From contig NC_092352.1 in the NCBI RefSeq assembly GCF_963676685.1, positions 77,314,001 through 77,378,000 of the forward strand: a stretch of DNA of 64,000 nucleotides. The letters run 5' to 3'. Each line of letters opens with the position of its first letter. The stretch's first letter is position 1. The stretch comes from Mytilus edulis. Taxonomy: Eukaryota. The translations under genes and the position numbers were made by a program. The notes under the pieces were generated by a model. It was not told the origin of the DNA. It saw nothing but the letters and a program-made list of their open reading frames with translations, and made no database searches. This document shows positions 1 through 64,000 of this stretch, one piece after another.

Positions 1-186
1 AAATGCCAATCTCATAAGTGTCCACAAACAAATATGAATTAACTTAACAGAAACAACCATCAGCATAAAATTTTCATTCAAAATGGTAAAATATTCATTA
101 CTTTATATGTATCCAATATTGAAAAGAACTCACAGTTTGTTGATAAGATATTGGACGTATCTTATTCAATATTGAAAAGTATTTAC

Positions 187-304
187 AGTTTGTGGATAAG
201 AGAGTGGCCGTAATCTGCCATAGTCCTCCTGACTTGCTACATCCCACAAACATAACTGAACGCAGGTGTCGTTTACTCTCACAATAGCTTTGTAATTATC
301 AAAT
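187..304 (-). CDS. Rac: Rac-like GTPase exon 3 ([39 protein letters not shown])
   Basis: 118-nt exon between tttAG and GTAAAT; switch [12 protein letters not shown]; Trp56 is Rac-type; remaining exons would lie outside the window. Confidence 0.92.
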
Positions 305-1554
305 CTAAATTAAACTATTTTTGTTTTATAGACAAATAAATATCTTCCAGACCGCTTCATTACATTGATGATGCATTGTCCTTGGTACAGTGTATGCTGT
401 CTCAGTGATCAACAATAATCTATAAATATAATTGTTTGTATGCCAAAACAATGTCACTAGAGATAACAATGCGATCACACGAATGTGTTCTTTTCCGACG
501 ACAATATAACTTTTGTAAAAGTGGAACATTCGTAAGGTTCTGTTCAAATACACAGATTTAGTCGATTTGCACATTACAAAAACTCGCAACAACATTTTCA
601 GGAATACCGTTTTCGACCGTTTTCAGTATACCCTCATTTGTCGTCCAAACCCGCCTGCTATCGCGGTCGACCCCGTTTCGTTTTTGTTTGGTACATGTAC
701 GTGATAAATGCTACTATAATCTGTTACTTGCTGTTTGCTTTGCATCCGTACTTGACGCAAAGCAAACAACAACAATAATTAGTTATTTGAATATTGACTA
801 GTACCAAAATCAAGGAAAGTGAAAAAAGCTGTTGTTTTACTTTTACAAATTATACCTTGGATGGAGAGTTGTCTCATTTGCACTCATACCACATCTTGTT
901 ACATCTTATTTGAGAATAAAAGTACACAGTGTAGTGGGTTCTATACGTCCAACGACTGTTGTGTTTGTCTCTTGTTCATCTCTTACACAAATAAATGTTT
1001 TGCTTCGAGGTATTAACTAACTTAATTTCGCTTGTTAGGCACGCGAGGCAGTAAAACGTCCCTGAAGCTGTGCAAAATATGTCAATACTAATTCAAGTCC
1101 AATCAGATTTTGAAAAATGAACCCTTTGCCTCTCACAGGATGAAATTTGAAGTGTCCATAGGTTGATTGTTATAGGGTAACATTTCTGTCCCTATTGAAG
1201 AAACCTCGCTTTCTAGCCACATTCAAATTCATCGTATTTTATCTTGCTTGACCGACTTTGCAAAACCTAAATATTGGATTTAAACTCATCATATATACTA
1301 GGCTTGAAAATCTTCGATGGATTATCCTCCTAAATTTGGAACATTTGCACTGTACGTATTAAAATGATGTATTATTTTATCGACACAATCTACACAGTGT
1401 TTATATTATGTTAAGTATGTTTAAATGAACATATATTCCCATAGTTAAGTACTTTAATCGTAATAGGTTGAAACATACAGGCAAAGTTTAAATGTTTATG
1501 AAGTGCCTTATATTTTGACATTTGTAGAACTTTAACTCAATTTTTATAACTTAA

Positions 1555-1626
1555 ATAGTGGGAATATACTCTCCAGGAAAATTATTGCTGGAATAGCTCA
1601 TTAACAAACATGTCTTCCCAACGGCA
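1555..1626 (-). pseudogene. Rac: Rac-like GTPase exon 2 (AVGKTCLLMSYSSNNFPGEYIPTI), donor mutated
   Basis: 72-nt exon after ttcAG; P-loop end GKT and effector loop FPGEYIPT; the expected donor reads TTAAGT instead of GTAAGT. Confidence 0.9.
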
Positions 1627-2195
1627 CTGAAATAATTTTATAAAAAGATAAAGGTTAACATGGTTAACAAAACGAAAATTAATTGTTTAAACCCGAGCTC
1701 CTCTCCATGTTTTATTTGAAAATCAAAACTAACCGTGTGTGAGGGTCATGATAGGGGTATTTATTCTCCTTCCTTTTTTGTACAGATGGTATTGTTTTAT
1801 TTTTTCATCTATTGTGACCATCATTCTCTATTCTTTATTAATTTTTTACTGTAACAGTCATTCTCTTTTCTTTATAATAAAGCACCCTAGTACTCTCTAT
1901 CTTTTAGTTTTTTCCATATTTTCTTTATTTTTTAAATTTTCTTTATGGACTTAAGCCATAATGCTCATTTCTGTAAACCCTCATTTTTTTTTCTTTTGGT
2001 CTCATCAGTTTTGCACTTAAAAAAGTTTATAACATCTTTTTTACTCAAGTGTGTTGGTTTTTATATTTTCAATTGAACAAATTATGATGTTCAAGAAATT
2101 TTAAGCCAAACAATTTACTTATAAAAATACACCCCCAACCGCACACATACACAACAGATAAATTTACATACAAACATATCATTATTCTACCTCAC

Positions 2196-2230
2196 CCATC
2201 ACCTACAACGACACACTTTAAAGTTTGCAT
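2196..2230 (-). CDS. Rac: Rac-like Rho GTPase, coding exon 1 (MQTLKCVVVGDG)
   Basis: Reverse strand reads ATG CAA ACT TTA AAG TGT GTC GTT GTA GGT GAT GG|GTGAGG; a 35-nt coding exon with phase-2 intron matches the conserved Rac gene structure. Confidence 0.92.
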
Positions 2231-2447
2231 TATAATTATCTATATAAAATAACCTAACGAAAAGTTTGTTTAAATATGTTAACATTGTAATGGATAAATA
2301 TAGATTTACTATTAATATATTGTGAAAAGTTTATTTATAACCCGGATGTTTGATCTTAGGTATATAAACCGACAAACCTTTGAATAAAAATGTAGTCTTA
2401 CTTTTACGTTCACAAGATAACTACGTACTCAATCTAATTAAAATATA

Positions 2448-2507
2448 GATCTCTGATTACGTTATACTACATATGAGCTCATGTGTTGTATAACGTAATC
2501 AGAGATC
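2448..2507. repeat. ~60-bp near-perfect palindrome
   Basis: gatctctgattacgttatac...gtataacgtaatcagagatc. Confidence 0.8.
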
Positions 2508-5049
2508 AATATGTGAAGTAGATTGCTACGTACTTTTCTGTGTTAAAATATATTTTTGCAAAAAGACTTGACGGTTGTGAATATAAAATAGTTTTTATTA
2601 TAGAATATATAAAATTAATCATACTATGGTAATATGTATATGTACATAGTCACACGTAAGTTGACGTAACATAAAATATTATTTTCTTCTTTTTCAAGTT
2701 TATTTTTTTGAAGGTTTATAACTTTTTATTAATTTAGGGGGATGGGTCGGGCTCTTCAAATTGAATTGAAAAAAAAATAATGGACTCACCGGTATCACTT
2801 TCTTCCATTGTCGAAAGACATATCTGCGGATCTAGAATTCATGCCTGTTAATCATCATAACTCTGGGTCTTTTCCCAAGGGAATCATCAGTTATATACTC
2901 AGAGCGTCTGTACTTGCATTGAAATGTGGATATCGTTTTAAATATTTAATGTGTGGCGTTGATATTAACAAATCCTTGGAACATTACCAACAGTATTTTT
3001 TTTTTGGTACTCAAATCTGTTCAATTTCGCGTTCAGTATTCTAATCAAGCAAAGTTATTAATGGGGATCAAATGAACTTGGTAAGGATCGAGACCACATG
3101 CATATACAAGGTAAGTGTCCGTTCTATGTCTGCAGTCCCCAGAATACGAATCCTTATTTAGTCCAAAAGTCTCCGCATATCAAAATATAAACGTTTTACC
3201 AAATAAAGTGGTTTTTTTGTGTACATGTATGTGAATGTCATGCTTGTAATTTTTTCAAGTTATATATAAATTGTATTCAAGTCACCAGAGTCCTTAGATG
3301 GGGTATCCACTCTTTCAGCCTAAGAGTAGATTTATGGCAGATTGTTCTGCCCACCTTTGCATTTATTTATTATTTATCATGTTTATTAAATTGATATGAT
3401 ATTAGTTGATGTAATTTCGTATTAATTATATATTATTACTTCATATTAAATATGAACTATTATGTCAAATGTTTTATTTGCAAAATATATTTTTTGCATT
3501 TTTTGATTTTGAATAAATGACCTTTTCTCTTTAGTTAAGTTTCATATCATATAGAAAATAAAACTCAGACTCAACTCAGGCCTGTGTATACATAGCATGT
3601 TTATGTTATCTGTCTGTTTGTCTTAAATACATTCTATAAATTTAAAAGCCTGACCACTGTGCTAGTACAAATTCTTAAGATCCGACAGATGCCTGGAAAA
3701 CACATTTTCGTAAAAATAAGAAGTAAAATTACAAAATACCGAACGTCGAGGAAAATTAAAAGGGAAAGTCAGTAATCAAATGACAAAATCTAAAGCGCAA
3801 ACACATCAAAAGAATGTATAACAACTGCAATATTTCTGACTTGGTAGAGGTATCTTCTTATTTAGATAATGTTGGATTGAACCTGGTTTTAAAGTTAGCT
3901 ACTTATCTCACTTGTATGACAGTTGTTTAAAATTCCATTATATTGACAACGATGTGTGAACAAAATAAACATTAGCCAAAATGAAAGACAAGAATACAAA
4001 CTATTACCCTAGCACACTTACACATTGACGAGACATATACATTGTAAGTACAGAGCCACGTCATATGAAACAAAGAAAGACAAAAAAGGCATATTGACAA
4101 AGTACATTAGCCAAATTCAAAGACAAGAATACAAAAATTAACAATGCCACACTAACAGATTGACGAGACATATAATTACAGGGCCACGTCATGTGTAGCA
4201 AAGAGAGACAAAAAAGGCATTTAGACAAAGTATTATACATTAGCAAACTCAAAGACAAGCATACAACATTTTACCACAGAACAATAACACAATGTCGGAA
4301 TGTATAAGTACAGAGCCCTGTCACATAGATATCACCAAAAATAAACTAAATAGTATGTGTAATAATAATAAAGGCAAATAACAGAACAATATAAGTCAGT
4401 ATGGTATGATTGCCAATGAGACAACTTTCCAAGCACAAAAGTTAAAATAAAGAAGATATATAATTCCTTGTAGTTTACAGTACGGAATTAAGCAACGAGA
4501 TAAACAAACCAAACTGTATATTAACAGATATTACAGTCCCCGACATGCAAAATCAACAACGGCCCACATTATACAAAACAATTTACGAAAAACAGAATAT
4601 ATAACACACATAAACAAATTTCAACCATCGAATCTAAATGCGTACAGGCCCCTAATTTGGGGCAGGCATTCCCCTCGTTTTTATCTAGAACAGCAGTTCT
4701 ACATTACAACATCAGAACACGACACTAATATCAGTTTCAAAATAGCTTTACTTAATAGATCATAAAGAAATTATAAATAATAGACAGATTAAACTTTATT
4801 ATTTCCTTATTTCAACGGGGAAATCACACTGTTTTGAAAAATGCTAATTTAACAAATACTAAAAGGCTGAAACAAGCTCAGAACATGTACTACTCCTGAA
4901 CAATGAAATATTGTTGGGTTGGTGCATGGATATTGCTGAATTCATCCCAAATGCATTTTTGATTAAAATTCACGAGATCGAAAAAACATAATTCTAGGAG
5001 AGGTATATAAATTTTGTTTAAGTATAGCAAAGCATGCAAATATGTTGAA

Positions 5050-5255
5050 GATAGATATAGGAAGATGTGGTATGAGTTCTAATGAGACAACTATCCACCC
5101 AAGTAACAATTTAAAAGTAAACCATTATAGTTCAAGGTACGGTCTTCAACACGAATCCTTGGCTCACACCGAACAGCAAGTTACAAAGGGTCCCAAATAT
5201 TACTAGTGTAAAACCATTCAAACGGGAAAACCAACGGTCTTATCCTATAAAAAAG
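5050..5255 (-). mobile_element. Retroelement 3'-end fragment (gaagatgtggtatga..gagacaact family)
   Basis: Related to copies at ~4400-4760, 24150-24360 and 56531-56949. Confidence 0.6.
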
Positions 5256-5446
5256 ACATCTGATATCTAATAAACATTTGATATATAATTAACATATATT
5301 TGTATAATAAATATCTGCTATCGAATGAACATCTGGTATCTAATAAACATCTGATATCTTAAAAACATCTGGTATCAAATAAACATCTGATATCTGATAA
5401 ACATCTGGTATCTAATAAAGATTTGGTATCTAAATAAAACATCTGG
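5256..5446. repeat. ~19-bp minisatellite (aaacatctgRtatctaat), continues at 7417-7570
   Basis: Repeated catctg(g/a)tatctaataaa units on both sides of the LINE; uninterrupted paralog at ~35211-35305. Confidence 0.85.
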
Positions 5447-7191
5447 ATGGAAGTGAAGATTCACAAAGTCTCAGGATAAAAGATAAATACAACTAAAACA
5501 AAATTTGTTTGGATGGGAATTAAGATATATTCTGACTTGGTTTTATGTCCTCAAACAAATCTAAGCTGGTCCTGTTCAAACTTTAAGGTTTTAGAATTAA
5601 ATTTCTCTTTAGATCTAGAGTGTATGCCCAGTTTGAATTTCAGAGCAAAAATCAAAGATATTTCAAAATTGTTGAAAAGTAGGCAGCATTGGAAGCTAAC
5701 ACTACTTGGCAAGGTTACTTTTATTAAGACTCTTGCAGTTCCGAAATTGATTCATTTGCTTACTTCTTTACCTAATATATGTCAATCCATGTTGAATGAA
5801 ATCAACAGATTATTCTTTAATTTTAATATGGAATGGAAAAACAGAAAAAATCAAACGTGATAAACTGATTGCAGATAAAAAGGAGGGAGGTTTGAAAATG
5901 ATTCATTTACAATCTTTCAACTTTTATCTTAAAGTCGGTTGGGTGAGGCGATTTTTTTCAAATTTGAATGGGGACTGGCAAAATATTCTTAAGTTGATAT
6001 TGAAAATATTTGGAGGAGCAAGATCTTTTTCTTTACAAAACTTAAAATTTTTTGGAGATTGGAAATCAACTCAGCAATCGTTTTTGGAAAGATGTTTTTC
6101 AAGCTTTACACTCATCTAAACCACATGTTAAAACTGATGTCAATGAGTGTCTCTCGCTGGTTATCTTGAATTTTGTGAAAACAGAAGATTTCCCATTATA
6201 TAACAGATGGGGAGTTGCTGGTCTGCAAAACCTCTGTCACCTTTTTGACCATCAAAGAAGAGATTTTTTTCACGTTTGATCAGATTAAACAAAAAGTTCA
6301 GACAAATAATTATATGCACTATTACAGTTTAATATCAAATACCCATATTGAGGTCTAACAGTGTATTAGGGAAAACACTGATACTGACTTAGAAAATTTT
6401 ACTCCACAGGAAACATTTTTGGATAAAATTACTAGCAGTAAAAATATCAAATTCATATATAATAATCTTATTGTAAAATGTGCATATTCTCCAGTTGTAA
6501 AATTTTCAAAATTGGAGGATGAGCTGCATTCTAACATTGAAGACTGGAAGAAATACTTTTGTATACTGCAGAACGGTTGCAGAGATACATATTTGTATAA
6601 AATCCAAGATAAGTTTTTACATAGGACTATTCCTACAAATACATTTTTATATAAGATTAAAATCAAAGATACAAAGTTGTGTTCTTTTTGTAGATGTGAA
6701 GATGAAACTATTGGACAGTTATTTTATTATTGTCAAGTGACATCAAATTTTTTATATTTGTTTTGTGCTTGTCTGAAAAAATTCTATGTTAACATTGTTT
6801 TAAACAAAAAAAACTTGTTTCTTGGTTTTGTAAAAGAAAGCTTATTTTAAAATTTTCTTGTAATTTTTGCCAAAAAATACATATATAAATGCAAGTTAGA
6901 AGAAAAGCTTCCAAATGCAATTGAATTAAAAAATAGACTGAAAAACTTTAATAACTTAGAGTTCTATACAGCAAGAAAAAACAACAAAATTTTTGAACTT
7001 GAAAAACTTTGGGCCCCTATGTTAATTATTTATCCTGAATGGTAATCTAACAACCAAATTTATATCAATATATATCTTTTTGACCTATTTATGGAACAGA
7101 GCAAACAACATGTAATATATGCATAACACATGTAAACCTTTTTTTTTCTTCTATTAAATAATCTATAGATATTTCTATATGAAGAGATTGT

Positions 7192-7255
<64 letters not shown>

Positions 7256-7416
7256 CAAAAAATTTATATTTTAGTTTGTGTAAATCTTGATAAAACAATA
7301 GTCCTTTGTTGTTATATATTTGAAACCCTGTAACACCTTAGTCAGGTGGTGCTGGTAGGGTGATGTTAAATCCTGACTATTGAAAAAATAAATACAAAAT
7401 ACAAAAAATAAAAAAA
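5447..7416 (+). mobile_element. 5'-truncated L1/Tx1-like non-LTR retrotransposon (RT C-terminus plus zf-RVT), frameshifted
   Basis: Fragments LTLLGKVTFIKTLAVPKL, GGLKMIHL and LHRTIPTN..CSFC..ETI..LFYYC; A-rich tail at 7382-7416; catctgg duplicated at both ends. Confidence 0.85.
7194..7250 (+). repeat. (GA)n microsatellite in LINE 3' UTR
   Basis: Direct observation. Confidence 0.95.
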
Positions 7417-7719
7417 CCATCTGGTCTCTAAAAAAACATCTGGTATCTAAAAAAAACATCTTATATCTAATAAAAATCTGATATCTAATAAATATCTGAT
7501 ATCTAATTAACACCTGTTATCTAATTAACATCTTATATCTTATAGACATTTGATATCAAATTAACATCTGTTTATATAATAAATATCGGAAGGATGTGAA
7601 ATGGTAGTTTGAATTGACAAAAAGGGGGCTTCATGAACAGGTTTGAATTCACGCTACACTCACTCGAAACGTCAAGAAAATATAACGCATTTGTATTCAG
7701 ATATTTGTAGTGACTTTTA

Positions 7720-8166
7720 TAAAAGAGGTCGATAAATACCAGAGGGAAAGTCACACTCATAGATGGAAAATATACTGACAATGCCATGGCTAAAAATGAA
7801 AAGACAAACAGGCAAACAATAGTACAGAAAATACAACATAGAAAACTTAAGACTAAGCAACATGAACCGCACCAAAAACTGGGGGTGATTTCAGGTGCTC
7901 CGTAAGGGTAAGCAGATCCTTGTCCACATGTGGCACCCATCGTGTTGCTTTTATTATTACAAATCCGGTAAATAGTCCTAATCGGTAGTCACATTCATGA
8001 GAAGGGAAGGGTATTGTAGTTACGACGTAAGGAACATATCCGACATCGTCTGTGAAACGGTTATTCTATAATGGTAAACCAACTCGTGATGGCGTCCGTA
8101 AAATTTACGAAGGGATCATTTCAACTTCACCATTTGAAACTCTTGGTTTAATAGCTTCCTTGTGAG
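7720..8166 (-). mobile_element. Penelope-like element family 2, 3' end (ORF tail plus 3' UTR)
   Basis: Reverse strand LTRKLLNQEFQMVKLK*SLRKFYGRHHELV..MFLTS*; further 3'-end copies at 31530-31740(+), 58963-59140(+) and 61965-62002. Confidence 0.75.
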
Positions 8167-8169
8167 TAT

Positions 8170-8545
8170 GGTCAATCTGGACATTTTGCGATACGGCTGT
8201 CGAGCTAGTCCGATCTGTTACAGAATTGTTATTCAGGCGTTTACATGAAGATGTTGGCAGTACTTCTTGATTCGTAAGACGTATATAACTGGATCTACTA
8301 TAGTATTTAACAAAAAAAGTCGTTGATGATCATTGTGAGAGTACATGCTATAGCAAATGTATTATCCATGTACACAGAGAACACATGGAAACTTCGTTGA
8401 AGAACTGCCACTTAACCTACACCAATTATCAAGCCCCGTTTAACTGTTTTTTACGTGTTCTTATATCATAAGTCTTCTTCTTGGCGAAATGACTCTCAGT
8501 CATACTACTTGCATTTACAAACCATTTGAACGGATAATCCTGTAT
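8170..8545 (-). pseudogene. Degenerate GPCR 3' half (TM5 to C-tail)
   Basis: Nucleotide similarity to the 3' half of the intact receptors, with many indels. Confidence 0.75.
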
Positions 8546-8649
8546 AATACAACAAGAGAAATATTCATTGTTGATGATTAATAGAGAAACTGTCAATAGA
8601 TGTTTGAGATAAAGTCAATAGGCACATTTCAAGATAAGGCTTCCGAGTT

Positions 8650-8815
8650 CGTCCAATTCGTAACAAAATTGTTCTTCTGTCATTGTAAACAAAGATATTG
8701 CCGATACTTGGTGACTGCAAGACGTAGATAATGGGACCTACTACAGGATTTAACTACAGAAAAAAGTTGTCAATGAGAGAGTAATGTAAACTATTTTCTT
8801 GTAACAGCATAGTTG
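8650..8815 (-). pseudogene. GPCR TM7-helix 8 tail duplicate
   Basis: Paralog of 36128-36310. Confidence 0.7.
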
Positions 8816-8870
8816 ATAAATAATCAAAAATCGTTCTGCACTTGGTTGACATGAAGTCAATCTGGTCATT

Positions 8871-9791
8871 TTAAGATACGGCTGTCGAATTAGTCGCATC
8901 CGTAACAGAATTGTTATTCAGGCGTTTACAAATAAGATATTGACGATACTTCTTAATCCGTAAGACGTAGATAACTGGATCTACAACAGAATTTAACAAA
9001 AGAAAAAAAGTTGTTGAATATCAATGTGAGAGCACCTGTTATAACCGATTTATTCCCCATGTACAAAAAGAACACAAGCACACTTCGTGGTAGAACTGCC
9101 ACTAAAGAAACAGCAATTATCAAACCCACTGTAACTGCATTTTTACGTGTTCTTATAGTATTAGCCTTCTTCTTGGCGACCTGGCTCTCAGTCATACTAC
9201 TGGCTTGAAGAACATTATGCGAACTAATCATCCTGTATACTATAATCCCGTAACAAGAAATTATAGCAACAACAATACATAAACAAGGAATGTCATGTGA
9301 AAATAACAACAGTGCAGTAGTGATGTTTTTAGGTTCACATGGTACTGGTCCATCGACAGTTGCCATACCAAATCTCAACAAAGCAATGCAGTGACTTACA
9401 TGAAATAAAGTAAAACACCTTTATTGCTGGATACAAAGACCAAAATTCCGTTCTGTGTTGTGAATGTAGCATTTAGTCGTTCGATGTATATCATGAGAGA
9501 TCATCAAGAGATGACATTATTGTTCCACCAATCAGATGTTGAATCATCAAACACTGGTATTGGAATGTAACACCTTTAGAGTTCATAAAAACTAATATAG
9601 TGTGATAAATGTATTCCAGACCCAATGCGCTGTCACTGAGACTAGTACATTGACAATACTAAGAAACGGCTCTTTTTTAATTCCTTTGAAGTAGTCGATA
9701 CGTATATGGAACAACCATGAAACAATAACATTCCAGTAACAATTACAAAGTTTGCTATCTTTATACTTTGCCACATGTTTAGTTATTTCAT
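8871..9791 (-). pseudogene. Full-length frameshifted class A GPCR pseudogene
   Basis: Colinear with 36367-37290; indels at ~9005, ~9397, ~9500 and ~9645. Confidence 0.9.
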
Positions 9792-9800
9792 GTACAACTA

Positions 9801-10443
9801 TCTATAATAATACTAAAATAACGAGGTCCAATTTGTCAGCCGTCATCGGGTAAAAACGACAAATCAAAGCATTCAACACTATATATAGCTAATATAGGAC
9901 AATGGTGTAGATTAAAAATTACATCACTCCAGACCCTTTTGTTTTCCACGTAATTAATATTGCCAATAATTACCAAGTTCCGGGTCGAATCCGATACCAA
10001 TAGTATATTCACCTGTAACATATTGCCTTATCTGTACGTTCCGCATTTGACAGGCGAACCACCGCATGGTGTATTTAGGATTTTGCTACATACACGGGTC
10101 ATAATCAAAGGGCTGACACTACTAAATTCAATCATTGTCAAATTGTTCCCTATTGTAGTTTTATTCAGCAATCATCAAGACTTTCTAAGATAACTAAGAT
10201 AGGACAATGCTGTTGATTAAAAAATACTCCATTCCTGGATAGCCAGGACCTTTTGTTTTCCAAATAATTAATATTACCAATAATTGATAAGTTCCAGGTC
10301 GACGGATTCAAACAGAAAGATTTGAAAGCAAAGAAAACTGTGTATCTTATAATCGACAAGACTTTATCAGATGACAATACCAATTACTAAAATAAGGCTT
10401 AGGCATAGTTATATACTTTAATTCAGTCAAAGGTGTGTACTTG
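9801..10443 (+). mobile_element. Non-autonomous Helitron-like insertion
   Basis: Starts TC, ends CTTG, sits between A and T with no TSD; empty site acaacta|ttgtat at ~37293-37305. Confidence 0.75.
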
Positions 10444-10644
10444 TTGTATTTAATAAATATAAGCAAAGGTACACGTAATTAATATCAGCTATTATATACC
10501 TTACCCCTCATGAATATTCATTAAAAAAAGTTTTTTATAGACTATATATATAGTTACGTGAGTTATAATGTATTCTTTATTCTTAGTTGGTCTTTGGATG
10601 AACTTAATCTAATCACATCTTATTGTTACAAATAATGAACAGTA

Positions 10645-12742
10645 ATAAAATTGAGAATGGAAACGGGGAATGTGTCAAAGATACAACAACCCGACCATAG
10701 AAAAAACAACAGCAGAAGGTCACCAACAGGTCTTCAATGTGGCGAGAAATTCCCGCACACGGAGGCTCCCTCAGCTGGCCCCTAAACAAATATATACTAG
10801 TACAGTGATAATGAACGACATTCTAATTTCCAAATTGTACACAAAAAACTAAAATTAAAATAATACGAGACTAACAAAGGCCAGAGGCTCCTGACTTGGG
10901 ACAGGCGCAAACATGCAGCGGGGTTAAACATGTTTAAGAAATCTCAACCCTCCCAATATACCTCTAGCCAATATAGAAAAGTAAACGCATAACAATACAC
11001 ACATTTAAAATTCAGTTCAAGAGAAGTCCGAGTCTGATGTCAGAAGATGTAACCAAAGAAAATAAACAAAATGACAATAATACATAAATAACAACAGACT
11101 ACTAGCAGTTAACTGACATGCCAGCTCCAGACTTCAATTAAACTGATTGAAAGATTATGATTTCATCACATCAATATCAGGCACAATCCTTCCCGTTAGG
11201 GTTTTAGTATCATTCCATCATAACATATATGAGAAGAACATTATAAGTTCAACAGGATAAATTTCTTTAGTAAACATACTGAAGTCGTCAATATTGAGAG
11301 CCAAAATATCATCCAAATATCTAAAAGTATTATTAAATTTGTTTATCAGATGTTGTTTCGATGGGTCTTTGCTGATTTTTGTCATAAATTGTAACTCATA
11401 GCAATACAAAAACAGGTCCGCAATAAGTGGGTCACAGTTAGTCTTCATTGGAATTCCGATAACCTGACGATATACGGAAACTCAAAAGCGAACACAAATG
11501 CTATCTAGTAAAATTTCAAGGGTATACATAGTATCAAAGCATGTCCAATTGACATAGTTTTTTTTGTTTATTGCTACTGAAAAATGACCTAAAAGAGTTT
11601 GAACATATTTATTCACATTCTGACTTTTTAAATGCCCATTTAATTAGGTGTGTGATTTTTTTCTGAATGAGAATGTGAGGCAATGTGGTATACAGGGTAG
11701 AAAAATCAAAACTTTGAACAGATTCAAAATCACCAATATAAGCATGCAATTTATCAAGTACTTCCAACGAGTTCTTGACACACCAAACGAAGTTAATTCC
11801 ACTATTTTCGAAGGCCTCAATATCAGGTTTTTGATTGTACCAAGTGTACTGGTAAGGAGAATAAACAATTTAGTAGTGGAACAATGGCTTGAAGACGAAA
11901 TAAATCTATATTTGTAAGGTGTTTTGTGTAGCTTCGGAAGCCAGTACATAGTTGGGACTTTCATTGTATTTGGTTCTGCTTGTAAAGCGGTAGCTAAAAG
12001 TTTATGTTTGTTATGTTATGTCGTTTTCTGAAAATGGAGTCAGTTGGAATGTTGGTGAATTTGTAATTTCTTTTTTCAGAACCTGAATGTAAAATTTAGA
12101 AAAAAAAAAGAGTCCAACGATTTTTAGTCAGATTTTCCCCATTTTATCCATTTCATACAGTAAGTACGGAGAGAGTCGTGGATGATATTACGACACTCAT
12201 TCCAATTAATAATTGACAGTGGACGATATTTAGTCCTTTACTGAGGAATGATTTTGACTCCCGGTCTTGAACGATGTTAAGATCTCCTGTTATAACATGG
12301 GAAATGGGTCCATAAATGTATTCGGAATTATAACATCTTTACACAATTGGTTATAATTAAACACAAATTTTCGGGTAGATTTCTTGTAAATATAGCAAAT
12401 AAGAGGGAGCTCAGTATTGTCAAAATATCCAGGAATTTGTTCTTTAACAGAATGGTCGTTAAATATACCGGCAATATTTACAAAATCAAAACCTTTATTG
12501 ACATACTTTACTTTAATAAAATGTTTTTTATGATCTTCAGGGCGATCAATTTTAGGAAATAGTTTAGAATAACAATATTCCATAATAATTTGAACTATTT
12601 CATACTTAGGACTGCTATATGAAATTGTGTTGCAATCCTCTAAAATTTTATTTAACCTATTAACCGTAAATGAACAAAGCTTTGTTAACAGATAATGTCT
12701 GCCGTTGTTTTTTGAAATAGAAATTAAGTCCGAAATATTGGT
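10645..12742 (-). mobile_element. Penelope-like element family 1, degenerate 5'-truncated copy
   Basis: YWLPKLHKTPYKYRFI, PLIADLFLYCYE, FRYLDD; internal deletion; empty site gtaataaataccaacc at ~23211. Confidence 0.85.
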
Positions 12743-13460
12743 ATACCAACCATTACGATAACGTACGATTGTCCATGTTTCCTGTGTAAAATGTCAACAA
12801 CCTCTAAATGAGTTTTACTAAAGATCTTGAAAACCGAACATCTGTCCTTTTCTTTGTTTACTATTTTTGTTTTTTTTTCCGATTTTAACATTTTATGGAA
12901 CATTAAGGTAAGTTAGTTGGTCTTTGGATGAACTTAATCTTATCACATCTTATTGTTATAAATAATGAACAGTAACGAATATCAACCTTTACCATGTTTA
13001 CGATAACGAACGATTGTCCATGTTTCCTGTGTAAAATGTCAACAACCTCCAAATGAGTTTTACAAAAGATCTTGAAAGAAGCGGAAACCGAACATCTGTC
13101 CTTTTCTTTGTTTACTATTTTTGTTTTTTTTCCGATTTTAACATTTTATGAGAAACATTAAGGTAAACGAACTGTTAGTTGGTCTTTGGATGAACTCAAT
13201 CTTATCACATCTTATTGTTATAAATAATGAACAGTAACGAATACCAACCTTTACGATAACGAACGATTGTCCATATTTCCTGTGTAAAATGTCAACAACC
13301 TCCAAATGAGTTTTACTAAAGATCTTGAAAGAAGCGGAAACTGAACATCTGTCCTTTTCTTTGTTTACTATTTTTTTATCAGATATATGTTTCGCTCTTT
13401 TTTCTCCTCGATTTTAACATTTTACGAGAAACATTAAGGTAAACGAACTGTTATAACCAT
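12743..13460. repeat. ~250-260-bp tandem triplication upstream of the GPCR pseudogene
   Basis: gttagttggtctttggatgaact at 12913 and 13174; cgattgtccatRtttcctgtg occurs three times. Confidence 0.8.
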
Positions 13461-15124
13461 GCAAATAGGAACGCAAACATTCTAAGATCGTCTCGATATT
13501 GGTAAATAAACTGTTATAACCACAAAATAGGCGCGAAAGATAACAGAGGGACATTCAAACTCATAGATAGATCTACTTAAACACACTCAAAACATGTAGA
13601 TTGTTCGATCCCCTGCTGAATTTAGATTGACTAAACTGAATTAGGCATACCTTTTCGAATTTTGAGCTATAAGTTCTCGTTTTCATTGTAGTTTCAAAAA
13701 GTTTCGATTCAAATACAACTGATACGGCCAATATAGACCAATAATTAATGCTGCATAAATAGCTTTTGTTGTTTGTCCACGTGGAATTTAAATATTCTTT
13801 AAAAAAATTGTTCACTGTAAACCAAATAATGTTGCTAACAGTTTATTTACGTGTGTTACAACAATTTAAAATTATGAACCGTCTTAAATATGTCTAATAT
13901 GGTTCTTGCCTTAAATGAATATACATCAAATAATCGATACAATAGATCCTAAAACGGAGATAACCGGATAAATATCGTCGACGAAATAAATTGGTTTTCA
14001 GTACTTCTGATTTAATAAGATGTCTTGCTGAAACATGGATCATAGACACTGATAAATTGTACCGGAGTTTCTGCCGCGGAAATAACATAAAATTTCTTAT
14101 TGACGAACAAATACTGCAAAAATGGTAAAGGTTCGGCATAGTCCTTCTTGGGTTTTTTTCCTCAAGTTTCTCCTATTTTTTCATTAATCAGTCAAATCTC
14201 GTTTTTTTAACGATTAATTCGAATTTCTCACACGTTTGATTTTGACAAAAAAGCAATAATCAACTAAAGAAAGAATAAAATGACAGCTCTCGGCCATAAG
14301 CTTATCAATACAGATACAACTGTTTCACATACCACATCTCTTTTGGAGAGATATATATTATTCATAGATACATTGTATTCTGTTTGGCTTATGAACTGGT
14401 TCCAATATATGATCTCAATAATTTTTTTCTCATAATTTAGAAATTGTTTCAGGATAAATTAGCATAAATAGCGGTCGCTTTGAATTCTGAGGAAGACCCA
14501 AAAGTGACGGAAGACGTAATACAGAATTTAAGTATAAGTTTAACTCTTAGAAATACTGGGTTGAAAATATGACGTATAACCCTATATGTTGACCTTTGAA
14601 AAGAATACTTAATCATATGAACTTTCTATTCTAGGATATTATCGAAACTTCATAGTGAAAAAGTTTTAGCCGTAAAAGGTGTTCCTATGAGAAACTTCAT
14701 TTTCTATATTTTCAGAAATGCCATATCAGGCGAAACAAAGATAACAAAAAGTCAAATAGAATTTCATTATTTCTGGTTTATATCCAAAGTCATAACAAAA
14801 TTAACTCAAATATAAAGTTATATAAATATTTCATAATGATGGGCCTTTACCACGATGACTCAGCATACATTCACAGTTTACAATATGTATAGTTTACCTT
14901 AAGTCCTGTATGCAAAGAAAATTCGTAACATATGATAATTTGTAATTAAAAATTGTAAAGCAGTGCTTATATCTACTCTTCACAGTCATTAACACTCATA
15001 GATTCTTGATGAATATTGTTGTTGTGGTGTTTTCGTCCAATCGAAAACACTTAAGTAGCTGAATATGGTTTCCTGTGACTGCGGCATACAAAATAAGCTT
15101 GAAATATAAAAATACGTCATTAAA

Positions 15125-15460
15125 TCTTTATTTTGTCATATAAGTAACATTATACTTGTGACATAAACAAAAGTAACGACAACAATAAAATAACTGAGTT
15201 GAACACACACATATCTATATATATACAAGTAAAACTATTCAAGAGTTCCCTGTCCTCAGCTCTAAAGACTGTTTTATAAAGGAACCTGTTTTTTACTTGG
15301 TTTATATTAGAAGAATTTAGTAGGACTACTAGTTTTTCAGTATCAGATAGATTTGGAAACATAGAATTATATATTGCCATGTCATTAAAAAGTTTATACA
15401 TAAAACATTATTAATTTGACAGTAGAGGAGAAAGTGATTTTCATTTTCTAATAAAGATAT
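15125..15460 (-). mobile_element. LINE 3'-end fragment
   Basis: ENENHFLLYC zinc-knuckle remnant; absent from the paralogous position at ~39590. Confidence 0.55.
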
Positions 15461-16125
15461 CAATAGTGTGTTCTATCCTTAAAATGTATAAAATTTTCCA
15501 TATTCACAGAAACAGCTGAATTACTTTGCAAATTTGAGGCCCCAGCTGCATAAAACAAAGAGCAAACACTAACCCGTGGGAAACCAAACAGATAATTTAG
15601 GCTGTAAACGCTATCATTTTAATATGATAAAGGTCTTTTGTAAAGAAAACAATAATTGAGCTTTGAATTAATGCAAAAAATGATATTCCAGCAGTCAGTT
15701 CTATAAAACTTTTAGTGAACTCATATATCAGACTGGTAACTTCATACATATTTTTTGGGTAAATATGGCTGTGTTTACACGCTTCTAGTCATACATTGTG
15801 TATATTAGCAAACCTATGTTATATATATAGTAAGAGATAATATTTTTATGACAAAAGTTCTTCACTGCCATTTGAAGTCCACAACTGTACCCCGTAAATC
15901 AGAACATTGCAATTTTTTTTCTCTAAATGGGAAATCGGACTATATATCACATTCTTATGATAATTGTGTTTAAAGAGCACGAATTATTCAATACGATACA
16001 TTTAAATTCACTCAGCATTTTTCTCGGAAAGATTATCAATGTAACACTTTAAGTTTGAAGATTGTTTTCATTTGTGTTTACAATAAAAGAAATATAAAGA
16101 ATTAACATAATTCATATATCTAAAT

Positions 16126-17561
16126 ATAAAATTGAGAAAGGAAATGGTGAATATGTCAAAGCGACAACCCCCCGACCATAGAGCAAACAACAGCCGAAGG
16201 CAACCAATGGGTCTTCAATGTAGCGAGAATTCCCGCACCCGTAGGTGTCCTTCAGCTGGCCCCTAAAATATGCATAATAGTACAGTGATAATGGACGTCA
16301 TACTAAACTCCGAATTATACACAAGAAACTAAAATTTAAAATCATACAAGACTAACAAAGGCCAGAGGCTCCTGACTTGGGACAGGCGCAAAATTGCGGC
16401 GGGGTTAAACATGTTTATGAGATCTCAACCCTCCCCCTATACCTCTAGCCAATGTAGAAAAGTAAAACAATAACAATACGCACATTAAAATTCAGTTAAA
16501 GAGAAGTCCGAGTCTGATGTCAAAAGATGTAACAAAAGAAAATAAATAAAATGACAATAATACATAAATAACAACAGACTACTAGCAGTTAACTGACATG
16601 CCAGCTCCAGACCTCAATTAAACTGATTGAAAGATTATGTCTTCATCATATGAATATCAGGTACAATCCCTCCCGTTAGGGGTTTAGTATCATACTATCA
16701 TAAAATATATGAGAAGAACATAACCCGTGTCATGCCAACAACTGTTTTTTTTAAGAAATAAATGTGTTTAGTTCCGATGCAAAGACCCTATCAGTGAATC
16801 AATGTTAAAGCCAAAATATGCAATCTTTAATGACCTGACAACAGTATCGTAACTATATCCCCTTTTAATAAGTCTATTTAAAGGTTTTGTTAGTTTCTGA
16901 GGAGAATATTGACATTTTTGTGCTTTATAAAGAATATTTCCATAAAATTTTGGATGTGAAATACCTGAACGTATAAGATGTCTGCATGTTGAGTTATATT
17001 TACGAATTATTTCCTTATACCGGTGATAAAATTTAGTAAATGTTTTGACCAGTTTGTGATATCGAAAACCCTGGTGTAATAATTTTTCAGTAATACATAA
17101 ATTTCTCTCGCTAAAATCTAATACATTGTTACATACACGAGCGAATCGTACAAGTTGAGATATATAAACACCATAAGATGGTGACAAGGGAACGTCACCA
17201 TCTAAAAATGGATAATTAACAATAGGAAATGAAAAATCATCTCTTTTATCATATATTTTTGTATTAAGCTTCCCGTTTATGATATAGATATCAAGATCGA
17301 GGAAAGGGCAGTGGTCATTGTTTTCATTAGCTTTATTTAAAGTAAGTTCTACAGGATAAATTTCTTTAGTATACATACTGAAGTCGTCATTATTTAGAGC
17401 CAATATATCATCCAAATATCTAAAAGTATTGTTAAATTTTTGTATCAAATGTTGTTTTGATGGGTCTTTGCTAATTTTAGTCATAAATTGTAACTCATAA
17501 CAATACAAAAACAGGTCCGCAATAAGTGGTGCACAGTTAGTCCCCATTGGAATTCCAATAA
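16126..17561 (-). mobile_element. Penelope-like element family 1, young 5'-truncated copy; RT C-half ORF 16768-17561, no C-terminal GIY-YIG
   Basis: GIPMGTNCAPLIADLFL, RYLDD, PFLDL, YDKRDDF and YGVYISQLVRFARVC are uninterrupted; empty site at ~41785-41800. Confidence 0.92.
16360..16450 (-). ncRNA. Candidate type-P5 twister ribozyme in the PLE 3' UTR
   Basis: GGCUAGAGGU-AUA-GGGG-G-A-GGG...UAA-CCCC-GC-CGCA(AUUU)UGCG-CCUG-UCCCAAGU-CAGG-A-GCCUCUGGCC; P2, P3, P4, P5, T1 and T2 all pair. Confidence 0.8.
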
Positions 17562-17624
17562 TTGCTATCATATACAGATATGAACACTAAGTCTTATAAT
17601 GGTACTTAATATTGGCTTTAAATT

Positions 17625-20600
17625 ATTTAGACATTCAATAAAGTCAAATATTACATATGATGTAGCTCTCTTTTTTTAATTGGTGCTTACGATCTCGTGA
17701 TTCAGAGGGGATTTAAGTACATTGACGCTATGTTTCTATCTATATATATGTATTGACGGTCAATATTAATTATTTTTCACAATGCAATGAAACTACACAC
17801 TAAGGGCATTGAAACCCATTTCCAAAATACACTATTTGCATATGTAATATAAAAAGTAAGGCATTTTACTCTAAACGTTATATTTGGACCTGCTATATCA
17901 TAATGACCCTAGGACTTCATCCACGGTCAATATAATATGAATAAGGCGATATATAACGTATTTTGATCGCCAGATGTCCAGTATTGAAAAAATGTACAAA
18001 ACACACCTAGTAGACTGTATCTTTCACCGGGGAAAATATTCTGTCAATAACTTCTATTAACAACTGTTATACAAGTTGGGGATCTCATTAGCTATAAAAC
18101 CATGTTTAAACACTTATTTTCCTCGGAAAATGCCTGTACCAAGTCAGGAATATGGCGACTGTTTTTGACTTGTTTCTTTGGTTAATAAGGTTTAGTTTTT
18201 ATGGACTACCCTTTCTAAAAAGGCATTGGAGATAAGTATTTGTGAAATAACTAGAAAAAACACTTAAGCGCGGTTTGAAGACTACATGAAATATTTAATG
18301 TGATAGACAGCTTGGGTTCGTTTTCTCTCAGACTGTTTTTATGCACTGATGCATTATGCTAAAAGTTTTGATTTGTTTTTTAGTTCTTATTTCATAGGAG
18401 TTTGAATGTCCAAATAATAGCTTCTATCTTGGTGTAACACAGATGCTAGCGCTCATAGACGGACGGAATAACTTAGAGAAGACGAAGACAACCTCGAACA
18501 CTGATGATTAAACATTTCTCAATGGTGTTAGTTTGTAATAATTCTTGATTTTTACCAAAGGTGCAAGTCGAGTTCTGTCTGTGTCACTGTCTGTTACGGG
18601 TGCTCCAAGAACGAAGGAAACAACTAAGAGAAGGCAATCTAGAACTCTCTGAAGATTTAAAACATTTCTCGATTGGTACACGTTTTAGTTTATTTTTTTG
18701 AGTTGTGCGAGCTCTGCCTATGTGTGACACGGGTGCTCCGAGAATCAGAGAAAGAAGGACTTTACGAATAGATGAAGAAAACAAGACAATGATCAAACAC
18801 ATTTGAGTTTGTTATAATTTGTTTAGTGGTGCGGGTTTGATTAAGTGATGCAAGTTGTAATACATAGTGAGACTGTTTGAGTGTTGCGGATTGGCAGTGG
18901 GACGGGTTGTCATAGATTCAAGACGAATTGAATACAAAACCATTTCCGCCTGCTTTCAAAACGAAGAAGGCAAGGAGCCAGATACGCTAATATATCCTTT
19001 ACTATATGAAGAAATAAAGAAAATTACAGACACTTACTATTTTATTTTATATCATACGTCAGACGACCAACGACTCGGTGACAAAACTGCTAAAAAAGTT
19101 TCTTCAAATTTAATAAGATCGATTGTTTTCCATTGGCTATTTATTTGTAATATTTTTGTTCGTTTTTTTTCAAATCCGTTCATTACATTGAACAGCCTCA
19201 TAAGTCTAACCAGTTTTTTCAAATACATATATTTTGTTTAATCTGTACCAGGATCAATTTATTTATGTACAGAAATGTCAGGATTTGTTTGAATGTTTAT
19301 TGAATTAGTGATTATCGACGATGACGGATGAAGGATGGACGAACGATGAGAATAGCTCTACCTTAACGGGCAGAATGCTTTGTTTTACCTGTTTGAAGCA
19401 TATATGATGTCCTAAATTCAAAGGTCAATACGTACTTACAATGTACAGTGAACTTGAGGTTAAAAAAACTACCGAAATTGACAGTCTATTCTTTAAAATT
19501 CTATTTGGAACTTTGCCTCGATATTGACAAAAATAAATGCCTTCAAACTGAAATTATGGAATACAAAATCATCGAATATAGGGTTTATAATTTGGTACGC
19601 TAGAATTATTATACCACAAAATAATAGTTCGTCACATCCGATTTTAATCATATAGCTTGGTAGTCTCAGAGCATCATTCTTTTTGATTTCGTGTTTCGAT
19701 TAAATGTATTGGAAAATTGAAGTGACATAGTTTCTAAAGAAGGTAATCAAAAAAGGCGCGAACAATTGATTGGTTAACTTCCGGTTATGGATATTATCTA
19801 ATATGCAGTTAAGTTGTACGTGATATTGACACTGAAGAACGAACTAGACATGATAACACATTACTCATGTCTACTATTTCCTTATTTGAAACAAAGATAC
19901 ATTCTGCACAATATTTTGAAAGTTCTAAATTAACAAAGACTAACAGAAAACAAAATGATGATATTACTCCTACAAACGAAGTTGTAGAGTATAAAAATCA
20001 AACATTCTGAAAAGTAGTTGCATATATGACTTTGGTGATCTATGTCCGGGGGGTATAACAATCTTAATGTTTCGAACCATTAATAACCTTGTATAAACAA
20101 TGAGTTTACAGAAAACAAAAAAGTGCCTACTACATGACATATGATATCATTGAGCTGAGGGGCGAAACGTCCACCAGGACAATTAATATAAACTTTGACC
20201 CACTGGTTTTAAAAACTCATTTAACATATACAGATTATTTCAAGTACCATTTCTTTTTTAATTTTCAGCAGTAACATACCCTCTGTTCCATCGTATGGTG
20301 TTTACATATCTCAGCTTATTCGTTACGCTGATGCATTTTTACAATGTACGGTCTTTAAAACAAGAGTGTGCTCCTACCACGAAATCTGCGTTGACGGAGT
20401 TATGTGAAAAGAACAATTGAATATAGTACAGAAATTGCAAGGTCATGAACTGGTTGTCAGACACACTGTGTCGATGTCGTAACTCATTAGCTCCATGTTT
20501 TCTTGATATTCACTCTTAAGATACCATTAAAGTCGTCTGATCTGTAATTGTACCGATTGTGACGTCTATCGTAATGAATCAGATGACAAAACCAGGTTAT

Positions 20601-22320
20601 TTTGTTTCTGTGTGTGTTACTTTTTAGTGTTGTGTCGTTGTGTTGTGTTTCCCTTGGTTTTAGTTTTGTAACCTGGACTTTTTTTTCTCAAGCGATATAT
20701 GAATTTCAAACAGCGGTATACATGTACGACTGTTGCCTTTATTTACCCTATCGAAGCACCAAGTCTCGGTCCGGATCCTCTTGTCGTTCATGCGATTCCT
20801 TTAGATTTGCATCATATATCGGTCCGGATCCTCTTGCAATTCATGAAATTACTTCAGATTTTTTTTCTTAATTCCTCTCAACCAATCGGCTTATGAGATT
20901 TGAACAATCATGGTTAATTGCTGTCGCTTTCCAATTTACATTTTTTAACCATGTGTTGTACGTTGTTGCTCGTTGTTGTCTGTACGTGAGTTCTTTTGAA
21001 GATATGAGAAGCTGGTGGTTGATGTGATAAGTTATTTTATAACAAATTTTCTTTGGACGAATGGCAGAACTTACAATGTGTATGGCAACACTGCCGTTTG
21101 CATAAGAGCTATCAACGGAAATTCAACTTAAATTGATCAGCCAATGACAGAACCACAATCACAGCGTTATTTAAGACACATACCTAGCGATTACTCTCAA
21201 ATAGTAAATTCGTTTTAGTTTAAACATATTTATTCATCATCAACACAAATATATCATCATACAAAATACACAATAATAATAGGATTCGGAAACAAGCTAT
21301 ATTTAGCTTATATTAGTCCGTTTCCTTGAAATACCAACTCCAGTTAACTATTACATAAATATAGCATGCAATGTTACTATGATATGGAACAAAAATAAAC
21401 TAAGTAACTATATAACAAAAAAAAGAAAGGAGAAAAAAACTCATTTTAAAATAAGGAAAATAAATACAACCAAAGAAGAAAAAAAAGAAAACTACACCAA
21501 AATACTACACACATGTTTAGATGAAATGCAACTTAGGTGAGAATAGTGAATAACAATTTAACTTGTAAATCTCTTGCACTTTAGTATTAATTTGACCTAC
21601 ATGACCTACTGGTACAATTAGTAATGCATTTGTGTTATTCAATCTTTCCCTGTTTTGTGTTATATCTCGTCTCACTCTTTCAACGTTCACCGCCTTTGAT
21701 AAGTATTTAGTATGATATTCACTTCTGTTCTCGTACTATGAACAACTAATTCCTTTATTCAAAATAAAACAAATCCGTAGTCAATGTATTCCTTATTATA
21801 AGATTATAACATTTATCTCAATATTTGTATAGCTAGTTTCGCCTTATATAATTAATGATATAACTGTTCTTAAAACAACACTTACATTACTTTAATAGTT
21901 GATGAAAAATTTAGAAACGTTCAACATATCTAACTTGAACGGCTGTTGAATTAGTCATATCCAAAACTGTATTGTTCTTCAGACATTTACAACGAAGATA
22001 TTGACGGTACTTCTTGATCCGTAAGACATAGATAACTAGATCTATTACAGGATTTAACAACAGAAAAATGTTGTTGAAGATGATTGTGAGAGTACCTGTT
22101 AAAGCAGATTTGTTCCCCATGTTATAATAGAACACACGAATACTTCGAGGTAGAACTGCCACTAAAGATACAGAAATTATCAAACCCAGTGTAACTGCAT
22201 TACTACGTGTTCTGATATCCTTAGCCTTCTTCTTGACGACCTGGCTCTCTGTCATTCTACTTCCGTGAACCAAACTTTGCGAACGAATCATCCTATATAC
22301 TACAACACCGTAACAGGAAA
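17625..22320 (+). repeat. Near-identical direct segmental duplicate of ~41860-46640
   Basis: Line-by-line identity, including the duplicated 72-aa and 89-aa spurious ORFs. Confidence 0.95.
20266..20745 (+). mobile_element. Penelope-like family 3 degenerate 3' end (duplicate at ~44497-45055)
   Basis: SSNIPSVPSYGVYISQLIRYA. Confidence 0.7.
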
Positions 22321-22840
22321 TGATTGCAACAACAATAAATAAGCAAGGTATGTCATGTGAAAATAACAACAATGTAGTAGTAGTGTTTTTAGGATCACAT
22401 GGTACTGGTCCGTCGATTGTTGCCATACCAAATCTCAACAAAGCAATACAGTGACTTAGTATGAAATAAAGTAAAACGCCTTTATTGCTGCATACAATGA
22501 CCAATATTCCTTTCTTTGTAGAAAATGTAGTATTCAGTCGTTCAATGCATATCAATAAAGTCTGTATAAGAGATGACATTATTGTTCCGCCAACTAGATG
22601 TTGAATTATCAAACACTGGTATTGGGATGATACGCCTTGTGAGTTCATAAAAACTAGAATACTATGATAAATTAATTCCAGACCCAATGCGATGTCGCTT
22701 AGACTAAGGTACATTGCCAATACCAAGAAACGATTCTTCTTTAATTCCTTTGACGTAGTCGATACGTATATGGAACAACCATGGAATAATAACATTGTAG
22801 TGACAATTACAAAGTGTGCTATCTTTATACTTTGCCACAT
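21911..22840 (-). CDS. Intronless class A (rhodopsin-like) orphan GPCR, 309 aa
   Basis: 7 hydrophobic segments; TM2 LSLSD; TM3 ICIERL; TM7 NPVIDLVIY (DPxxY altered to DLxxY); basic helix 8. Confidence 0.88.
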   Translation of the reverse strand: MWQSIKIAHFVIVTTMLLFHGCSIYVSTTSKELKKNRFLVLAMYLSLSDIALGLELIYHSILVFMNSQGVSSQYQCLIIQHLVGGTIMSSLIQTLLICIERLNTTFSTKKGILVIVCSNKGVLLYFILSHCIALLRFGMATIDGPVPCDPKNTTTTLLLFSHDIPCLFIVVAIISCYGVVVYRMIRSQSLVHGSRMTESQVVKKKAKDIRTRSNAVTLGLIISVSLVAVLPRSIRVFYYNMGNKSALTGTLTIIFNNIFLLLNPVIDLVIYVLRIKKYRQYLRCKCLKNNTVLDMTNSTAVQVRYVERF

Positions 22841-23250
22841 GTTTAGTCATTCCATGTACAACTACTGTATTCAATTAGCATAAGCAAAGGTAGACACAAT
22901 TAATGTCAGCTATTATATACCTTACCCCTCATGAATATTCATTAAACAAGTTTTTTTTATAGATAAAGGCAACAGTAGTATACCGCTGTTCAAAACTCAT
23001 AAATCCATGGACAAAAAACAAAATCGGGATAACAAACTAAAACCGAGGGAAACGCATTAAATATAAGAGGAGAACAACGACATAACACTAAAATGTAACA
23101 CACATAGACAAAATCCCACGAGACTACTTTAGATATTAGGTATTCTTTAATGTAGTTGGTCTTTGGATGAAGTTAATCTAATCACATCTTATTGCTATAA
23201 ATAATGAACAGTAATAAATACCAACCATTACGTTAACGAACGATTGTCCA

Positions 23251-23330
23251 TGTAGTGACAATTACAAAGTTTGCTATCTTAATACGTTGCCACATGTTCA
23301 GTTATTCTATGTACAACTATTGTAGTCAAC
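23251..23330 (-). pseudogene. Duplicated GPCR 5' end with 46228-type upstream sequence
   Basis: Matches 47113-47200, and the flank continues to ~23640. Confidence 0.75.
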
Positions 23331-25011
23331 TGATCTTAGCAAAGGTAGACGAAATGGATATAAACGCTTTTATATCTTTACCCTTATAAAATAGTGAATT
23401 TTAATGAAATATTTATTTGTAGTTGGTTCAACTTGATCTTGACCTAGAAATAAATTTATCTAAACATGTTATAATAATGGGAATGTAATTAATTCCATCA
23501 AAAAGATTACAGAATGATTGTGCATTAAAAGGTAAAGGTAAAAATTTATCGTCGACGAAAATAGTTTGGCTTTCAGTACGTCTGATTAAATTAGCTGTGT
23601 TACGGAAATTATAATTCCTTGCTCTATCAAATCTCGAGTTTCACATCCATTCAAATAACTACAAGTTTTTATTTTTTTTATAGAGAAATCGATTATCAAC
23701 TAATGAAAAAAGAAAACAAGGCATTATTTGATAGCTATCGGCAATATTCTTCTTCTTTATGTAGATCCCTTCCAGCATTGTAGCACACACAGCAAGCTGT
23801 GTTCCCTTATCGGATTATTTGTTAAAACTGTTAACGTATTCCAAATAGAGAATGTTGAAAAAATCCTCCACCGGAAAGATGCAGATACAAAAAATTCATA
23901 AGTTCGCCAAGAAGTAGATTCGACAATAAAAGCAATGTCTAGCTTAATAAAATCTTTGAACGGTCGGCACTACTTTGACTGGTGAAGAAACTGGATAGAG
24001 GTTATGCGTTAAAAGACATCATTCAAATAAAAAGCCTAGTACAGTAAGTCTAAAAATCTGCATTCCGGAGGTGTTAAAGATGGTTATCTTCTGAATAATG
24101 TTGACCTCTGTGTTAAAAAGCAATAATATACTTTTGTGTTTCAAAAGTTATAAAAAAGAAGATGTGGTATGATTGCCAATGAGACAACTATCCACAAAAA
24201 GCCAAAATGACACAGACATTAACAACTATAGGTCACCGTACGGCCTTCAACAATGAGCAAAGCCCATAACGCATAGTCAGCTATAATAGGCCCCGATAAG
24301 ACAATTTAAAACAATTTAAACGAGAAAACTAACGGCCTTATTTATGTAAAGAAATTAACTCTCAGATTCCAAAAAGTCTAGCTGTACACACATTCAGGCT
24401 TTAATATGTTGTATATTAGAGTTAAGCGAGCAGATATTAATGATGCAGATAGTTGAGCACATAGTTCCCACTATAATTTGATTGATATATGGGGTGTTAT
24501 CGGAACAAATGGGTATATGCTCAAGATGAGTGGTTAACTCATACGGAAACAACACATGATGAATGAAACACAAATTAAGGCAATGGAAATTTAAAATTGA
24601 TAAAAAAATTAAAAAACAGATATATTAAAGTAATATGTATTTCATCCAAGAATAGTCGCATATATCATGTGAATTCTGTTTATGGCATGAATGACACCAG
24701 TTTATCATCTACATTGGTAACCAGTATATAAATCAGAGATAAACTTCGTAATGTAACTAAAAATCCGTAGGTAAAGTGTGATTTTGTTTTAAATTTTAGC
24801 ATAACGAGAAAATAATGGTAGTTATTTGGGAGTGATTGAACATCTCGGAAAATTCAAATGAAATTCAACCTAGGACAAACTAAAAATAACTAATTTATTC
24901 TATTTCGCGTGGTTTAAGGAAGAAATTGTTATTGATATTTATTGGGTTATGATATATAGTCGACTACTCTAGCTTCAAGCAACAGAAAGCAAAAGTTTTA
25001 CTCGATTAAAC

Positions 25012-25376
25012 ATGTGGCAAGTTAAAAAGATAGCAAAAACCTTATTATTGTCAATGCAATGTTATTATTCCAAGGTTGTTCCATATACGTTTCGACTAGT
25101 TCAAACCAATTAAAGAAGAGTCGTTTCTTGGTATTATCATTGTACCTTAGTCTCAGCAACATTGCCTTGGGTCTGGAATTCTTTTATCACAATATTCTTG
25201 TTTTTGTGAACTCACAAGGCGTTACATTCCAATACCAGTGTTTGATGATTCAACATCTAATTGGCGGAACAATAATGTAATCTCTTATCCAGACTTTATT
25301 GATATGCATCGAACGACTGAATGCTACATTCACAACCCAGAAAGGAATATTGGTCATTGTATCCAGCAACAAAGGT
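25012..25376 (+). pseudogene. GPCR 5' fragment (TM1-TM4), frameshift plus stop
   Basis: MLLFQGCSIYVSTSS..LSLSN..GGTIM*..ICIERL; truncated after SNKG. Confidence 0.85.
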
Positions 25377-25763
25377 TGGATTCTTTTAAATTTAATTGAG
25401 TCTACCTCACAAAATCTTGTTCGGCACTATCACTACATCTCAATCATGTTTCACAATTCGTATGAAGTATGTAAAAATATAAGTGTTGATTATGAAATTG
25501 ATAATTTCATTTGTTCAAACATGTTTTGAAAATTAAATCTGGCCAAATTTCTTAGATCGTTCTGTGTGATCAGGTATGTTTGCAATATGTTGCTGCCGAT
25601 AATTAAAAATAAAAAATTACACTTTTTATGTTTGTTGAATTAAATGTCTGTTATTTCTTGGTAGGACAGAACCAACTAAATCCAAAAGTACTTTAATCAT
25701 ACATTTCAAATGTATACTGTGTATAACGGAAATGAACTTCAATGATCTTCGTGTGTTCTGTGA

Positions 25764-25866
25764 TATAGATACAATGGATAAGCGTTGATTCTTAAAGAAG
25801 ATACCATGAGCCCGGAGGGCGAATGGTTTGTTTTTCATGAATCAGCGCTTATCCATTGTATCTATA
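25764..25866. repeat. Long imperfect palindrome (non-autonomous element hairpin)
   Basis: tatagatacaatggataagcg...cgcttatccattgtatctata. Confidence 0.8.
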
Positions 25867-28509
25867 ACTTAAACTATTGTGATAACGTCTTTTCATAATT
25901 AAAGCCTATTCTTAATTAGAAGGTATTGTAAGTGAGTTTAAATAACCATGTGGTTGTGACAAACGATGAAATACAATAAATTCGATATCACAATTAAAAA
26001 GTTAAAACAAAACAAATATAGCACAACACGTCTGCCCTTAAAGATCTTCATTTATCAGGCATCTGAGTATTATCTGTTTTGACAAAATAAGACATATTCG
26101 ACCTTATTTCTCATTAAATTGAGAATGAATATGGGGAATGTGATAAAGCTGGGGAAAACAACCCGACAAAGAACATATATATAGTATATGTATAAAGCAT
26201 GTATCCGAAATTTTTAACTAGAAGCCTTATTCTAGCCACATCAAGATTTTCTAGCATATGAATTTGCGAATAAACATTTGTAAAATTACGTCACGAGTAA
26301 ATCAGATGAAATCATACTACATTAGTTTATAAAACAAAAATTGACAAATAGAATGTAGACATTTTCGTTTCAAACATTTGAAATAGGCAACAATGATCCG
26401 ATAATAAACGATCCAACTCGCTTTTTATAAACGAAATATCCACAATAACTTACAAAACAAGAAACAAAATCAGGAAGATTAGATAATAGGAACAACAACA
26501 AAAATACAGGGATTCGAACCTAAACCGACAAGTCCTTACACATTGATCTTAACCATGAAACCTCGCAGCTACCAACTCATACTGCACGATTGTCTATTAT
26601 GTATATATAAAGGTACAATCTCTGTGTGTCCGTTGTACCGATGTATATCATACATTCATTTATATATATATATATATTTGACATTTGAATCGTAACCCAT
26701 TGGTAGCCGAGAGTTTTCGTCGATATCTTGATGTCAGTAATACGTAACAGAATTCATGGACGGGTTCGATTCCCAGTGAAGGCATATTAGAAATTACCAA
26801 AATTAAAGGTAAGTTTTTAAAATAATTCTACTAGTGAACAGAAATCAGTAAATTGGCAAATTCAAACTAAATGAAATTAGGCACACAAAGAAAACAATTG
26901 AATATAATTTGGTGAGTCCATTTCAGCGACGGATTCAGAAAGTTTAGATTCTAAAAAAAGATTCCACGGTAAATGGATAGGCTGACGTCACCACAATGGT
27001 TAAATTAAATTACATGTTGGATTTGTTTTTTATATTGACCGTCAAAAACTTCAAAACTACCAATCACCAATTTACTTCCGATAATGCCAATCGCGAAAGA
27101 CACATTCGAAGTGGAATTCAAACTCATTAGTTGAAAATTAACCGATAACGCATTGCCACTTAAAAAACAATAAACAAACAACAGTACACAATGCACAATA
27201 TATAAAACTTAAAACTGAGCAACACCACTCCCACCAAAACCACATCTCATGTGCTTTGGAAGGCCGAAATTCTATTAATTGGACCACCTTTACCTAATTT
27301 TAAGGTAGTTATGTTGAACATCTGTTTCTTTGATTAAATTAAACAGGTCATCAAAAAGGAAGCTTTCCTTGTTACATATTTACCGTCATTTGCCATTCTC
27401 CTATTTGATTTCAACTTTCAACATTTGAAATAATATCCATAAAGAAAGGTATAACTGTTTTCCTTAATCTTTCTATGTAAACTTAATGTGCTCAAATGTC
27501 TATTCAACTTCTTTTCGATAACGAAGTTTTTCGCTTTTCCCATTTGAATGCTACTTTGCGACAATTTCACTTTTTTAAAAACTGTTATCATATATTGAAA
27601 GATAAATTATATTAAGCACATTCCCGAGGTTATTTATTTCATACAATTAAATAACTTGCAAAACCCAATAAAACAGCACCTCTAAAAAAAAAATGCTCAA
27701 TAGTATCCGGATGCCCCAGTCGCACTATCATTTACTATGTTCAGTGGACCGTGAAATTGGAGTAAGATTTCTGATTTGGCATTGTTATTTGAAAGATCAT
27801 AGTTAAGGGTACATGTGAACTTAGTTTCACGTTGATTAGACTTCAAATCAAAAGCAACCTCGACCAAACACTTTAAAGTGAAAAAAATCTTTTAATCTGG
27901 AGACATTTAATCTGAAAAAAACTTTTGGTCCATTGTTTTTCGGATTGTCTATCTGTTGCATAGTGAAAACGCTTTCACCCTTCATCGGATACTGTGATCT
28001 AACACCAAGGAATTAATTATTGCAACAACAGAAGACGTGCTTTACCGGAACAAAGCTAAAATGACCGTAAATTTCTTCTTGATTTATTTATGAAATCCTG
28101 TTAAAGAATAATGCATTTTATGACAGTAAACACAGCCATCAGTACTTATATCTTGTCTGCTTCATACAATGTTTTTCAGGTATATTATGTAAACTGTCAA
28201 ATATCTTTATTTACATGAAATACATTCTATTATTTAGACCATGAATTTCAGAGTATTTTATCTATTTATCGGCCATTAATCAACAAAAAACTAACTAAAA
28301 ATATTTAAAAAAAAATTGACATCTGAAAAACCTTCGCTGTTTTTATTTCAAATTTACTGTTGTTTCAAATTTAAAAAAAAAATACTTGTAACTAACTGAA
28401 ATTAAATTTTGATGTTTTAAAAGGAAGAATGGTTTATATTACAAATACATATACTCATTATAGATGCATACATAGTATATGTATACTTGGACCTCATACT
28501 CTTTTTCAG

Positions 28510-28575
28510 TGTCTCAAGGCCGATGATATAGCAGATGCTTTAGTATATGCACTAAGTGCTCCAGCACATGCCCAG
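28510..28575 (+). pseudogene. DHRS11: DHRS11-like short-chain dehydrogenase, penultimate exon (CLKADDIADALVYALSAPAHAQ)
   Basis: 66-nt phase-0 exon, tttttcAG...CAG|GTTAGT; resembles DHRS11 CLKPEDVAEAVIYVLSTPAHIQ. Confidence 0.8.
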
Positions 28576-30100
28576 GTTAGTAGTCTATGTCTTAAGTGCT
28601 CCATCCAATGCTAAGGTTAGTAGTCTATCCCTTAAGTGCTCCATCCAATGCTAAGGTTAGTAGTCTATGCCTTAAGTGCTCCATCACATACTCAGGCTAG
28701 TTGTATATGCCTTAAGTGCTCCATCACATGCTCTGGTTTGTAGTATATGCCTTAAGTGCTCCATCACATGCTCTGGTTTGTAGTATATGCCTTAATGCTC
28801 CATCACATGCTCAACCTTAGTAGTATAAACCTTAAGTGCTCCATCACATGCTTAGGTTAGTAGTCTATGCCTTTAGAGCTCCAGTTCATGGTCAGCTTAG
28901 TAGTCTATGCCTTTAGTGCGCCAGCACATGCTCAACTTAGTAGTCTATGCCTCAAATGCTCTATCTCATTCTCAGGTTAGTAGTATTATTATGTCTTAAG
29001 TGCTCCAACATAGGCCCAAGTTAGTAGTATATGCTTTAAGTGCTCCATGACATTCTCAGATTATTAGTCTATGCATTAAGTACTCCATTGAATGCTCAGC
29101 TTAGTAGTCTTTGTCTTAAGTGCTCCATCACATGCTTTGTTTTGTTGTATATACCTTAAGTGTTCATCACATGTTGAGGTTAGAAGTCTATGCCTTAAGT
29201 GTTCATTACATGATCAGGCTAGTTGTCTATGTCTTAAGTGCTCCATCAAAAGCTCAGGCTAGTTGTTTATGTCTTAACTGCTTCATCAAATGCCCAGCTT
29301 AGTAGACTATGCATAAAGTGCTTAATCACATACTCAGCTTAGTAGTCTATGCCTTAAACGTCCATGACATCCTCAGATTATTAGTCTATGCTTTAAATGT
29401 CATCTAATGCTCAGGCTAGTAGTGTTTGCCTTACGTGCTTCATCAAATGCTCACATTAGAAGTCTACGCTTTAAGTGCTCCATCACATGCTCAGGTTAGT
29501 AGTATATGCCTTAAGTTCTCCATGACTTCCTCAGATTATTAGTCTATGCATTAAAAGCCTATCACATGCTCAGGCTAGTTGTATATGTCTTAGACATGCT
29601 CATGTTAGTAGTATATGCCTTAAGTGCTCATCACATGCTCAGGCTAGTTGTTTATGTTTTAAGTGCTCCATGACATGCTCAGGTTAGTAGTATATGCCTT
29701 AAGTGCTCCATCACATGCTCTGGTTTGTAGTGTATGCCTTAAGTGATCCATCACATGCTCAGCTTTAGTGGTCTATGCCTTAAGTGCTCCATCACATTCT
29801 CAGGTTAGTAGTCTATGCCTTTAGTGCTCCAGCAAATACTCAGCTTAGTAGTCTATGCCTTAAGTGCCTCATCAGCTTAGTAGTCTATGCCTCAAGTGCT
29901 CTACCTTATGCTCATGTTAGTAGTCTATGCCTTAAGTGCTCCTGCACAGGCTCAAGTTAGTAGTATATGCCTTAAATGCTCAATGACTTCCTCAGATTAT
30001 TAGTCTATGTATTAAGTGCTCATCACATGCTCAGGCTAGTTGTCTATGTCTTAGACATGCTCATGTTAGTACTCTATGCTTAAAATGCTCCAGCACATGA
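28540..30100 (+). repeat. 40-bp tandem satellite (~39 units) derived from the exon end plus splice donor
   Basis: Unit gttagtagtctatgccttaagtgctccatcacatgctcag; aggttag at 28574, 28614 and 28654. Confidence 0.95.
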
Positions 30101-31419
30101 AGGTTTTTATTTATCCATTAAACCAGGTTCAACCCATCATTTTTTCTTAAAATTTCCTGTAACAAGTCAGACATATGACAGTTGTTATCGAAAAGGTCCT
30201 CTCTATGTCAGAGGTCTTTTTTCTTCACTTCAGAGTTCCTGTTGTTCGTTTGTTTTCCTTTTATAGTTATGTGTTTTTATCGGGTTTTTTATTTTGTTAA
30301 CCGGATTTGTTTACTCGCGATTGATTTATGACCTTAGAACACTGAACGATATAATTGTATTATCTGGGCAACTCTAGTTAACTGATGTTTAAATGTCATA
30401 AACAAATTCGGGAGAAGTAAATCAGGACATAGGAAAACGGATGGAATCACATGAAATCCAAATTGAGCGAGACCGGGTGCGCCATCAGCATAAGCGTCTC
30501 ATGCGCTTTAGGTAATATCAAATGGGGGATAACGGTGGCGTGTGATCTATGACAAAGTGTTTTGTAAATTTAGACACCTGGGTTAAAGATCAACCAATTT
30601 GTGATGGCAACCAAATAACGAGCGGATTTCAGTCGTTCTTCTATAAAAAATGTTTCTGGATTTGCTTCAAAGTTCGGCGCTTTCGTTTGACATTCGATTT
30701 TGCAATTATTTTTCAAAGTCAAATTCTCATCTTAACATGAATATTTATTGTTATTTCAGAGTTAGTACTCCGTGTATATCCATAGTTCACATAAGTTTTT
30801 CTATGTTTCTTTTTCTTGCTTTTGTAATATGTTTCCTTCCATAATAACATTTTATAATTATTAACTTTTGCGTTTATAACAATAATAACAACGTGTTCAT
30901 GGATATAACAGTTTTATGGGTAAATTTTGTTAATAATGCTCGATCAAATGAATCAACAACAAATTGAAGCTTTTAATGACCTTGACTGGCTATACAACCC
31001 TAGCACGGCCGGTATGAATGATAAATTTTACAAAGCTGTTTAGTAATAAGCAAACAGAGCTAGTAAATTATAACGATTCGTTACTTTTTCAAGTTCATTG
31101 TTAACTCTGTAAATGATTCCAGTCTCGCATCTTTTTAAGATCTTGCTATTCCCCTTGTTTTAGTTTGTGATATTGATGTGTATTCTCCGTAACTATTCAT
31201 TATATTTGAGTGTTTGTAAACTAATGTTCTATTGAATATAGATGCACAACTGAGCAGTTTGATACACATTGGTGTTTAAATTTACCATTTGTTTACGTTT
31301 ACCTGTTTGATGTTGATGTTGATGTTGAATGAGGTAAAACACGATGCACAATCGAAACTTAAAATCACGATGTTTATACATTTGGTAATTTGTATATAAT
31401 GTTATATGTTCTTGATTTT

Positions 31420-31461
31420 TTACACGACATTTTGTTACGTCCAACAGACCAAGTGAGCTAA
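31420..31461 (+). pseudogene. DHRS11: DHRS11-like terminal exon (xHDILLRPTDQVS*), acceptor AG missing
   Basis: CAC GAC ATT TTG TTA CGT CCA ACA GAC CAA GTG AGC TAA, preceded by a T-tract without AG. Confidence 0.75.
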
Positions 31462-31947
31462 TTTGTGTCTTCAACTTTTAAATTTATAATAATACAATTT
31501 CCACATTAATTGTTATTTTCATTATTTACCATGTGGAGTAGGATCTGCTTACCATTCCGGGGCACCTGAGATCACCCCTAGTTTTTGGTGGGGTTCGTGT
31601 TGTTTATTCTTTAGTTTTCTATGTTGTGTCATGTGTACTATTGTTGTTTGTTTGTCTTTTTCATTTTTAGCCATGGCGTTGTCAGTTTATTTTCGATATA
31701 TAAGTTTGACTGTCCCTTTGGTATCTTCTGTTCCTCTTTTCTTGCTCTTGCCATTTTTTTTTATATTATTTATATGCTAACATTTAAACAGCTTAGTACA
31801 TTGAACAAAATTAATTAGGTATTAACATTTATATTTAACAATCAAAGCAGTTATTGTTACATTTTTAAAGAAACAGAATGTTAGAACGTTGCTATTATTT
31901 TAACTGTAAACAAGCACATTTCATAAATTAACTGTTTTTATTAATTA

Positions 31948-33660
31948 AGATCTTTCCTCTCATTGAGGAAAGACCTTATTGTTTTTCTAATGTTTTTTAA
32001 AGGTCTTCCCCTACGTGAGGAAAGACCTTATTATTTTTCTAATGTATTCTTTTTTTTCTTTTTTGTTTACTTCCAGCATTTTTTTGGCACGCCCTCCTTC
32101 CGCTTCTTCTGGAGTTATCAATGCCAAACTTGAACCATCGATAAACCTTATCATGAATTGTTGAACTATTGTAGGATTGCATCATCCCCTTTAGAAGTTA
32201 TCTCCCTTTCATTAATTTTTTTTTAACATACCCCCCCCCCCTTTCCGTAGTTTTTTTTAAAGATATCATGACCTTTTTTGGCAATAGGTAAATTTCATCA
32301 TGATGTATTACCATATGAGAATGAATAGGATTTCATCGTCCCCTATGAGAGATATATCCCCTTGAAACAATTTTTTTCCTTCGCAGTTTTCTCAATAAAA
32401 ATAGAATCGATTTGAAAACAGCAACATGTACAGGAACAGATGGCAGTGTTAATGAACATATACAATCATTTTGTTATTAACCCTTATAAGGAGTGATTCC
32501 CTTTGAAAAAATGTACAAAATTTTAGAAAAATTGTATTTCGAGAACCGGAAGTCATAGAGACTTGGGACCTTCAACAATAATCTTTAATTCATGTAACCG
32601 AGTGCCAAAAAAGAAATTAAGCTGCAATTTCAAGCTTACATATTAGGAAAACGACAATTTCTACATTTTATATAATAAACCTAAAAATGTCCGACCGTCT
32701 GTTCAAAAGTTACAACAGGATGATTCTTAAAAGTAAAGTACTTTGTGTATATCTTTTTAAAGGTAACAGATATCAACCTACTATAAACTGCAGAGATAAT
32801 CAGTACTTCAAGACCTTCGATTTGAGATCCATGTCAGATCATGATGAAATTTCACCATTTATCATTTAACAGATTTGAGATATCTATTACCGTTTTAGAG
32901 ATAATGCAGTTTGAAATTTTTCAACCGATGGCATGTATTTCTGAATTAACAACAGCTTACCACCTGATATTTTATGAAATTGAAGAGGTTAACATAGTTA
33001 TATGTTTGACCAAATACAAAAACATTAAATGGAAAAAACATCAAAACAGCCATTTGAAATTTTCGTGTTTTGCATTGACTTCGTAAGTTTCATAACTTCT
33101 ATTTTTGGCACTTTGTCAAATGAGGTCATCTGATATATCGAATTGAAGGTCTTAATAAACTCTACTTAATGAGAATTTAAACCTCCTTTTCATCCCAGGG
33201 CGAAGGGTGGGGTCATTAAGTACAAAAATGCAAATTTCTCAGATGGTAGGGTTGTCGCATATCAAACGAAAGAACATAACGCATACATTTCAAATTTCAA
33301 ATTGACGTCCCCTAAAAATAAGTTGGATGGGGTAATTGAGTGCAAAAAAGAATTTTTTTACGATAGGGTTGTTGTATATCAAATGAAAGGTCAAGATGTG
33401 TACATTTGAAATTTCAAATTCCCGACCTCCAAATATGAGTTTGATAGGATTTTTTTTAAAGTGCAAAAATAAAACTTTCTAGAACATGGCGTTGTCGCAT
33501 ATCAAATGAAAGTTCATCTACTCTATGTTACATATATCATACTTCCGATCCCAAAACTGTAGGCGGATGAGGTCATTAAGTGTAAAAAGCGAAAAGTTTC
33601 AGAAGGTATGCTTGTCGTATATCAAACGAAAGGTCGTACAAAGTACATTACGAAAACATC
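31948..33660. mobile_element. Helentron/HINE-like non-autonomous element with internal ~120-bp repeats
   Basis: Terminal hairpins aggtcttcc...ggaaagacctt (twice); repeated gttgtcgcatatcaaaYgaaag units at ~33250-33630. Confidence 0.5.
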
Positions 33661-36127
33661 ACTTTATAAAACAAAATAACCGAACTCCAAATAAAATTCA
33701 AATCGTAAAGCCACTTATCAAGTGACAAAATCAAAAGCACAAATACATCAAAAATATTGAAAACACCTGTCATATTCCTGACCAGGTACAGACATTTTCT
33801 TGTGTAGAAAATGGTGGTTTAAACCTGGTTTTATAGCTAGCTAAATATCTAACGTGTATGGCAGTCACATACAACTATGTAAATATAACTTAATGACATA
33901 ACAATGCTTAAATTCTGAAATTCAAATTTTGCAAACAAGCCAAATATAACCGAGTTATGGTTACAAAGAAAATATTTTTTGTGGATTTTGTTATATGTGC
34001 AAAATTGATTTGATTAACCTATTTTCATTAGACGACAATAACCTTAGCAACAGAGTTCGGTCATTGTGGCCTCAGATGTCTAGATCATGTCGATGTTGAA
34101 AGAGATTTTAGCCGGAGATCTATATATTGGATTAATGTATTTTTTAAATATATTTGTTTTGAAAAATTTCTTGTTTACTCATAGATAAAAACTGTAATTG
34201 TTCTATTTCAAAGATGTTGATACAGAGGCAAATTAGAAATGCCGGGTAAAGTTGGTATATGTACAAATTATCAGGTTGTCTGCATATTGATATTGTAAAA
34301 TATCAGTTTCGAGTCGCATTATGAAGCTTTTTGTCGAGTGAGCGCACCGAACGAGTTCAAAAATCCTTCATTATGTGTCGAGCAGTTGACAGTTTACATT
34401 ATCTTACTTCCTATACTTTTCTAGGAATATGATAGGTGAAAAGGGTCCGCGTGGAGACCGTGTATGTTCCATATTAGGTGTGGAGGGAGACTTATTTCAA
34501 TACCGGTTACGACTTTGGCCCAATTTGATTATTTAAATGTATTGAAAGTTCTGCTGACTATTGTTATATCTAAGTTGTTGATATTCAATTGTTGACATTA
34601 CGTTTTTGTGCAGACCAATGGAAGTAGGTTCTTACAATGTAACACTTGAACACTTTAATATCAAGATAAGAAGATTTGTATGATTGAAAATGAGACAACT
34701 CTTGTCTAAATTTAACAAATAAAAATAGTCGGCAAGATAAATTCGTTACATAGTGTATGTGCTAGTGACAAAATACGATATATATATATACGCTTTGCTC
34801 TCATCCTATATTGAATTCACTGACCCCGTATATATGTCGTATTAGGTAACTAACGCACTATGTGACTGCTAATATCATTATGCAGATAACCTGATAATCG
34901 TTTTATCGGGCTGTATTTGCGTCTTTTTGAAGTGTTTTCATTGTTTCGTCAGCAAACCAGAAGATGACTTGATTCGAGTCAATCTTATCAACGTCAGTTT
35001 AAACATTGTGACGTCGCTGATACGTACGGCTCAAAGTTAATGAGGCCGGGTCAATGTATTTGACGTCGCAAAGCCGTGATATGCAATTTTATTACAAGAG
35101 CTGAGCTGAGTGATATAGACAGTTGGACGACCGATAAAAAACTAATGGTATCAAATACATCATGGTTTTTTTTGTCAACACTGCAAGAATGCAATTTTTG
35201 TTTGTAGAATATATCTAATATCTAATATTCATCTGATATCTGATATACATTTAATAACTAAAACCATCTGGTATCTAATTAATATCTGATATCCAATAAA
35301 CATCTTTTTATACTAAGTATCTTAAGGATGTCAATAAGTAAAGTGAACGGACAAGAAGTGGCCTTATCGACCATCCCCTCCATGAACAGGTTTGAATTCA
35401 CGCTACACTCACTCAAAATGTTAATAAGAATTAATGCATTTTCATTAAGATATTTCGAGTAACTTTTATAAATAAACCTTGCAGTTATTTTCCAGAAAAA
35501 AACCGAACTGAAAGTTCTGAACCTTAGATTATGAATGTCTTTATGTTTTTTAGTTTAAGAAGTAAACTTTAATTATAAATTTTACTTTGTCTTTGGTTTT
35601 TTTCACAATTTTTTATGACTACCCGTATTTTTGTTTGTATTTGTTTTATTGTACATTGTATTTTCTACCCATACGCTAATTAAATGCTTACACGCATTTC
35701 AAAATTTTATGCCGACGTAATAGTTTTTACGTATCAAACACTATAAAAGTGTTATCATCACTGCCTGATCGATATCCTTGCTATTGTAAATACGTTAATG
35801 TCCGTTTCTTCTACTTGTCTTTTTCATTACCTTTTTTTACCTTTGGATTAATATGGTTATGGCTTCATCAAAGACATTGAATTCTAAAAAAAATGGAACG
35901 TGTGATTTCTTTATTCTAAATTAAAGACAACAATAAATATCATACTAACCTACTAATAATCTAAACATACTGAGTCTATCTAGAGTTTTAAGCCAGGTAT
36001 ACCTGCAAATACTGTTTGAATATATTTGAATTATTGAAAGACAACACGTATACATCTTTACATAGTTGATGAAACATTGTGAAACGTTCAACATTTGTTT
36101 CACTGATATAAAGTTAACCTGGACATT

Positions 36128-36275
36128 TTACGATAGGGCTGTCGAGTTAGTCGCATCCGAAATAGAAATACTCTTCAGGCGTTTACACAGAATATGTTGA
36201 CGGTACTTCTTAATCCGTAAGACGTAGATAATGGGATCTACTACAGGATTTAACAACAGAAACAAGTTGTCAATG
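36128..36275 (-). pseudogene. GPCR TM7-helix 8 tail duplicate
   Basis: DNLFLLLNPVVDPIIYVLRIKKYRQHILCKRLK..NSTALS*. Confidence 0.8.
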
Positions 36276-36366
36276 AGAGAGTAATGAAAACTATTTTCTT
36301 GTAACAACATAGTTGATCAATAATTAACGTTTTACAATTGGTTGACATATAGTAAATCTGGACATT

Positions 36367-37290
36367 TTAATGTACGGCTGTCGAATTAGTCGCGTCCGTA
36401 ACAGAATTGTTTTTCAGACATTTACACAGAAGATATTGACGGTACTTCTTAATCCGTAAGACGTAGATTACGGGATCTACTACAGGATTTAACAACAGAA
36501 AAAAGTTGTTGAATATCAATGCGAGAGTACCTGTTATAGCAGATGTGGTCCCCACGTACACAGAGAACACAAGCATAGTTCGTGGTAGAACTGACACTAA
36601 AGATACAGCAATTATCAAACCCAGTGTGACTGCATTTCTACGTGTTCTGATATCCTTAGCCTTCTTCTTGGCGACCTGGCTCTCAGTCATACTACTTGAT
36701 TGAAGAACATTTTGCGAACGAATCATCCTGTATATTACAAAACCGTAACAAGAAATTATTGCTACAACAATACATAAGCAAGGAATGTCATGTGAAAAAA
36801 ACCCCAGTGTAGTAGTAGTGTTTTTAGGGTCACATGGTACTGGTCCATCGATTGTTGCCATACCAAATCTCAAGAAAGCAATACAGTGACAAAGTATGAA
36901 ATATAGTAAAACTCCTTTATTGGTGCATACTAAGACCAATAGTCCTTTCTGTGTTGTAAATGTAGCATTTAGTCGGTCGATGCATATCAATAAAGTATGT
37001 ATAAGAGATGACATTACTGTTCCACCAATCAGATGTTGAATCATCAAACACTGGTATTGGAATGTAACACCTTGAGAGTTCACAAAAACTAAAATACTGT
37101 GATAAATGTACTCCAGACCCAATACGCTGTCACTGAGACTAAGGTACATTGACAATACTAAGAAACGGCTTTTTTTTAATTCTTTTGAAGTAGTCGATAC
37201 GTATATGGAACAACCATGCAACAATAACATTCCAGTAACAATTAAAAAATTTACTATCTTTATACTTTGCCACATGTTTAGTTTTTTCAT
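36367..37290 (-). CDS. Intronless class A orphan GPCR (~307 aa)
   Basis: First ATG at 37290 (the ORF track starts at a TTG); LSLSD, ICIDRL, NPVVDPVIY. Confidence 0.92.
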   Translation of the reverse strand: MKKLNMWQSIKIVNFLIVTGMLLLHGCSIYVSTTSKELKKSRFLVLSMYLSLSDSVLGLEYIYHSILVFVNSQGVTFQYQCLMIQHLIGGTVMSSLIHTLLICIDRLNATFTTQKGLLVLVCTNKGVLLYFILCHCIAFLRFGMATIDGPVPCDPKNTTTTLGFFSHDIPCLCIVVAIISCYGFVIYRMIRSQNVLQSSSMTESQVAKKKAKDIRTRRNAVTLGLIIAVSLVSVLPRTMLVFSVYVGTTSAITGTLALIFNNFFLLLNPVVDPVIYVLRIKKYRQYLLCKCLKNNSVTDATNSTAVH

Positions 37291-37834
37291 GTACAACTAT
37301 TGTATCTAATAAATATATGAAAAGGTTCACGCAATTAATATCAGCTATTATATACCTTAACTCCTCATGAATATTAATTAAACAAGTTGTTTTATAGACT
37401 ACATATATAGCTACATGAGTTATAATGTATTCTTTATTCTGAGTGGGTCTTTGGATGACCTTAATCTAATCACATCTTATTTTAACATTTAATGAGAAAC
37501 ATTAAGCTAAGGTAAACGAACTGTTATAACCACGCAAATACGAAAGCAAACAGTCCAATATTGTCTCAATATTGGTAAATGAACTGTTATAAACACAAAA
37601 GAGGCGCAAAAAATAACAGATGGACTATAAATCTCATAGATCTACTAAAAAATACCCAAAAGATGTAGATTGTTCGACTCCTTGTTGATGTGTAGATTGA
37701 CTAAGCTGAATTAGGCATACCTTTTCGGATTTTGAGCTATAAATGCTCGTTTTCTTAGTAGTATTAAAAAGATTCGACTTAAATACCACTGATGAATCAA
37801 TTATGGACTAAACGTGCTGAATAAATAGCTTTTG

Positions 37835-38134
37835 AGATCTCATAAACATGTTTAACCCCGCCGCAATTTTGCGCCTGTCCCAAGTCAGGAGCCTCTGGCC
37901 TTTGTTAGTCTTGTATGATTTTAAATTTTAGTTTCTTGTGTATAATTCGGAGTTTAGTATGACGTCCATTATCACTGTACTATTATGCATATTTTAGGGG
38001 CCAGCTGAAGGACACCTACGGGTGCGGGAATTCTCGCTACATTGAAGACCCATTGGTTGCCTTCGGCTGTTGTTTGCTCTATGGTCGGGTGGTTGTCGCT
38101 TTGACATATTCACCATTTCCTTTCTCAATTTTAT
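37835..38134 (+). mobile_element. Penelope-like family 1, 300-bp 3'-end insertion
   Basis: Near-identical reverse complement of 16126-16425; tttg duplicated at the ends; empty site at ~13761. Confidence 0.88.
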
Positions 38135-39013
38135 TTGTTGTTTGTCCAAGTGGAATTTAAATATTCTTACAACAGGTGTCCACTGTAAATCAAGTAATGT
38201 TGCAAACAGTTAATTTTCGTGTTATTTTCGTGTTTTACAACAATGCAAAATTATGAACCGTCTAACATATGTCTAATATGGTGTTTGTCTTAAATGAAAA
38301 TGCGTTTTAACAAAAATCGATACAATATATCATAAAGCGGGGATAAACCGGAAATATGTCGTCGACAAAATAAATTGGTTTTCAGTACTTCTGATTTAAT
38401 AAGCTGTTGTGCTGAAACATGGATCATAGACACTGTTAAATTGTACCAGGGAAATTACATTATGGCAAATGAAAATTCTTATTGGTGAATAAATGCTGCA
38501 AAAATGGTAAAGGTTCGGCTTAGTTCTTTTTGGTTTTTTTCTGGAGCTTCTCCTATTTATTTTCATTAAACAGTCAAGTATCGGTTTAACCTTTAATTCT
38601 CTACACGTTTTGATGTTTACAGAAAATCAATAACCAACTAAAGAAAAAATCAAAAAGGTAGCGCTTGGAGAGATATAATCTATTTATAGATATTCTGTTT
38701 TGCTTATGAACTGGTTCCAACATAGAATCTCAATATTTTGATCTCATAATTTAGGAATGGTACCAAGATAAATTAACATAAATTGCGACCGCCTTGAAGT
38801 CTAAGGAAGATCCAAAGTGACGGAAGAGGTAGTACAGAATTTATGTATAAGGTTAACTCTTACAAGTTCGGGGTTGACAATATGATCGACGCATAGTCCT
38901 ATATGTTGACCTTTGAACAAAAAAGTTAATTATATGAGCTTTCCATTCTAGGATATTATCTTTAGCGAAACTTCATAGTAAAAGAGGTACAGTTTAGTAT
39001 AGTTTACCTTAAT

Positions 39014-39420
39014 TCAAAAGTTGTGTAAAAAGTTAGTTTACAAATATGACCATATAAATGATAACTCATGTTAGCACAGAGGTGCTGACTACTAGGCAGA
39101 TGATAGCCTCGGGGAATTTAAACTCCTCCAGCAGTGGCATCGACGCAGTGGTTGTAATAAATGCATCATAGATACCAGGATAAAATTGTGTATGTACGCC
39201 AGACGCGCGTTTCGTCTACAATAGAATCATCACTGACGCTCGAATTCAAAAAAGTTAAAAAGGCCAAATAAAGTACGAAGTTGAAGAGGATTGAGGACCA
39301 AAATTCCTAAATTTTTTACCAAATACAGCTAAAGTAATCTATTTCTGAGGTAGAAAACCCTTAGTATTTCAAAAATTCTAAAGTTTTGGAAACAGTTAAT
39401 TTATAAATATGACCATATCA
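39014..39420 (-). mobile_element. Retrozyme-like monomer (363-nt period) with degenerate hammerhead at 39196-39239
   Basis: atgaccatat repeated at 39046 and 39409; hammerhead core mutated to GUGAUGA; absent at the paralog ~14900. Confidence 0.75.
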
Positions 39421-39622
39421 AGCAGTGCTTATATCTACTCTCCACAGTCATTGAAACTCATAGATTCTTGTTGAAAATTGTTGTTGTAATGTTTTCGTCC
39501 ACACAAAAGTAACTCGTAACACTTGAATATGGTTTCCTGTGACTGCGCCATACGAAATAAGCTTGGAATACAAAAATACCTCATTAAAGCTAACAAAAGT
39601 GTGTTCTATCCTAAATAATATT

Positions 39623-39953
39623 AGTTATCAAAGGTACCAGGATTATAATTTAGTACACTAGACGCGCGTTTCGTCTACATAAGACTCATCAGTGACGCTC
39701 ATATCAAAATATTTATAAAGTACAAAGTTGAAGAGCATTGAAGATCATAAATTCCAAAAAGTTGTGCTAAATACGGCTAAGGTAATATATGCCCGGGATA
39801 AGAAAATGCTTAGTTTTTCGAAAAATTCATAGTTTTGTAAACAGGAATATTATAAAAATGACCACATTATTGATATTCATTTCAACACCGAAGTGTTGAC
39901 TACTGGGCTGGTGATACCCTCTGGGACAAACGTCCACCAGTAGTGGCATCATG
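39623..39953 (-). mobile_element. Retrozyme-like 331-nt insertion with 8-bp TSD
   Basis: ataatatt at 39615-39622 and 39954-39961; empty paralog at ~15470-15500. Confidence 0.8.
39655..39698 (-). ncRNA. Minimal type-I hammerhead ribozyme (core intact, stem I weakened)
   Basis: GCGUCA-CUGAUGA-GUCU(UAUGU)AGAC-GAAA-CGCGCG-UC-UAGUGU. Confidence 0.8.
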
Positions 39954-40184
39954 ATAATATTCCATATTCACAGAAACAGCAGAATTACTTTTCAAATGTG
40001 AGGCCTCATCGGCAAAAAACAAAGAGAAAACACTAACCCCTGGGATACCAGATAGATAATTTAGCCTGTAAACGCTATGATTTATTATGATAAAGGTCTT
40101 CTGTATAGATAAAAATACCATGAGCTTTGAATTTATGCCCAAACAAATCCGGCTGTCAGTTCTATAAAACTTTTGATAAAATCA

Positions 40185-40868
40185 TTTATCCCCGGCTTAG
40201 TACATATCTAGGATTTTGATTGGTTAACGCACGTCGTTACAAAACCCATAGCCCCTGGGTGTTGCTAACCCATATCCCCGGACGTTGCTAACCATTATCC
40301 CGGGGAACTTCACGCAAGTTTTCCTTAGTTCCATGATTGCTCCTTGTGAAATATTGAATTCTGTAGATTATCCATGATGTATGTAATTAAATATTTAATT
40401 CATTAACGTTTTTGTCCTATTATGCCGATCATTTACACTCATTTCATTAAATGCATCACTTGACTGCCACATTTTCAAGGAATGGGACTACTGACCTAGC
40501 TATGCAAATGACCCACATTGACGTCACACCATCTATGACGTAACTCTCACAACATTGAGCGCCAAATTTGACTCAATCCAGTTTCTCTGTCTCCGTATTA
40601 AAAACGTCTTATATTTGACTACCTGTAGGGTTCTACCAAAGGTAGTACCCTACACCCCGTAAAAAATATGTAAAATTTCCAAATTTCAATAAAAAAACTT
40701 TAGATAATGAAAAAAACGTTGTTTTCACGTTACACTTTGTACCCGAGTTTCCATAAAACTTTCCTGATTCGGACTAAGACCGGGGATAAATTCGCCTCAT
40801 GGTGTACTGGGGTACTTCAGGGTGTTAAAATATCCATATCTACGGATATGAACGTAGATAACTTATAA
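40185..40868. mobile_element. Non-autonomous DNA element with inverted repeats and a 3' extension
   Basis: tttatccccggcttagt ... actaagaccggggataaa (40790); absent at the paralog ~15720. Confidence 0.65.
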
Positions 40869-43800
40869 TATCAAACTGATATTTCACACATATTTTTTTT
40901 GCAAATATGGCTTTTATGCATCTCTAGTCATATATCAACCAAATTATGTCAGATATATAGTAAAGATGATATTTTTGTGACAAAAATTCTTCACTGCCAT
41001 TTGAGGCCAAAATTGTGAACTTTTAAAGATAAATAGGCATAGAGTACGATTCAATACTATCTGCTTTTTGCATTCGAAACCTGTAAATAATAAAATTTAT
41101 TGCTGTGACTTAGTATTGTTATCATTTGTTTGAGCATACTACAAATTTGAAAATATATTGACAAAGTCACAGACCCGAAATTTCATGTTGGTCGATTTGC
41201 GAACCTTATAATTGATTTGCGACATAAGAAGACGAATGCGATTTGAGTTTCAACCCGTATACACTACCGTACCCGTAAAATAAGGCATTGTTTTAAAGCA
41301 CAAGATTTTTCTTCTAAATATAGATATTTCAATTTCACAGGGATTAGTCAACTTAAATACAAAATATTTTCCCCCTTCTTTTTAAGACGGTTATATTCCT
41401 TTGTCCCCTTCTTAAAAGTATGCAGTTCAACGACTCGCTTGCTATGCCCGTGTCTATTATACGTAATACGTGTATTCAATACCCGATGAATTTAAAAGTT
41501 TTATTTACGTTAGTACTATATCTCTTAACATGTACTACATTATTTTTTATAGAAAAAAATATTTTGTAGTAAAGCTTTGTTCTGCATGGGAAATCGGATT
41601 TTATATCACATCCTTACAATAATTTTGTTTAAAGAGCCCGAAATATTCAATACGATTTATTTACATGTATTCATCATTAAATTGTTTTTTTGAAATGTTA
41701 TCAATGTAACACCTTAGGTATGTCAGGTTTGACGATTCTTTTCTCCGTTTTAACAATTAAAGAAATATAAAGGATTTTATATATATCTAAATATATATTG
41801 CTATCATATACAGATATGAACACTAAGTCATAGTATGGTACTTAGTATTGACTAGAAATTATTTAGACATTCAATAAAGTCAAATATTACATATGATGTA
41901 GCTCTCTTTTTTTAATTGATGCTTACGATCTCGTGATTCAGAGGGGATTTAAGTACATTGACGCTATGTTTCTATCTATATATATTGACGGTCAATATTT
42001 ATTATTTTTCACAATGCAATGAAACTACACACTAAGGGCATTGAAACCCATTTCCAAAATACACTATTTGCATATGTAATATAAAAAGTAAGGCATTTTA
42101 CTCTAAACGATATATATGGACCTGCTATATCATAATGACCCTAGGACTTCATCCTCGGTCAATATAATATGAATAAGGCGATATATAACGTATTTTGATC
42201 GCCAGATGTCCAGTATTGAAAAAATGTACAAAACACACCTAGTAGACTGTATCTTTCACCGGGGAAAATATTCTGTCAATAACTTCTATTAACAACTGTT
42301 ATACAAGTTGGGGATCTCATTAGCTATAAAACCATGATTAAACACTTATTTTCCTCGGAAAATGCCTGTACCAAGACAGGAATATGGCGACTGTTTTTGA
42401 CTTGTTTCTTTGGTTAATAAGGTTTAGTTTTTATGGACTACCCTTTCTAAAAAGGCATTGGAGATCAGTATTTGTGAAATAATTAGAAAAAACACTTTAG
42501 CGCGGTTTGAAGACTACATGAAATATTTAATGTGATAGACAGCTTGGGTTCGTTTTCTCTCAGACTGTTTTTATGCACTGATGCATTATGCTGAAAGTTT
42601 TGATTTGTTTTTTAGTTCTTATTTCATAGGAGTTTGAATGTCCAAATAATAGCTTCTATCTTGGTGTAACACAGATGCTAGCGCTCATAGACGGACGGAA
42701 TAACTTAGAGAAGACGAAGACAACCTCGCACACTGATGATTAAACATTTCTCAATGGTGTTAGTTTGTAATAATTCTTTATTTTTACCAAAGGTGCAAGT
42801 CGAGTTCTGTCTGTGTCACTGTCTGTTACGGGTGCTCCAAGACCGAAGGAAACAACTAAGAGAAGGCAATCTAGAACTCTCTGAAGATTTAAAACATTTC
42901 TCGATTGGTACACGTTTTAGTTTATTTTTTTGAGTTGTGCGAGCTCTGCCTATGTGTGACACGGGTGCTCCGAGAATCAGAGAAAGAAGGACTTTACGAA
43001 TAGATGAAGAAAACAAGACAATGATCAAACACATTTGAGTTTGTTATAATTTGTTTAGTGGTGCGGGTTTGATTAAGTGATGCAAGTTGTAATACATAGT
43101 GAGACTGTTTGAGTGTTGCGGATTGGCAGTGGGACGGGTTGTCATAGATTCAAGACGAATTGAATACAAAACCATTTCCGCCTGCTTTCAAAACGAAGAA
43201 GGCAAGGAGCCAGATACGCTAATATATCCTTTACTATATGAAGAAATAAAGAAAATTACAGACACTTACTATTTTATTTTATATCATAGTCAGACGACCA
43301 ACGACTCGGTGACAAAACTGCTAAAAAAGTTTCTTCAAATTTAATAAGATCGATTGTTTTCCATTGGCTATTTATTTGTAATATTTTTGTTCGTTTTTTT
43401 TCAAATCCGTTCATTACATTGAACAGCCTCATAAGTCTAACCAGTCTTTTCAAATACATATATTTTGTTTAATCTGTACCAGGATCAATTTATTTATTTA
43501 CAGAAATGTCAGGATTTGTTTGAATGTTTATTGAATTAGTGATAATCGACGATGACGGATGAAGGATGGACGAACGATGAGAATAGCTCCACCTTAACGG
43601 GCAGAATGCTTTGTTTTACCTGTATGAAGCATATATGATGTCCTAAATTCAAAGCTCAATACGTACTTACAATGTACAGTGAACTTGAGGTTAAAAAAAC
43701 TACCGAAATTGACAGTCTATTCTTTAAAATTCTATTTGGAACTTTGCCTCGATATTGACAAAAATAAATGCCTTCAAACTGAAATTATGGAATACAAAAT

Positions 43801-46227
43801 CATCGAATATAGGGTTTATAATTTGGTACGCTAGAATTATTATACCACAAAATAATAGTTCGTCACATCCGATTTTAATCATATAGCTTGGTAGTCTCAG
43901 AGCATCATTCTTTTTTATTTCGTGTTTCGATTAAATGTATTGGAAAATTGAAGTGACATAGTTTCTAAAGAAGGTAATCAAAAAAGGCGCGAACAATTGA
44001 TTGGTTAACTTCCGGTTATGGATATTATCTAATATGCAGTTAAGTTGTACGTGATATTGACACTGAAGAACGAACTAGACATGATAACACATTACTCATG
44101 TCTACTATTTCCTTATTTGAAACAAAGATACACTCTGCACAATATTTTGAAAGTTCTAAATTAACAAAGACTAACAGAAAAAACAAAATGATGATATTAC
44201 TCCTACAAACGAAGTTGTAGAGTATAAAAATCGAACATTCTGAAAAGTAGTTGCATATATGACTTTGGTGATCTATGTCCGGGGGTATAACAATCTTAAT
44301 GTTTCGAACCATTAATAACCTTGTATAAACAATGAGTTTACAGAAAACAAAAAAGTGCCTACTACATGACATATGATATCATTGAGCTGAGGGGCGAAAC
44401 GTCCACCAGGACAATTAATATAAACTTTGACCCACTGGTTTTAAAAACTCATTTAACATATACAGATTATTTCAAGTACCATTTCTTTTTTAATTTTCAG
44501 CAGTAACATACCCTCTGTTCCATCGTATGGTGTTTACATATCTCAGCTTATTCGTTACGCTGATGCATTTTTACAATGTACGGTCTTTAAAACAAGAGTG
44601 TGCTCCTACCACGAAATCTGCGTTGACGGAGTTATGTGAAAAGAACAATTGAATATAGTACAGAAATTGCAAGGTCATGAACTGGTTGTCAGACACACTG
44701 TGTCGATGTCGTAACTCATTAGCTCCATGTTTTCTTGATATTCACTCTTAAGATACCATTAAAGTTGTCTGATCTGTAATTGTACCGATTGTGACGTCTA
44801 TCGTAATGAATCAGATGACAAAACCAGGTTCAACCCACCATTTTTTTTTCTTAAAATGTCTGGTACCAAGTCAGGAACATTGCCATTGTTATAATATATA
44901 ATTTATATTTTGTTTCTGTGTGTGTTACTTTTTAGTGTTGTGTCGTTGTGTTGTGTTTCCCTTAGTTCTAGTTTTGTAACCTGGATTTTTTTTTCTCAAG
45001 CGATATATGAATTTCAAACAGCGGTATACATGTACGACTGTTGCCTTTATTTACCCTATCGAAGCACCAAGTCTCGGTCCGGATCCTCTTGTCGTGCATG
45101 CGATTCCTTTAGATTTGCATCATATATCGGTCCGGATCCTCTTACAATTCATGAAATTACTTCAGATTTTTCTTCTTAATTCCTCTCAACCAATCGGCTT
45201 ATGAGATTTGAACAATCATGGTTAATTGCTGTCGCTTTCCAATTTACATTTTTTAACCACGTGTTGTACGTTGTTGCTCGTTGTTGTCTGTACGTGAGTT
45301 CTTTTGAAGATATGAGAAGCTGGTGGTTGATGTGATAAGTTATTTTATAACAAATTTTCTTTGGACGAATGGCAGAACTTACAATGTGTATGGCAACACT
45401 GCCGTTTGCATAAGAGCTATCAACGGAAATTCAACTTAAATTGATCAGCCAATGACAGAACCACAATCACAGCGTTATTTAAGACACATACCTAGCGATT
45501 ACTCTCAAATAGTAAATTCGTTTTAGTTTAAACATATTTATTCATCATCAACACAAATATATCATCATACAAAATACACAATAAAAATAGGATTCGGAAA
45601 CAAGCTATATATAGCTTATATTAGTCCGTTTCCTTGAAATACCAACTCCAGTTAACTATTACATAAATATAGCATGCAATGTTACTATGATATGGAACAA
45701 AAATAAACTAAGTAACTATATAACAAAAAAAAGAAAGGAGAAAAAAAACTCATTTTAAAATAATGAAAATAAATACAACCAAAGAAGAAAAAAAAGAAAA
45801 CTACACCGAAATACTACACACATGTTTAGATGAAATGCAACTTAGGTGAGAATAGTGAATAATAATTTAACTTGTAAATCTCTTGCACTTTAGTATTAAT
45901 TTGACCTACATGACCTAATGGTACAATTAGTAATGCATTTGTGTTATTCAATCTTTCCCTGTTTTGAGTTATATCTCGTCTCACTCTTTCAACGTTAACC
46001 GCCTTTGATAAGTATTTAGTATGACGATTGATATTCACTTCTGTTCTCGTACTATGAACAACTAATTCCTTTATTCAAAATAAAAAAAAATCCGTAGTCA
46101 ATGTATTCCTTATTATAAGATTATAACATTTATCTCAATATTTGTATAGCTAGTTTCGCCTTATATAATTAATGATATAACTGTTCTTAAAACAACACTT
46201 ACATTACTTTAATAGTTGATGAAAAAT

Positions 46228-47157
46228 TTAGAAACGTTCAACATATCTAACTTGAACGGCTGTTGAATTAGTCATGTCAAAAACTGTATTGTTCTTCAGA
46301 CATTTACAACGAAGATATTGACGGTACTTCTTGATCCGTAAGACATAGATAACTGGATCTATTACAGGATTTAACAACAGAAAAATGTTGTTGAAGATGA
46401 TTGTGAGAGTACCTGTTAAAGCAGATTTGTTCCCCATGTTATAATAGAACACAAGAATACTTCGAGGTAGAACTGCCACTAAAGATACAGAAATTATCAA
46501 ACCCAGTGTAACTACATTTTTACGTGTTCTGATATCCTTAGCCTTCTTCTTGACGACCTGGCTCTCTGTCATTCTACTTCCGTGAACAAAACTTCGCGAA
46601 CGAATCATTCTATATACTACAACACCGTAACAGGAAATGATTGCAACAACAATACATAAGCAAGGAATGTCATGTGAAAACAACAACCGTGTAGAAGTAG
46701 TGCTTTTAGGGTCACATGGTACTGGTCCATCGATTGTTGCCATACCAAATCTCAACAAAACAATGCAGTGACTTAATATGAAATAAAGTAACACGCCTTT
46801 ATTGCTGCATACAAAGACCAATATACCTTTCTGTGTAGTATATGTAGCATTCAGTCGTTCGATGCATTTCAATAAAATCTGTATAAGAGATGACATCACT
46901 GTTCCGCCAACTAGATGTTGAATTAGCAAACACTGGTATTGGAATGTAACGACTTGTGAGTTCATAAAAACTAGAATATTATGATAAATGAATTCCAGAC
47001 CCAATGCGCTGTCGCTTAGACTAAGGTACATTGCCAATACCAAGAAACGGTTCTTCTTTAATTCATTTGTGGTAGTCGATACGTATATGGAACAACCATG
47101 GACCAATAACATTGTAGTAACAATTACAAAGTTTGCTATCCTTATACTTTGCCACAT
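46228..47157 (-). CDS. Intronless class A orphan GPCR, 309 aa
   Basis: LSLSD, KCIERL, NPVIDPVIY; open frame. Confidence 0.9.
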   Translation of the reverse strand: MWQSIRIANFVIVTTMLLVHGCSIYVSTTTNELKKNRFLVLAMYLSLSDSALGLEFIYHNILVFMNSQVVTFQYQCLLIQHLVGGTVMSSLIQILLKCIERLNATYTTQKGILVFVCSNKGVLLYFILSHCIVLLRFGMATIDGPVPCDPKSTTSTRLLFSHDIPCLCIVVAIISCYGVVVYRMIRSRSFVHGSRMTESQVVKKKAKDIRTRKNVVTLGLIISVSLVAVLPRSILVFYYNMGNKSALTGTLTIIFNNIFLLLNPVIDPVIYVLRIKKYRQYLRCKCLKNNTVFDMTNSTAVQVRYVERF

Positions 47158-48174
47158 GTTCAGTTATTTCACGTACAACTATTGTATTCAACTGATCTTA
47201 GCAGAAGAAGACGAAATGGATATAAACGCCTTTATATCTTTACCCTTATAAAAAAGTCATTAAAGGTCTTCTACAGACAACTTGACTTTTAATGAAATAT
47301 TTATTTGTAGTTGGTTCAACTGGATCTTCACCTAAAAATAAATTTATCTAAACATGTTGTAATAATGGCGATGTAATTAATTCCTTTAAACAGTTAACAG
47401 AATGATTGTGCATTATTCCTGTTTCCAATTTCAAAAACAAAGAGTGGTAAAGGTAAAAATTGATCGTCGACAAAAACAATTTGGCTTTCAGTACGTCTGA
47501 TTAAATTAGCAGTGTTACGTAAATTATAATTCCTTGGTCTATCAAATCTCGGGTTTCACAACCTTTATATTACCTAATACTTTTTTACTATGTTTAGCTT
47601 CGATATATCAAATGAAAATGCGGGTTACTCATCAATAAATTTATACACATTTTACACACACAAAATGTACACAAAAATGACAAGTTGGCTGAATTTACTT
47701 GCATGCAATATTTCAAACATCGAAAAAAGACAGGCATTATGTTTGTAAACCATATATTATTATTATTATGTAAAAAATCTACACGAAAAATCTGTCTGTT
47801 TGTGACATAAATTTTTATCAATGTGTTAAACCTGGTCTGTTAATTAGTCTGTTAAGAGTTATGAATTGCAATAAACATATAATTTGATTGATATATGGGG
47901 TGTTATCGGAAAAAATGGGTATGCTCAAGATAAGTGGTTAACTCATACGGAAACAACACATGATAAATGAAACACAAATTAAAGCAATGGAAATTTAAAA
48001 TTGATAAAAAAAAAAATCAAAAAGTGATATATTAAAGTAATTTCTATTTAATCCAAGAATAGTCGCATATATTATGTGAATTCTGTTTTATGGCATGAAT
48101 GACACAAATTCATCATCTACATTGGTAACAAGTATATAAATCAGAGATAATGAAATCAACGGTACCAATTTTCT

Positions 48175-48220
48175 AGCACCAGATGCGCATTTCGACAATA
48201 CATGTCTCTTCAGTGATGCT
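48175..48220 (-). ncRNA. Intact minimal type-I hammerhead ribozyme (second retrozyme-like family)
   Basis: AGCAUCA-CUGAAGA-GACA(UGUAU)UGUC-GAAA-UGCGCA-UC-UGGUGCU; 7-bp stem I, 4-bp stem II, AUC cleavage triplet. Confidence 0.88.
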
Positions 48221-48524
48221 CGTGGCCAAAATATTTAAAATCCAAAGCTTATAGAAAAGATGGTATGATATCAACAGAAAACTATCACGGAACAGTCGTA
48301 AATAAATATTAAGAAATTTGAATAAATTCTTCTTGTGCTAACTTGATAGGTAAAGCGAGTTAAAAAAAATACTATGAGAGGTACACTATCTCGTTTAAGG
48401 TCATCATGCATAGTTTTATTATCAGATTTGTAGTATAGATTGTCCAGAAGACATTATATATGAATAATAGTATCTAGGGGTTGATGTCACATTGACTTTC
48501 ACTTGCGCTTTATTTATTTAATAT

Positions 48525-48617
48525 TCAATCAGCCCAGGTGGTCTAGTTGAAACAGAGTTTGCCGTCAGGATGAGAAAAAGTGAGGACAAAGCTAAAGCAT
48601 TATATGCAAGTATCAAG
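48525..48617 (+). pseudogene. DHRS11: DHRS11-like SDR exon (SISPGGLVETEFAVRMRKSEDKAKALYASIK), acceptor reads AT
   Basis: 93-nt phase-0 exon ending AAG|GTATTG; SDR ISPGxVxT motif. Confidence 0.8.
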
Positions 48618-49555
48618 GTATTGATATAACGATATCAACCCTTACAGTACACGTTTCTAATTGCAAACCATACTTCATTTCCACATTAATACATTGCGTC
48701 TACTTAAGTATATAAGTATATATCAAGCAATGTTTTTTAATGCTTTTCAAGCACGACAAGATTTCGGATTGTCAATCTTTTGGATAGTGAGAAACCTTTA
48801 ATCCATAGTGGAACCAGCTAGGTCATCTGTGTGACCACGGCGTTACAGCTGAGACTGTAAGTTTCTTCTGATTTATTGATTAAAAACAAATAATGCATTA
48901 AATGACAGTTAACATATAAGTTAATTTACATAAAATCCATGTTATTACTAAGTACATGAATTTCAGAATATTGTACTTTGTTAATAATCCATGAAATTTA
49001 TAACTAATAAAAAAAGGGGAAAAAACTTGAAAAATGCCGAAATACATTACGCACGACTTTGCCAGGTAAAATTGTTTTTTATTATGACAAAAACATATTT
49101 CAGTTTCATTATACGACAATAACTTCAATAAAACCCAACTAAAAGTAAGTCTGTTGATGAAGTCAAAATATGTCCGATCTCCCAAATTTTTGACATTGAA
49201 ATTCAATACGATTCTTTTCAATTAAATTGAGTCTGCCTCACAAAATCTTGTATGCATTATAACTACATCTGAAGCATTTGTTAAACGTTTCACAATGTCG
49301 TATCAACTATGTCAAAATGAAAGTGCTGATTATAAAATTTGTAATTTAATTTGTTCAAACATGTTTTGAAAATTATATCTGATCAAATTTCTTAAATCGT
49401 TCTGTATGATCAGGTATCTTTGCAATATGTTGCTGCCGATAATTAAAAATAAAAAAAAATACACTTTTTATGTTTGTTTAATTAATTGTCTGTTATTCCT
49501 TGGTAGGACAGAACCAACTAAATCCAAAAGTACTTCAGTCATATATTTCAAAATT

Positions 49556-49960
49556 CAGTGTTCCAGCTGGGGTTTTAAAAGGGCAGGGTTCCAATCCTGA
49601 AAAAGGGCATTTAACGCATGATAGGATAATATGAAAAGGGCATGTTTTAATAAAGATATTAATCAAACATTGTGTTTATTCGTTGAAATCACTTGTTACA
49701 CAAGAACTACATCATTAGTCCATATAGAATTCTATCGTTCTACTTTTTAGGCTGAAAGACTCGTCAAGCAGCTTGTCACACAAGTTTTTAAATCATTACT
49801 TGGCACAGTTTAGCATTATATGCAGCATGTTTTGAAAGGTATCCTGCTTCATTCTGTTTCTACGGTCCGACACACTTTACCAGTTTCACATTTCTACCTC
49901 TGCTGTGCTTAATGGCAATACAGCACAAAACAGCTGTGCTCAGTAAATGCACAATGTTAG
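49556..49960 (-). mobile_element. hAT transposase C-terminal remnant
   Basis: CAGTGTT terminus at the break in paralogy; KLVK..SDRRNRMKQDTFQNMLHIMLN resembles the hAT dimerisation domain. Confidence 0.5.
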
Positions 49961-51055
49961 GATATGGCAACTTTCCACATAACTCAAAATACCTGAAGAT
50001 ATATATTCTTAAGCAAGATGTATGTAGACATATAAAAAATCCAAAATTTAAATTTAAAGATCACACGAAGATCAACAGAATTGAATTTCAATGATCAATT
50101 TTTGATTTTTCTTTATATTGACCGCTACTATCATCAATTTACTACCGATAATGCCAATCGCGAAAGACAAATTCGAAGTGGAATTCAAACGCATTAGTTG
50201 AAATTCCACCCAAAATGCAAGGCCACAAAAAACAAAAAAAAACAATAGACAAACAGCGGTCAAAATAGTGCTGACTACTGTGCTGGTGATACTTTCGGGA
50301 ACGTCCACACTCAGTGACATTGACACCTTGATTGTTGCACGAAAAATTAACGTTTCGTCTACATACGATGTTACTTGTAAGTGATATGTGAGGTCATTTG
50401 ATCACGCTTGCACTCAACTGTAAAATAAACAAATTCTACTGAAAATGTTATTGACAATAGCTATCAAATGAATATTTTTTTCTGTATTCTTTATTAGTTG
50501 ATTATCGATTTCTCTGTCAAATTAAAAACGTGTGGATAGTAACTGGTTAAAACCCCAGATTTGAAAGACCAAGGCAATATAGTTTCCGTAAAACAGCTTA
50601 TTCAATCCGAATACTCAGGTTACTGCATACGGGAAAAGCATGCCGGAAATTGTTGACTGGAAGGAAGCAGTTAAAAGATTAAATTCCTTCTACATTTGAA
50701 AAAATAAAAAAATGTCTTCAGTCTTCAGAAAAAAGTTTATGTATATAAGTTTCATTATAAAATTTAAAACTAGCCATTTAGAAATAAAGAAACATGCGCC
50801 TTATTTTTAACTTGAAATTTCACATGACTTTTATTAGGGTGTTTATACCATTTCAATTTTTATTAGTAACAATAAAATATTATTACATCAAGATCCAGTT
50901 CTACCAATGCCCAGCTACAGATGAATATTTCATTATAAATCACGTTGTCTATTGAAGACATTGTTATGGCTTTTCATTAAGGTTGAGGAATTTAATCGCT
51001 TAATATATCAATTGCGTATACTTCAGCTTAGATCAATTGATTATAATATTTGTAC

Positions 51056-51979
51056 ATGGAATTACTAAACATGTGGCAAAGTATAAAGATAGCAAATTTC
51101 GTAGTTGTCACTGCAATGCTATTGTTCCATGGTTGTTCCATATACGTTTCGACTACTTCAAAGGAATTAAAGAAGAACCGTTTCTTGGTATTGTCAATGT
51201 ACCTTAGTCTCAGTGACAGCGCATTGGGTCTGGAATTCATTTATCACAATATTTTAGTTTTTATGAACTCACAAGGCGTTACATTCCAATACCAGTGTTT
51301 GATGATTGTACATCTAGCTGGTGGAACAATAATGTCTTCTCTTATACAGACCTTATTGATATGCATCGAACGACTAAATGCCACATTCACAATACAGAAG
51401 GATATACTGGTCTTTGCATGCAGCAATAAAGGTGTTTTACTTTATTTCATACTTAGTCACTGCATTGCTTTGTTGAGATTTGGTATGGCAACAGTTGATG
51501 GACCAGTACCATGTGACCCTAAAAACACTGCTACTACTATATTGTTATTTTCGCATGACATTCCTTGCTTATGTATTGTTGTTGCTATAATTTCTTGTTA
51601 CGGTGTTGTAGTATACAGGATGATTCGTTCGCAAAACTTTGCTCAGGCAAGTAGTATGACGGATAGCCAGGTCGCCAAGAAAAAGGCTAATGCTATAAGA
51701 ACACGTAGAAATGCAGTTACACTGGGTTTGATAATTGCTGTAACTTTAGTTGCAGTTCTACCACGAAGTATGCTGGCGTTCTATTTTTACATGGGGAATA
51801 CATCTGCTATAACAGGTACTCTTATAATGATCATCAACAACTTTTTTATTTTGTTAAATCCTGTATTAGATCCAGTTATCTACGTTTTACGGATCAAGAA
51901 GTACCGTCAATATCTCCGTTGTAAATGTCTGAAAAAAAATGCTGTTTCGGATTTAACTAATTCGACAGCCGTATCTTAA
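51056..51979 (+). CDS. Intronless class A orphan GPCR (~307 aa)
   Basis: ATG at 51056; LSLSD, ICIERL, NPVLDPVIY. Confidence 0.92.
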   Translation: MELLNMWQSIKIANFVVVTAMLLFHGCSIYVSTTSKELKKNRFLVLSMYLSLSDSALGLEFIYHNILVFMNSQGVTFQYQCLMIVHLAGGTIMSSLIQTLLICIERLNATFTIQKDILVFACSNKGVLLYFILSHCIALLRFGMATVDGPVPCDPKNTATTILLFSHDIPCLCIVVAIISCYGVVVYRMIRSQNFAQASSMTDSQVAKKKANAIRTRRNAVTLGLIIAVTLVAVLPRSMLAFYFYMGNTSAITGTLIMIINNFFILLNPVLDPVIYVLRIKKYRQYLRCKCLKKNAVSDLTNSTAVS

Positions 51980-52104
51980 CATGTGCGTATAGACTAAAAC
52001 TCAAAGGATAGTTGAACGTTGCTCAATTATTTATAACTATAAGTGTAAGTGTTGTTTACTTAATATAGTTTGAGCTTGAAGAACCTTTTTCTTTAGATAA
52101 ATCA

Positions 52105-52200
52105 TGTAATAGATCCAGTTATCTATGTCTTACGGATCAAGAAGTATCGTCATTATCGGCGTTTTACATGCTTGAAGAACAAAACTGTTTGGGATGGGAC
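52105..52200 (+). pseudogene. GPCR TM7-tail duplicate
   Basis: VIDPVIYVLRIKKYRHYRRFTCLKNKTV. Confidence 0.75.
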
Positions 52201-52980
52201 TTAAAAGAGGGACGGAAGATACCAAAGGGATTTAATTACTCATAGCCGTATCTTAATAGTAAATAGTGTAATACGGAAATGAGCTTAAATATTCTTGTTG
52301 TGTATGTATCAGGTAAGGAAAAATAGTTCCCGAGATTATCACCATCACACTAGCCAGTTCTTTGGTAATGGCATGAAAGTACGGATTTTGTATTATTAAA
52401 ATTTGCTGTTACATTTTTTTTTGAAATTATTTAAAATTAAGGATTGTATCCCTCTCGTAGAAAGCTATGATTCCTTGCTCTGTTTTGGCTATACTTGTCT
52501 GTCCCGTTCGGTTTATAAAACTGTAGATGTTCAAATAGTTGGACACTGAAAAGACTTTGATTGTCAAAGTGCACATCTGGTGCCCAAAAAAATGGTACAG
52601 TGTCTGGTTTTTTGTTACATTTGTAGCATTTTAACGGATCTAAACATGTACTTGTGATTTGTTCACAAACCGGTATTGATAAAAATAAATAAACAAATGA
52701 AAAAATGTTCCGGAATTAATTAAATCTGTACCTGGGTAAGATGAGGCAAGTATACGATTTTTATTGCGTCTTACACTTGGAGAAGCAAATAATCTTTAAC
52801 TGCTTTATTAAGATTTTGTGTAAAATGGTAATTATGAGCTATGAAAGTCAAGTGGCTCGAGCATTTTTCTGAGGAAGTTTTAAAAAATGTCAAAGAAATA
52901 TTTTTACAGTGGTTTAGCTTTCATTATTATTTTGCAAGAACGTGTTTTTGGAAATATCAATATTCTATGAACAACTTCAT

Positions 52981-53510
52981 AAATAAAGGCAACAGTAGTA
53001 TACCGCTGTTCAAACTCATAAATCCATGGACAAAAAACAAAATCTGGGTAACAAACTAAAACTGAGGGAAACGCATTAAATGTAAGAGGAGAACAATGAA
53101 ACAACACTACAATGTAACACACACAGAAACGGACCAAGCAACAGACAACATCCCACGAGAATAACAAATATAACATCAAAACCAAATACATGAATCTGGG
53201 ATAGAAAAGTACCGTGACACGTCTTATCGAAATGTGAATTTACACTCAAAATTAAGAGAAAACAAACGACGCAACGTTAAAATGTAACACAAACGGAAAC
53301 GAACTATAATATAACAATGGCCATATTCCTGCCTTGGTACAGGACATTTTTAAAGAAAAAAATGGCGGGTTGAACCTGGTTTTGTGGCATGCCAAACCTC
53401 CCCTTTTATAGCCATGTGAAATATAACATTACGATGACAACTCAACACCACAGGACTACAATATAAATAAATTGGAGAATACAATTGACAAAGAAACACA
53501 CGAACAACAG
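52981..53510 (-). mobile_element. Retroelement 3' UTR (probably Penelope-like family 3) containing a variant twister-like fold at 53317-53415
   Basis: Shares its 3' end with 20600-20745 and 22964-23123. Confidence 0.7.
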
Positions 53511-54309
53511 TTAACAAAGGCAACAAGTTGAAAATTTTAATACGTCAGAAGTGCATTTTATCCACACAAGATCTACAAGTGATGCCAAGATACAAACGTT
53601 TGAAAGCCGAAACAAGCACAAAGTCGAACAGCATCGAGGACCAAAAGATCAAAAAAGTTGTGCCAAAAACGGCCAGGGTTTTCTGTTAGTTACCAGAACA
53701 TCCTTATCATTTAGAACAATTTATACTTTTGCAAACAGTAAATTTATAAAATTAATAAACAAAAGCTGTACATGATAGAACTGAAATATTAACTAATTAC
53801 AGGAAACAACTGAAATACATTAATTACCAGACATTTGCAACACAAAATGTAGACACATCCAAATATGTTTAAACCTCAACGCAAAGTGACGTCATATTTG
53901 AAATTGTCAAAAATGACAAAAAAATGATGACTTCATTTGAAATTGTAAAACAGATCATCAAAAAAGGAAAAATGACGTCATTTGAATGAATAAGATAGAA
54001 CTAGGACTGACCCAAGATTACATTTGAACTAAATACTGATATTGTACTTAATAACAATGCACATTTTAATATTTATTAATAGCAAACTAAGGCAGCAATT
54101 AACTATATTATAAAGCTATGTCCGGTTTGTTTTGAATCTCACTTCAAACGTAAAATATCGCACTGATTACGTTGAACAAAATGAAATGTAATAAATGAAT
54201 GCGGTGATTAATATTAATTACCATAACACATAAATATAATAGAAAAGAAGTCAACGCATTTGACATTATCCGATGAGAATTACAAATATAACATTAAACA
54301 TTTAAACTA

Positions 54310-54607
54310 AATACATGAATTTGGGATAGACAAGTACCATAACACGTCTTATAGTAATGTTGTAAAAATGTCCTTAGCTAGTTTGGTCAAAGATACATTG
54401 TATGGATCCACCAATTTGTGATGGTGTCCATAAAATTTACGGAGTGTCAATTTTAATCTGTCCTCCTCATAACTTTGTTGGAGCAGTTTCTGCGTAAGGA
54501 GAACACTCCTGTATATGAAGTCCGTATAGTGTGAACAAGCACGAGAATAACGTATCAATTGTGATATGTAAACACCATACGAAGGGGCAGAGGATATGTT
54601 ACTGCTG
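54310..54607 (-). mobile_element. Penelope-like family 3 ORF tail
   Basis: SSNISSAPSYGVYISQLIRYSRAC..LRKFYGHH. Confidence 0.8.
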
Positions 54608-55415
54608 TTATAGCGTGTTGCATTAGCATTTTTGTATTTTCGTTTCATTTTGTCTGCAAATTTCTTTTTGTTTACTACGGCGCATCCTCAATGCTAGTTT
54701 GTTGTGATGTCTGACGTTATAAATCTAAATTTAGCAAGTTTTTTATAATCATTATGACGGTTTATATATATATATGAATAAAAAAATGATGCAAATAGAT
54801 TGAAAAATTTTCTTAACGTAAAAAAAAATGTCAAGATAAAAAAGGTGCATTTAATTGGATTACTCAAAATATCAATAAACAATAAGTACGTAATTAATTA
54901 TTATACATGTTGCATCATAAATGTTAACCAAGTCGGCCTACCTAACCTAGGAAAAATATGTAGACATGGGTACTTCTTAATGTATTTGTAATTTAGGTTT
55001 TAGACAGGGTATATACTGCGACATTCCAGGGTTAGGACTTATATCCCCTTCGTCTTGAGCTCCGGCGATATAAACTCTAAGCCGGACATTGCACAGTATA
55101 TACATGATATACCCTGTCTAAGACCTGAATGTTCTTTTACTGTGTTTGCATGTAATACCAAATAAAACAATCTCCAATTCTAAATTGTCACATTGATAAA
55201 TTAAAAATTATTTCAATGAAACATTTAGATGGATAGTATCGAATATTATTGTATAGCAATATAATATTTCCAACAGAAAGTAACCAAAAGTTAGCGTGCA
55301 ATAAATTCTAATATTGCACTAGTGCAATAAATCATCAAAATTCATGACGTCATCAACGAAAAATCTTAGTTTAAACCATTTTTTACTTTCAAATATTATA
55401 TTACTATACAATAAA

Positions 55416-55536
55416 AGGGTTATTGCATGAATATGGGGGAATATTGTCCCTCGTAGAACATATATTGCACTCGCAAGCTCGTGCAATATAAAATTCTACT
55501 CGGGACAATATTCCCCAATATTCATGCAATAACCCT
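55416..55536. repeat. 121-bp palindrome (element-end hairpin)
   Basis: agggttattgcatgaatat...atattcatgcaataaccct; a weaker one lies at 54999-55122. Confidence 0.85.
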
Positions 55537-56530
55537 ATATTCCGGGTTCTATAGTCATTATTATCGTTACGATATGATATTCAATAAGTGTGATTGCCCA
55601 TGCAGAACCAATATTCCATACCCAAAACTTTTATATGCAAAATATAATTCAGTAAATGTTAAGAGAAAGAGTGGTGTTGAAAACCAAAGTTATAATACAC
55701 CAAGTATAAACATATCGTTGTTCCATAAAGACACGTACAAAACAAGCAAGTCGTGGCCTACTCATGTATTTGGAATGGATCCATGAAACATAACCGTCTC
55801 AAAAAGAAAATAAGTAATCGATATTTTGTTTCAAATTTTAGTATGGAGTATTCTGTGTATTGAGGACCCAAAATTCCAAAAGCTTGTGTTACATACGGCT
55901 AAAGTAAATAAAGGCTACAGTAGTATATCGAAAGTCACCAATTGACGAAGAGAAACAAATCTAGGTTACAAACTAAAACTGATGTAAAACCATTACCTAT
56001 AAGAGAAAACAATGAAATAACAGAAACACTGAGGTGCAGCAAAAAACCAAAACGACTATGTAAGACACACAGAAACGAAATATAAGATACCATTAGCCAT
56101 TTTCTTGACGTGGAACAGGACACTTTAAGAAAAAATGGTGGGTTCAACCTGGTTTTGCTGCAATCAAACCTCGCGCGTTTAGGACACTATTTAATATGAA
56201 ACTAAAATGACCACATTATAGGACAAATAAATGCAAGACCACTGAGGACAGAGAAATACACAAATAAACATTTCATTATGATATTTCGACATCAAAGGTA
56301 CGAGGCTTATAATTTAATACACCATACTTGCGTTTCGTCTACACAAGACTCACAAAATATAAATGAAAGCCAAACAAGTACGAAGTTGAAGAGCATTGAT
56401 GACACAAAATTCTAAAAAGTTGTGTCAAATACGTTTAAGTTTTTCTTTGCCTGGGATAAGAACATCCTTAGTATTTAGAATAATTCTTACTTTTGCAAAC
56501 AGTACATTTAAAAAAAAATGACCATATATA

Positions 56531-56949
56531 AAAAAAAAAAAAAGAAGATGTGGTATGATTGCCAATGAGACAACTATCCACAAAAGACCAAAATGACACA
56601 GACATTAACAACTATAGGTCAACGTACGGTCTTCAACAATGAGCAAATCCCATACCGCATAGTCAGTTATAAAAGGCCCCGATAAGACAATGTAAAACAA
56701 TTCAAACGAGAAAACTAACGGCCTTATTTATGTAAAAAAAATGAACGAAAAACAAATATGTAACACATAAACATATAAACAAACGACAACCACTGAATTA
56801 CAGGCTCCTGACTTGGGACAGGCACATACATAAATAATGTGGCGGGGTTAAACATGTTAGCGGGATCCCAACCCTCCCCCTAACCTGGGACAGTGGTATA
56901 ACAGTACAACATAAGAACGAATTATAAAAATCAGTTGAAAAAGGCTTAA
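56531..56949 (-). mobile_element. Retroelement 3'-end insertion, TSD catatata
   Basis: catatata at 56523-56530 and 56950-56957; same family as 24150-24360. Confidence 0.8.
56789..56897 (-). ncRNA. Candidate type-P5 twister ribozyme, second family
   Basis: CAGGU-UA-GGGG-G-A-GGG...UAA-CCCC-GC-CACAU..AUGUG-CCUG-UCCCAAGU-CAGG-A-GCCUG; P3 and P5 differ in sequence from 16360-16450 yet still pair. Confidence 0.8.
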
Positions 56950-57344
56950 CATATATATTTGATGTTCATGTCAACACTGAAGTGGTGACTAACCACCGAA
57001 TGAAAACGAACACGTAAAACAAATGCCTGGGATAATTTTTTCTAAAAATTCAAGTTTTGTAAACAGGCAATTTATAAAAATGACCATATGATAGATATTC
57101 ATGTCAACACCGAAGTGCTGACTAATGGGCTGGTGATACGCACTCGGGAACATGCGGATCAGCATCCGCTGAACTAGCAGACCTTACAATGTTTGTTATT
57201 CTTGAAAACATTTTACAACGCTTTAAACATAGACACAAAATGATTATGATTTCCAGATTGAGGGATGACGGCTGGATCATATGTAGGACTCGGAACCGCG
57301 TTGGTACTCTGAACCGCGATGGTCGCGCTGAAGTAAGATAGTCC

Positions 57345-57586
57345 ACGCTGAAGTGCGTTGCTCAACAGTGCGATAGTGACATTGTGATGTTTACTTGTTG
57401 ATAACTACGCTGAAGTGCGATGATGACACTGTGGCGTTAACTTGTTGATTACTACGCTGAAGTGCGATGGTGACATTGTGACGTTAACTTGTTGATAACT
57501 ACGCTGAAGTGCGATGGTGACATTGTGATGATAACTTGTGGATAATTACGCTGCAGTGCGATGGTGGTTACCCTGAAGTGCGATGT
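57345..57586. repeat. 47-bp minisatellite, ~5 units
   Basis: acgctgaagtgcg at 57407, 57454 and 57501; acgctgcagtgcg at 57548. Confidence 0.9.
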
Positions 57587-58489
57587 TCTGTCATAGACAT
57601 TGAATAAAAACAAAATGCAAATGATATGTTAGAATAAAAAAAAAACATCATTAAAAATTTTTCAAAAGCAGCTTCTAATTTCTTTTCCGTTCAAACCAAA
57701 TAATATAAAATCTTGATTTGTTTTGATCTTATTTTAAATTGTCATTCTCCGTTCAGTATGCATTAGTATTGAGTCAGAAAATATGGTGTTCAAGAGTGAA
57801 AAATATATATAATAACACAAGTAACGTTTTCCACCAACAACTTTGAAACTGCCGATTAGCAGCTGAGGAAAATAAAATAAATTTGGAAATACACTTAGAG
57901 AACAGTCATGTTACTTTCAGCCTAGCATTTTGTAGACAATTAACACTGTAACCACAATAAAATAAGGCTAGAGTAACGGTCCTATTAAAAACAGGGATTT
58001 TTCTTGGGTCTAAGAGAACATTATATCAACTTGATATTGCAAACACATTGACAATACTAGTAACATGAGTAAGTAATTTCAGTTTTTAATTGTCCACACA
58101 AAATCCTGTGAAGCAAACTGGAAGAGAAATCAAAATTAGTATTTAGACCAAATTATTTTATTTGTCGTTAATTGGTTTGAAGCTTTTTTTCTGAAAACAA
58201 TGGTTAGCTCATCCACAAACCAAGTTCAACATTCATCTGCTTTGTGCTACATGACATAGTCTAAAATATTTTTATTAACTCCACATACACTGCTCAAAAC
58301 TGTTGGGACTTTTATCGTTCGCTATTTTTTTTTCCTTCCGTTCCTTTGTTAGCATGAAACCTTCATCTACAAAACCTCTCCTCCTGGCATGGAATTCATT
58401 TTGCATTTGATTGACGCTTTTTTTTAAAACGTCACAATATTCAAACGTCTTGCTAAACCATCACGCTTCAGCGAAAGGAACATCGCACT

Positions 58490-58930
58490 TCAGTGTCCCC
58501 ATCGCACCTCCAAGTCCTACATGTATATTTCAGACCTATAGAGGAAATACACGAACTATCAACAATATCTAACACTGCGCACCAGTTCACTTTCGAATTT
58601 TTCCGTATCGAACAAATATTCCTAGACACTGTCATATGCGAAGGAGAAAGGTTCTTTAACGAAGGCATACTAGACATTAAAATCCATATCAAACCAACTG
58701 AAACATTTCAATATCTGCACTGCTACAGCTAACACCCGAAACAGTAGAACTAAGCTTAAAAAACAGTTGGAAGCTTTTAAAAGACGTTCCCTTTAACGAG
58801 GATACAAAATATCTGAAATCAACGAATTTGTTTTACAAACACAAAATAAAGAAAGGGAAAACTTGCTTGAACAAGGCCCAACGAAACGGGAGCAACCGTT
58901 AGTTACATTAACAAAACCCAACCAATCTAT
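58490..58930 (+). mobile_element. Degenerate Penelope-type RT fragment (different clade)
   Basis: IFLDTV..GERF..GILDIKIHIKPTETFQYLH..S*HP. Confidence 0.65.
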
Positions 58931-61105
58931 ATAGAAACTAGAAAATATGATAATTAAACCTTATGAGATCACCCCTAGTTTTTTGTGGGGTTCGTGTTGT
59001 TTATTCTTTAGTTTTCTATGTTGTGTCATGTGTACTATTGTTTTTTCTGTTTGTCTTTTTCATTTTTAGCCATGACGTTGTCAGTTTGTTTTAGATTTAA
59101 TGAGTTTGACTGTCCCTTTGGTAACTTTCGTCCCTCTTTTATCTCAATAAACCCTGATTATAGCTTATAAAATACTTAAAATTTTACAAGGACTGTTATC
59201 AAAGAATTAGCGGGTAAAGTCTTCTCGATTTTTCAAAACACAATATGATACTAGTACTCAGTTCGCAAAATAAATATAATCAACTACTATTTTATCCAAA
59301 GACAACCGGTGTATTGTCCAATATAACATAAGAAATAAATTAAATAAGCATAAATAACACGCCAATATACAACTTATTGAGTCGACCACTGGTGAAACCG
59401 AACTCATGGATTTTCCCCAAACACGGCATAAATACCGGATCTATCATGCTCATGGGTGAGCTCGCATGCGTTTATTGAAATACATTCTTTTATCATCTCC
59501 AGTTGAAACCCCATTAAAAATCTAGGAATATGTTGCCTCATTGATTGAATAATATTTCTAAGACTAATCTGTGTCCACTGTCATTGTTAAAACCAAGTCA
59601 ATCAAATCAAATTTGTACATGTTACGTAAACAAAAGAAGATTTCATCGACACCATTTCTTAAATAATTCGTTTAATATTTTCCTTGTTTGCCCTTTTTAT
59701 ACTTGCAAAGTATTTGCTATTTGCTACTTCTGTTTTTAAAAAAGTCATATCATGTAATACAGCGATATTTACATAACTTATTGGGACTGTTATACAAGTG
59801 AGAGGTTGGCTAGCAAAAACATCAGGATAATGACAGTTGATTTCCATTCGTTTGATATGTCTGGCCTTGAAGTCATAACACTATCGAGTCGGTTTTTTTT
59901 AACTCGTACTCCAAAACCTACCAATCAAAACGTTGGATTTCATGTTTCGAGCATGATTTTTGTGCTCCAATCACTGAGCAAGGACTTCAGGCCCTGTGCT
60001 TTAGATTTTGCCATTTGATGACTTACGCCTTATTCTGCTTCTTAAAATGTATAACAAAAACTAAATAGAACTGCAATGTTAAATATAGCTGTTTATTCTA
60101 GATTTGTTTATTTAAATGAGCGATATACAATGTAAACTAACAGTAGCATTTACTAACTAAACATTAGAATACAATGTGTTCGTATATAATGATTATTTGT
60201 TTTATCGCCGGTATAAACAATGACCTAGAAAAGAGTGAGGAATGGTTATGATTTACTAGCTGTGTTCGTGTATAACAAAACATCATTATACGATTTATCA
60301 TTCATTTGGCCGAGTGTTCTTAGAAACATTTACACATAAAACAAATGGTATATCTATGAAAACATTGTTGTCATCGTTAGAGCACAAAAGTTAATATTGA
60401 AAGGAAACATAGATAACACATCAAACATTTATAGACTATGGATGTACACAGAGTACTACATCTAAAATAAACCCATATACATTTTTAGATGAGAATTTAA
60501 CTTTGAAAAAAAAGTGCAAAACCGAATATCAAACGAAATCTCCCAACATGCAGGCATACTAAATACAAATTCCATTGACGAACGACTGAAATCCTCACGT
60601 TTTTTGTTGCCATCAGAAATTGCTTGATCCTTAAACCATGTGTCGAAACCTACAAGACACTTTGTCATTTATTGCATGTCACCACTATCATCAATTCGAT
60701 ATAACCTGAAGCGCATGATAAGCTTTCGCTAACGACGCAGCCATTATCGCTCAATTTGGAGTTAATGCGATTCCATTCTTTTGTTCCGTGGCCCGATTAG
60801 CATATTGTGAATTAGTTTATGACATTTGAACATAATTTAACTAGAGTTGCATAGATAATAGAATTACATCATTCACTGTTTGAAGGTCATAAATCAATTG
60901 AGAGAAAACCAAGCCGGGTTACAAAATTTAAAAAAAAACCCGTAAAATACATCAACTATAAGAGAAAAAACAAACGAAAAACAGGAAAACTGAAGTAAAG
61001 AAAAAAGACCCTTAGAAAGACACTTTTCGATAACAGCTGTCATATTTTTGACATGAAATTTTTAGAAAAAATTATGGGTTGAACCTGGTTTGATGGCTTT
61101 ACAAA

Positions 61106-62335
61106 CCTTCATGTGCTGGAGCATTTAAGGCATAGACTACTAACCTGGGCATGTGTTTAAGCACTAACAACATAGACTACTAACTTGAGCCTGCGCTGGA
61201 GCACTTTATGCATAGACTGATAACCTGAGCATGTGCTAGAGCATTCAATGCATAGACTAATATCGCACGAGCATTTAATGAAGTACTTAAGACATAGACT
61301 ACCTATCTGAACATGTGCTGGAGCACATACGGCATAGCCTACTAACCTGAGCATATGTTTAAGCACTAACAACATAGACTACTAACTTGAGCCTGCGCTG
61401 GAGCACTTTATGCATAGACTGATAACCTGAGCATGTGCTAGAGCATTCAATGCATAGACTAATATCGCACGAGCATTTAATGAAGTACTTAAGACATAGA
61501 CTACTAACCTCGGTATGTGCGAGAGCACTTAATGCATAGACTGCTAGACGGAATATGTGCGTGAGCATTTTATACATGGCCTACTAACCTGAGCATGTGC
61601 TGGAGTACTTACGGCGCAGCCAACTAATCTGAACATGTGCTAGAGCACATAAGGCATAGACTACTAACCTGAGCTTGTGCTGGAGCAATTCAGAAAGGCT
61701 GCTAACCTGAGCATGTAAGAGAGCACTTAAGGCATAGACTATTAATCTGTGGATGTGATAAATCACTTTAGGTAAAGACTGCTAATCCGGGAATATGCTG
61801 GAGCACCTAATACATAAACTACCAACCTGAGCATTGACTGGAGAACGTAAGACATAGACTACTAACCTGAACATGTGCTGGAACACGTAAGGCATAGACT
61901 ACTAATCTGAGCATGTGATAGTGCACTTAAAACATAGCATTCTAACCTGATCATGTGCTGGAGCTGAGTTTGACTGTCCATCTGGTATCTTTCTCCCTAT
62001 TTTAAACATAGCCGACTAACCTGAGCATGTGCTGGAGCACTTAAGACATAGACTACTAACTCGGGCATGTGATGGAGCACTTAAGGCATAGACTACTAAC
62101 CTGGGCATTTGCTGGAGCACTTAATGCATAGACTTCTAACCCGGTACTGTGATGAACACTTAAGGCATAGACTACTAACCTCAACATGTGATGAACACTT
62201 AAGGCATAGACTACTAACATGAGCATGGGCTGGAGAACTGAAGGCATAAACTACTAACCTGAATAGTGCTTGAGCACTTAAAGGCATAGAATACTAACCT
62301 GGACATGTGGTGGAGCACTTAATGCGTATACTAAA
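61106..62335 (-). repeat. 40-bp exon-derived satellite, inverted paralog (~30 units, 202-bp higher-order repeat)
   Basis: Reverse complement of the 28540 unit; a block is repeated at a 202-bp offset within 61137-61500. Confidence 0.95.
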
Positions 62336-62364
62336 GCATCTGCTATATCATCGGCTTGGAGACA
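62299..62364 (-). pseudogene. DHRS11: DHRS11-like penultimate exon, inverted copy (CLQADDIADALVYALSAPPHVQ)
   Basis: 66-nt exon with intact AG and GT; the downstream terminal exon appears deleted. Confidence 0.78.
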
Positions 62365-62726
62365 CTGAAAAAAAGTATGAGGTCCAAGTATACATATCCT
62401 ATGTTTGCGTCTATAATGAGTATATATCCAATTTGAATCAGTTACTTGTATTTAAAAACAAATTGAAACAGTAAATTAAAAATATTAAAAACAGTAACTC
62501 TAAAATAAAAATATTTTTTCAAATGATGTCAAGCCTTTTTTCTCAAATTTCCATTAGTTTTTTGTTGATTAATGACAAAGTACGTTACTCCGAAATTCAT
62601 GGTCTTAATAATAGTATGTATTTCATGCAAATGAAGGTATTTGACAGTTTACATAATATACATGACAAACAATGTATGAAAAAGGATACCATATAAGTAC
62701 TGATGGGTTTAGTGTCATAAAATGGA

Positions 62727-63645
62727 TTTTTGTCAGCTAATGTTCCTTGACACAGATAACAACGAGAAAACCTTGTATAAATGACCAAGATCAAAGAGTC
62801 TGAGCTATGTTTGCTGTTAATAAAATACAAGTTGAGTAAAATGTCATTTATTCAGAAATTAATTTAAAATGCAACTTACATCTTAACAATTATAATAGTA
62901 CTGCATAAATGACAATGACTTTAATAAGCAAAGGTGGGGTTGAAAAAGTGCCACACCGTAACAAAATAAACATCATAAAAATGACAAAAATAAAAGTGAG
63001 TTGAAAAATTAACTCACCAACATATGTAAATACAAATTATATAAACAAGTATACATGAATATTGTAATTAATTCATGTTTAAAGAAAAAAATAAATATCC
63101 TATATTATATAATAACACTAAAAAGGGAGGGAAATGGGAGGGTTTTCAGATAAATTCAAAACAATCTTTTCTTTCTCCCAAAACAAAGGCGAATGACCGC
63201 ATGTCCAAGCACATGTAGAAATTTGATATTAATTACCGATTTTAAGAACTGACCAATCAGATAATGTAATTAGATGATCATGCATTGAACATGATGTAGT
63301 CCTTGACCTCATGTTGATATACTGAAACAAAGAAATGCCTTCTACACACATGGCATTAATAAAATCAATATTATCGGAAATTCCAGCCAAAAAATCTTTT
63401 ATTTACAATAAATGTTATTTTGTCAGCTAATGTTCCTTGACACAGATAACAACGAGAAAACCTTGTATAAATGACCAAGATCAAAGAGTCTGAGCTATGT
63501 TTGCTGTTAATAAAATACAAGTTGAGTAAAATGTCATTTATTCAGAAATTAATTTAAAATGCAACTTACATCTTAACAATTATAATAGTACTGCATAAAT
63601 GACAATGACTTTAATAAGCAAAGGTGGGGTTGAAAAAGTGCCACA
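62727..63645. repeat. Identical ~229-bp direct repeats 690 bp apart (62727-62955, 63417-63645)
   Basis: Direct comparison. Confidence 0.9.
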
Positions 63646-64000
63646 AATCCCAAGAGGGATCCCCAACCGAGGACTCTGTATTCAACTTAGGAACTCCAGA
63701 ATTAGAAAATTGAGCAAGCCATGTTGACCTCAATAAAAAACACCCAAAATTGAATAAAATATACTCTTTTTAACTTTAGCATTTCAGTAAAAGTGTAGAG
63801 CAAACCATGTTGACCTCTACAAAAATAATAACACATATTATAAACAAAACAAAACAAAAAAGAAATGATATATAAGTATACAAAATAATCATTGATAATT
63901 AAACTTGTAAGGAAAGGTAAAGCAAGCCATGTTGACCTCTACCAACCCAATAAATACCATTACATATAGTAAATGACTGAAATAAAAAAAAACTTAAATT

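What the first reader, a model, noticed from the sequence alone, without database searches (positions are those of the whole stretch)
16360..16450. Circularly permuted (type-P5) twister ribozyme in the 3' UTR of a Penelope-like retroelement
Seen: on the element's sense strand, ~320 nt after the RT stop, the sequence maps onto the twister consensus. It has L1 UAA, P2 CCCC/GGGG, T2 GC/GU, a P3 hairpin, P4 CCUG/CAGG, L4 UCCCAAGU, G-A-GGG (putative general-base G and T1) and a 10-bp closing P5. An otherwise dissimilar retroelement tail at 56789-56897 keeps the same core while P3 and P5 change compensatorily. Known: PLEs are classically associated with hammerheads, and eukaryotic twisters are reported near other non-LTR elements. 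Inference: a twister-equipped PLE lineage, with predicted cleavage between 16407/16406 and 56850/56849. I am not aware of a description in mussel PLEs but cannot check.
Basis: partly seen in the sequence, partly recalled or inferred. Interest (0 to 1): 0.9.

Follow-up and report, generated by a model that had tools for sequence, protein, structure and literature searches.

The report
Twister-like ribozyme in mussel Naiad retroelements
A 91-base RNA motif with every core feature of the twister self-cleaving ribozyme sits in the 3' untranslated region of a Naiad-type Penelope-like retroelement, a clade reported to lack ribozymes, and in related short repeats, tens of thousands of copies in all; cleavage itself is untested.

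Summary
Window 16450-16360(-) and 56897-56789(-) carry P5, P2, the G-A-GGG strand, U|AA, the T2 GC, P3 and the P4/L4 hairpin in type-P5 twister order. Rfam Twister-P5 aligns end to end but below its cut-off (23.4 and 21.3 bits; cut-off 37.6).

The host element is a Naiad-clade Penelope-like element. Full copies are 4,031-bp head-to-tail units with an N-terminal GIY-YIG, CxC and DKA motifs, a C-terminal reverse transcriptase, in-frame TGA codons and a SECIS. No hammerhead was found. The window copy is a 5'-truncated insertion with a precise empty site.

The motif occurs more than 10,700 times exactly. Relatives with a variant L4 occur about 18,000 times, in at least six repeat families.

- Helices P5 and P3 differ between families but stay paired.
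- Pseudoknot T1 switches CCC/GGG to ACC/GGU.
- Between two Naiad lineages the core is 91.5% identical against 60-65% in the flanks, and all four stem changes are compensatory.

There is no canonical P1. A self-complementary 8-10-mer replaces it. No excess of copies starts at the predicted cut, and no RNA data could be obtained.

Verdict: probably a genuine twister in a new host, activity unproven. First-stage readers of this scan flagged the same motif in other windows of this genome.

The parts
16360..16450 (-). Type-P5 twister-like motif (family A). P5 16450-16441 with 16369-16360; P2 16437-16434 with 16404-16401; G16433-A16432; T1 16431-16429 with L4 C16381-16379; predicted cut U16407|A16406; T2 16400-16399 with G16376-U16375; P3 16397-16388; P4/L4 16386-16371.
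   Evidence: Sequence. RF02684 aligns end to end at 23.4 bits. The nested minimum-energy fold forms P5, P3 and P4, z = -3.2. Own model R1 scores 102 bits.
16418..16427 (-). Palindrome 1 (UGAGAUCUCA), one base after T1, where P1 should be. It is self-complementary in all ten lineages compared, with nine different sequences.
   Evidence: Monomer hairpin 0 to -1.5 kcal/mol; homodimer -12 to -20 kcal/mol.
16406..16417 (-). Palindrome 2 (UAAACAUGUUUA), which spans the predicted scissile bond. The CAUG centre becomes CUAG in lineage G, keeping the symmetry.
16127..17560 (-). 5'-truncated copy (about 1,434 of 4,031 bp) of a Naiad-type Penelope-like element. It is inserted in a TA-rich site, and the empty site lies at window about 41796.
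   Evidence: The 3' end is constant and the 5' ends vary among copies. Precise filled and empty junctions.
16771..17571 (-). Open frame for the C-terminal half of the reverse transcriptase (motifs GIPMGTNCAP and YLDD). The first three codons lie in flanking DNA.
   Evidence: Long relatives carry an N-terminal GIY-YIG; P0071 and P0125 also match RVT_1.
16647..16711 (-). SECIS element in the 3' UTR.
   Evidence: RF00031 at 30.9 bits, E 0.00046, below the gathering score of 35. Full-length copies have in-frame TGA codons.
16576..16608 (-). 33-nt 3' UTR block identical between two Naiad lineages whose UTRs are otherwise about 60-65% alike. It contains two further self-complementary stretches. Its function is unknown.
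56538..56950 (-). Family B: a discrete 413-bp non-autonomous element that starts right after a (TA)n run. Its first 60 nt and last 35 nt or so resemble the Naiad 3' UTR.
   Evidence: Five of seven copies share both ends. Tail and head similarity.
56789..56897 (-). Twister-like motif of family B. Same core, longer P3, a two-part P5, predicted cut U56850|A56849.
   Evidence: RF02684 at 21.3 bits. R1 at 131 bits. P5 duplex -17.8 kcal/mol, reached by none of 200 shuffles.
53304..53433 (-). Family C copy. P2 has 3 bp, T1 is ACC/GGU, C stands at -1, and palindrome 1 is UGGCAUGCCA.
   Evidence: No Rfam twister hit for this family.
10865..10985 (-). Older, mutated family A copy.
37832..37914 (+). Family A copy truncated inside the motif. 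It lacks the P5 5' strand, the P2 3' strand, the G-A and T1.
18045..18173 (+). Decayed copy of the C/D type. Further decayed copies lie at 42277-42405(+), 33751-33883(-), 56080-56206(-), 44773-44899(+) and 30068-30191(+).

Best explanation
The motif is a genuine circularly permuted (type-P5) twister ribozyme module. It is carried on the sense strand in the 3' UTR, and hence in the pseudo-LTR of tandem copies, of a selenoprotein-encoding Naiad-clade Penelope-like element. Non-autonomous relatives share it.

**Shown here**
- The twister core, P2, P4, T1 and T2 are all present.
- P3 and P5 sit where twister allows optional stems.
- The helices covary between families.
- The core is under purifying selection between Naiad lineages.
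- Full copies form 4,031-bp head-to-tail arrays with one motif per unit.

**Inferred**
- The RNA cuts itself between U16407 and A16406, with G16433 as general base and A16406 as general acid, as in solved twisters.
- On multimeric transcripts this would release unit-length RNAs. That is the role proposed for hammerheads in canonical Penelope-like elements, which Naiads are reported to lack.
- P1 is replaced by a self-complementary 10-mer that is too weak as a hairpin but strong as an intermolecular duplex. Cleavage may therefore be tuned by pairing of two copies, as in the dimeric hammerheads of Penelope-like elements.
For: **Match to the twister model**
- RF02684 aligns over positions 1-58 of 58, and every unpaired consensus base matches: GAGGG, UAA, GC, GUCCCAAG.
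- The only departures are a G.U pair in T2 and the missing P1. Both are reported as tolerated, and P1 as dispensable (PMC5408937; PMC11662667).

**Covariation between families**
- P5 is strong and differs in sequence in families A, G, B and C: -23.1, -14.2, -17.8 and -16.2 kcal/mol, each reached by none of 200 shuffles. Family D has an 8-bp P5, ACUGUCAU/AUGACAGU, read.
- T1 covaries. Pair 45-112 is GC in 15 rows and UA in 7. Over 52 distinct copies the combinations are CCC/GGG 23, ACC/GGU 20 and mismatched 9.
- T2 is G.U or A-U. P2 is CCCC/GGGG, CCC/GGG, CUUC/GGGG or UCC/..GA.
- Overall, 90.5% of cells are paired, against 29-57% when the partners are slid.

**Purifying selection**
- Between lineages A and G the core is 65/71 identical, against 59.5-65% in the flanking UTR.
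- The six differences are two compensatory pairs in the palindromes plus two loop or linker bases.

**Host and setting**
- Naiad features and tandem arrays.
- No hammerhead or other ribozyme family in a full unit.
- Naiads are reported to lack canonical hammerheads (PMC8557442).
Against: - The Rfam score is below the gathering cut-off, and the hit vanishes when more than about 220 bases are searched. From the E-value I estimate a handful of equally good chance hits in a 1.37-Gb genome.
- There is no canonical P1. A 21-24-nt insert lies between T1 and the cut site. The nested minimum-energy fold pairs GGGUU with AACCC instead of forming P2.
- Most integrated copies carry the motif uncut.
- Only 10 copies have non-matching bases immediately upstream of A+1, and 5 of those are real truncations there. 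A control position gives 3.
- The covariation in T1, T2 and P2 may reflect only one or two evolutionary events.
- Some subfamilies have mismatched T1 or P2.
- Family C gives no Rfam hit.
- A second, intact Naiad family in the same genome lacks the module.
- No RNA data were available.
Confidence: 0.65

Rival explanations
1. The region is a conserved structured domain of the Naiad 3' UTR. It may serve reverse-transcriptase recognition, RNA dimerisation or template switching. It is either descended from a twister or only resembles one, and it no longer cuts, or never cut, in vivo.
For: - Palindromes are a general feature of this UTR: palindromes 1 and 2, plus two more in the 33-nt conserved block.
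- There is no pile-up of copies starting at the predicted cut.
- Copies are integrated with the motif intact, including one with a precise empty site.
- Families with imperfect P2 or T1 still reached high copy number.
Against: A recognition domain has no reason to keep exactly the unpaired twister bases (G-A, AA, UNCCAAG, GC). Nor would it covary the two pseudoknot contacts that only the twister fold predicts. Hammerheads of canonical Penelope-like elements are likewise found intact inside integrated copies, so intact copies do not argue against activity.
Confidence: 0.25
2. The match is a chance resemblance to the twister consensus that was amplified because it happened to lie in a successful retroelement.
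For: The covariance-model score is sub-threshold, and the E-value implies a few chance hits per genome of this size.
Against: P5 and P3 are not scored by the Rfam model, yet they are present at the allowed places. The core is conserved across at least six families and between lineages whose flanks have diverged to 60-65% identity, with compensatory changes.
Confidence: 0.04
3. The ribozyme is active but has a different job. It would detach the last 281 nt, the reverse-transcriptase entry site, from the coding RNA. That would either limit retrotransposition of translated RNAs or create short tail RNAs that seed non-autonomous families.
For: - The cut lies 281-282 nt from the unit's 3' end.
- Short families B to F consist of little more than the motif plus a Naiad-like tail.
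Against: Family B starts about 100 nt upstream of the cut, not at it. Almost no copies start at A+1.
Confidence: 0.06

Closest known systems
Twister ribozyme, type P5 (Rfam RF02684, clan CL00120; Roth et al. 2014, as described in PMC5408937)
   Same: The order of strands, the U|AA site, the G-A-GGG strand, the L4 UCCCAAG loop, P2, P4, both pseudoknots, the optional P3, and the ends in P5.
   Different: There is no P1 helix next to the cut. An 8-10-nt palindrome plus a 10-12-nt insert stand in its place. T2 has a G.U pair. The score is below Rfam's cut-off. The motif is embedded in a 4-kb retroelement RNA at more than 10,000 copies.
Hammerhead ribozymes in the pseudo-LTRs of canonical Penelope-like elements, including the minimal variants that cleave as dimers (Cervera and de la Pena 2014, and Lunse et al. 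2017 from my own knowledge; PMC8557442, PMC7761336)
   Same: A small self-cleaving motif on the sense strand near the 3' end of a Penelope-like element, repeated once per unit in tandem copies. The helix next to the cut is reduced to a palindrome that can pair between two copies.
   Different: A different ribozyme class. The host is the Naiad clade, which was reported to lack canonical hammerheads. Dimer dependence here is only an inference.
Twister variants at the 5' end of the RTE-type element Perere-3 in Schistosoma mansoni (PMC8501958)
   Same: A twister-class ribozyme used by a retrotransposon without long terminal repeats. P1 is weak or supplied by context.
   Different: Those lie at the 5' end, and target-site duplications abut the cut, which shows processed templates. 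Here the motif is 3'-proximal and genomic copies do not start at the cut.
Naiad selenoprotein elements of clams and spiders (PMC8557442)
   Same: N-terminal GIY-YIG, CxC and DKA motifs, several in-frame UGA codons, a SECIS in the 3' UTR, TA-rich targets, and tandem copies.
   Different: That paper names clams and spiders, not mussels, and no ribozyme was reported there.

Membership tests
Twister ribozyme (type P5) | Score at or above Rfam's gathering threshold for RF02684 | tested here: not met
   23.4 and 21.3 bits against 37.6. Found only in 221-base searches.
Twister ribozyme (type P5) | Highly conserved unpaired bases: N|AA at the cut, G-A before T1, the L4 UCCCAAG loop, GC of T2 | tested here: met
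   All match the consensus line of the Rfam alignment. G-A, the A's that follow the cut (offset by one alignment column in families C and D) and the L4 AAG are kept in nearly all 26 rows of six families.
Twister ribozyme (type P5) | Helices P2 and P4 | tested here: met
   P4 cells are 98% paired and P2 cells 75% paired. P2 variants include CUUC/GGGG and a U-A pair.
Twister ribozyme (type P5) | Pseudoknots T1 and T2 supported by covariation | tested here: met
   T1 pair: GC 15, UA 7. T2 pair: GU 22, AU 2. CCC/GGG 23 and ACC/GGU 20 of 52 copies. Probably only one or two events, so the support is moderate.
Twister ribozyme (type P5) | P1 helix adjoining the cleavage site | tested here: not met
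   The bases after T1 and before U-1 are not complementary. A palindrome of 8-10 nt replaces P1. The literature says P1 is dispensable.
Twister ribozyme (type P5) | P5 as the closing helix | tested here: met
   Strong, family-specific duplexes. Formed in the minimum-energy fold.
Twister ribozyme (type P5) | Site-specific, Mg2+-dependent self-cleavage | not testable with these tools
Naiad clade of Penelope-like elements | N-terminal GIY-YIG endonuclease, C-terminal reverse transcriptase | tested here: met
   The two frame pieces of a full unit align collinearly with P0071 residues 105-524 and 526-940. P0071 has GIY-YIG and RVT_1 hits. The GIY-YIG motif can be read.
Naiad clade of Penelope-like elements | CxC motif, and DKA in place of DKG | tested here: met
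   SCNC and PADKAANN in the 424-residue piece. The criteria come from PMC8557442.
Naiad clade of Penelope-like elements | Partial tandem or pseudo-LTR arrangement and TA-rich targets | tested here: met
   4,031-bp units at 99.98% identity. Further 4,031-bp spacings. TA-rich insertion sites.
Naiad clade of Penelope-like elements | No canonical hammerhead | tested here: met
   An Rfam E-value scan of a full unit finds only the SECIS.
Retrozyme-like non-autonomous element (circular RNA by ribozyme cleavage and ligation) | Tandem short units that yield circular RNA | not tested
   One partial tandem of family B was seen in L017. No RNA data.

The most novel reading that the evidence does not exclude
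Naiad Penelope-like elements, thought to have dispensed with ribozymes, instead swapped the hammerhead for a twister. Its P1 is replaced by a palindrome, so that efficient cleavage needs two copies to pair, either on a tandem transcript or between two RNAs. This would be a convergent 'dimer-gated' design in two unrelated ribozyme classes serving the same retroelement group. With its non-autonomous relatives the module would be among the most abundant ribozyme families in any animal genome.
Probability: 0.3. Interest if true: 0.85.

Novelty: new variant of a known kind. Interest (0 to 1): 0.72.

Why it matters
Hammerheads are a hallmark of Penelope-like elements, yet their role is still unclear. 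The very successful Naiad clade was taken as evidence that these elements can do without a ribozyme (PMC8557442).

If Naiads of mussels carry a twister at the same place, ribozyme use would be a conserved requirement met by interchangeable catalysts. That makes the function testable by swapping or disabling the motif.

It would also be a second natural role for twister in retrotransposition, after Perere-3. It would give an annotation to tens of thousands of 'anonymous' bivalve repeats. And it would offer a P1-less, palindrome-bearing twister for studying folding and possible dimer control.

Tried and rejected
**Searches that gave nothing usable**
- A DNA search of the own genome with the 101-nt motif found nothing, not even itself, because its words are too common.
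- An RF02684 search of the own genome scored only 79 of 31,236 candidates and reported none.
- Pfam on the frame pieces taken apart gave nothing. Classification was done by BLASTP against P0071 instead.
- Rfam gave no twister hit for family C, nor for larger stretches.
- One literature search was wasted by a loose setting.
- No supplementary files are held for PMC11662667. I could not see whether this motif is in its bivalve list.

**Test for templates cut at U|A: negative**
- Ten copies have three non-matching bases immediately upstream of A+1, against 3 at a control position. Only 5 of the 10 are true truncations.

**Ideas I dropped**
- That family D lacks the G-A-GGN strand. A random sample of 20 showed that about 13 have it and the rest are 5'-truncated.
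- That several copies share the 5' end at 17561. That was an artefact of the query copy ending there.

**Restraint kept**
The frame pieces were searched apart.

Full report
**1. The observation**

Read on the minus strand, window 16450-16360 holds these elements in order:
- a 10-nt P5 5' strand
- AUA
- GGGG (P2 3' strand)
- G-A
- GGG (T1)
- a 21-nt insert
- U|AA
- CCCC (P2 5' strand)
- GCC (T2)
- a 10-nt P3 hairpin
- the hairpin CCUG-UCCCAAGU-CAGG (P4/L4)
- A
- the P5 3' strand

The reading frame upstream stops at 16768-16770, so the motif begins 317 nt after the stop. A second copy at 56897-56789(-) has the same core with a longer P3 and a different, two-part P5. The predicted cuts at 16407/16406 and 56850/56849 are the U|A steps.

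A whole-window Rfam scan at gathering thresholds finds nothing. Searches of 221 bases align Twister-P5 (RF02684) over all 58 model positions, at 23.4 bits (E 0.0046) and 21.3 bits (E 0.016). The gathering score is 37.6. Every unpaired consensus base matches.

The hit is lost again when 700 or more bases are searched. From the E-value I estimate a few equally good chance hits in a genome of this size. The covariance-model hit alone therefore proves nothing. The rest of the case rests on comparison between copies.

**2. Abundance**

- The pattern from UAACCCCGCC through the L4 hairpin has 10,707 exact matches in the 1.37-Gb assembly, against 0 for the reversed control.
- A looser pattern that also demands GAGG upstream gives 18,458 matches, with some copies counted twice.
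- The variant hairpin with L4 UACCAAGU has 18,069 exact matches.
- A model built from 26 copies finds 11 copies in this 64-kb window at E below 0.001.

**3. The host element**

All family A copies share a 3' end at window 16127 and differ in their 5' ends. The window copy spans 17560-16127 on the minus strand. It interrupts a TA-rich site that is uninterrupted in a paralogous stretch at about 41796, and both junctions are exact.

Its 267-residue frame is the C-terminal half of a reverse transcriptase. Long relatives have an N-terminal GIY-YIG, and P0071 and P0125 also match RVT_1.

In the genome the same frame is found at 99% identity in many places, often 4,031 bp apart. One such place (L053) is a head-to-tail array of 4,031-bp units that are 99.98% identical. 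Each unit has one motif, 360 nt after the stop and 281-282 nt before the unit's 3' end.

The frame of a unit has four to five in-frame TGA codons and no other stop before the final TAA. A GIY-YIG motif is readable near its start. Taken apart, its two long pieces align collinearly with P0071 residues 105-524 and 526-940. They show the CxC motif and the DKA motif that define Naiads (criteria in PMC8557442).

A SECIS lies at 16711-16647, at 30.9 bits against a gathering score of 35. A scan of a full unit finds no hammerhead or any other ribozyme family.

The element is thus a selenoprotein-type Naiad, the clade described as lacking canonical hammerheads. A second Naiad family with intact 1,000-residue frames in the same genome lacks the module. 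The module therefore marks a lineage, not all Naiads.

**4. Families and covariation**

I separated these families:
- **A**: the Naiad 3' UTR, with two subfamilies.
- **G**: a Naiad about 75% identical to A, found on a metagenome contig (L101).
- **B**: a discrete 413-bp element, window 56950-56538. It starts after a (TA)n run, and its head and tail resemble the Naiad UTR.
- **F**: about 18 old copies.
- **E**: one copy.
- **C**: at least 244 copies.
- **D**: the bulk of the 18,000 copies with L4 UACCAAGU.

What varies and what stays fixed:
- **P5.** It differs in sequence in A, G, B and C but is strongly paired in each, at -14 to -23 kcal/mol, reached by none of 200 shuffles. Family D has an 8-bp P5, ACUGUCAU/AUGACAGU, read.
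- **P3.** It is a different hairpin in each family.
- **Constant bases.** The G-A dinucleotide, the AA after the cut, the L4 AAG and the C-G pair of T2 are essentially constant.
- **T1.** It is CCC/GGG in A, B, E, F and G, and ACC/GGU in C and D. Alignment pair 45-112 is GC in 15 rows and UA in 7. Among 52 distinct copies the combinations are 23, 20 and 9 mismatched.
- **T2.** It is G.U, or A-U in C2 and D.
- **P2.** It is CCCC/GGGG, CCC/GGG, CUUC/GGGG or UCC with ..GA.
- **Overall.** 90.5% of cells pair, against 29-57% when the partners are slid by one to three columns.

These pseudoknot changes may be only one or two events. I count them as moderate support.

Stronger support comes from comparing the 3' UTRs of A and G. 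The 71 nt between the P5 strands are 91.5% identical, while the rest of the UTR is 59.5-65% identical. Of the six differences, four are two compensatory pairs inside the palindromes. The other two lie in a loop and a linker.

**5. P1 and the palindromes**

The bases after T1 and before U-1 cannot pair, so there is no canonical P1. One base after T1 every lineage has a self-complementary block of 8-10 nt. It occurs in nine different sequences, and one is symmetrical only through G.U pairs, which points to RNA rather than DNA.

As a hairpin the block is worth 0 to -1.5 kcal/mol. As a homodimer it is worth -12 to -20 kcal/mol.

A second palindrome spans the cut in A, E, F and G. Its centre changes from CAUG to CUAG in G.

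Published work says P1 is dispensable, and that inserts upstream of the cut and wobble pairs in the pseudoknots are tolerated (PMC5408937, PMC11662667). The missing P1 therefore does not exclude activity.

The resemblance to the dimer-dependent hammerheads of Penelope-like elements is my inference, not a result.

**6. Evidence sought for cleavage in vivo**

If cut RNAs were templates, copies should begin at A+1. Only 10 family A copies have three non-matching bases immediately upstream of A+1, against 3 at a control position. Only 5 of the 10 are true truncations; the rest are internal deletions or duplications.

Integrated copies, including the one with the empty site, carry the motif uncut. 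This is neutral to mildly negative, because hammerheads in canonical elements are also found intact inside copies.

No RNA reads could be examined.

**7. Literature**

- Twister variants process the 5' end of Perere-3 in Schistosoma (PMC8501958).
- A review mentions truncated twisters at the 5' ends of RTE elements (PMC7761336).
- A large survey lists bivalves among new groups with predicted twisters (PMC11662667), but its lists are not held.
- No paper in the library combines twister with Naiad. None of the 17 that mention both twister and Penelope-like elements has a title or abstract describing a twister in such an element.

**8. Verdict**

The motif is most likely a real twister module in a new host, Naiad Penelope-like elements and their short relatives. 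It has an unusual palindrome in place of P1. Catalysis and role remain to be shown.

Other first-stage notes of this scan describe the same motif in other windows of this genome. I checked their main points here independently.

Noticed in passing
L053 (G000:C4:74631000-74640999), minus strand; window 16647-16711(-): The Naiad frame has four to five in-frame TGA codons and no other stop. One falls where relative P0071 has the single residue between its two aligned segments (residue 525). A SECIS follows in the 3' UTR. This looks like a selenoprotein Naiad in a mussel; the published cases are from clams and spiders.
   Followed up: partly
window 16576-16608(-): A 33-nt block of the 3' UTR is identical between two Naiad lineages whose UTRs are otherwise about 60-65% alike. 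It contains a 12-nt stretch that is self-complementary with one G.U pair, and the palindrome AGUUAACU. Its function is unknown.
   Followed up: partly
L041-L052: A second Naiad family has many intact 1,000-residue frames without in-frame stops. It has no twister-like module in the 1.4 kb after its stop codon.
   Followed up: partly
L022:1540-2123: A 583-bp insertion sits exactly in the TTAA that spans the predicted cut site, with TTAA on both sides. This is as expected for a piggyBac-type DNA transposon target and is unrelated to the ribozyme.
   Followed up: no
window 17561-21498 and 41797-45807: Two copies of a repeat of about 4 kb are 98.7% identical, while the DNA beyond them is only 75-85% alike. 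One copy abuts the Naiad insertion. The repeat itself holds a decayed module of the C/D type on the other strand.
   Followed up: no
window 56879-56893(-): In family B the 5' strand of P5 (CUGUCCCAGGUUAGG) resembles the P4/L4 hairpin sequence. This may be a trace of an internal duplication.
   Followed up: no
L017:1235-1790: Family B is found as a partial tandem: the 3' part of one unit is followed directly by a unit that starts inside the motif. This is typical of insertions of Penelope-like elements.
   Followed up: no
L094-L106 (metagenome contigs): Marine metagenome assemblies hold near-identical family A copies, so they contain mussel DNA. One contig (L101, BCSF01012017.1) carries a Naiad about 75% identical to A, with its own P5 and palindromes.
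   Followed up: partly

Follow-up and report, generated by a model that had tools for sequence, protein, structure and literature searches.

The locus described here lies in 64,000 nucleotides of Mytilus edulis DNA (hereafter the window), where an exon of a dehydrogenase-like gene runs, at its splice donor, into dozens of tandem copies of its own end. It raises the question of how a satellite comes to be made of exon-intron junctions, and what so many repeated donors do to the gene that carries them. The initial annotation proposed that the satellite was born from the end of a DHRS11-like exon and that its units are decoy donors which could tune or kill expression. As argued below, we consider it probable that this is a minisatellite of the exon 6 end and its donor, formed a single time in an ancestral gene and passed on to three local duplicates (here called A, B and C), in which it is likely tolerated as a near-neutral passenger. 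As the array is found in one live gene and in two copies that have decayed, the locus constitutes a natural experiment, and its layout permits testing whether pseudo-donors have been purged from working genes alone and whether sequence is exchanged between a coding exon and the satellite made from that exon.

The repeat unit and its origin

Tandem Repeats Finder (TRF) reports a tandem array at 28541-30053 of the window, with a 40-bp period, 38.3 copies, 76% matches and a score of 1502, and segmentation extends it to ~30100 as 40 units, i.e. one exonic, 38 internal and one terminal. The unit comprises, as the initial annotation had it, the end of the DHRS11-like exon plus the donor, namely the final 35 nt of exon 6 and 5 nt of the intron (GTTAG). 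The exonic unit agrees with the array majority at 30/35 positions, and its best match elsewhere in the window, with the two arrays left out, reaches 21/35. All the mutated junctions listed previously are present in array A (CAGCTT 7 times, CAGATT 4 times and CAGGCT 8 times), but the statement that many units keep CAG|GTTAGT was too strong: GT is kept in 16 of the 38 internal units, AG|GT in 8 and the full CAG|GTTAGT in 4, while 7 have GC. The same annotation overlooked a second array of the 40-bp unit of array A on the minus strand (61110-62333 by TRF) as well as the lack of exons upstream of the flagged one.

The TTAGTA motif, previously suggested as a slippage seed, does occur both in the exon and at the start of the intron (28540 and 28577 in copy A), but its two copies are 37 nt apart rather than 40, so that slippage between them requires a further 3-nt insertion, and the three arrays retain no junction of the 37 type. 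In array C the terminal junction is GTTTGTA, one change away from GTTAGTA, with which the TTAGTA seed would stay plausible. The first duplication may have been produced by slippage or unequal exchange across the junction, either as a 37-nt TTAGTA slip with a 3-nt insertion or as a direct 40-nt event, and further unequal exchange would account for the growth and turnover of the array.

Dehydrogenases of the DHRS11, or SDR24C-like, type are characterized by seven exons, a length of ~250-260 aa and the motifs TGxxxGIG, NNAG and YxxxK. All three motifs are found in gene B, an intact paralogue on the minus strand outside the window (G000:C9:77443196-77433757), which has seven exons with GT-AG boundaries, a 252-aa reading frame and an array in its last intron. 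The product of exon 6 matches residues 247-268 of PDB entry 1xg5 (ARPG836) with an E-value of 7.6e-4, and that of gene B exon 2 matches the same structure at 4.8e-17, with the next match at 5.8e-7. ARPG836 is given as an alias of DHRS11 (PMC6157328), which makes human DHRS11 the best match of both exons among solved structures. The human gene has seven exons and encodes 260 aa (PMC6157328); copy A, with exons 6-7 only, and copy C, without exon 7, fall short of this layout. The length of exon 6 is equal in all three copies. A second, distant DHRS11-like gene is located on another contig (G000:C1:80444587-80410622, minus strand); its exons 5 and 6 appear to be fused without an intervening intron, and its intron 2 is ~24 kb long.

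If the unit were a dispersed satellite or a mobile repeat, it would be expected at unlinked loci, independently of DHRS11. In the genome all 18 matches of a DNA search and all 13 matches of an exact 18-mer fall in just three arrays, situated within 100 kb of each other on one contig (C9), each downstream of a copy of exon 6. No unlinked locus was found among the matches scored, where the DNA search scores the best candidates only and diverged copies of the unit may escape it. A metagenome scan for the array returned 0 matches. In the distant paralogue on contig C1, the matching stretch ends in PSHVQ|GT, i.e. at the same junction, and there is no array. Since the exon end matches human DHRS11 and the C1 paralogue is free of the array, the exon end and the Q|GT junction came first and the satellite second. 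The origin of the array from coding DNA, as put forward in the initial annotation, is thus supported by the human match, by the C1 junction and by the restriction of the unit to the three arrays.

The three array-bearing paralogues

Table 1. Features of copies A and C and of a further DHRS11-like fragment in the window
Feature	Position	Strand	Remarks
3' part of intron 5, copy A	27925..28509	+	homology to gene B starts here, ~280 nt past exon 5 of B
Exon 6, copy A	28510..28575	+	66 nt, CLKADDIADALVYALSAPAHAQ; acceptor (ttttcag) and donor (CAG|GTTAGT) intact; orphan, exons 1-5 not found
Array A	28541..30102	+	40-bp period; the exonic and 38 internal units are followed by a terminal one that ends in CACATGAAG|GTT
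First (authentic-type) donor CAG|GTTAGT	28573..28581	+	from sequence; equivalent site used in paralogue B
In-frame TAA on read-through	28612..28614	+	precedes the first pseudo-donor (+40)
Exon 7 remnant, copy A	31422..31461	+	AG acceptor lost to a 6-nt deletion; the closest AG lies 90 nt upstream
Decayed orphan exon 5, from another DHRS11-like fragment	48525..48623	+	
Intron 6, paralogue C	60183..61097	-	homology to B stops near 60183; exon 7 not found
Array C	61098..62333	-	31 units including exonic and terminal; 202-bp five-unit duplication
Exon 6, paralogue C	62299..62364	-	exons 1-5 outside the window, G000:C9:77389057-77382243

Exons 1-5 of copy A are not in place according to a motif scan of the window and tblastn/blastn searches of 264 kb plus 50 kb to the left and 60 kb to the right, and none of them turned up in the 128 kb upstream. 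These searches yielded only the orphan exon 5 listed in Table 1 and an orphan exon 4, the latter a part of a further DHRS11-like fragment (G000:C9:77521614-77521465, minus strand) with decayed neighbours, no exon 6 and no array. A 1.16-kb segment at 25883-27009 matches, at 77% identity, DNA located 2.2-3.3 kb upstream of the start of gene B, which would agree with the loss of 8 kb from a formerly complete copy A but may, at this identity, reflect a low-copy repeat. With exons 1-5 missing and the exon 7 acceptor lost, the flagged copy A is a broken gene fragment in which there is likely nothing to tune.

Paralogue C has exons 1-6 intact, with both frame and splice sites kept. A candidate for its exon 7, encoding IHDIPCLRP at 55100, was rejected as it is on the wrong strand, inside an inverted repeat. 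Its intron 5 is ~5 kb longer than that of gene B and contains a 236-bp direct repeat with 98.7% identity (62720-62955 and 63410-63645), and a short unrelated insert (61976-62015, minus strand) breaks array C at units 8-9.

The flanks of the arrays diverge by 8-9% between A and B (30/332 and 70/874) and by 14-20% in comparisons with C (A-C 44/306 and 164/816; B-C 56/302 and 161/813). For exons 1-6 of B and C we calculated a dS of 0.238 and a dN of 0.030, i.e. a ratio of 0.125, so that the genes carrying the array through the paralogue split were under purifying selection. The arrays number 40 units in A and 31 each in B and C, with exonic and terminal units included and one haplotype considered per locus. 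All three share a terminal unit ending in CACATGAAG|GTT, and units A32-A39 are collinear with B24-B30, including a shared unit of 30 nt, while the 5' parts do not align, so that unit number and order differ between the paralogues. From the common terminal unit and the collinear 3' units of A and B, the array predates the duplications; from the unaligned 5' parts and the five-unit duplication of C, it has kept turning over since. The site patterns around exon 6 reveal no conversion between A and C (14 and 16 sites unique to A against 16 and 17 unique to B).

Only one of the three copies with an array is complete, and both A and C have an intact GT at +40 and +80, which could suggest that the array killed these two genes. 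The array, however, predates all three copies, gene B lives with it, the visible lesions in A and C are deletions elsewhere, and the six exons of C keep their frame and splice sites at the dN/dS ratio given above, all of which makes killing by the array the least credible of the explanations considered here. A near-neutral passenger is better compatible with these observations, and copies A and C would have decayed through deletions unrelated to the array.

Splicing of the intact gene

Which donor is used can be examined in gene B. A search with its exon 2 identified 24 runs, all of them assembled contigs, of which five were examined (X1-X3, X5 and X6). Four of these, X1-X3 and X6, are presumed to be RNA, for which their intron-skipping joints argue; X5 has cover on exons 2-3 only. 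Of the four runs examined on exons 1-6 (X1-X3 and X5), three (X1-X3, from three studies) have a single contig that joins all six across canonical introns. In X1-X3 the depth on the first bin corresponds to exactly the 66 nt of exon 6, beyond which 43, 27 and 27 letters remain, and the same depth figures, 144, 29.8 and 31.7, account for a cover of exon 7 of just these lengths. Run X6 has a loose end at exon 7 that agrees with the end of gene B exon 6 at 30/30 positions, compared to 28/30 for the best array unit, and low-depth cover also on the acceptor side of intron 6. The junction from exon 6 to exon 7 is therefore made from the first donor in 4/4 runs examined on exon 7, as read from contigs, where minor forms are possible.

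X1-X3 have no contig on the first 85 nt of gene B intron 6, and none of copy A or C on exons 3, 5 and 6 according to depth arithmetic; in contigs, and in runs selected by an exon of gene B, such absence proves nothing. On the donor side, the analysis of intron 6 reached +85 into the array, and 761 and 90 loose ends occur beyond those listed; as contigs moreover drop rare variants, a minor use of downstream donors in gene B is possible. The contigs of X2 and X3, which come from two studies, both stop 27 letters into exon 7 (L035:973-999). These ends could reflect a second path into exon 7 that shares only the CAG, such as an unspliced intron, a paralogue, an allele or a downstream donor.

The proposal that the repeated donors tune expression, by sending some of the transcripts into dead ends, has some appeal in gene B, where 14 of the 29 internal units keep GT in register and six of these agree with the real donor at each of nine positions. 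All the intact downstream donors lie at least 60 nt past a stop at intron nt 58. Transcripts with a premature stop are subject to decay according to the 50-55 nt rule, and those using the downstream donors would thus likely be degraded, on the rare occasions when they are made. Besides, the array persisted across ~20% of flank divergence. On the other hand, contigs of all four studies use the first donor, the flagged copy A cannot make the protein, the paralogues differ in how many units they have and in what order, and the donor positions show no better conservation than the rest of the unit. Together with the array having been carried through the paralogue split under purifying selection, and with a GT depletion that does not reach significance (see below), this leaves the decoy proposal with very little probability. 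We prefer the near-neutral passenger, since intact gene B splices at its first donor and the flagged copy A is a fragment; the choice of the first donor may follow from exon definition or from 5'-to-3' scanning, as tested for human F7.

As for read-through, the initial annotation was right about the TAA in copy A, which corresponds to intron nt 37. Its further argument, that 40 is not divisible by 3, is irrelevant, since the stop precedes the first pseudo-donor and, at any rate, 13 of the 38 internal donor sites are in frame.

Possible depletion of GT at the repeated donors

If downstream donors had competed with the real one, variants destroying GT would have been favoured, chiefly near the real donor of the functional gene, and pseudo-donors would have been purged by selection. 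GT is kept in 16/38 internal units of A, 14/29 of B and 20/29 of C. In a first tree-based count of 91 units, after five poor ones had been dropped, GT was broken in 47%, the highest value among 11 comparable dinucleotides, as compared to 11% and 17% for the other two GTs of the unit. Changes at +1 and +2 co-occur once, where five such cases are expected. Gene B has CT at +40, GA at +81 and a shifted CGT at +121, while array A starts with GG.GG and array C with seven intact GTs.

These figures are suggestive of GT depletion. The first count favoured it, but in a second, fairer tree-based count with centred windows +1 ranks 2 among 18 G/C columns and +2 ranks 8 among 22 A/T columns, with their sum reached by 8% of 357 control column pairs, so that the depletion relative to other unit positions falls short of significance (p ~0.08). 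As the units are related, much of the broken-GT count can be put down to a small number of alleles that duplication has spread. Moreover, it is the dead fragment A that has the smallest share of intact GTs, B keeps nearly half of its own, and the chance of finding the first three pseudo-donors of B out of action is 0.12. We therefore regard purging by selection as improbable, if less so than tuning by decoys. The near-neutral passenger, which we favour, has to leave to chance that few columns vary more than the +1 G and that the first three pseudo-donors of B are dead.

Comparison with known donor-spanning minisatellites

The layout of the array, that of a minisatellite which spans a donor, has been described before (F7 IVS7, CBS, amphioxus 'mirages'). 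Such repeats have a head-to-tail unit of 10-100 bp, and the unit here is 40 bp in 38.3 copies; the first unit lies over the true exon-intron boundary, here with 35 + 5 nt around a junction that is spliced in B; the donor is repeated downstream, here with the GT counts given above; and the most upstream donor is the one in the mRNA, as found for gene B in all four runs, from contigs only. In minisatellites of this kind copy number would also be expected to vary among individuals; here, with one haplotype per locus, it differs among the paralogues.

The closest parallel is the 37-bp VNTR in intron 7 of human F7, whose first unit spans the exon-intron boundary, with the donor repeated in the intron and, as described there, the most upstream donor alone normally used (Borensztajn et al. 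2006, PMC1557585). Boundary-spanning first unit, repeated donor and use of the first donor are shared with the present array. The F7 unit, however, combines 4 nt of exon with 33 of intron in 5-9 near-identical copies, whereas here it is 35 + 5 nt in 31-40 copies which are ~21-26% apart, half of them with a broken GT, and which occur in three paralogues. Donors repeated 10-25 times behind the real one are also found in human IFI6 (6-16), CBS intron 13, LMNB2 and PDGF (as summarised in PMC1557585), and resemble the present array in lying downstream of the real donor; according to the same summary, 6-16 and CBS use in addition two proximal pseudo-sites, a point against the passenger reading, while the contigs examined here gave no sign of this.

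Among invertebrates, the 'mirage' minisatellites at the Adh3 and globin genes of amphioxus (Ebner et al. 2010, PMC3087553) are likewise tandem duplications at exon boundaries with splice signals in many but not all units, undisturbed regular splicing, and turnover by unequal exchange, though their unit sizes and genes are different. Their cluster boundaries are described as excluded from homogenisation (PMC3087553), while in the present case some variants are common to the exonic unit and the array. Variable internal tandem repeats have also been reported in paralogues from human segmental duplications (De Grassi and Ciccarelli 2009, PMC2812944); as here, these include minisatellites at exon-intron boundaries whose copy number differs among recent paralogues. 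According to that report such repeats frequently give rise to novel introns or to amino-acid repeats, in contrast to exon 6, the length of which is unchanged.

Possible exchange between exon and array

The variants common to exon and array hint at an exchange of sequence. The changes specific to exon 6 of gene B, at positions 42 and 63, both match the array-majority base, as does the one variant of exon 6 in run X3 (position 36); the chance of a random silent change matching the array majority is 0.085 and 0.043. The exon majority departs from the array majority at five sites, of which four are synonymous, against 26% expected (p 0.017; with the youngest site left out, 0.055), and the fifth yields PSH, as in the C1 paralogue. 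The exon bases are among the commonest minor alleles of the array (ranks 1, 3, 4 and 6). On the other hand, position 43, which adjoins 42, is unconverted, and the exon-type alleles travel together in units in one positive pair (p 0.024) and one negative pair (p 0.017), with four pairs null. The exclusion of boundary units from homogenisation in amphioxus (PMC3087553) likewise speaks against exchange. With a test that was post hoc, it is a tentative suggestion that the exon 6 end and the satellite trade sequence, the array keeping an older state of the exon and returning variants to the live gene, of which only silent ones pass. Retained polymorphism is a possible source of the shared variants. 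A search of the literature, with subscription journals and supplements outside its scope, found no published account of exchange between a coding exon and a satellite.

Other repeats in the window

The window contains a large direct segmental duplication (10444-27184 and 37300-50248) with pieces that are 76-99% identical, among them 17561-20598 and 41797-44830 at 98.7%. Its second block holds the orphan exon 5, the place of which is occupied by a repeat in the first block. A repeat of ~1.1 kb is present in five copies that are 82-87% alike and occur in both orientations (8157-9808, 21936-22963, 36061-37398, 46253-47340 and 50878-52201). TRF also detected an 18-bp tandem family at 5256-5445, 7418-7587 and 35213-35305, a 253-bp array at 12742-13375 and a 47-bp array at 57367-57566.

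Follow-up and report, generated by a model that had tools for sequence, protein, structure and literature searches.

A twister variant with palindromes in place of helix P1 in Naiad retrotransposons of Mytilus edulis, and a possible role for pairing between copies

On the minus strand of a 64-kb stretch of the Mytilus edulis genome (64,000 nt, called the window below), a short motif at position 56850 resembles a twister ribozyme in which helix P1 has been exchanged for self-complementary sequence. This raises the questions of whether the motif is a ribozyme, which element carries it, and what the palindromes are for. A first-pass annotation of the window had proposed that pairing between molecules or between tandem copies may gate cleavage, in analogy with double hammerheads.

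The minus strand of 56790-56896 takes the fold of a type-P5 twister (Rfam RF02684). The Rfam alignment of a 201-nt slice spans the full Twister-P5 model, and its only unaligned part is the P1 segment. The score is 21.3 bits, below the gathering cut-off of 37.6, and the Rfam scan of the whole window and of 16 related loci returned no twister match. Read in the minus-strand direction, the copy opens with the 5' strand of P5 (56882-56896), which in the predicted fold pairs with 56790-56795 and 56801-56806 and which covaries between families. It is followed by the 3' strand of P2 (P2', GGGG, 56877-56880), the conserved GA (56875-56876), in which G56876 is the predicted general base by analogy with known twisters, the T1 strand GGG (56872-56874), which pairs with CCC in L4, a single U, palindrome A (U-GGGAUCCC-G, 56861-56870), a 2-nt spacer, and palindrome B (AACAUGUU, 56851-56858), which ends at position -2. 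Next comes the UAA (56848-56850), with a predicted cut at U56850^A56849, positioned according to Liu et al. 2021 (PMC8501958), and with A+1 as the predicted general acid. The 5' strand of P2 (CCCC) and the T2 strand GC(C) occupy 56841-56847 in the core alignment, and a weak P3 hairpin and P4 (CCUG/CAGG, loop UCCCAAGU) occupy 56807-56840, as placed by the Rfam alignment and the predicted fold, after which P5' closes the structure. The P2 3' strand, the GA and the UAA were likewise placed by the Rfam alignment.

No ordinary P1 can form in this copy. As the first-pass annotation had noted, nothing of the kind stands between the T1 strand and the UAA: the segment is unaligned in Rfam, and hairpins in this linker have energies of about 0 kcal/mol. 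When the linker is folded by itself, the energy lies between 0 and -2.6 kcal/mol in 21 of 22 representatives of the motif, and there is therefore no stable P1. As P1 has been reported to be dispensable, the motif is filed here as a variant and not as a plain type-P5 twister. The four palindromes described earlier lie at their assigned places (GGGATCCC at 56862-56869, GAGATCTC at 16419-16426, GGCATGCC at 53386-53393 and AGCTAGCT at 33835-33842), and on the minus strand AACAUGUU or AACC-A-GGUU comes after every one of them, with a (U/C)AA site next. Their self-complementarity stands, but the length of 8 nt has to be amended, as palindrome A usually measures 10 nt, in the 56850 copy by means of a terminal U-G wobble. 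In AACCAGGUU, the two 4-nt halves of the palindrome flank one unpaired central base (4+1+4).

The 22 representatives comprise 7 families from the M. edulis genome and 15 other records; one locus with a mutated T1 strand (L012) was left out. The GA before the T1 strand is found in 21 of the 22, together with (N)AA at the cut site. Of the 22 representatives, 21 retain the predicted catalytic bases, namely A+1, A+2 and the G of the GA, against a background of varying stems. T1 forms all three pairs in 15 of 21 representatives and occurs in five Watson-Crick types (GGG/CCC, GGU/ACC, AGG/CCU, GAG/CUC and GGA/UCC), and T2 is paired in 20 of 21 (AC/GU, GC/GU, CC/GG), so that both pseudoknots of the twister fold are present. 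P4 forms four of four pairs in 18 of 21, in several sequence forms; in the pairing counts the script mis-located P4 of representative E, a mutated copy. The P5 duplex is present in most representatives. P2 has four of four pairs in the 56850 copy and 1-3 pairs in other families, several of which form only two of three; it is weak in some abundant ones. Judged from its sequence, the motif is genuine, strongly conserved and a new form of a known ribozyme, with predicted cutting activity, and it is very probably a twister-type cutter.

The motif is abundant. Two short cut-site patterns have 10,784 and 11,102 exact matches in the 1.37-Gb genome, and a profile restricted to the 3' half found 137 matches at E <=1 in 1.264 Mb, made up of the window and stretches sampled at even spacing. 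For the family of the 56850 copy, a pattern that fixes only the flanks has 2,639 genome matches, and among the 100 of these that were listed, 39 carry a linker identical to that copy letter for letter. A search of viral contigs found no relative.

The earlier observation that the palindrome persists while its sequence changes is borne out by covariation, both among the 22 representatives and within family F. In palindrome A the three innermost pairs are Watson-Crick in all 22, with the dyad taken as the best-scoring centre within a few positions, a procedure that a single random linker would pass about once in ten by the author's estimate. The innermost pair takes all four forms (AT 5, TA 5, CG 7, GC 5) and, on a 16-lineage RT tree with several weakly supported deep nodes, must have changed 8 times or more, with the symmetry kept at each change. 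Family F copies are otherwise near-identical in context, and 99 of them were counted by eye (100 listed of 1,947 matches, one excluded as belonging to another family): the centre is AT in 53, TA in 39, GC in 2, and non-palindromic in 5 (AA 2, TG 2, CT 1). In the outer pairs of palindrome A, the representatives show U-G five times versus A-C once, and sense RNA is therefore favoured.

Palindrome B covaries as well, often with a central mismatch, and is imperfect in five single copies. Its forms include AACAUGUU, AACUAGUU, AACCGGUU, AAACGUUU, AAGAUCUU, AUCC-A-GGAU, AACU-A-AGUU and AAUC-U-GAUU. Palindrome A begins at the T1 strand and palindrome B ends at -1 or -2, adjoining the cut site, with a dyad-to-dyad spacing of 10-13 nt in 19 of 22 representatives. 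When each linker was shuffled 2000 times, two equally good palindromes arose with p<=0.005 in 14 of the 22 and <=0.05 in 17; the remaining five were not significant. Predicted self-duplex energies range from -11 to -21 kcal/mol for palindrome A and from -1.5 to -12.5 for palindrome B, with hairpins near zero; in the 56850 copy, the values are -18.0 kcal/mol for the self-dimer of A versus -0.8 for its hairpin, and -7.4 for the self-dimer of B. A covarying palindrome thus replaces a helix adjacent to the core, as in the dimer-activated (double-hammerhead) class.

The element that carries the twister is, by its coding sequence, a Naiad Penelope-like retrotransposon. Four of the 12 long family A loci (L142, L143, L145, L149) contain a frame of 1008 residues in which four TGA codons occupy cysteine-type positions and an N-terminal GIY-YIG domain, a KR block, CxC, GPKY and DKA precede a terminal RT. 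The diagnostic features of Naiads in the available text of Craig et al. 2021 (PMC8557442) are GIY-YIG, a KR block, CxC, GxKF/Y, DKA and a C-terminal RT. Naiad protein features were also seen in L213, L215, L220, L295 and L302. The family A twister lies about 330 nt past the stop codon. For the A2 family, to which the 56850 copy belongs, the link is provided by the RT only: a sense Naiad RT ends about 390 nt upstream in 4 of 27 copies and extends up to residues 255-1012 in L380. A Pfam search with four RT fragments gave nothing informative.

RT alignment yielded 79 and 27 loci from two collections. In 29 loci, the 620 nt downstream of the RT were read by eye: 13 contain a whole twister (one without GA), one is cut by the contig end, 5 have a different motif and 10 have neither. 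Of these last 10, two carry a twister at a greater distance and two break off within 260 nt. Both 5' truncation and partial tandem repeats, as expected of Naiads, were found. In partial tandems, another twister precedes the ORF on its 5' side; it is complete in one of the 12 long family A loci and partial in two. Tandems with at least two complete twisters occur in L149 and in L295-L301, where they form full arrays; most inserted copies have no tandem partner. The element resembles the Naiads of Craig et al. 2021 (PMC8557442) in domain order, 5' truncation, partial tandems, SECIS and in-frame TGA codons at cysteine positions. It differs in its 3' tail: for those Naiads the available text reports no canonical hammerhead, whereas here the tail contains a twister fold.

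Two further observations concern the Naiads themselves. The Naiad frames of L142, L143, L145, L149, L213, L215, L220 and L295 contain 3-7 in-frame TGA codons, of which several fall on cysteine positions, and a SECIS follows their stop, as also in the window at 16647-16711; selenoprotein Naiads thus extend past the clam and spider families published in 2021. Naiads, including full tandem arrays, also occur inside bacterial-labelled records (L294-L301, L292, L293, L302, L305), likely as animal DNA contamination.

At least 10 related copies lie within the window. The 56850 copy is a 5'-truncated solo copy of about 413 bp (56538-56950, minus strand), the 3' end of Naiad family 'A2'; it shares 93-95% identity with its closest copies and has no same-family partner in the window. 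A family A twister at 16355-16449 (minus strand; palindrome A 16418-16427, palindrome B 16407-16416) belongs with the C-terminal part of a Naiad reverse transcriptase at 16768-17586 (minus strand; GIPMG, RYLDD, YDKRDD). The SECIS-like element at 16647-16711 (minus strand) lies between the RT stop and this twister; it scores 30.9 bits with Rfam SECIS_1 (cut-off 35), and its relatives score 42.8 and 39.3 bits. The family B twister at 53312-53410 (minus strand; palindrome A 53385-53394, palindrome B 53373-53381) has an RT remnant upstream at 54349-54687 (minus strand). A decayed family C copy at 33776-33845 (minus strand; palindrome A 33834-33843, palindrome B 33822-33830) lacks the GA-T1 strand and has a mutated P4 loop. 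A second family A Naiad remnant spans 10648-12744 (minus strand), with a twister near 10889-10950 whose palindrome A is mutated, and a family A fragment on the plus strand (37832-38131) starts just before palindrome A. The window also contains a weak Rfam type I hammerhead match at 39655-39698 (minus strand; 26.6 bits, below cut-off), clustered intronless ORFs of about 310 residues (21911-22846, 36367-37296, 46228-47163, 51047-51979 and 8953-9420) that look membrane-bound and receptor-like by eye, a segmental duplication of 17.7-22.9 kb versus 41.9-47.2 kb (24.2-kb spacing, 96-100% identity), and a 40-bp satellite in two arrays of opposite orientation (28541-30090 and 61110-62333).

Sister Naiads end in a different conserved RNA fold, seen in the window at about 7850-7980 (minus strand), 31530-31672 (plus) and 58964-59071 (plus), and in L224, L225, L226, L228, L232, L233, L234 and L080. 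The Naiad identity of these lineages is indicated by GIY-YIG or DKA in L224, L225 and L232. The fold comprises a basal stem, a GGGUG/CACC(U) pairing, a covarying 10-nt palindrome, a conserved CUUAC...UCCGGAG core, and a strongly covarying 5-bp stem that apparently crosses the GGGUG/CACC(U) pairing. Its palindromes include CCACAUGUGG, CCACUAGUGG, CCGUAUACGG, UUGCAUGCAA, UCUAUAUAGA and UCGCAUGCGA, and 55 pattern matches were found for the motif. Rfam returned no ribozyme family for four of these loci. An HDV-like assignment was rejected, since the order of the covarying stems differs and none of the Rfam ribozyme families matched. The motif could be an unrecognised ribozyme or a protein-binding signal.

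What, then, do the palindromes of the twister pair with? The partner is most simply another strand, because the adjacent innermost bases of palindrome A covary though they cannot pair with each other in a hairpin. The pairing between molecules or tandem copies suggested in the first-pass annotation is accordingly well supported by compensatory changes at bases flanking the dyad, which are unpairable within one strand, and the hammerhead analogy proves closer than was known at that stage, because the host is itself a Penelope-like element. From this covariation, pairing between two RNA copies is strongly inferred and can be held with considerable confidence. Given such pairing and a twister-type cutter, it is somewhat more probable than not that the pairing materially controls cutting. 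The best explanation as a whole, about evenly balanced on the sequence evidence, is that P1 has been replaced by palindromes that pair with a second copy and supply the helices for efficient cutting. Several points weigh against it: RNA reads and truncation points give no signal at the cut site, few of the long family A loci have an upstream twister, P2 is weak in some families, P1 is reported to be dispensable in type-P1 twisters, and the sister Naiads keep a covarying palindrome in a fold that is not a twister.

In this proposal, the predicted ribozyme would cleave at U^AA, and A would pair with A and B with B of the other copy in one two-fold symmetric dimer, an arrangement suggested by the start of A at T1, the end of B at -1 or -2 and the 10-13 nt between centres. 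Each core would thereby gain helices where P1 would attach. In monomer folds, the first half of B or the cut site often ties up the T1 strand (pseudoknots lie outside the folding program), and pairing of B in trans could free it. Full pairing of both helices would, by structural reasoning, interlock two closed loops, and would be easier before the core closes or after cutting. The natural partner may be the other repeat in a partial-tandem transcript, in which case tandems would be the main source of excised unit-length element RNA, as has been proposed for Penelope hammerheads. The folding energies of dimers are no more than suggestive. In only 11 of the 22 representatives did the predicted dimerisation energy exceed that of all 12 controls with shuffled linkers, and the result is weak because strand-swapped dimers also form with shuffled linkers.

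Other readings of the palindromes have to be weighed against this one. The most serious, a tentative alternative with a minor share of the probability, is that the twister cuts as a monomer and the palindromes serve as a signal for RNA-RNA pairing in a different step, for example by joining tandem repeats or the two ends of the unit RNA ahead of ligation, template switching or priming. Once cleavage has occurred, they would sit at the extreme 3' end of the upstream product, where terminal pairing would avoid interlocked loops. In the accessible part of McKinley 2024, imperfect P1 is reported to have no effect and P1 to be dispensable in type-P1 twisters, the focus of that study, whose supplements include bivalve twisters; in Liu et al. 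2021 (PMC8501958), as far as its text was available, cleavage without P1 is inefficient. The different 3' fold of the sister Naiads also carries a covarying palindrome, which suggests that the need for pairing may be independent of twister catalysis. What a free-standing pairing signal would not need is the placement observed: both palindromes are flush with the attachment points of P1, at near-constant spacing, on both sides of the deepest split of the RT tree. It is improbable that the motif derives from a twister but no longer cuts, serving as a folded, dimerising recognition element for the Naiad protein. The score below the Rfam cut-off and the weak P2 of abundant families fit that reading, as does the lack of a cut signal in vivo. 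In four RNA runs, no read-end pile-up or cut-site joint was found among the rows listed, such libraries being poor at these ends; reads cover both strands of the element, and over the ORF one run shows a strand bias. Points of 5' truncation show no peak at A+1 (12 matches versus 10 and 92 at two control positions), and the break points spread from about -17 to +20 around the cut site by eye. Against it, A+1, A+2 and the G of the GA are kept although the stems vary, and about 94% of the natural type-P1 twisters assayed in McKinley 2024 are active despite imperfections, according to the part consulted.

Less probable still is that the symmetry does not reflect RNA pairing at all and marks a DNA site for a dimeric protein or a by-product of the correction of near-palindromes by template switching. 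Palindromes with an odd centre, such as AACC-N-GGTT, are characteristic of sites bound by proteins, and symmetry can be restored by template switching even where there is no selection. Against both, the sequence changes freely, even within family F, the U-G wobbles favour sense RNA, and the position of the palindrome is locked to the ribozyme core in many lineages. Already disfavoured, and very unlikely indeed, is the reading that palindrome A folds back within one molecule into a short P1 hairpin closed by a loop of four bases. Three base pairs could form in this way, and pairs with the T1 strand or UU/AA pairs can extend the hairpin in monomer folds; but the supposed loop is complementary to itself in all 22 representatives, in which the innermost pair occurs in all four types, the hairpin energies are near zero, and the end of the hairpin would lie about 11 nt from the cut site.

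The palindrome-paired twister can be compared with several known systems. With the type-P5 twister (RF02684), it shares the order P2'-GA-T1...UAA-P2-T2-P4/L4, the conserved core bases and both pseudoknots; it differs in its two tandem palindromes without a P1 hairpin, long P5, variable P3 and Penelope-like host. Penelope hammerheads with a palindromic helix III cleave as dimers and not as monomers, according to the accessible text of Cervera and de la Pena 2014 (PMC4209133) and Weinberg 2019 (PMC6765202). As described there, these dimeric minimal hammerheads have in common with the twister a ribozyme in terminal repeats, a palindrome for a helix near the cut site, and tandems. Unlike the twister, they are of another ribozyme class with one tiny loop instead of two palindromes of 6-12 nt, and they form strand-swapped cores, whereas side-by-side helices appear probable here. 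The T-variant twisters of the Schistosoma Perere-3 LINE are also tied to a retrotransposon and have a variable or missing P1, but they stand at the 5' end of the LINE, where the target site contributes to P1, unlike the tail twister of Naiads (Liu et al. 2021, PMC8501958, in its available parts). The words palindrome and dimer are absent from that paper. No further twister permutations are reported in the available text of Eckert 2023, and hammerheads alone are treated in that of Li 2026. A literature search, which largely covered journals outside subscription, found nothing that links twisters to Naiads or describes palindromic or dimeric twisters.

A more far-reaching version, and a doubtful one, is that this is the first natural obligate-dimer twister, symmetric, possibly interlinked and cutting only in tandem transcripts, and that Penelope-like elements have converged on a palindrome as tandem sensor in three unrelated folds, namely hammerhead, twister and the third motif, which may be a new ribozyme.

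More than 20,000 near-intact copies in one genome score below the Rfam cut-off, so that the abundance of animal twisters is likely undercounted. If the pairing proposal is true, a twister regulated by pairing between copies would represent a new mode of control for a much-used ribozyme, and the natural palindrome variants offer ready-made orthogonal pairs. Naiads dominate many bivalve genomes. In the parts of Craig 2021 (PMC8557442) available, they are used to argue that Penelope-like elements need no ribozyme and that hammerheads may be mere parasites. A conserved twister at the same position would reverse this argument, and it likely fills the ribozyme gap in Naiads.
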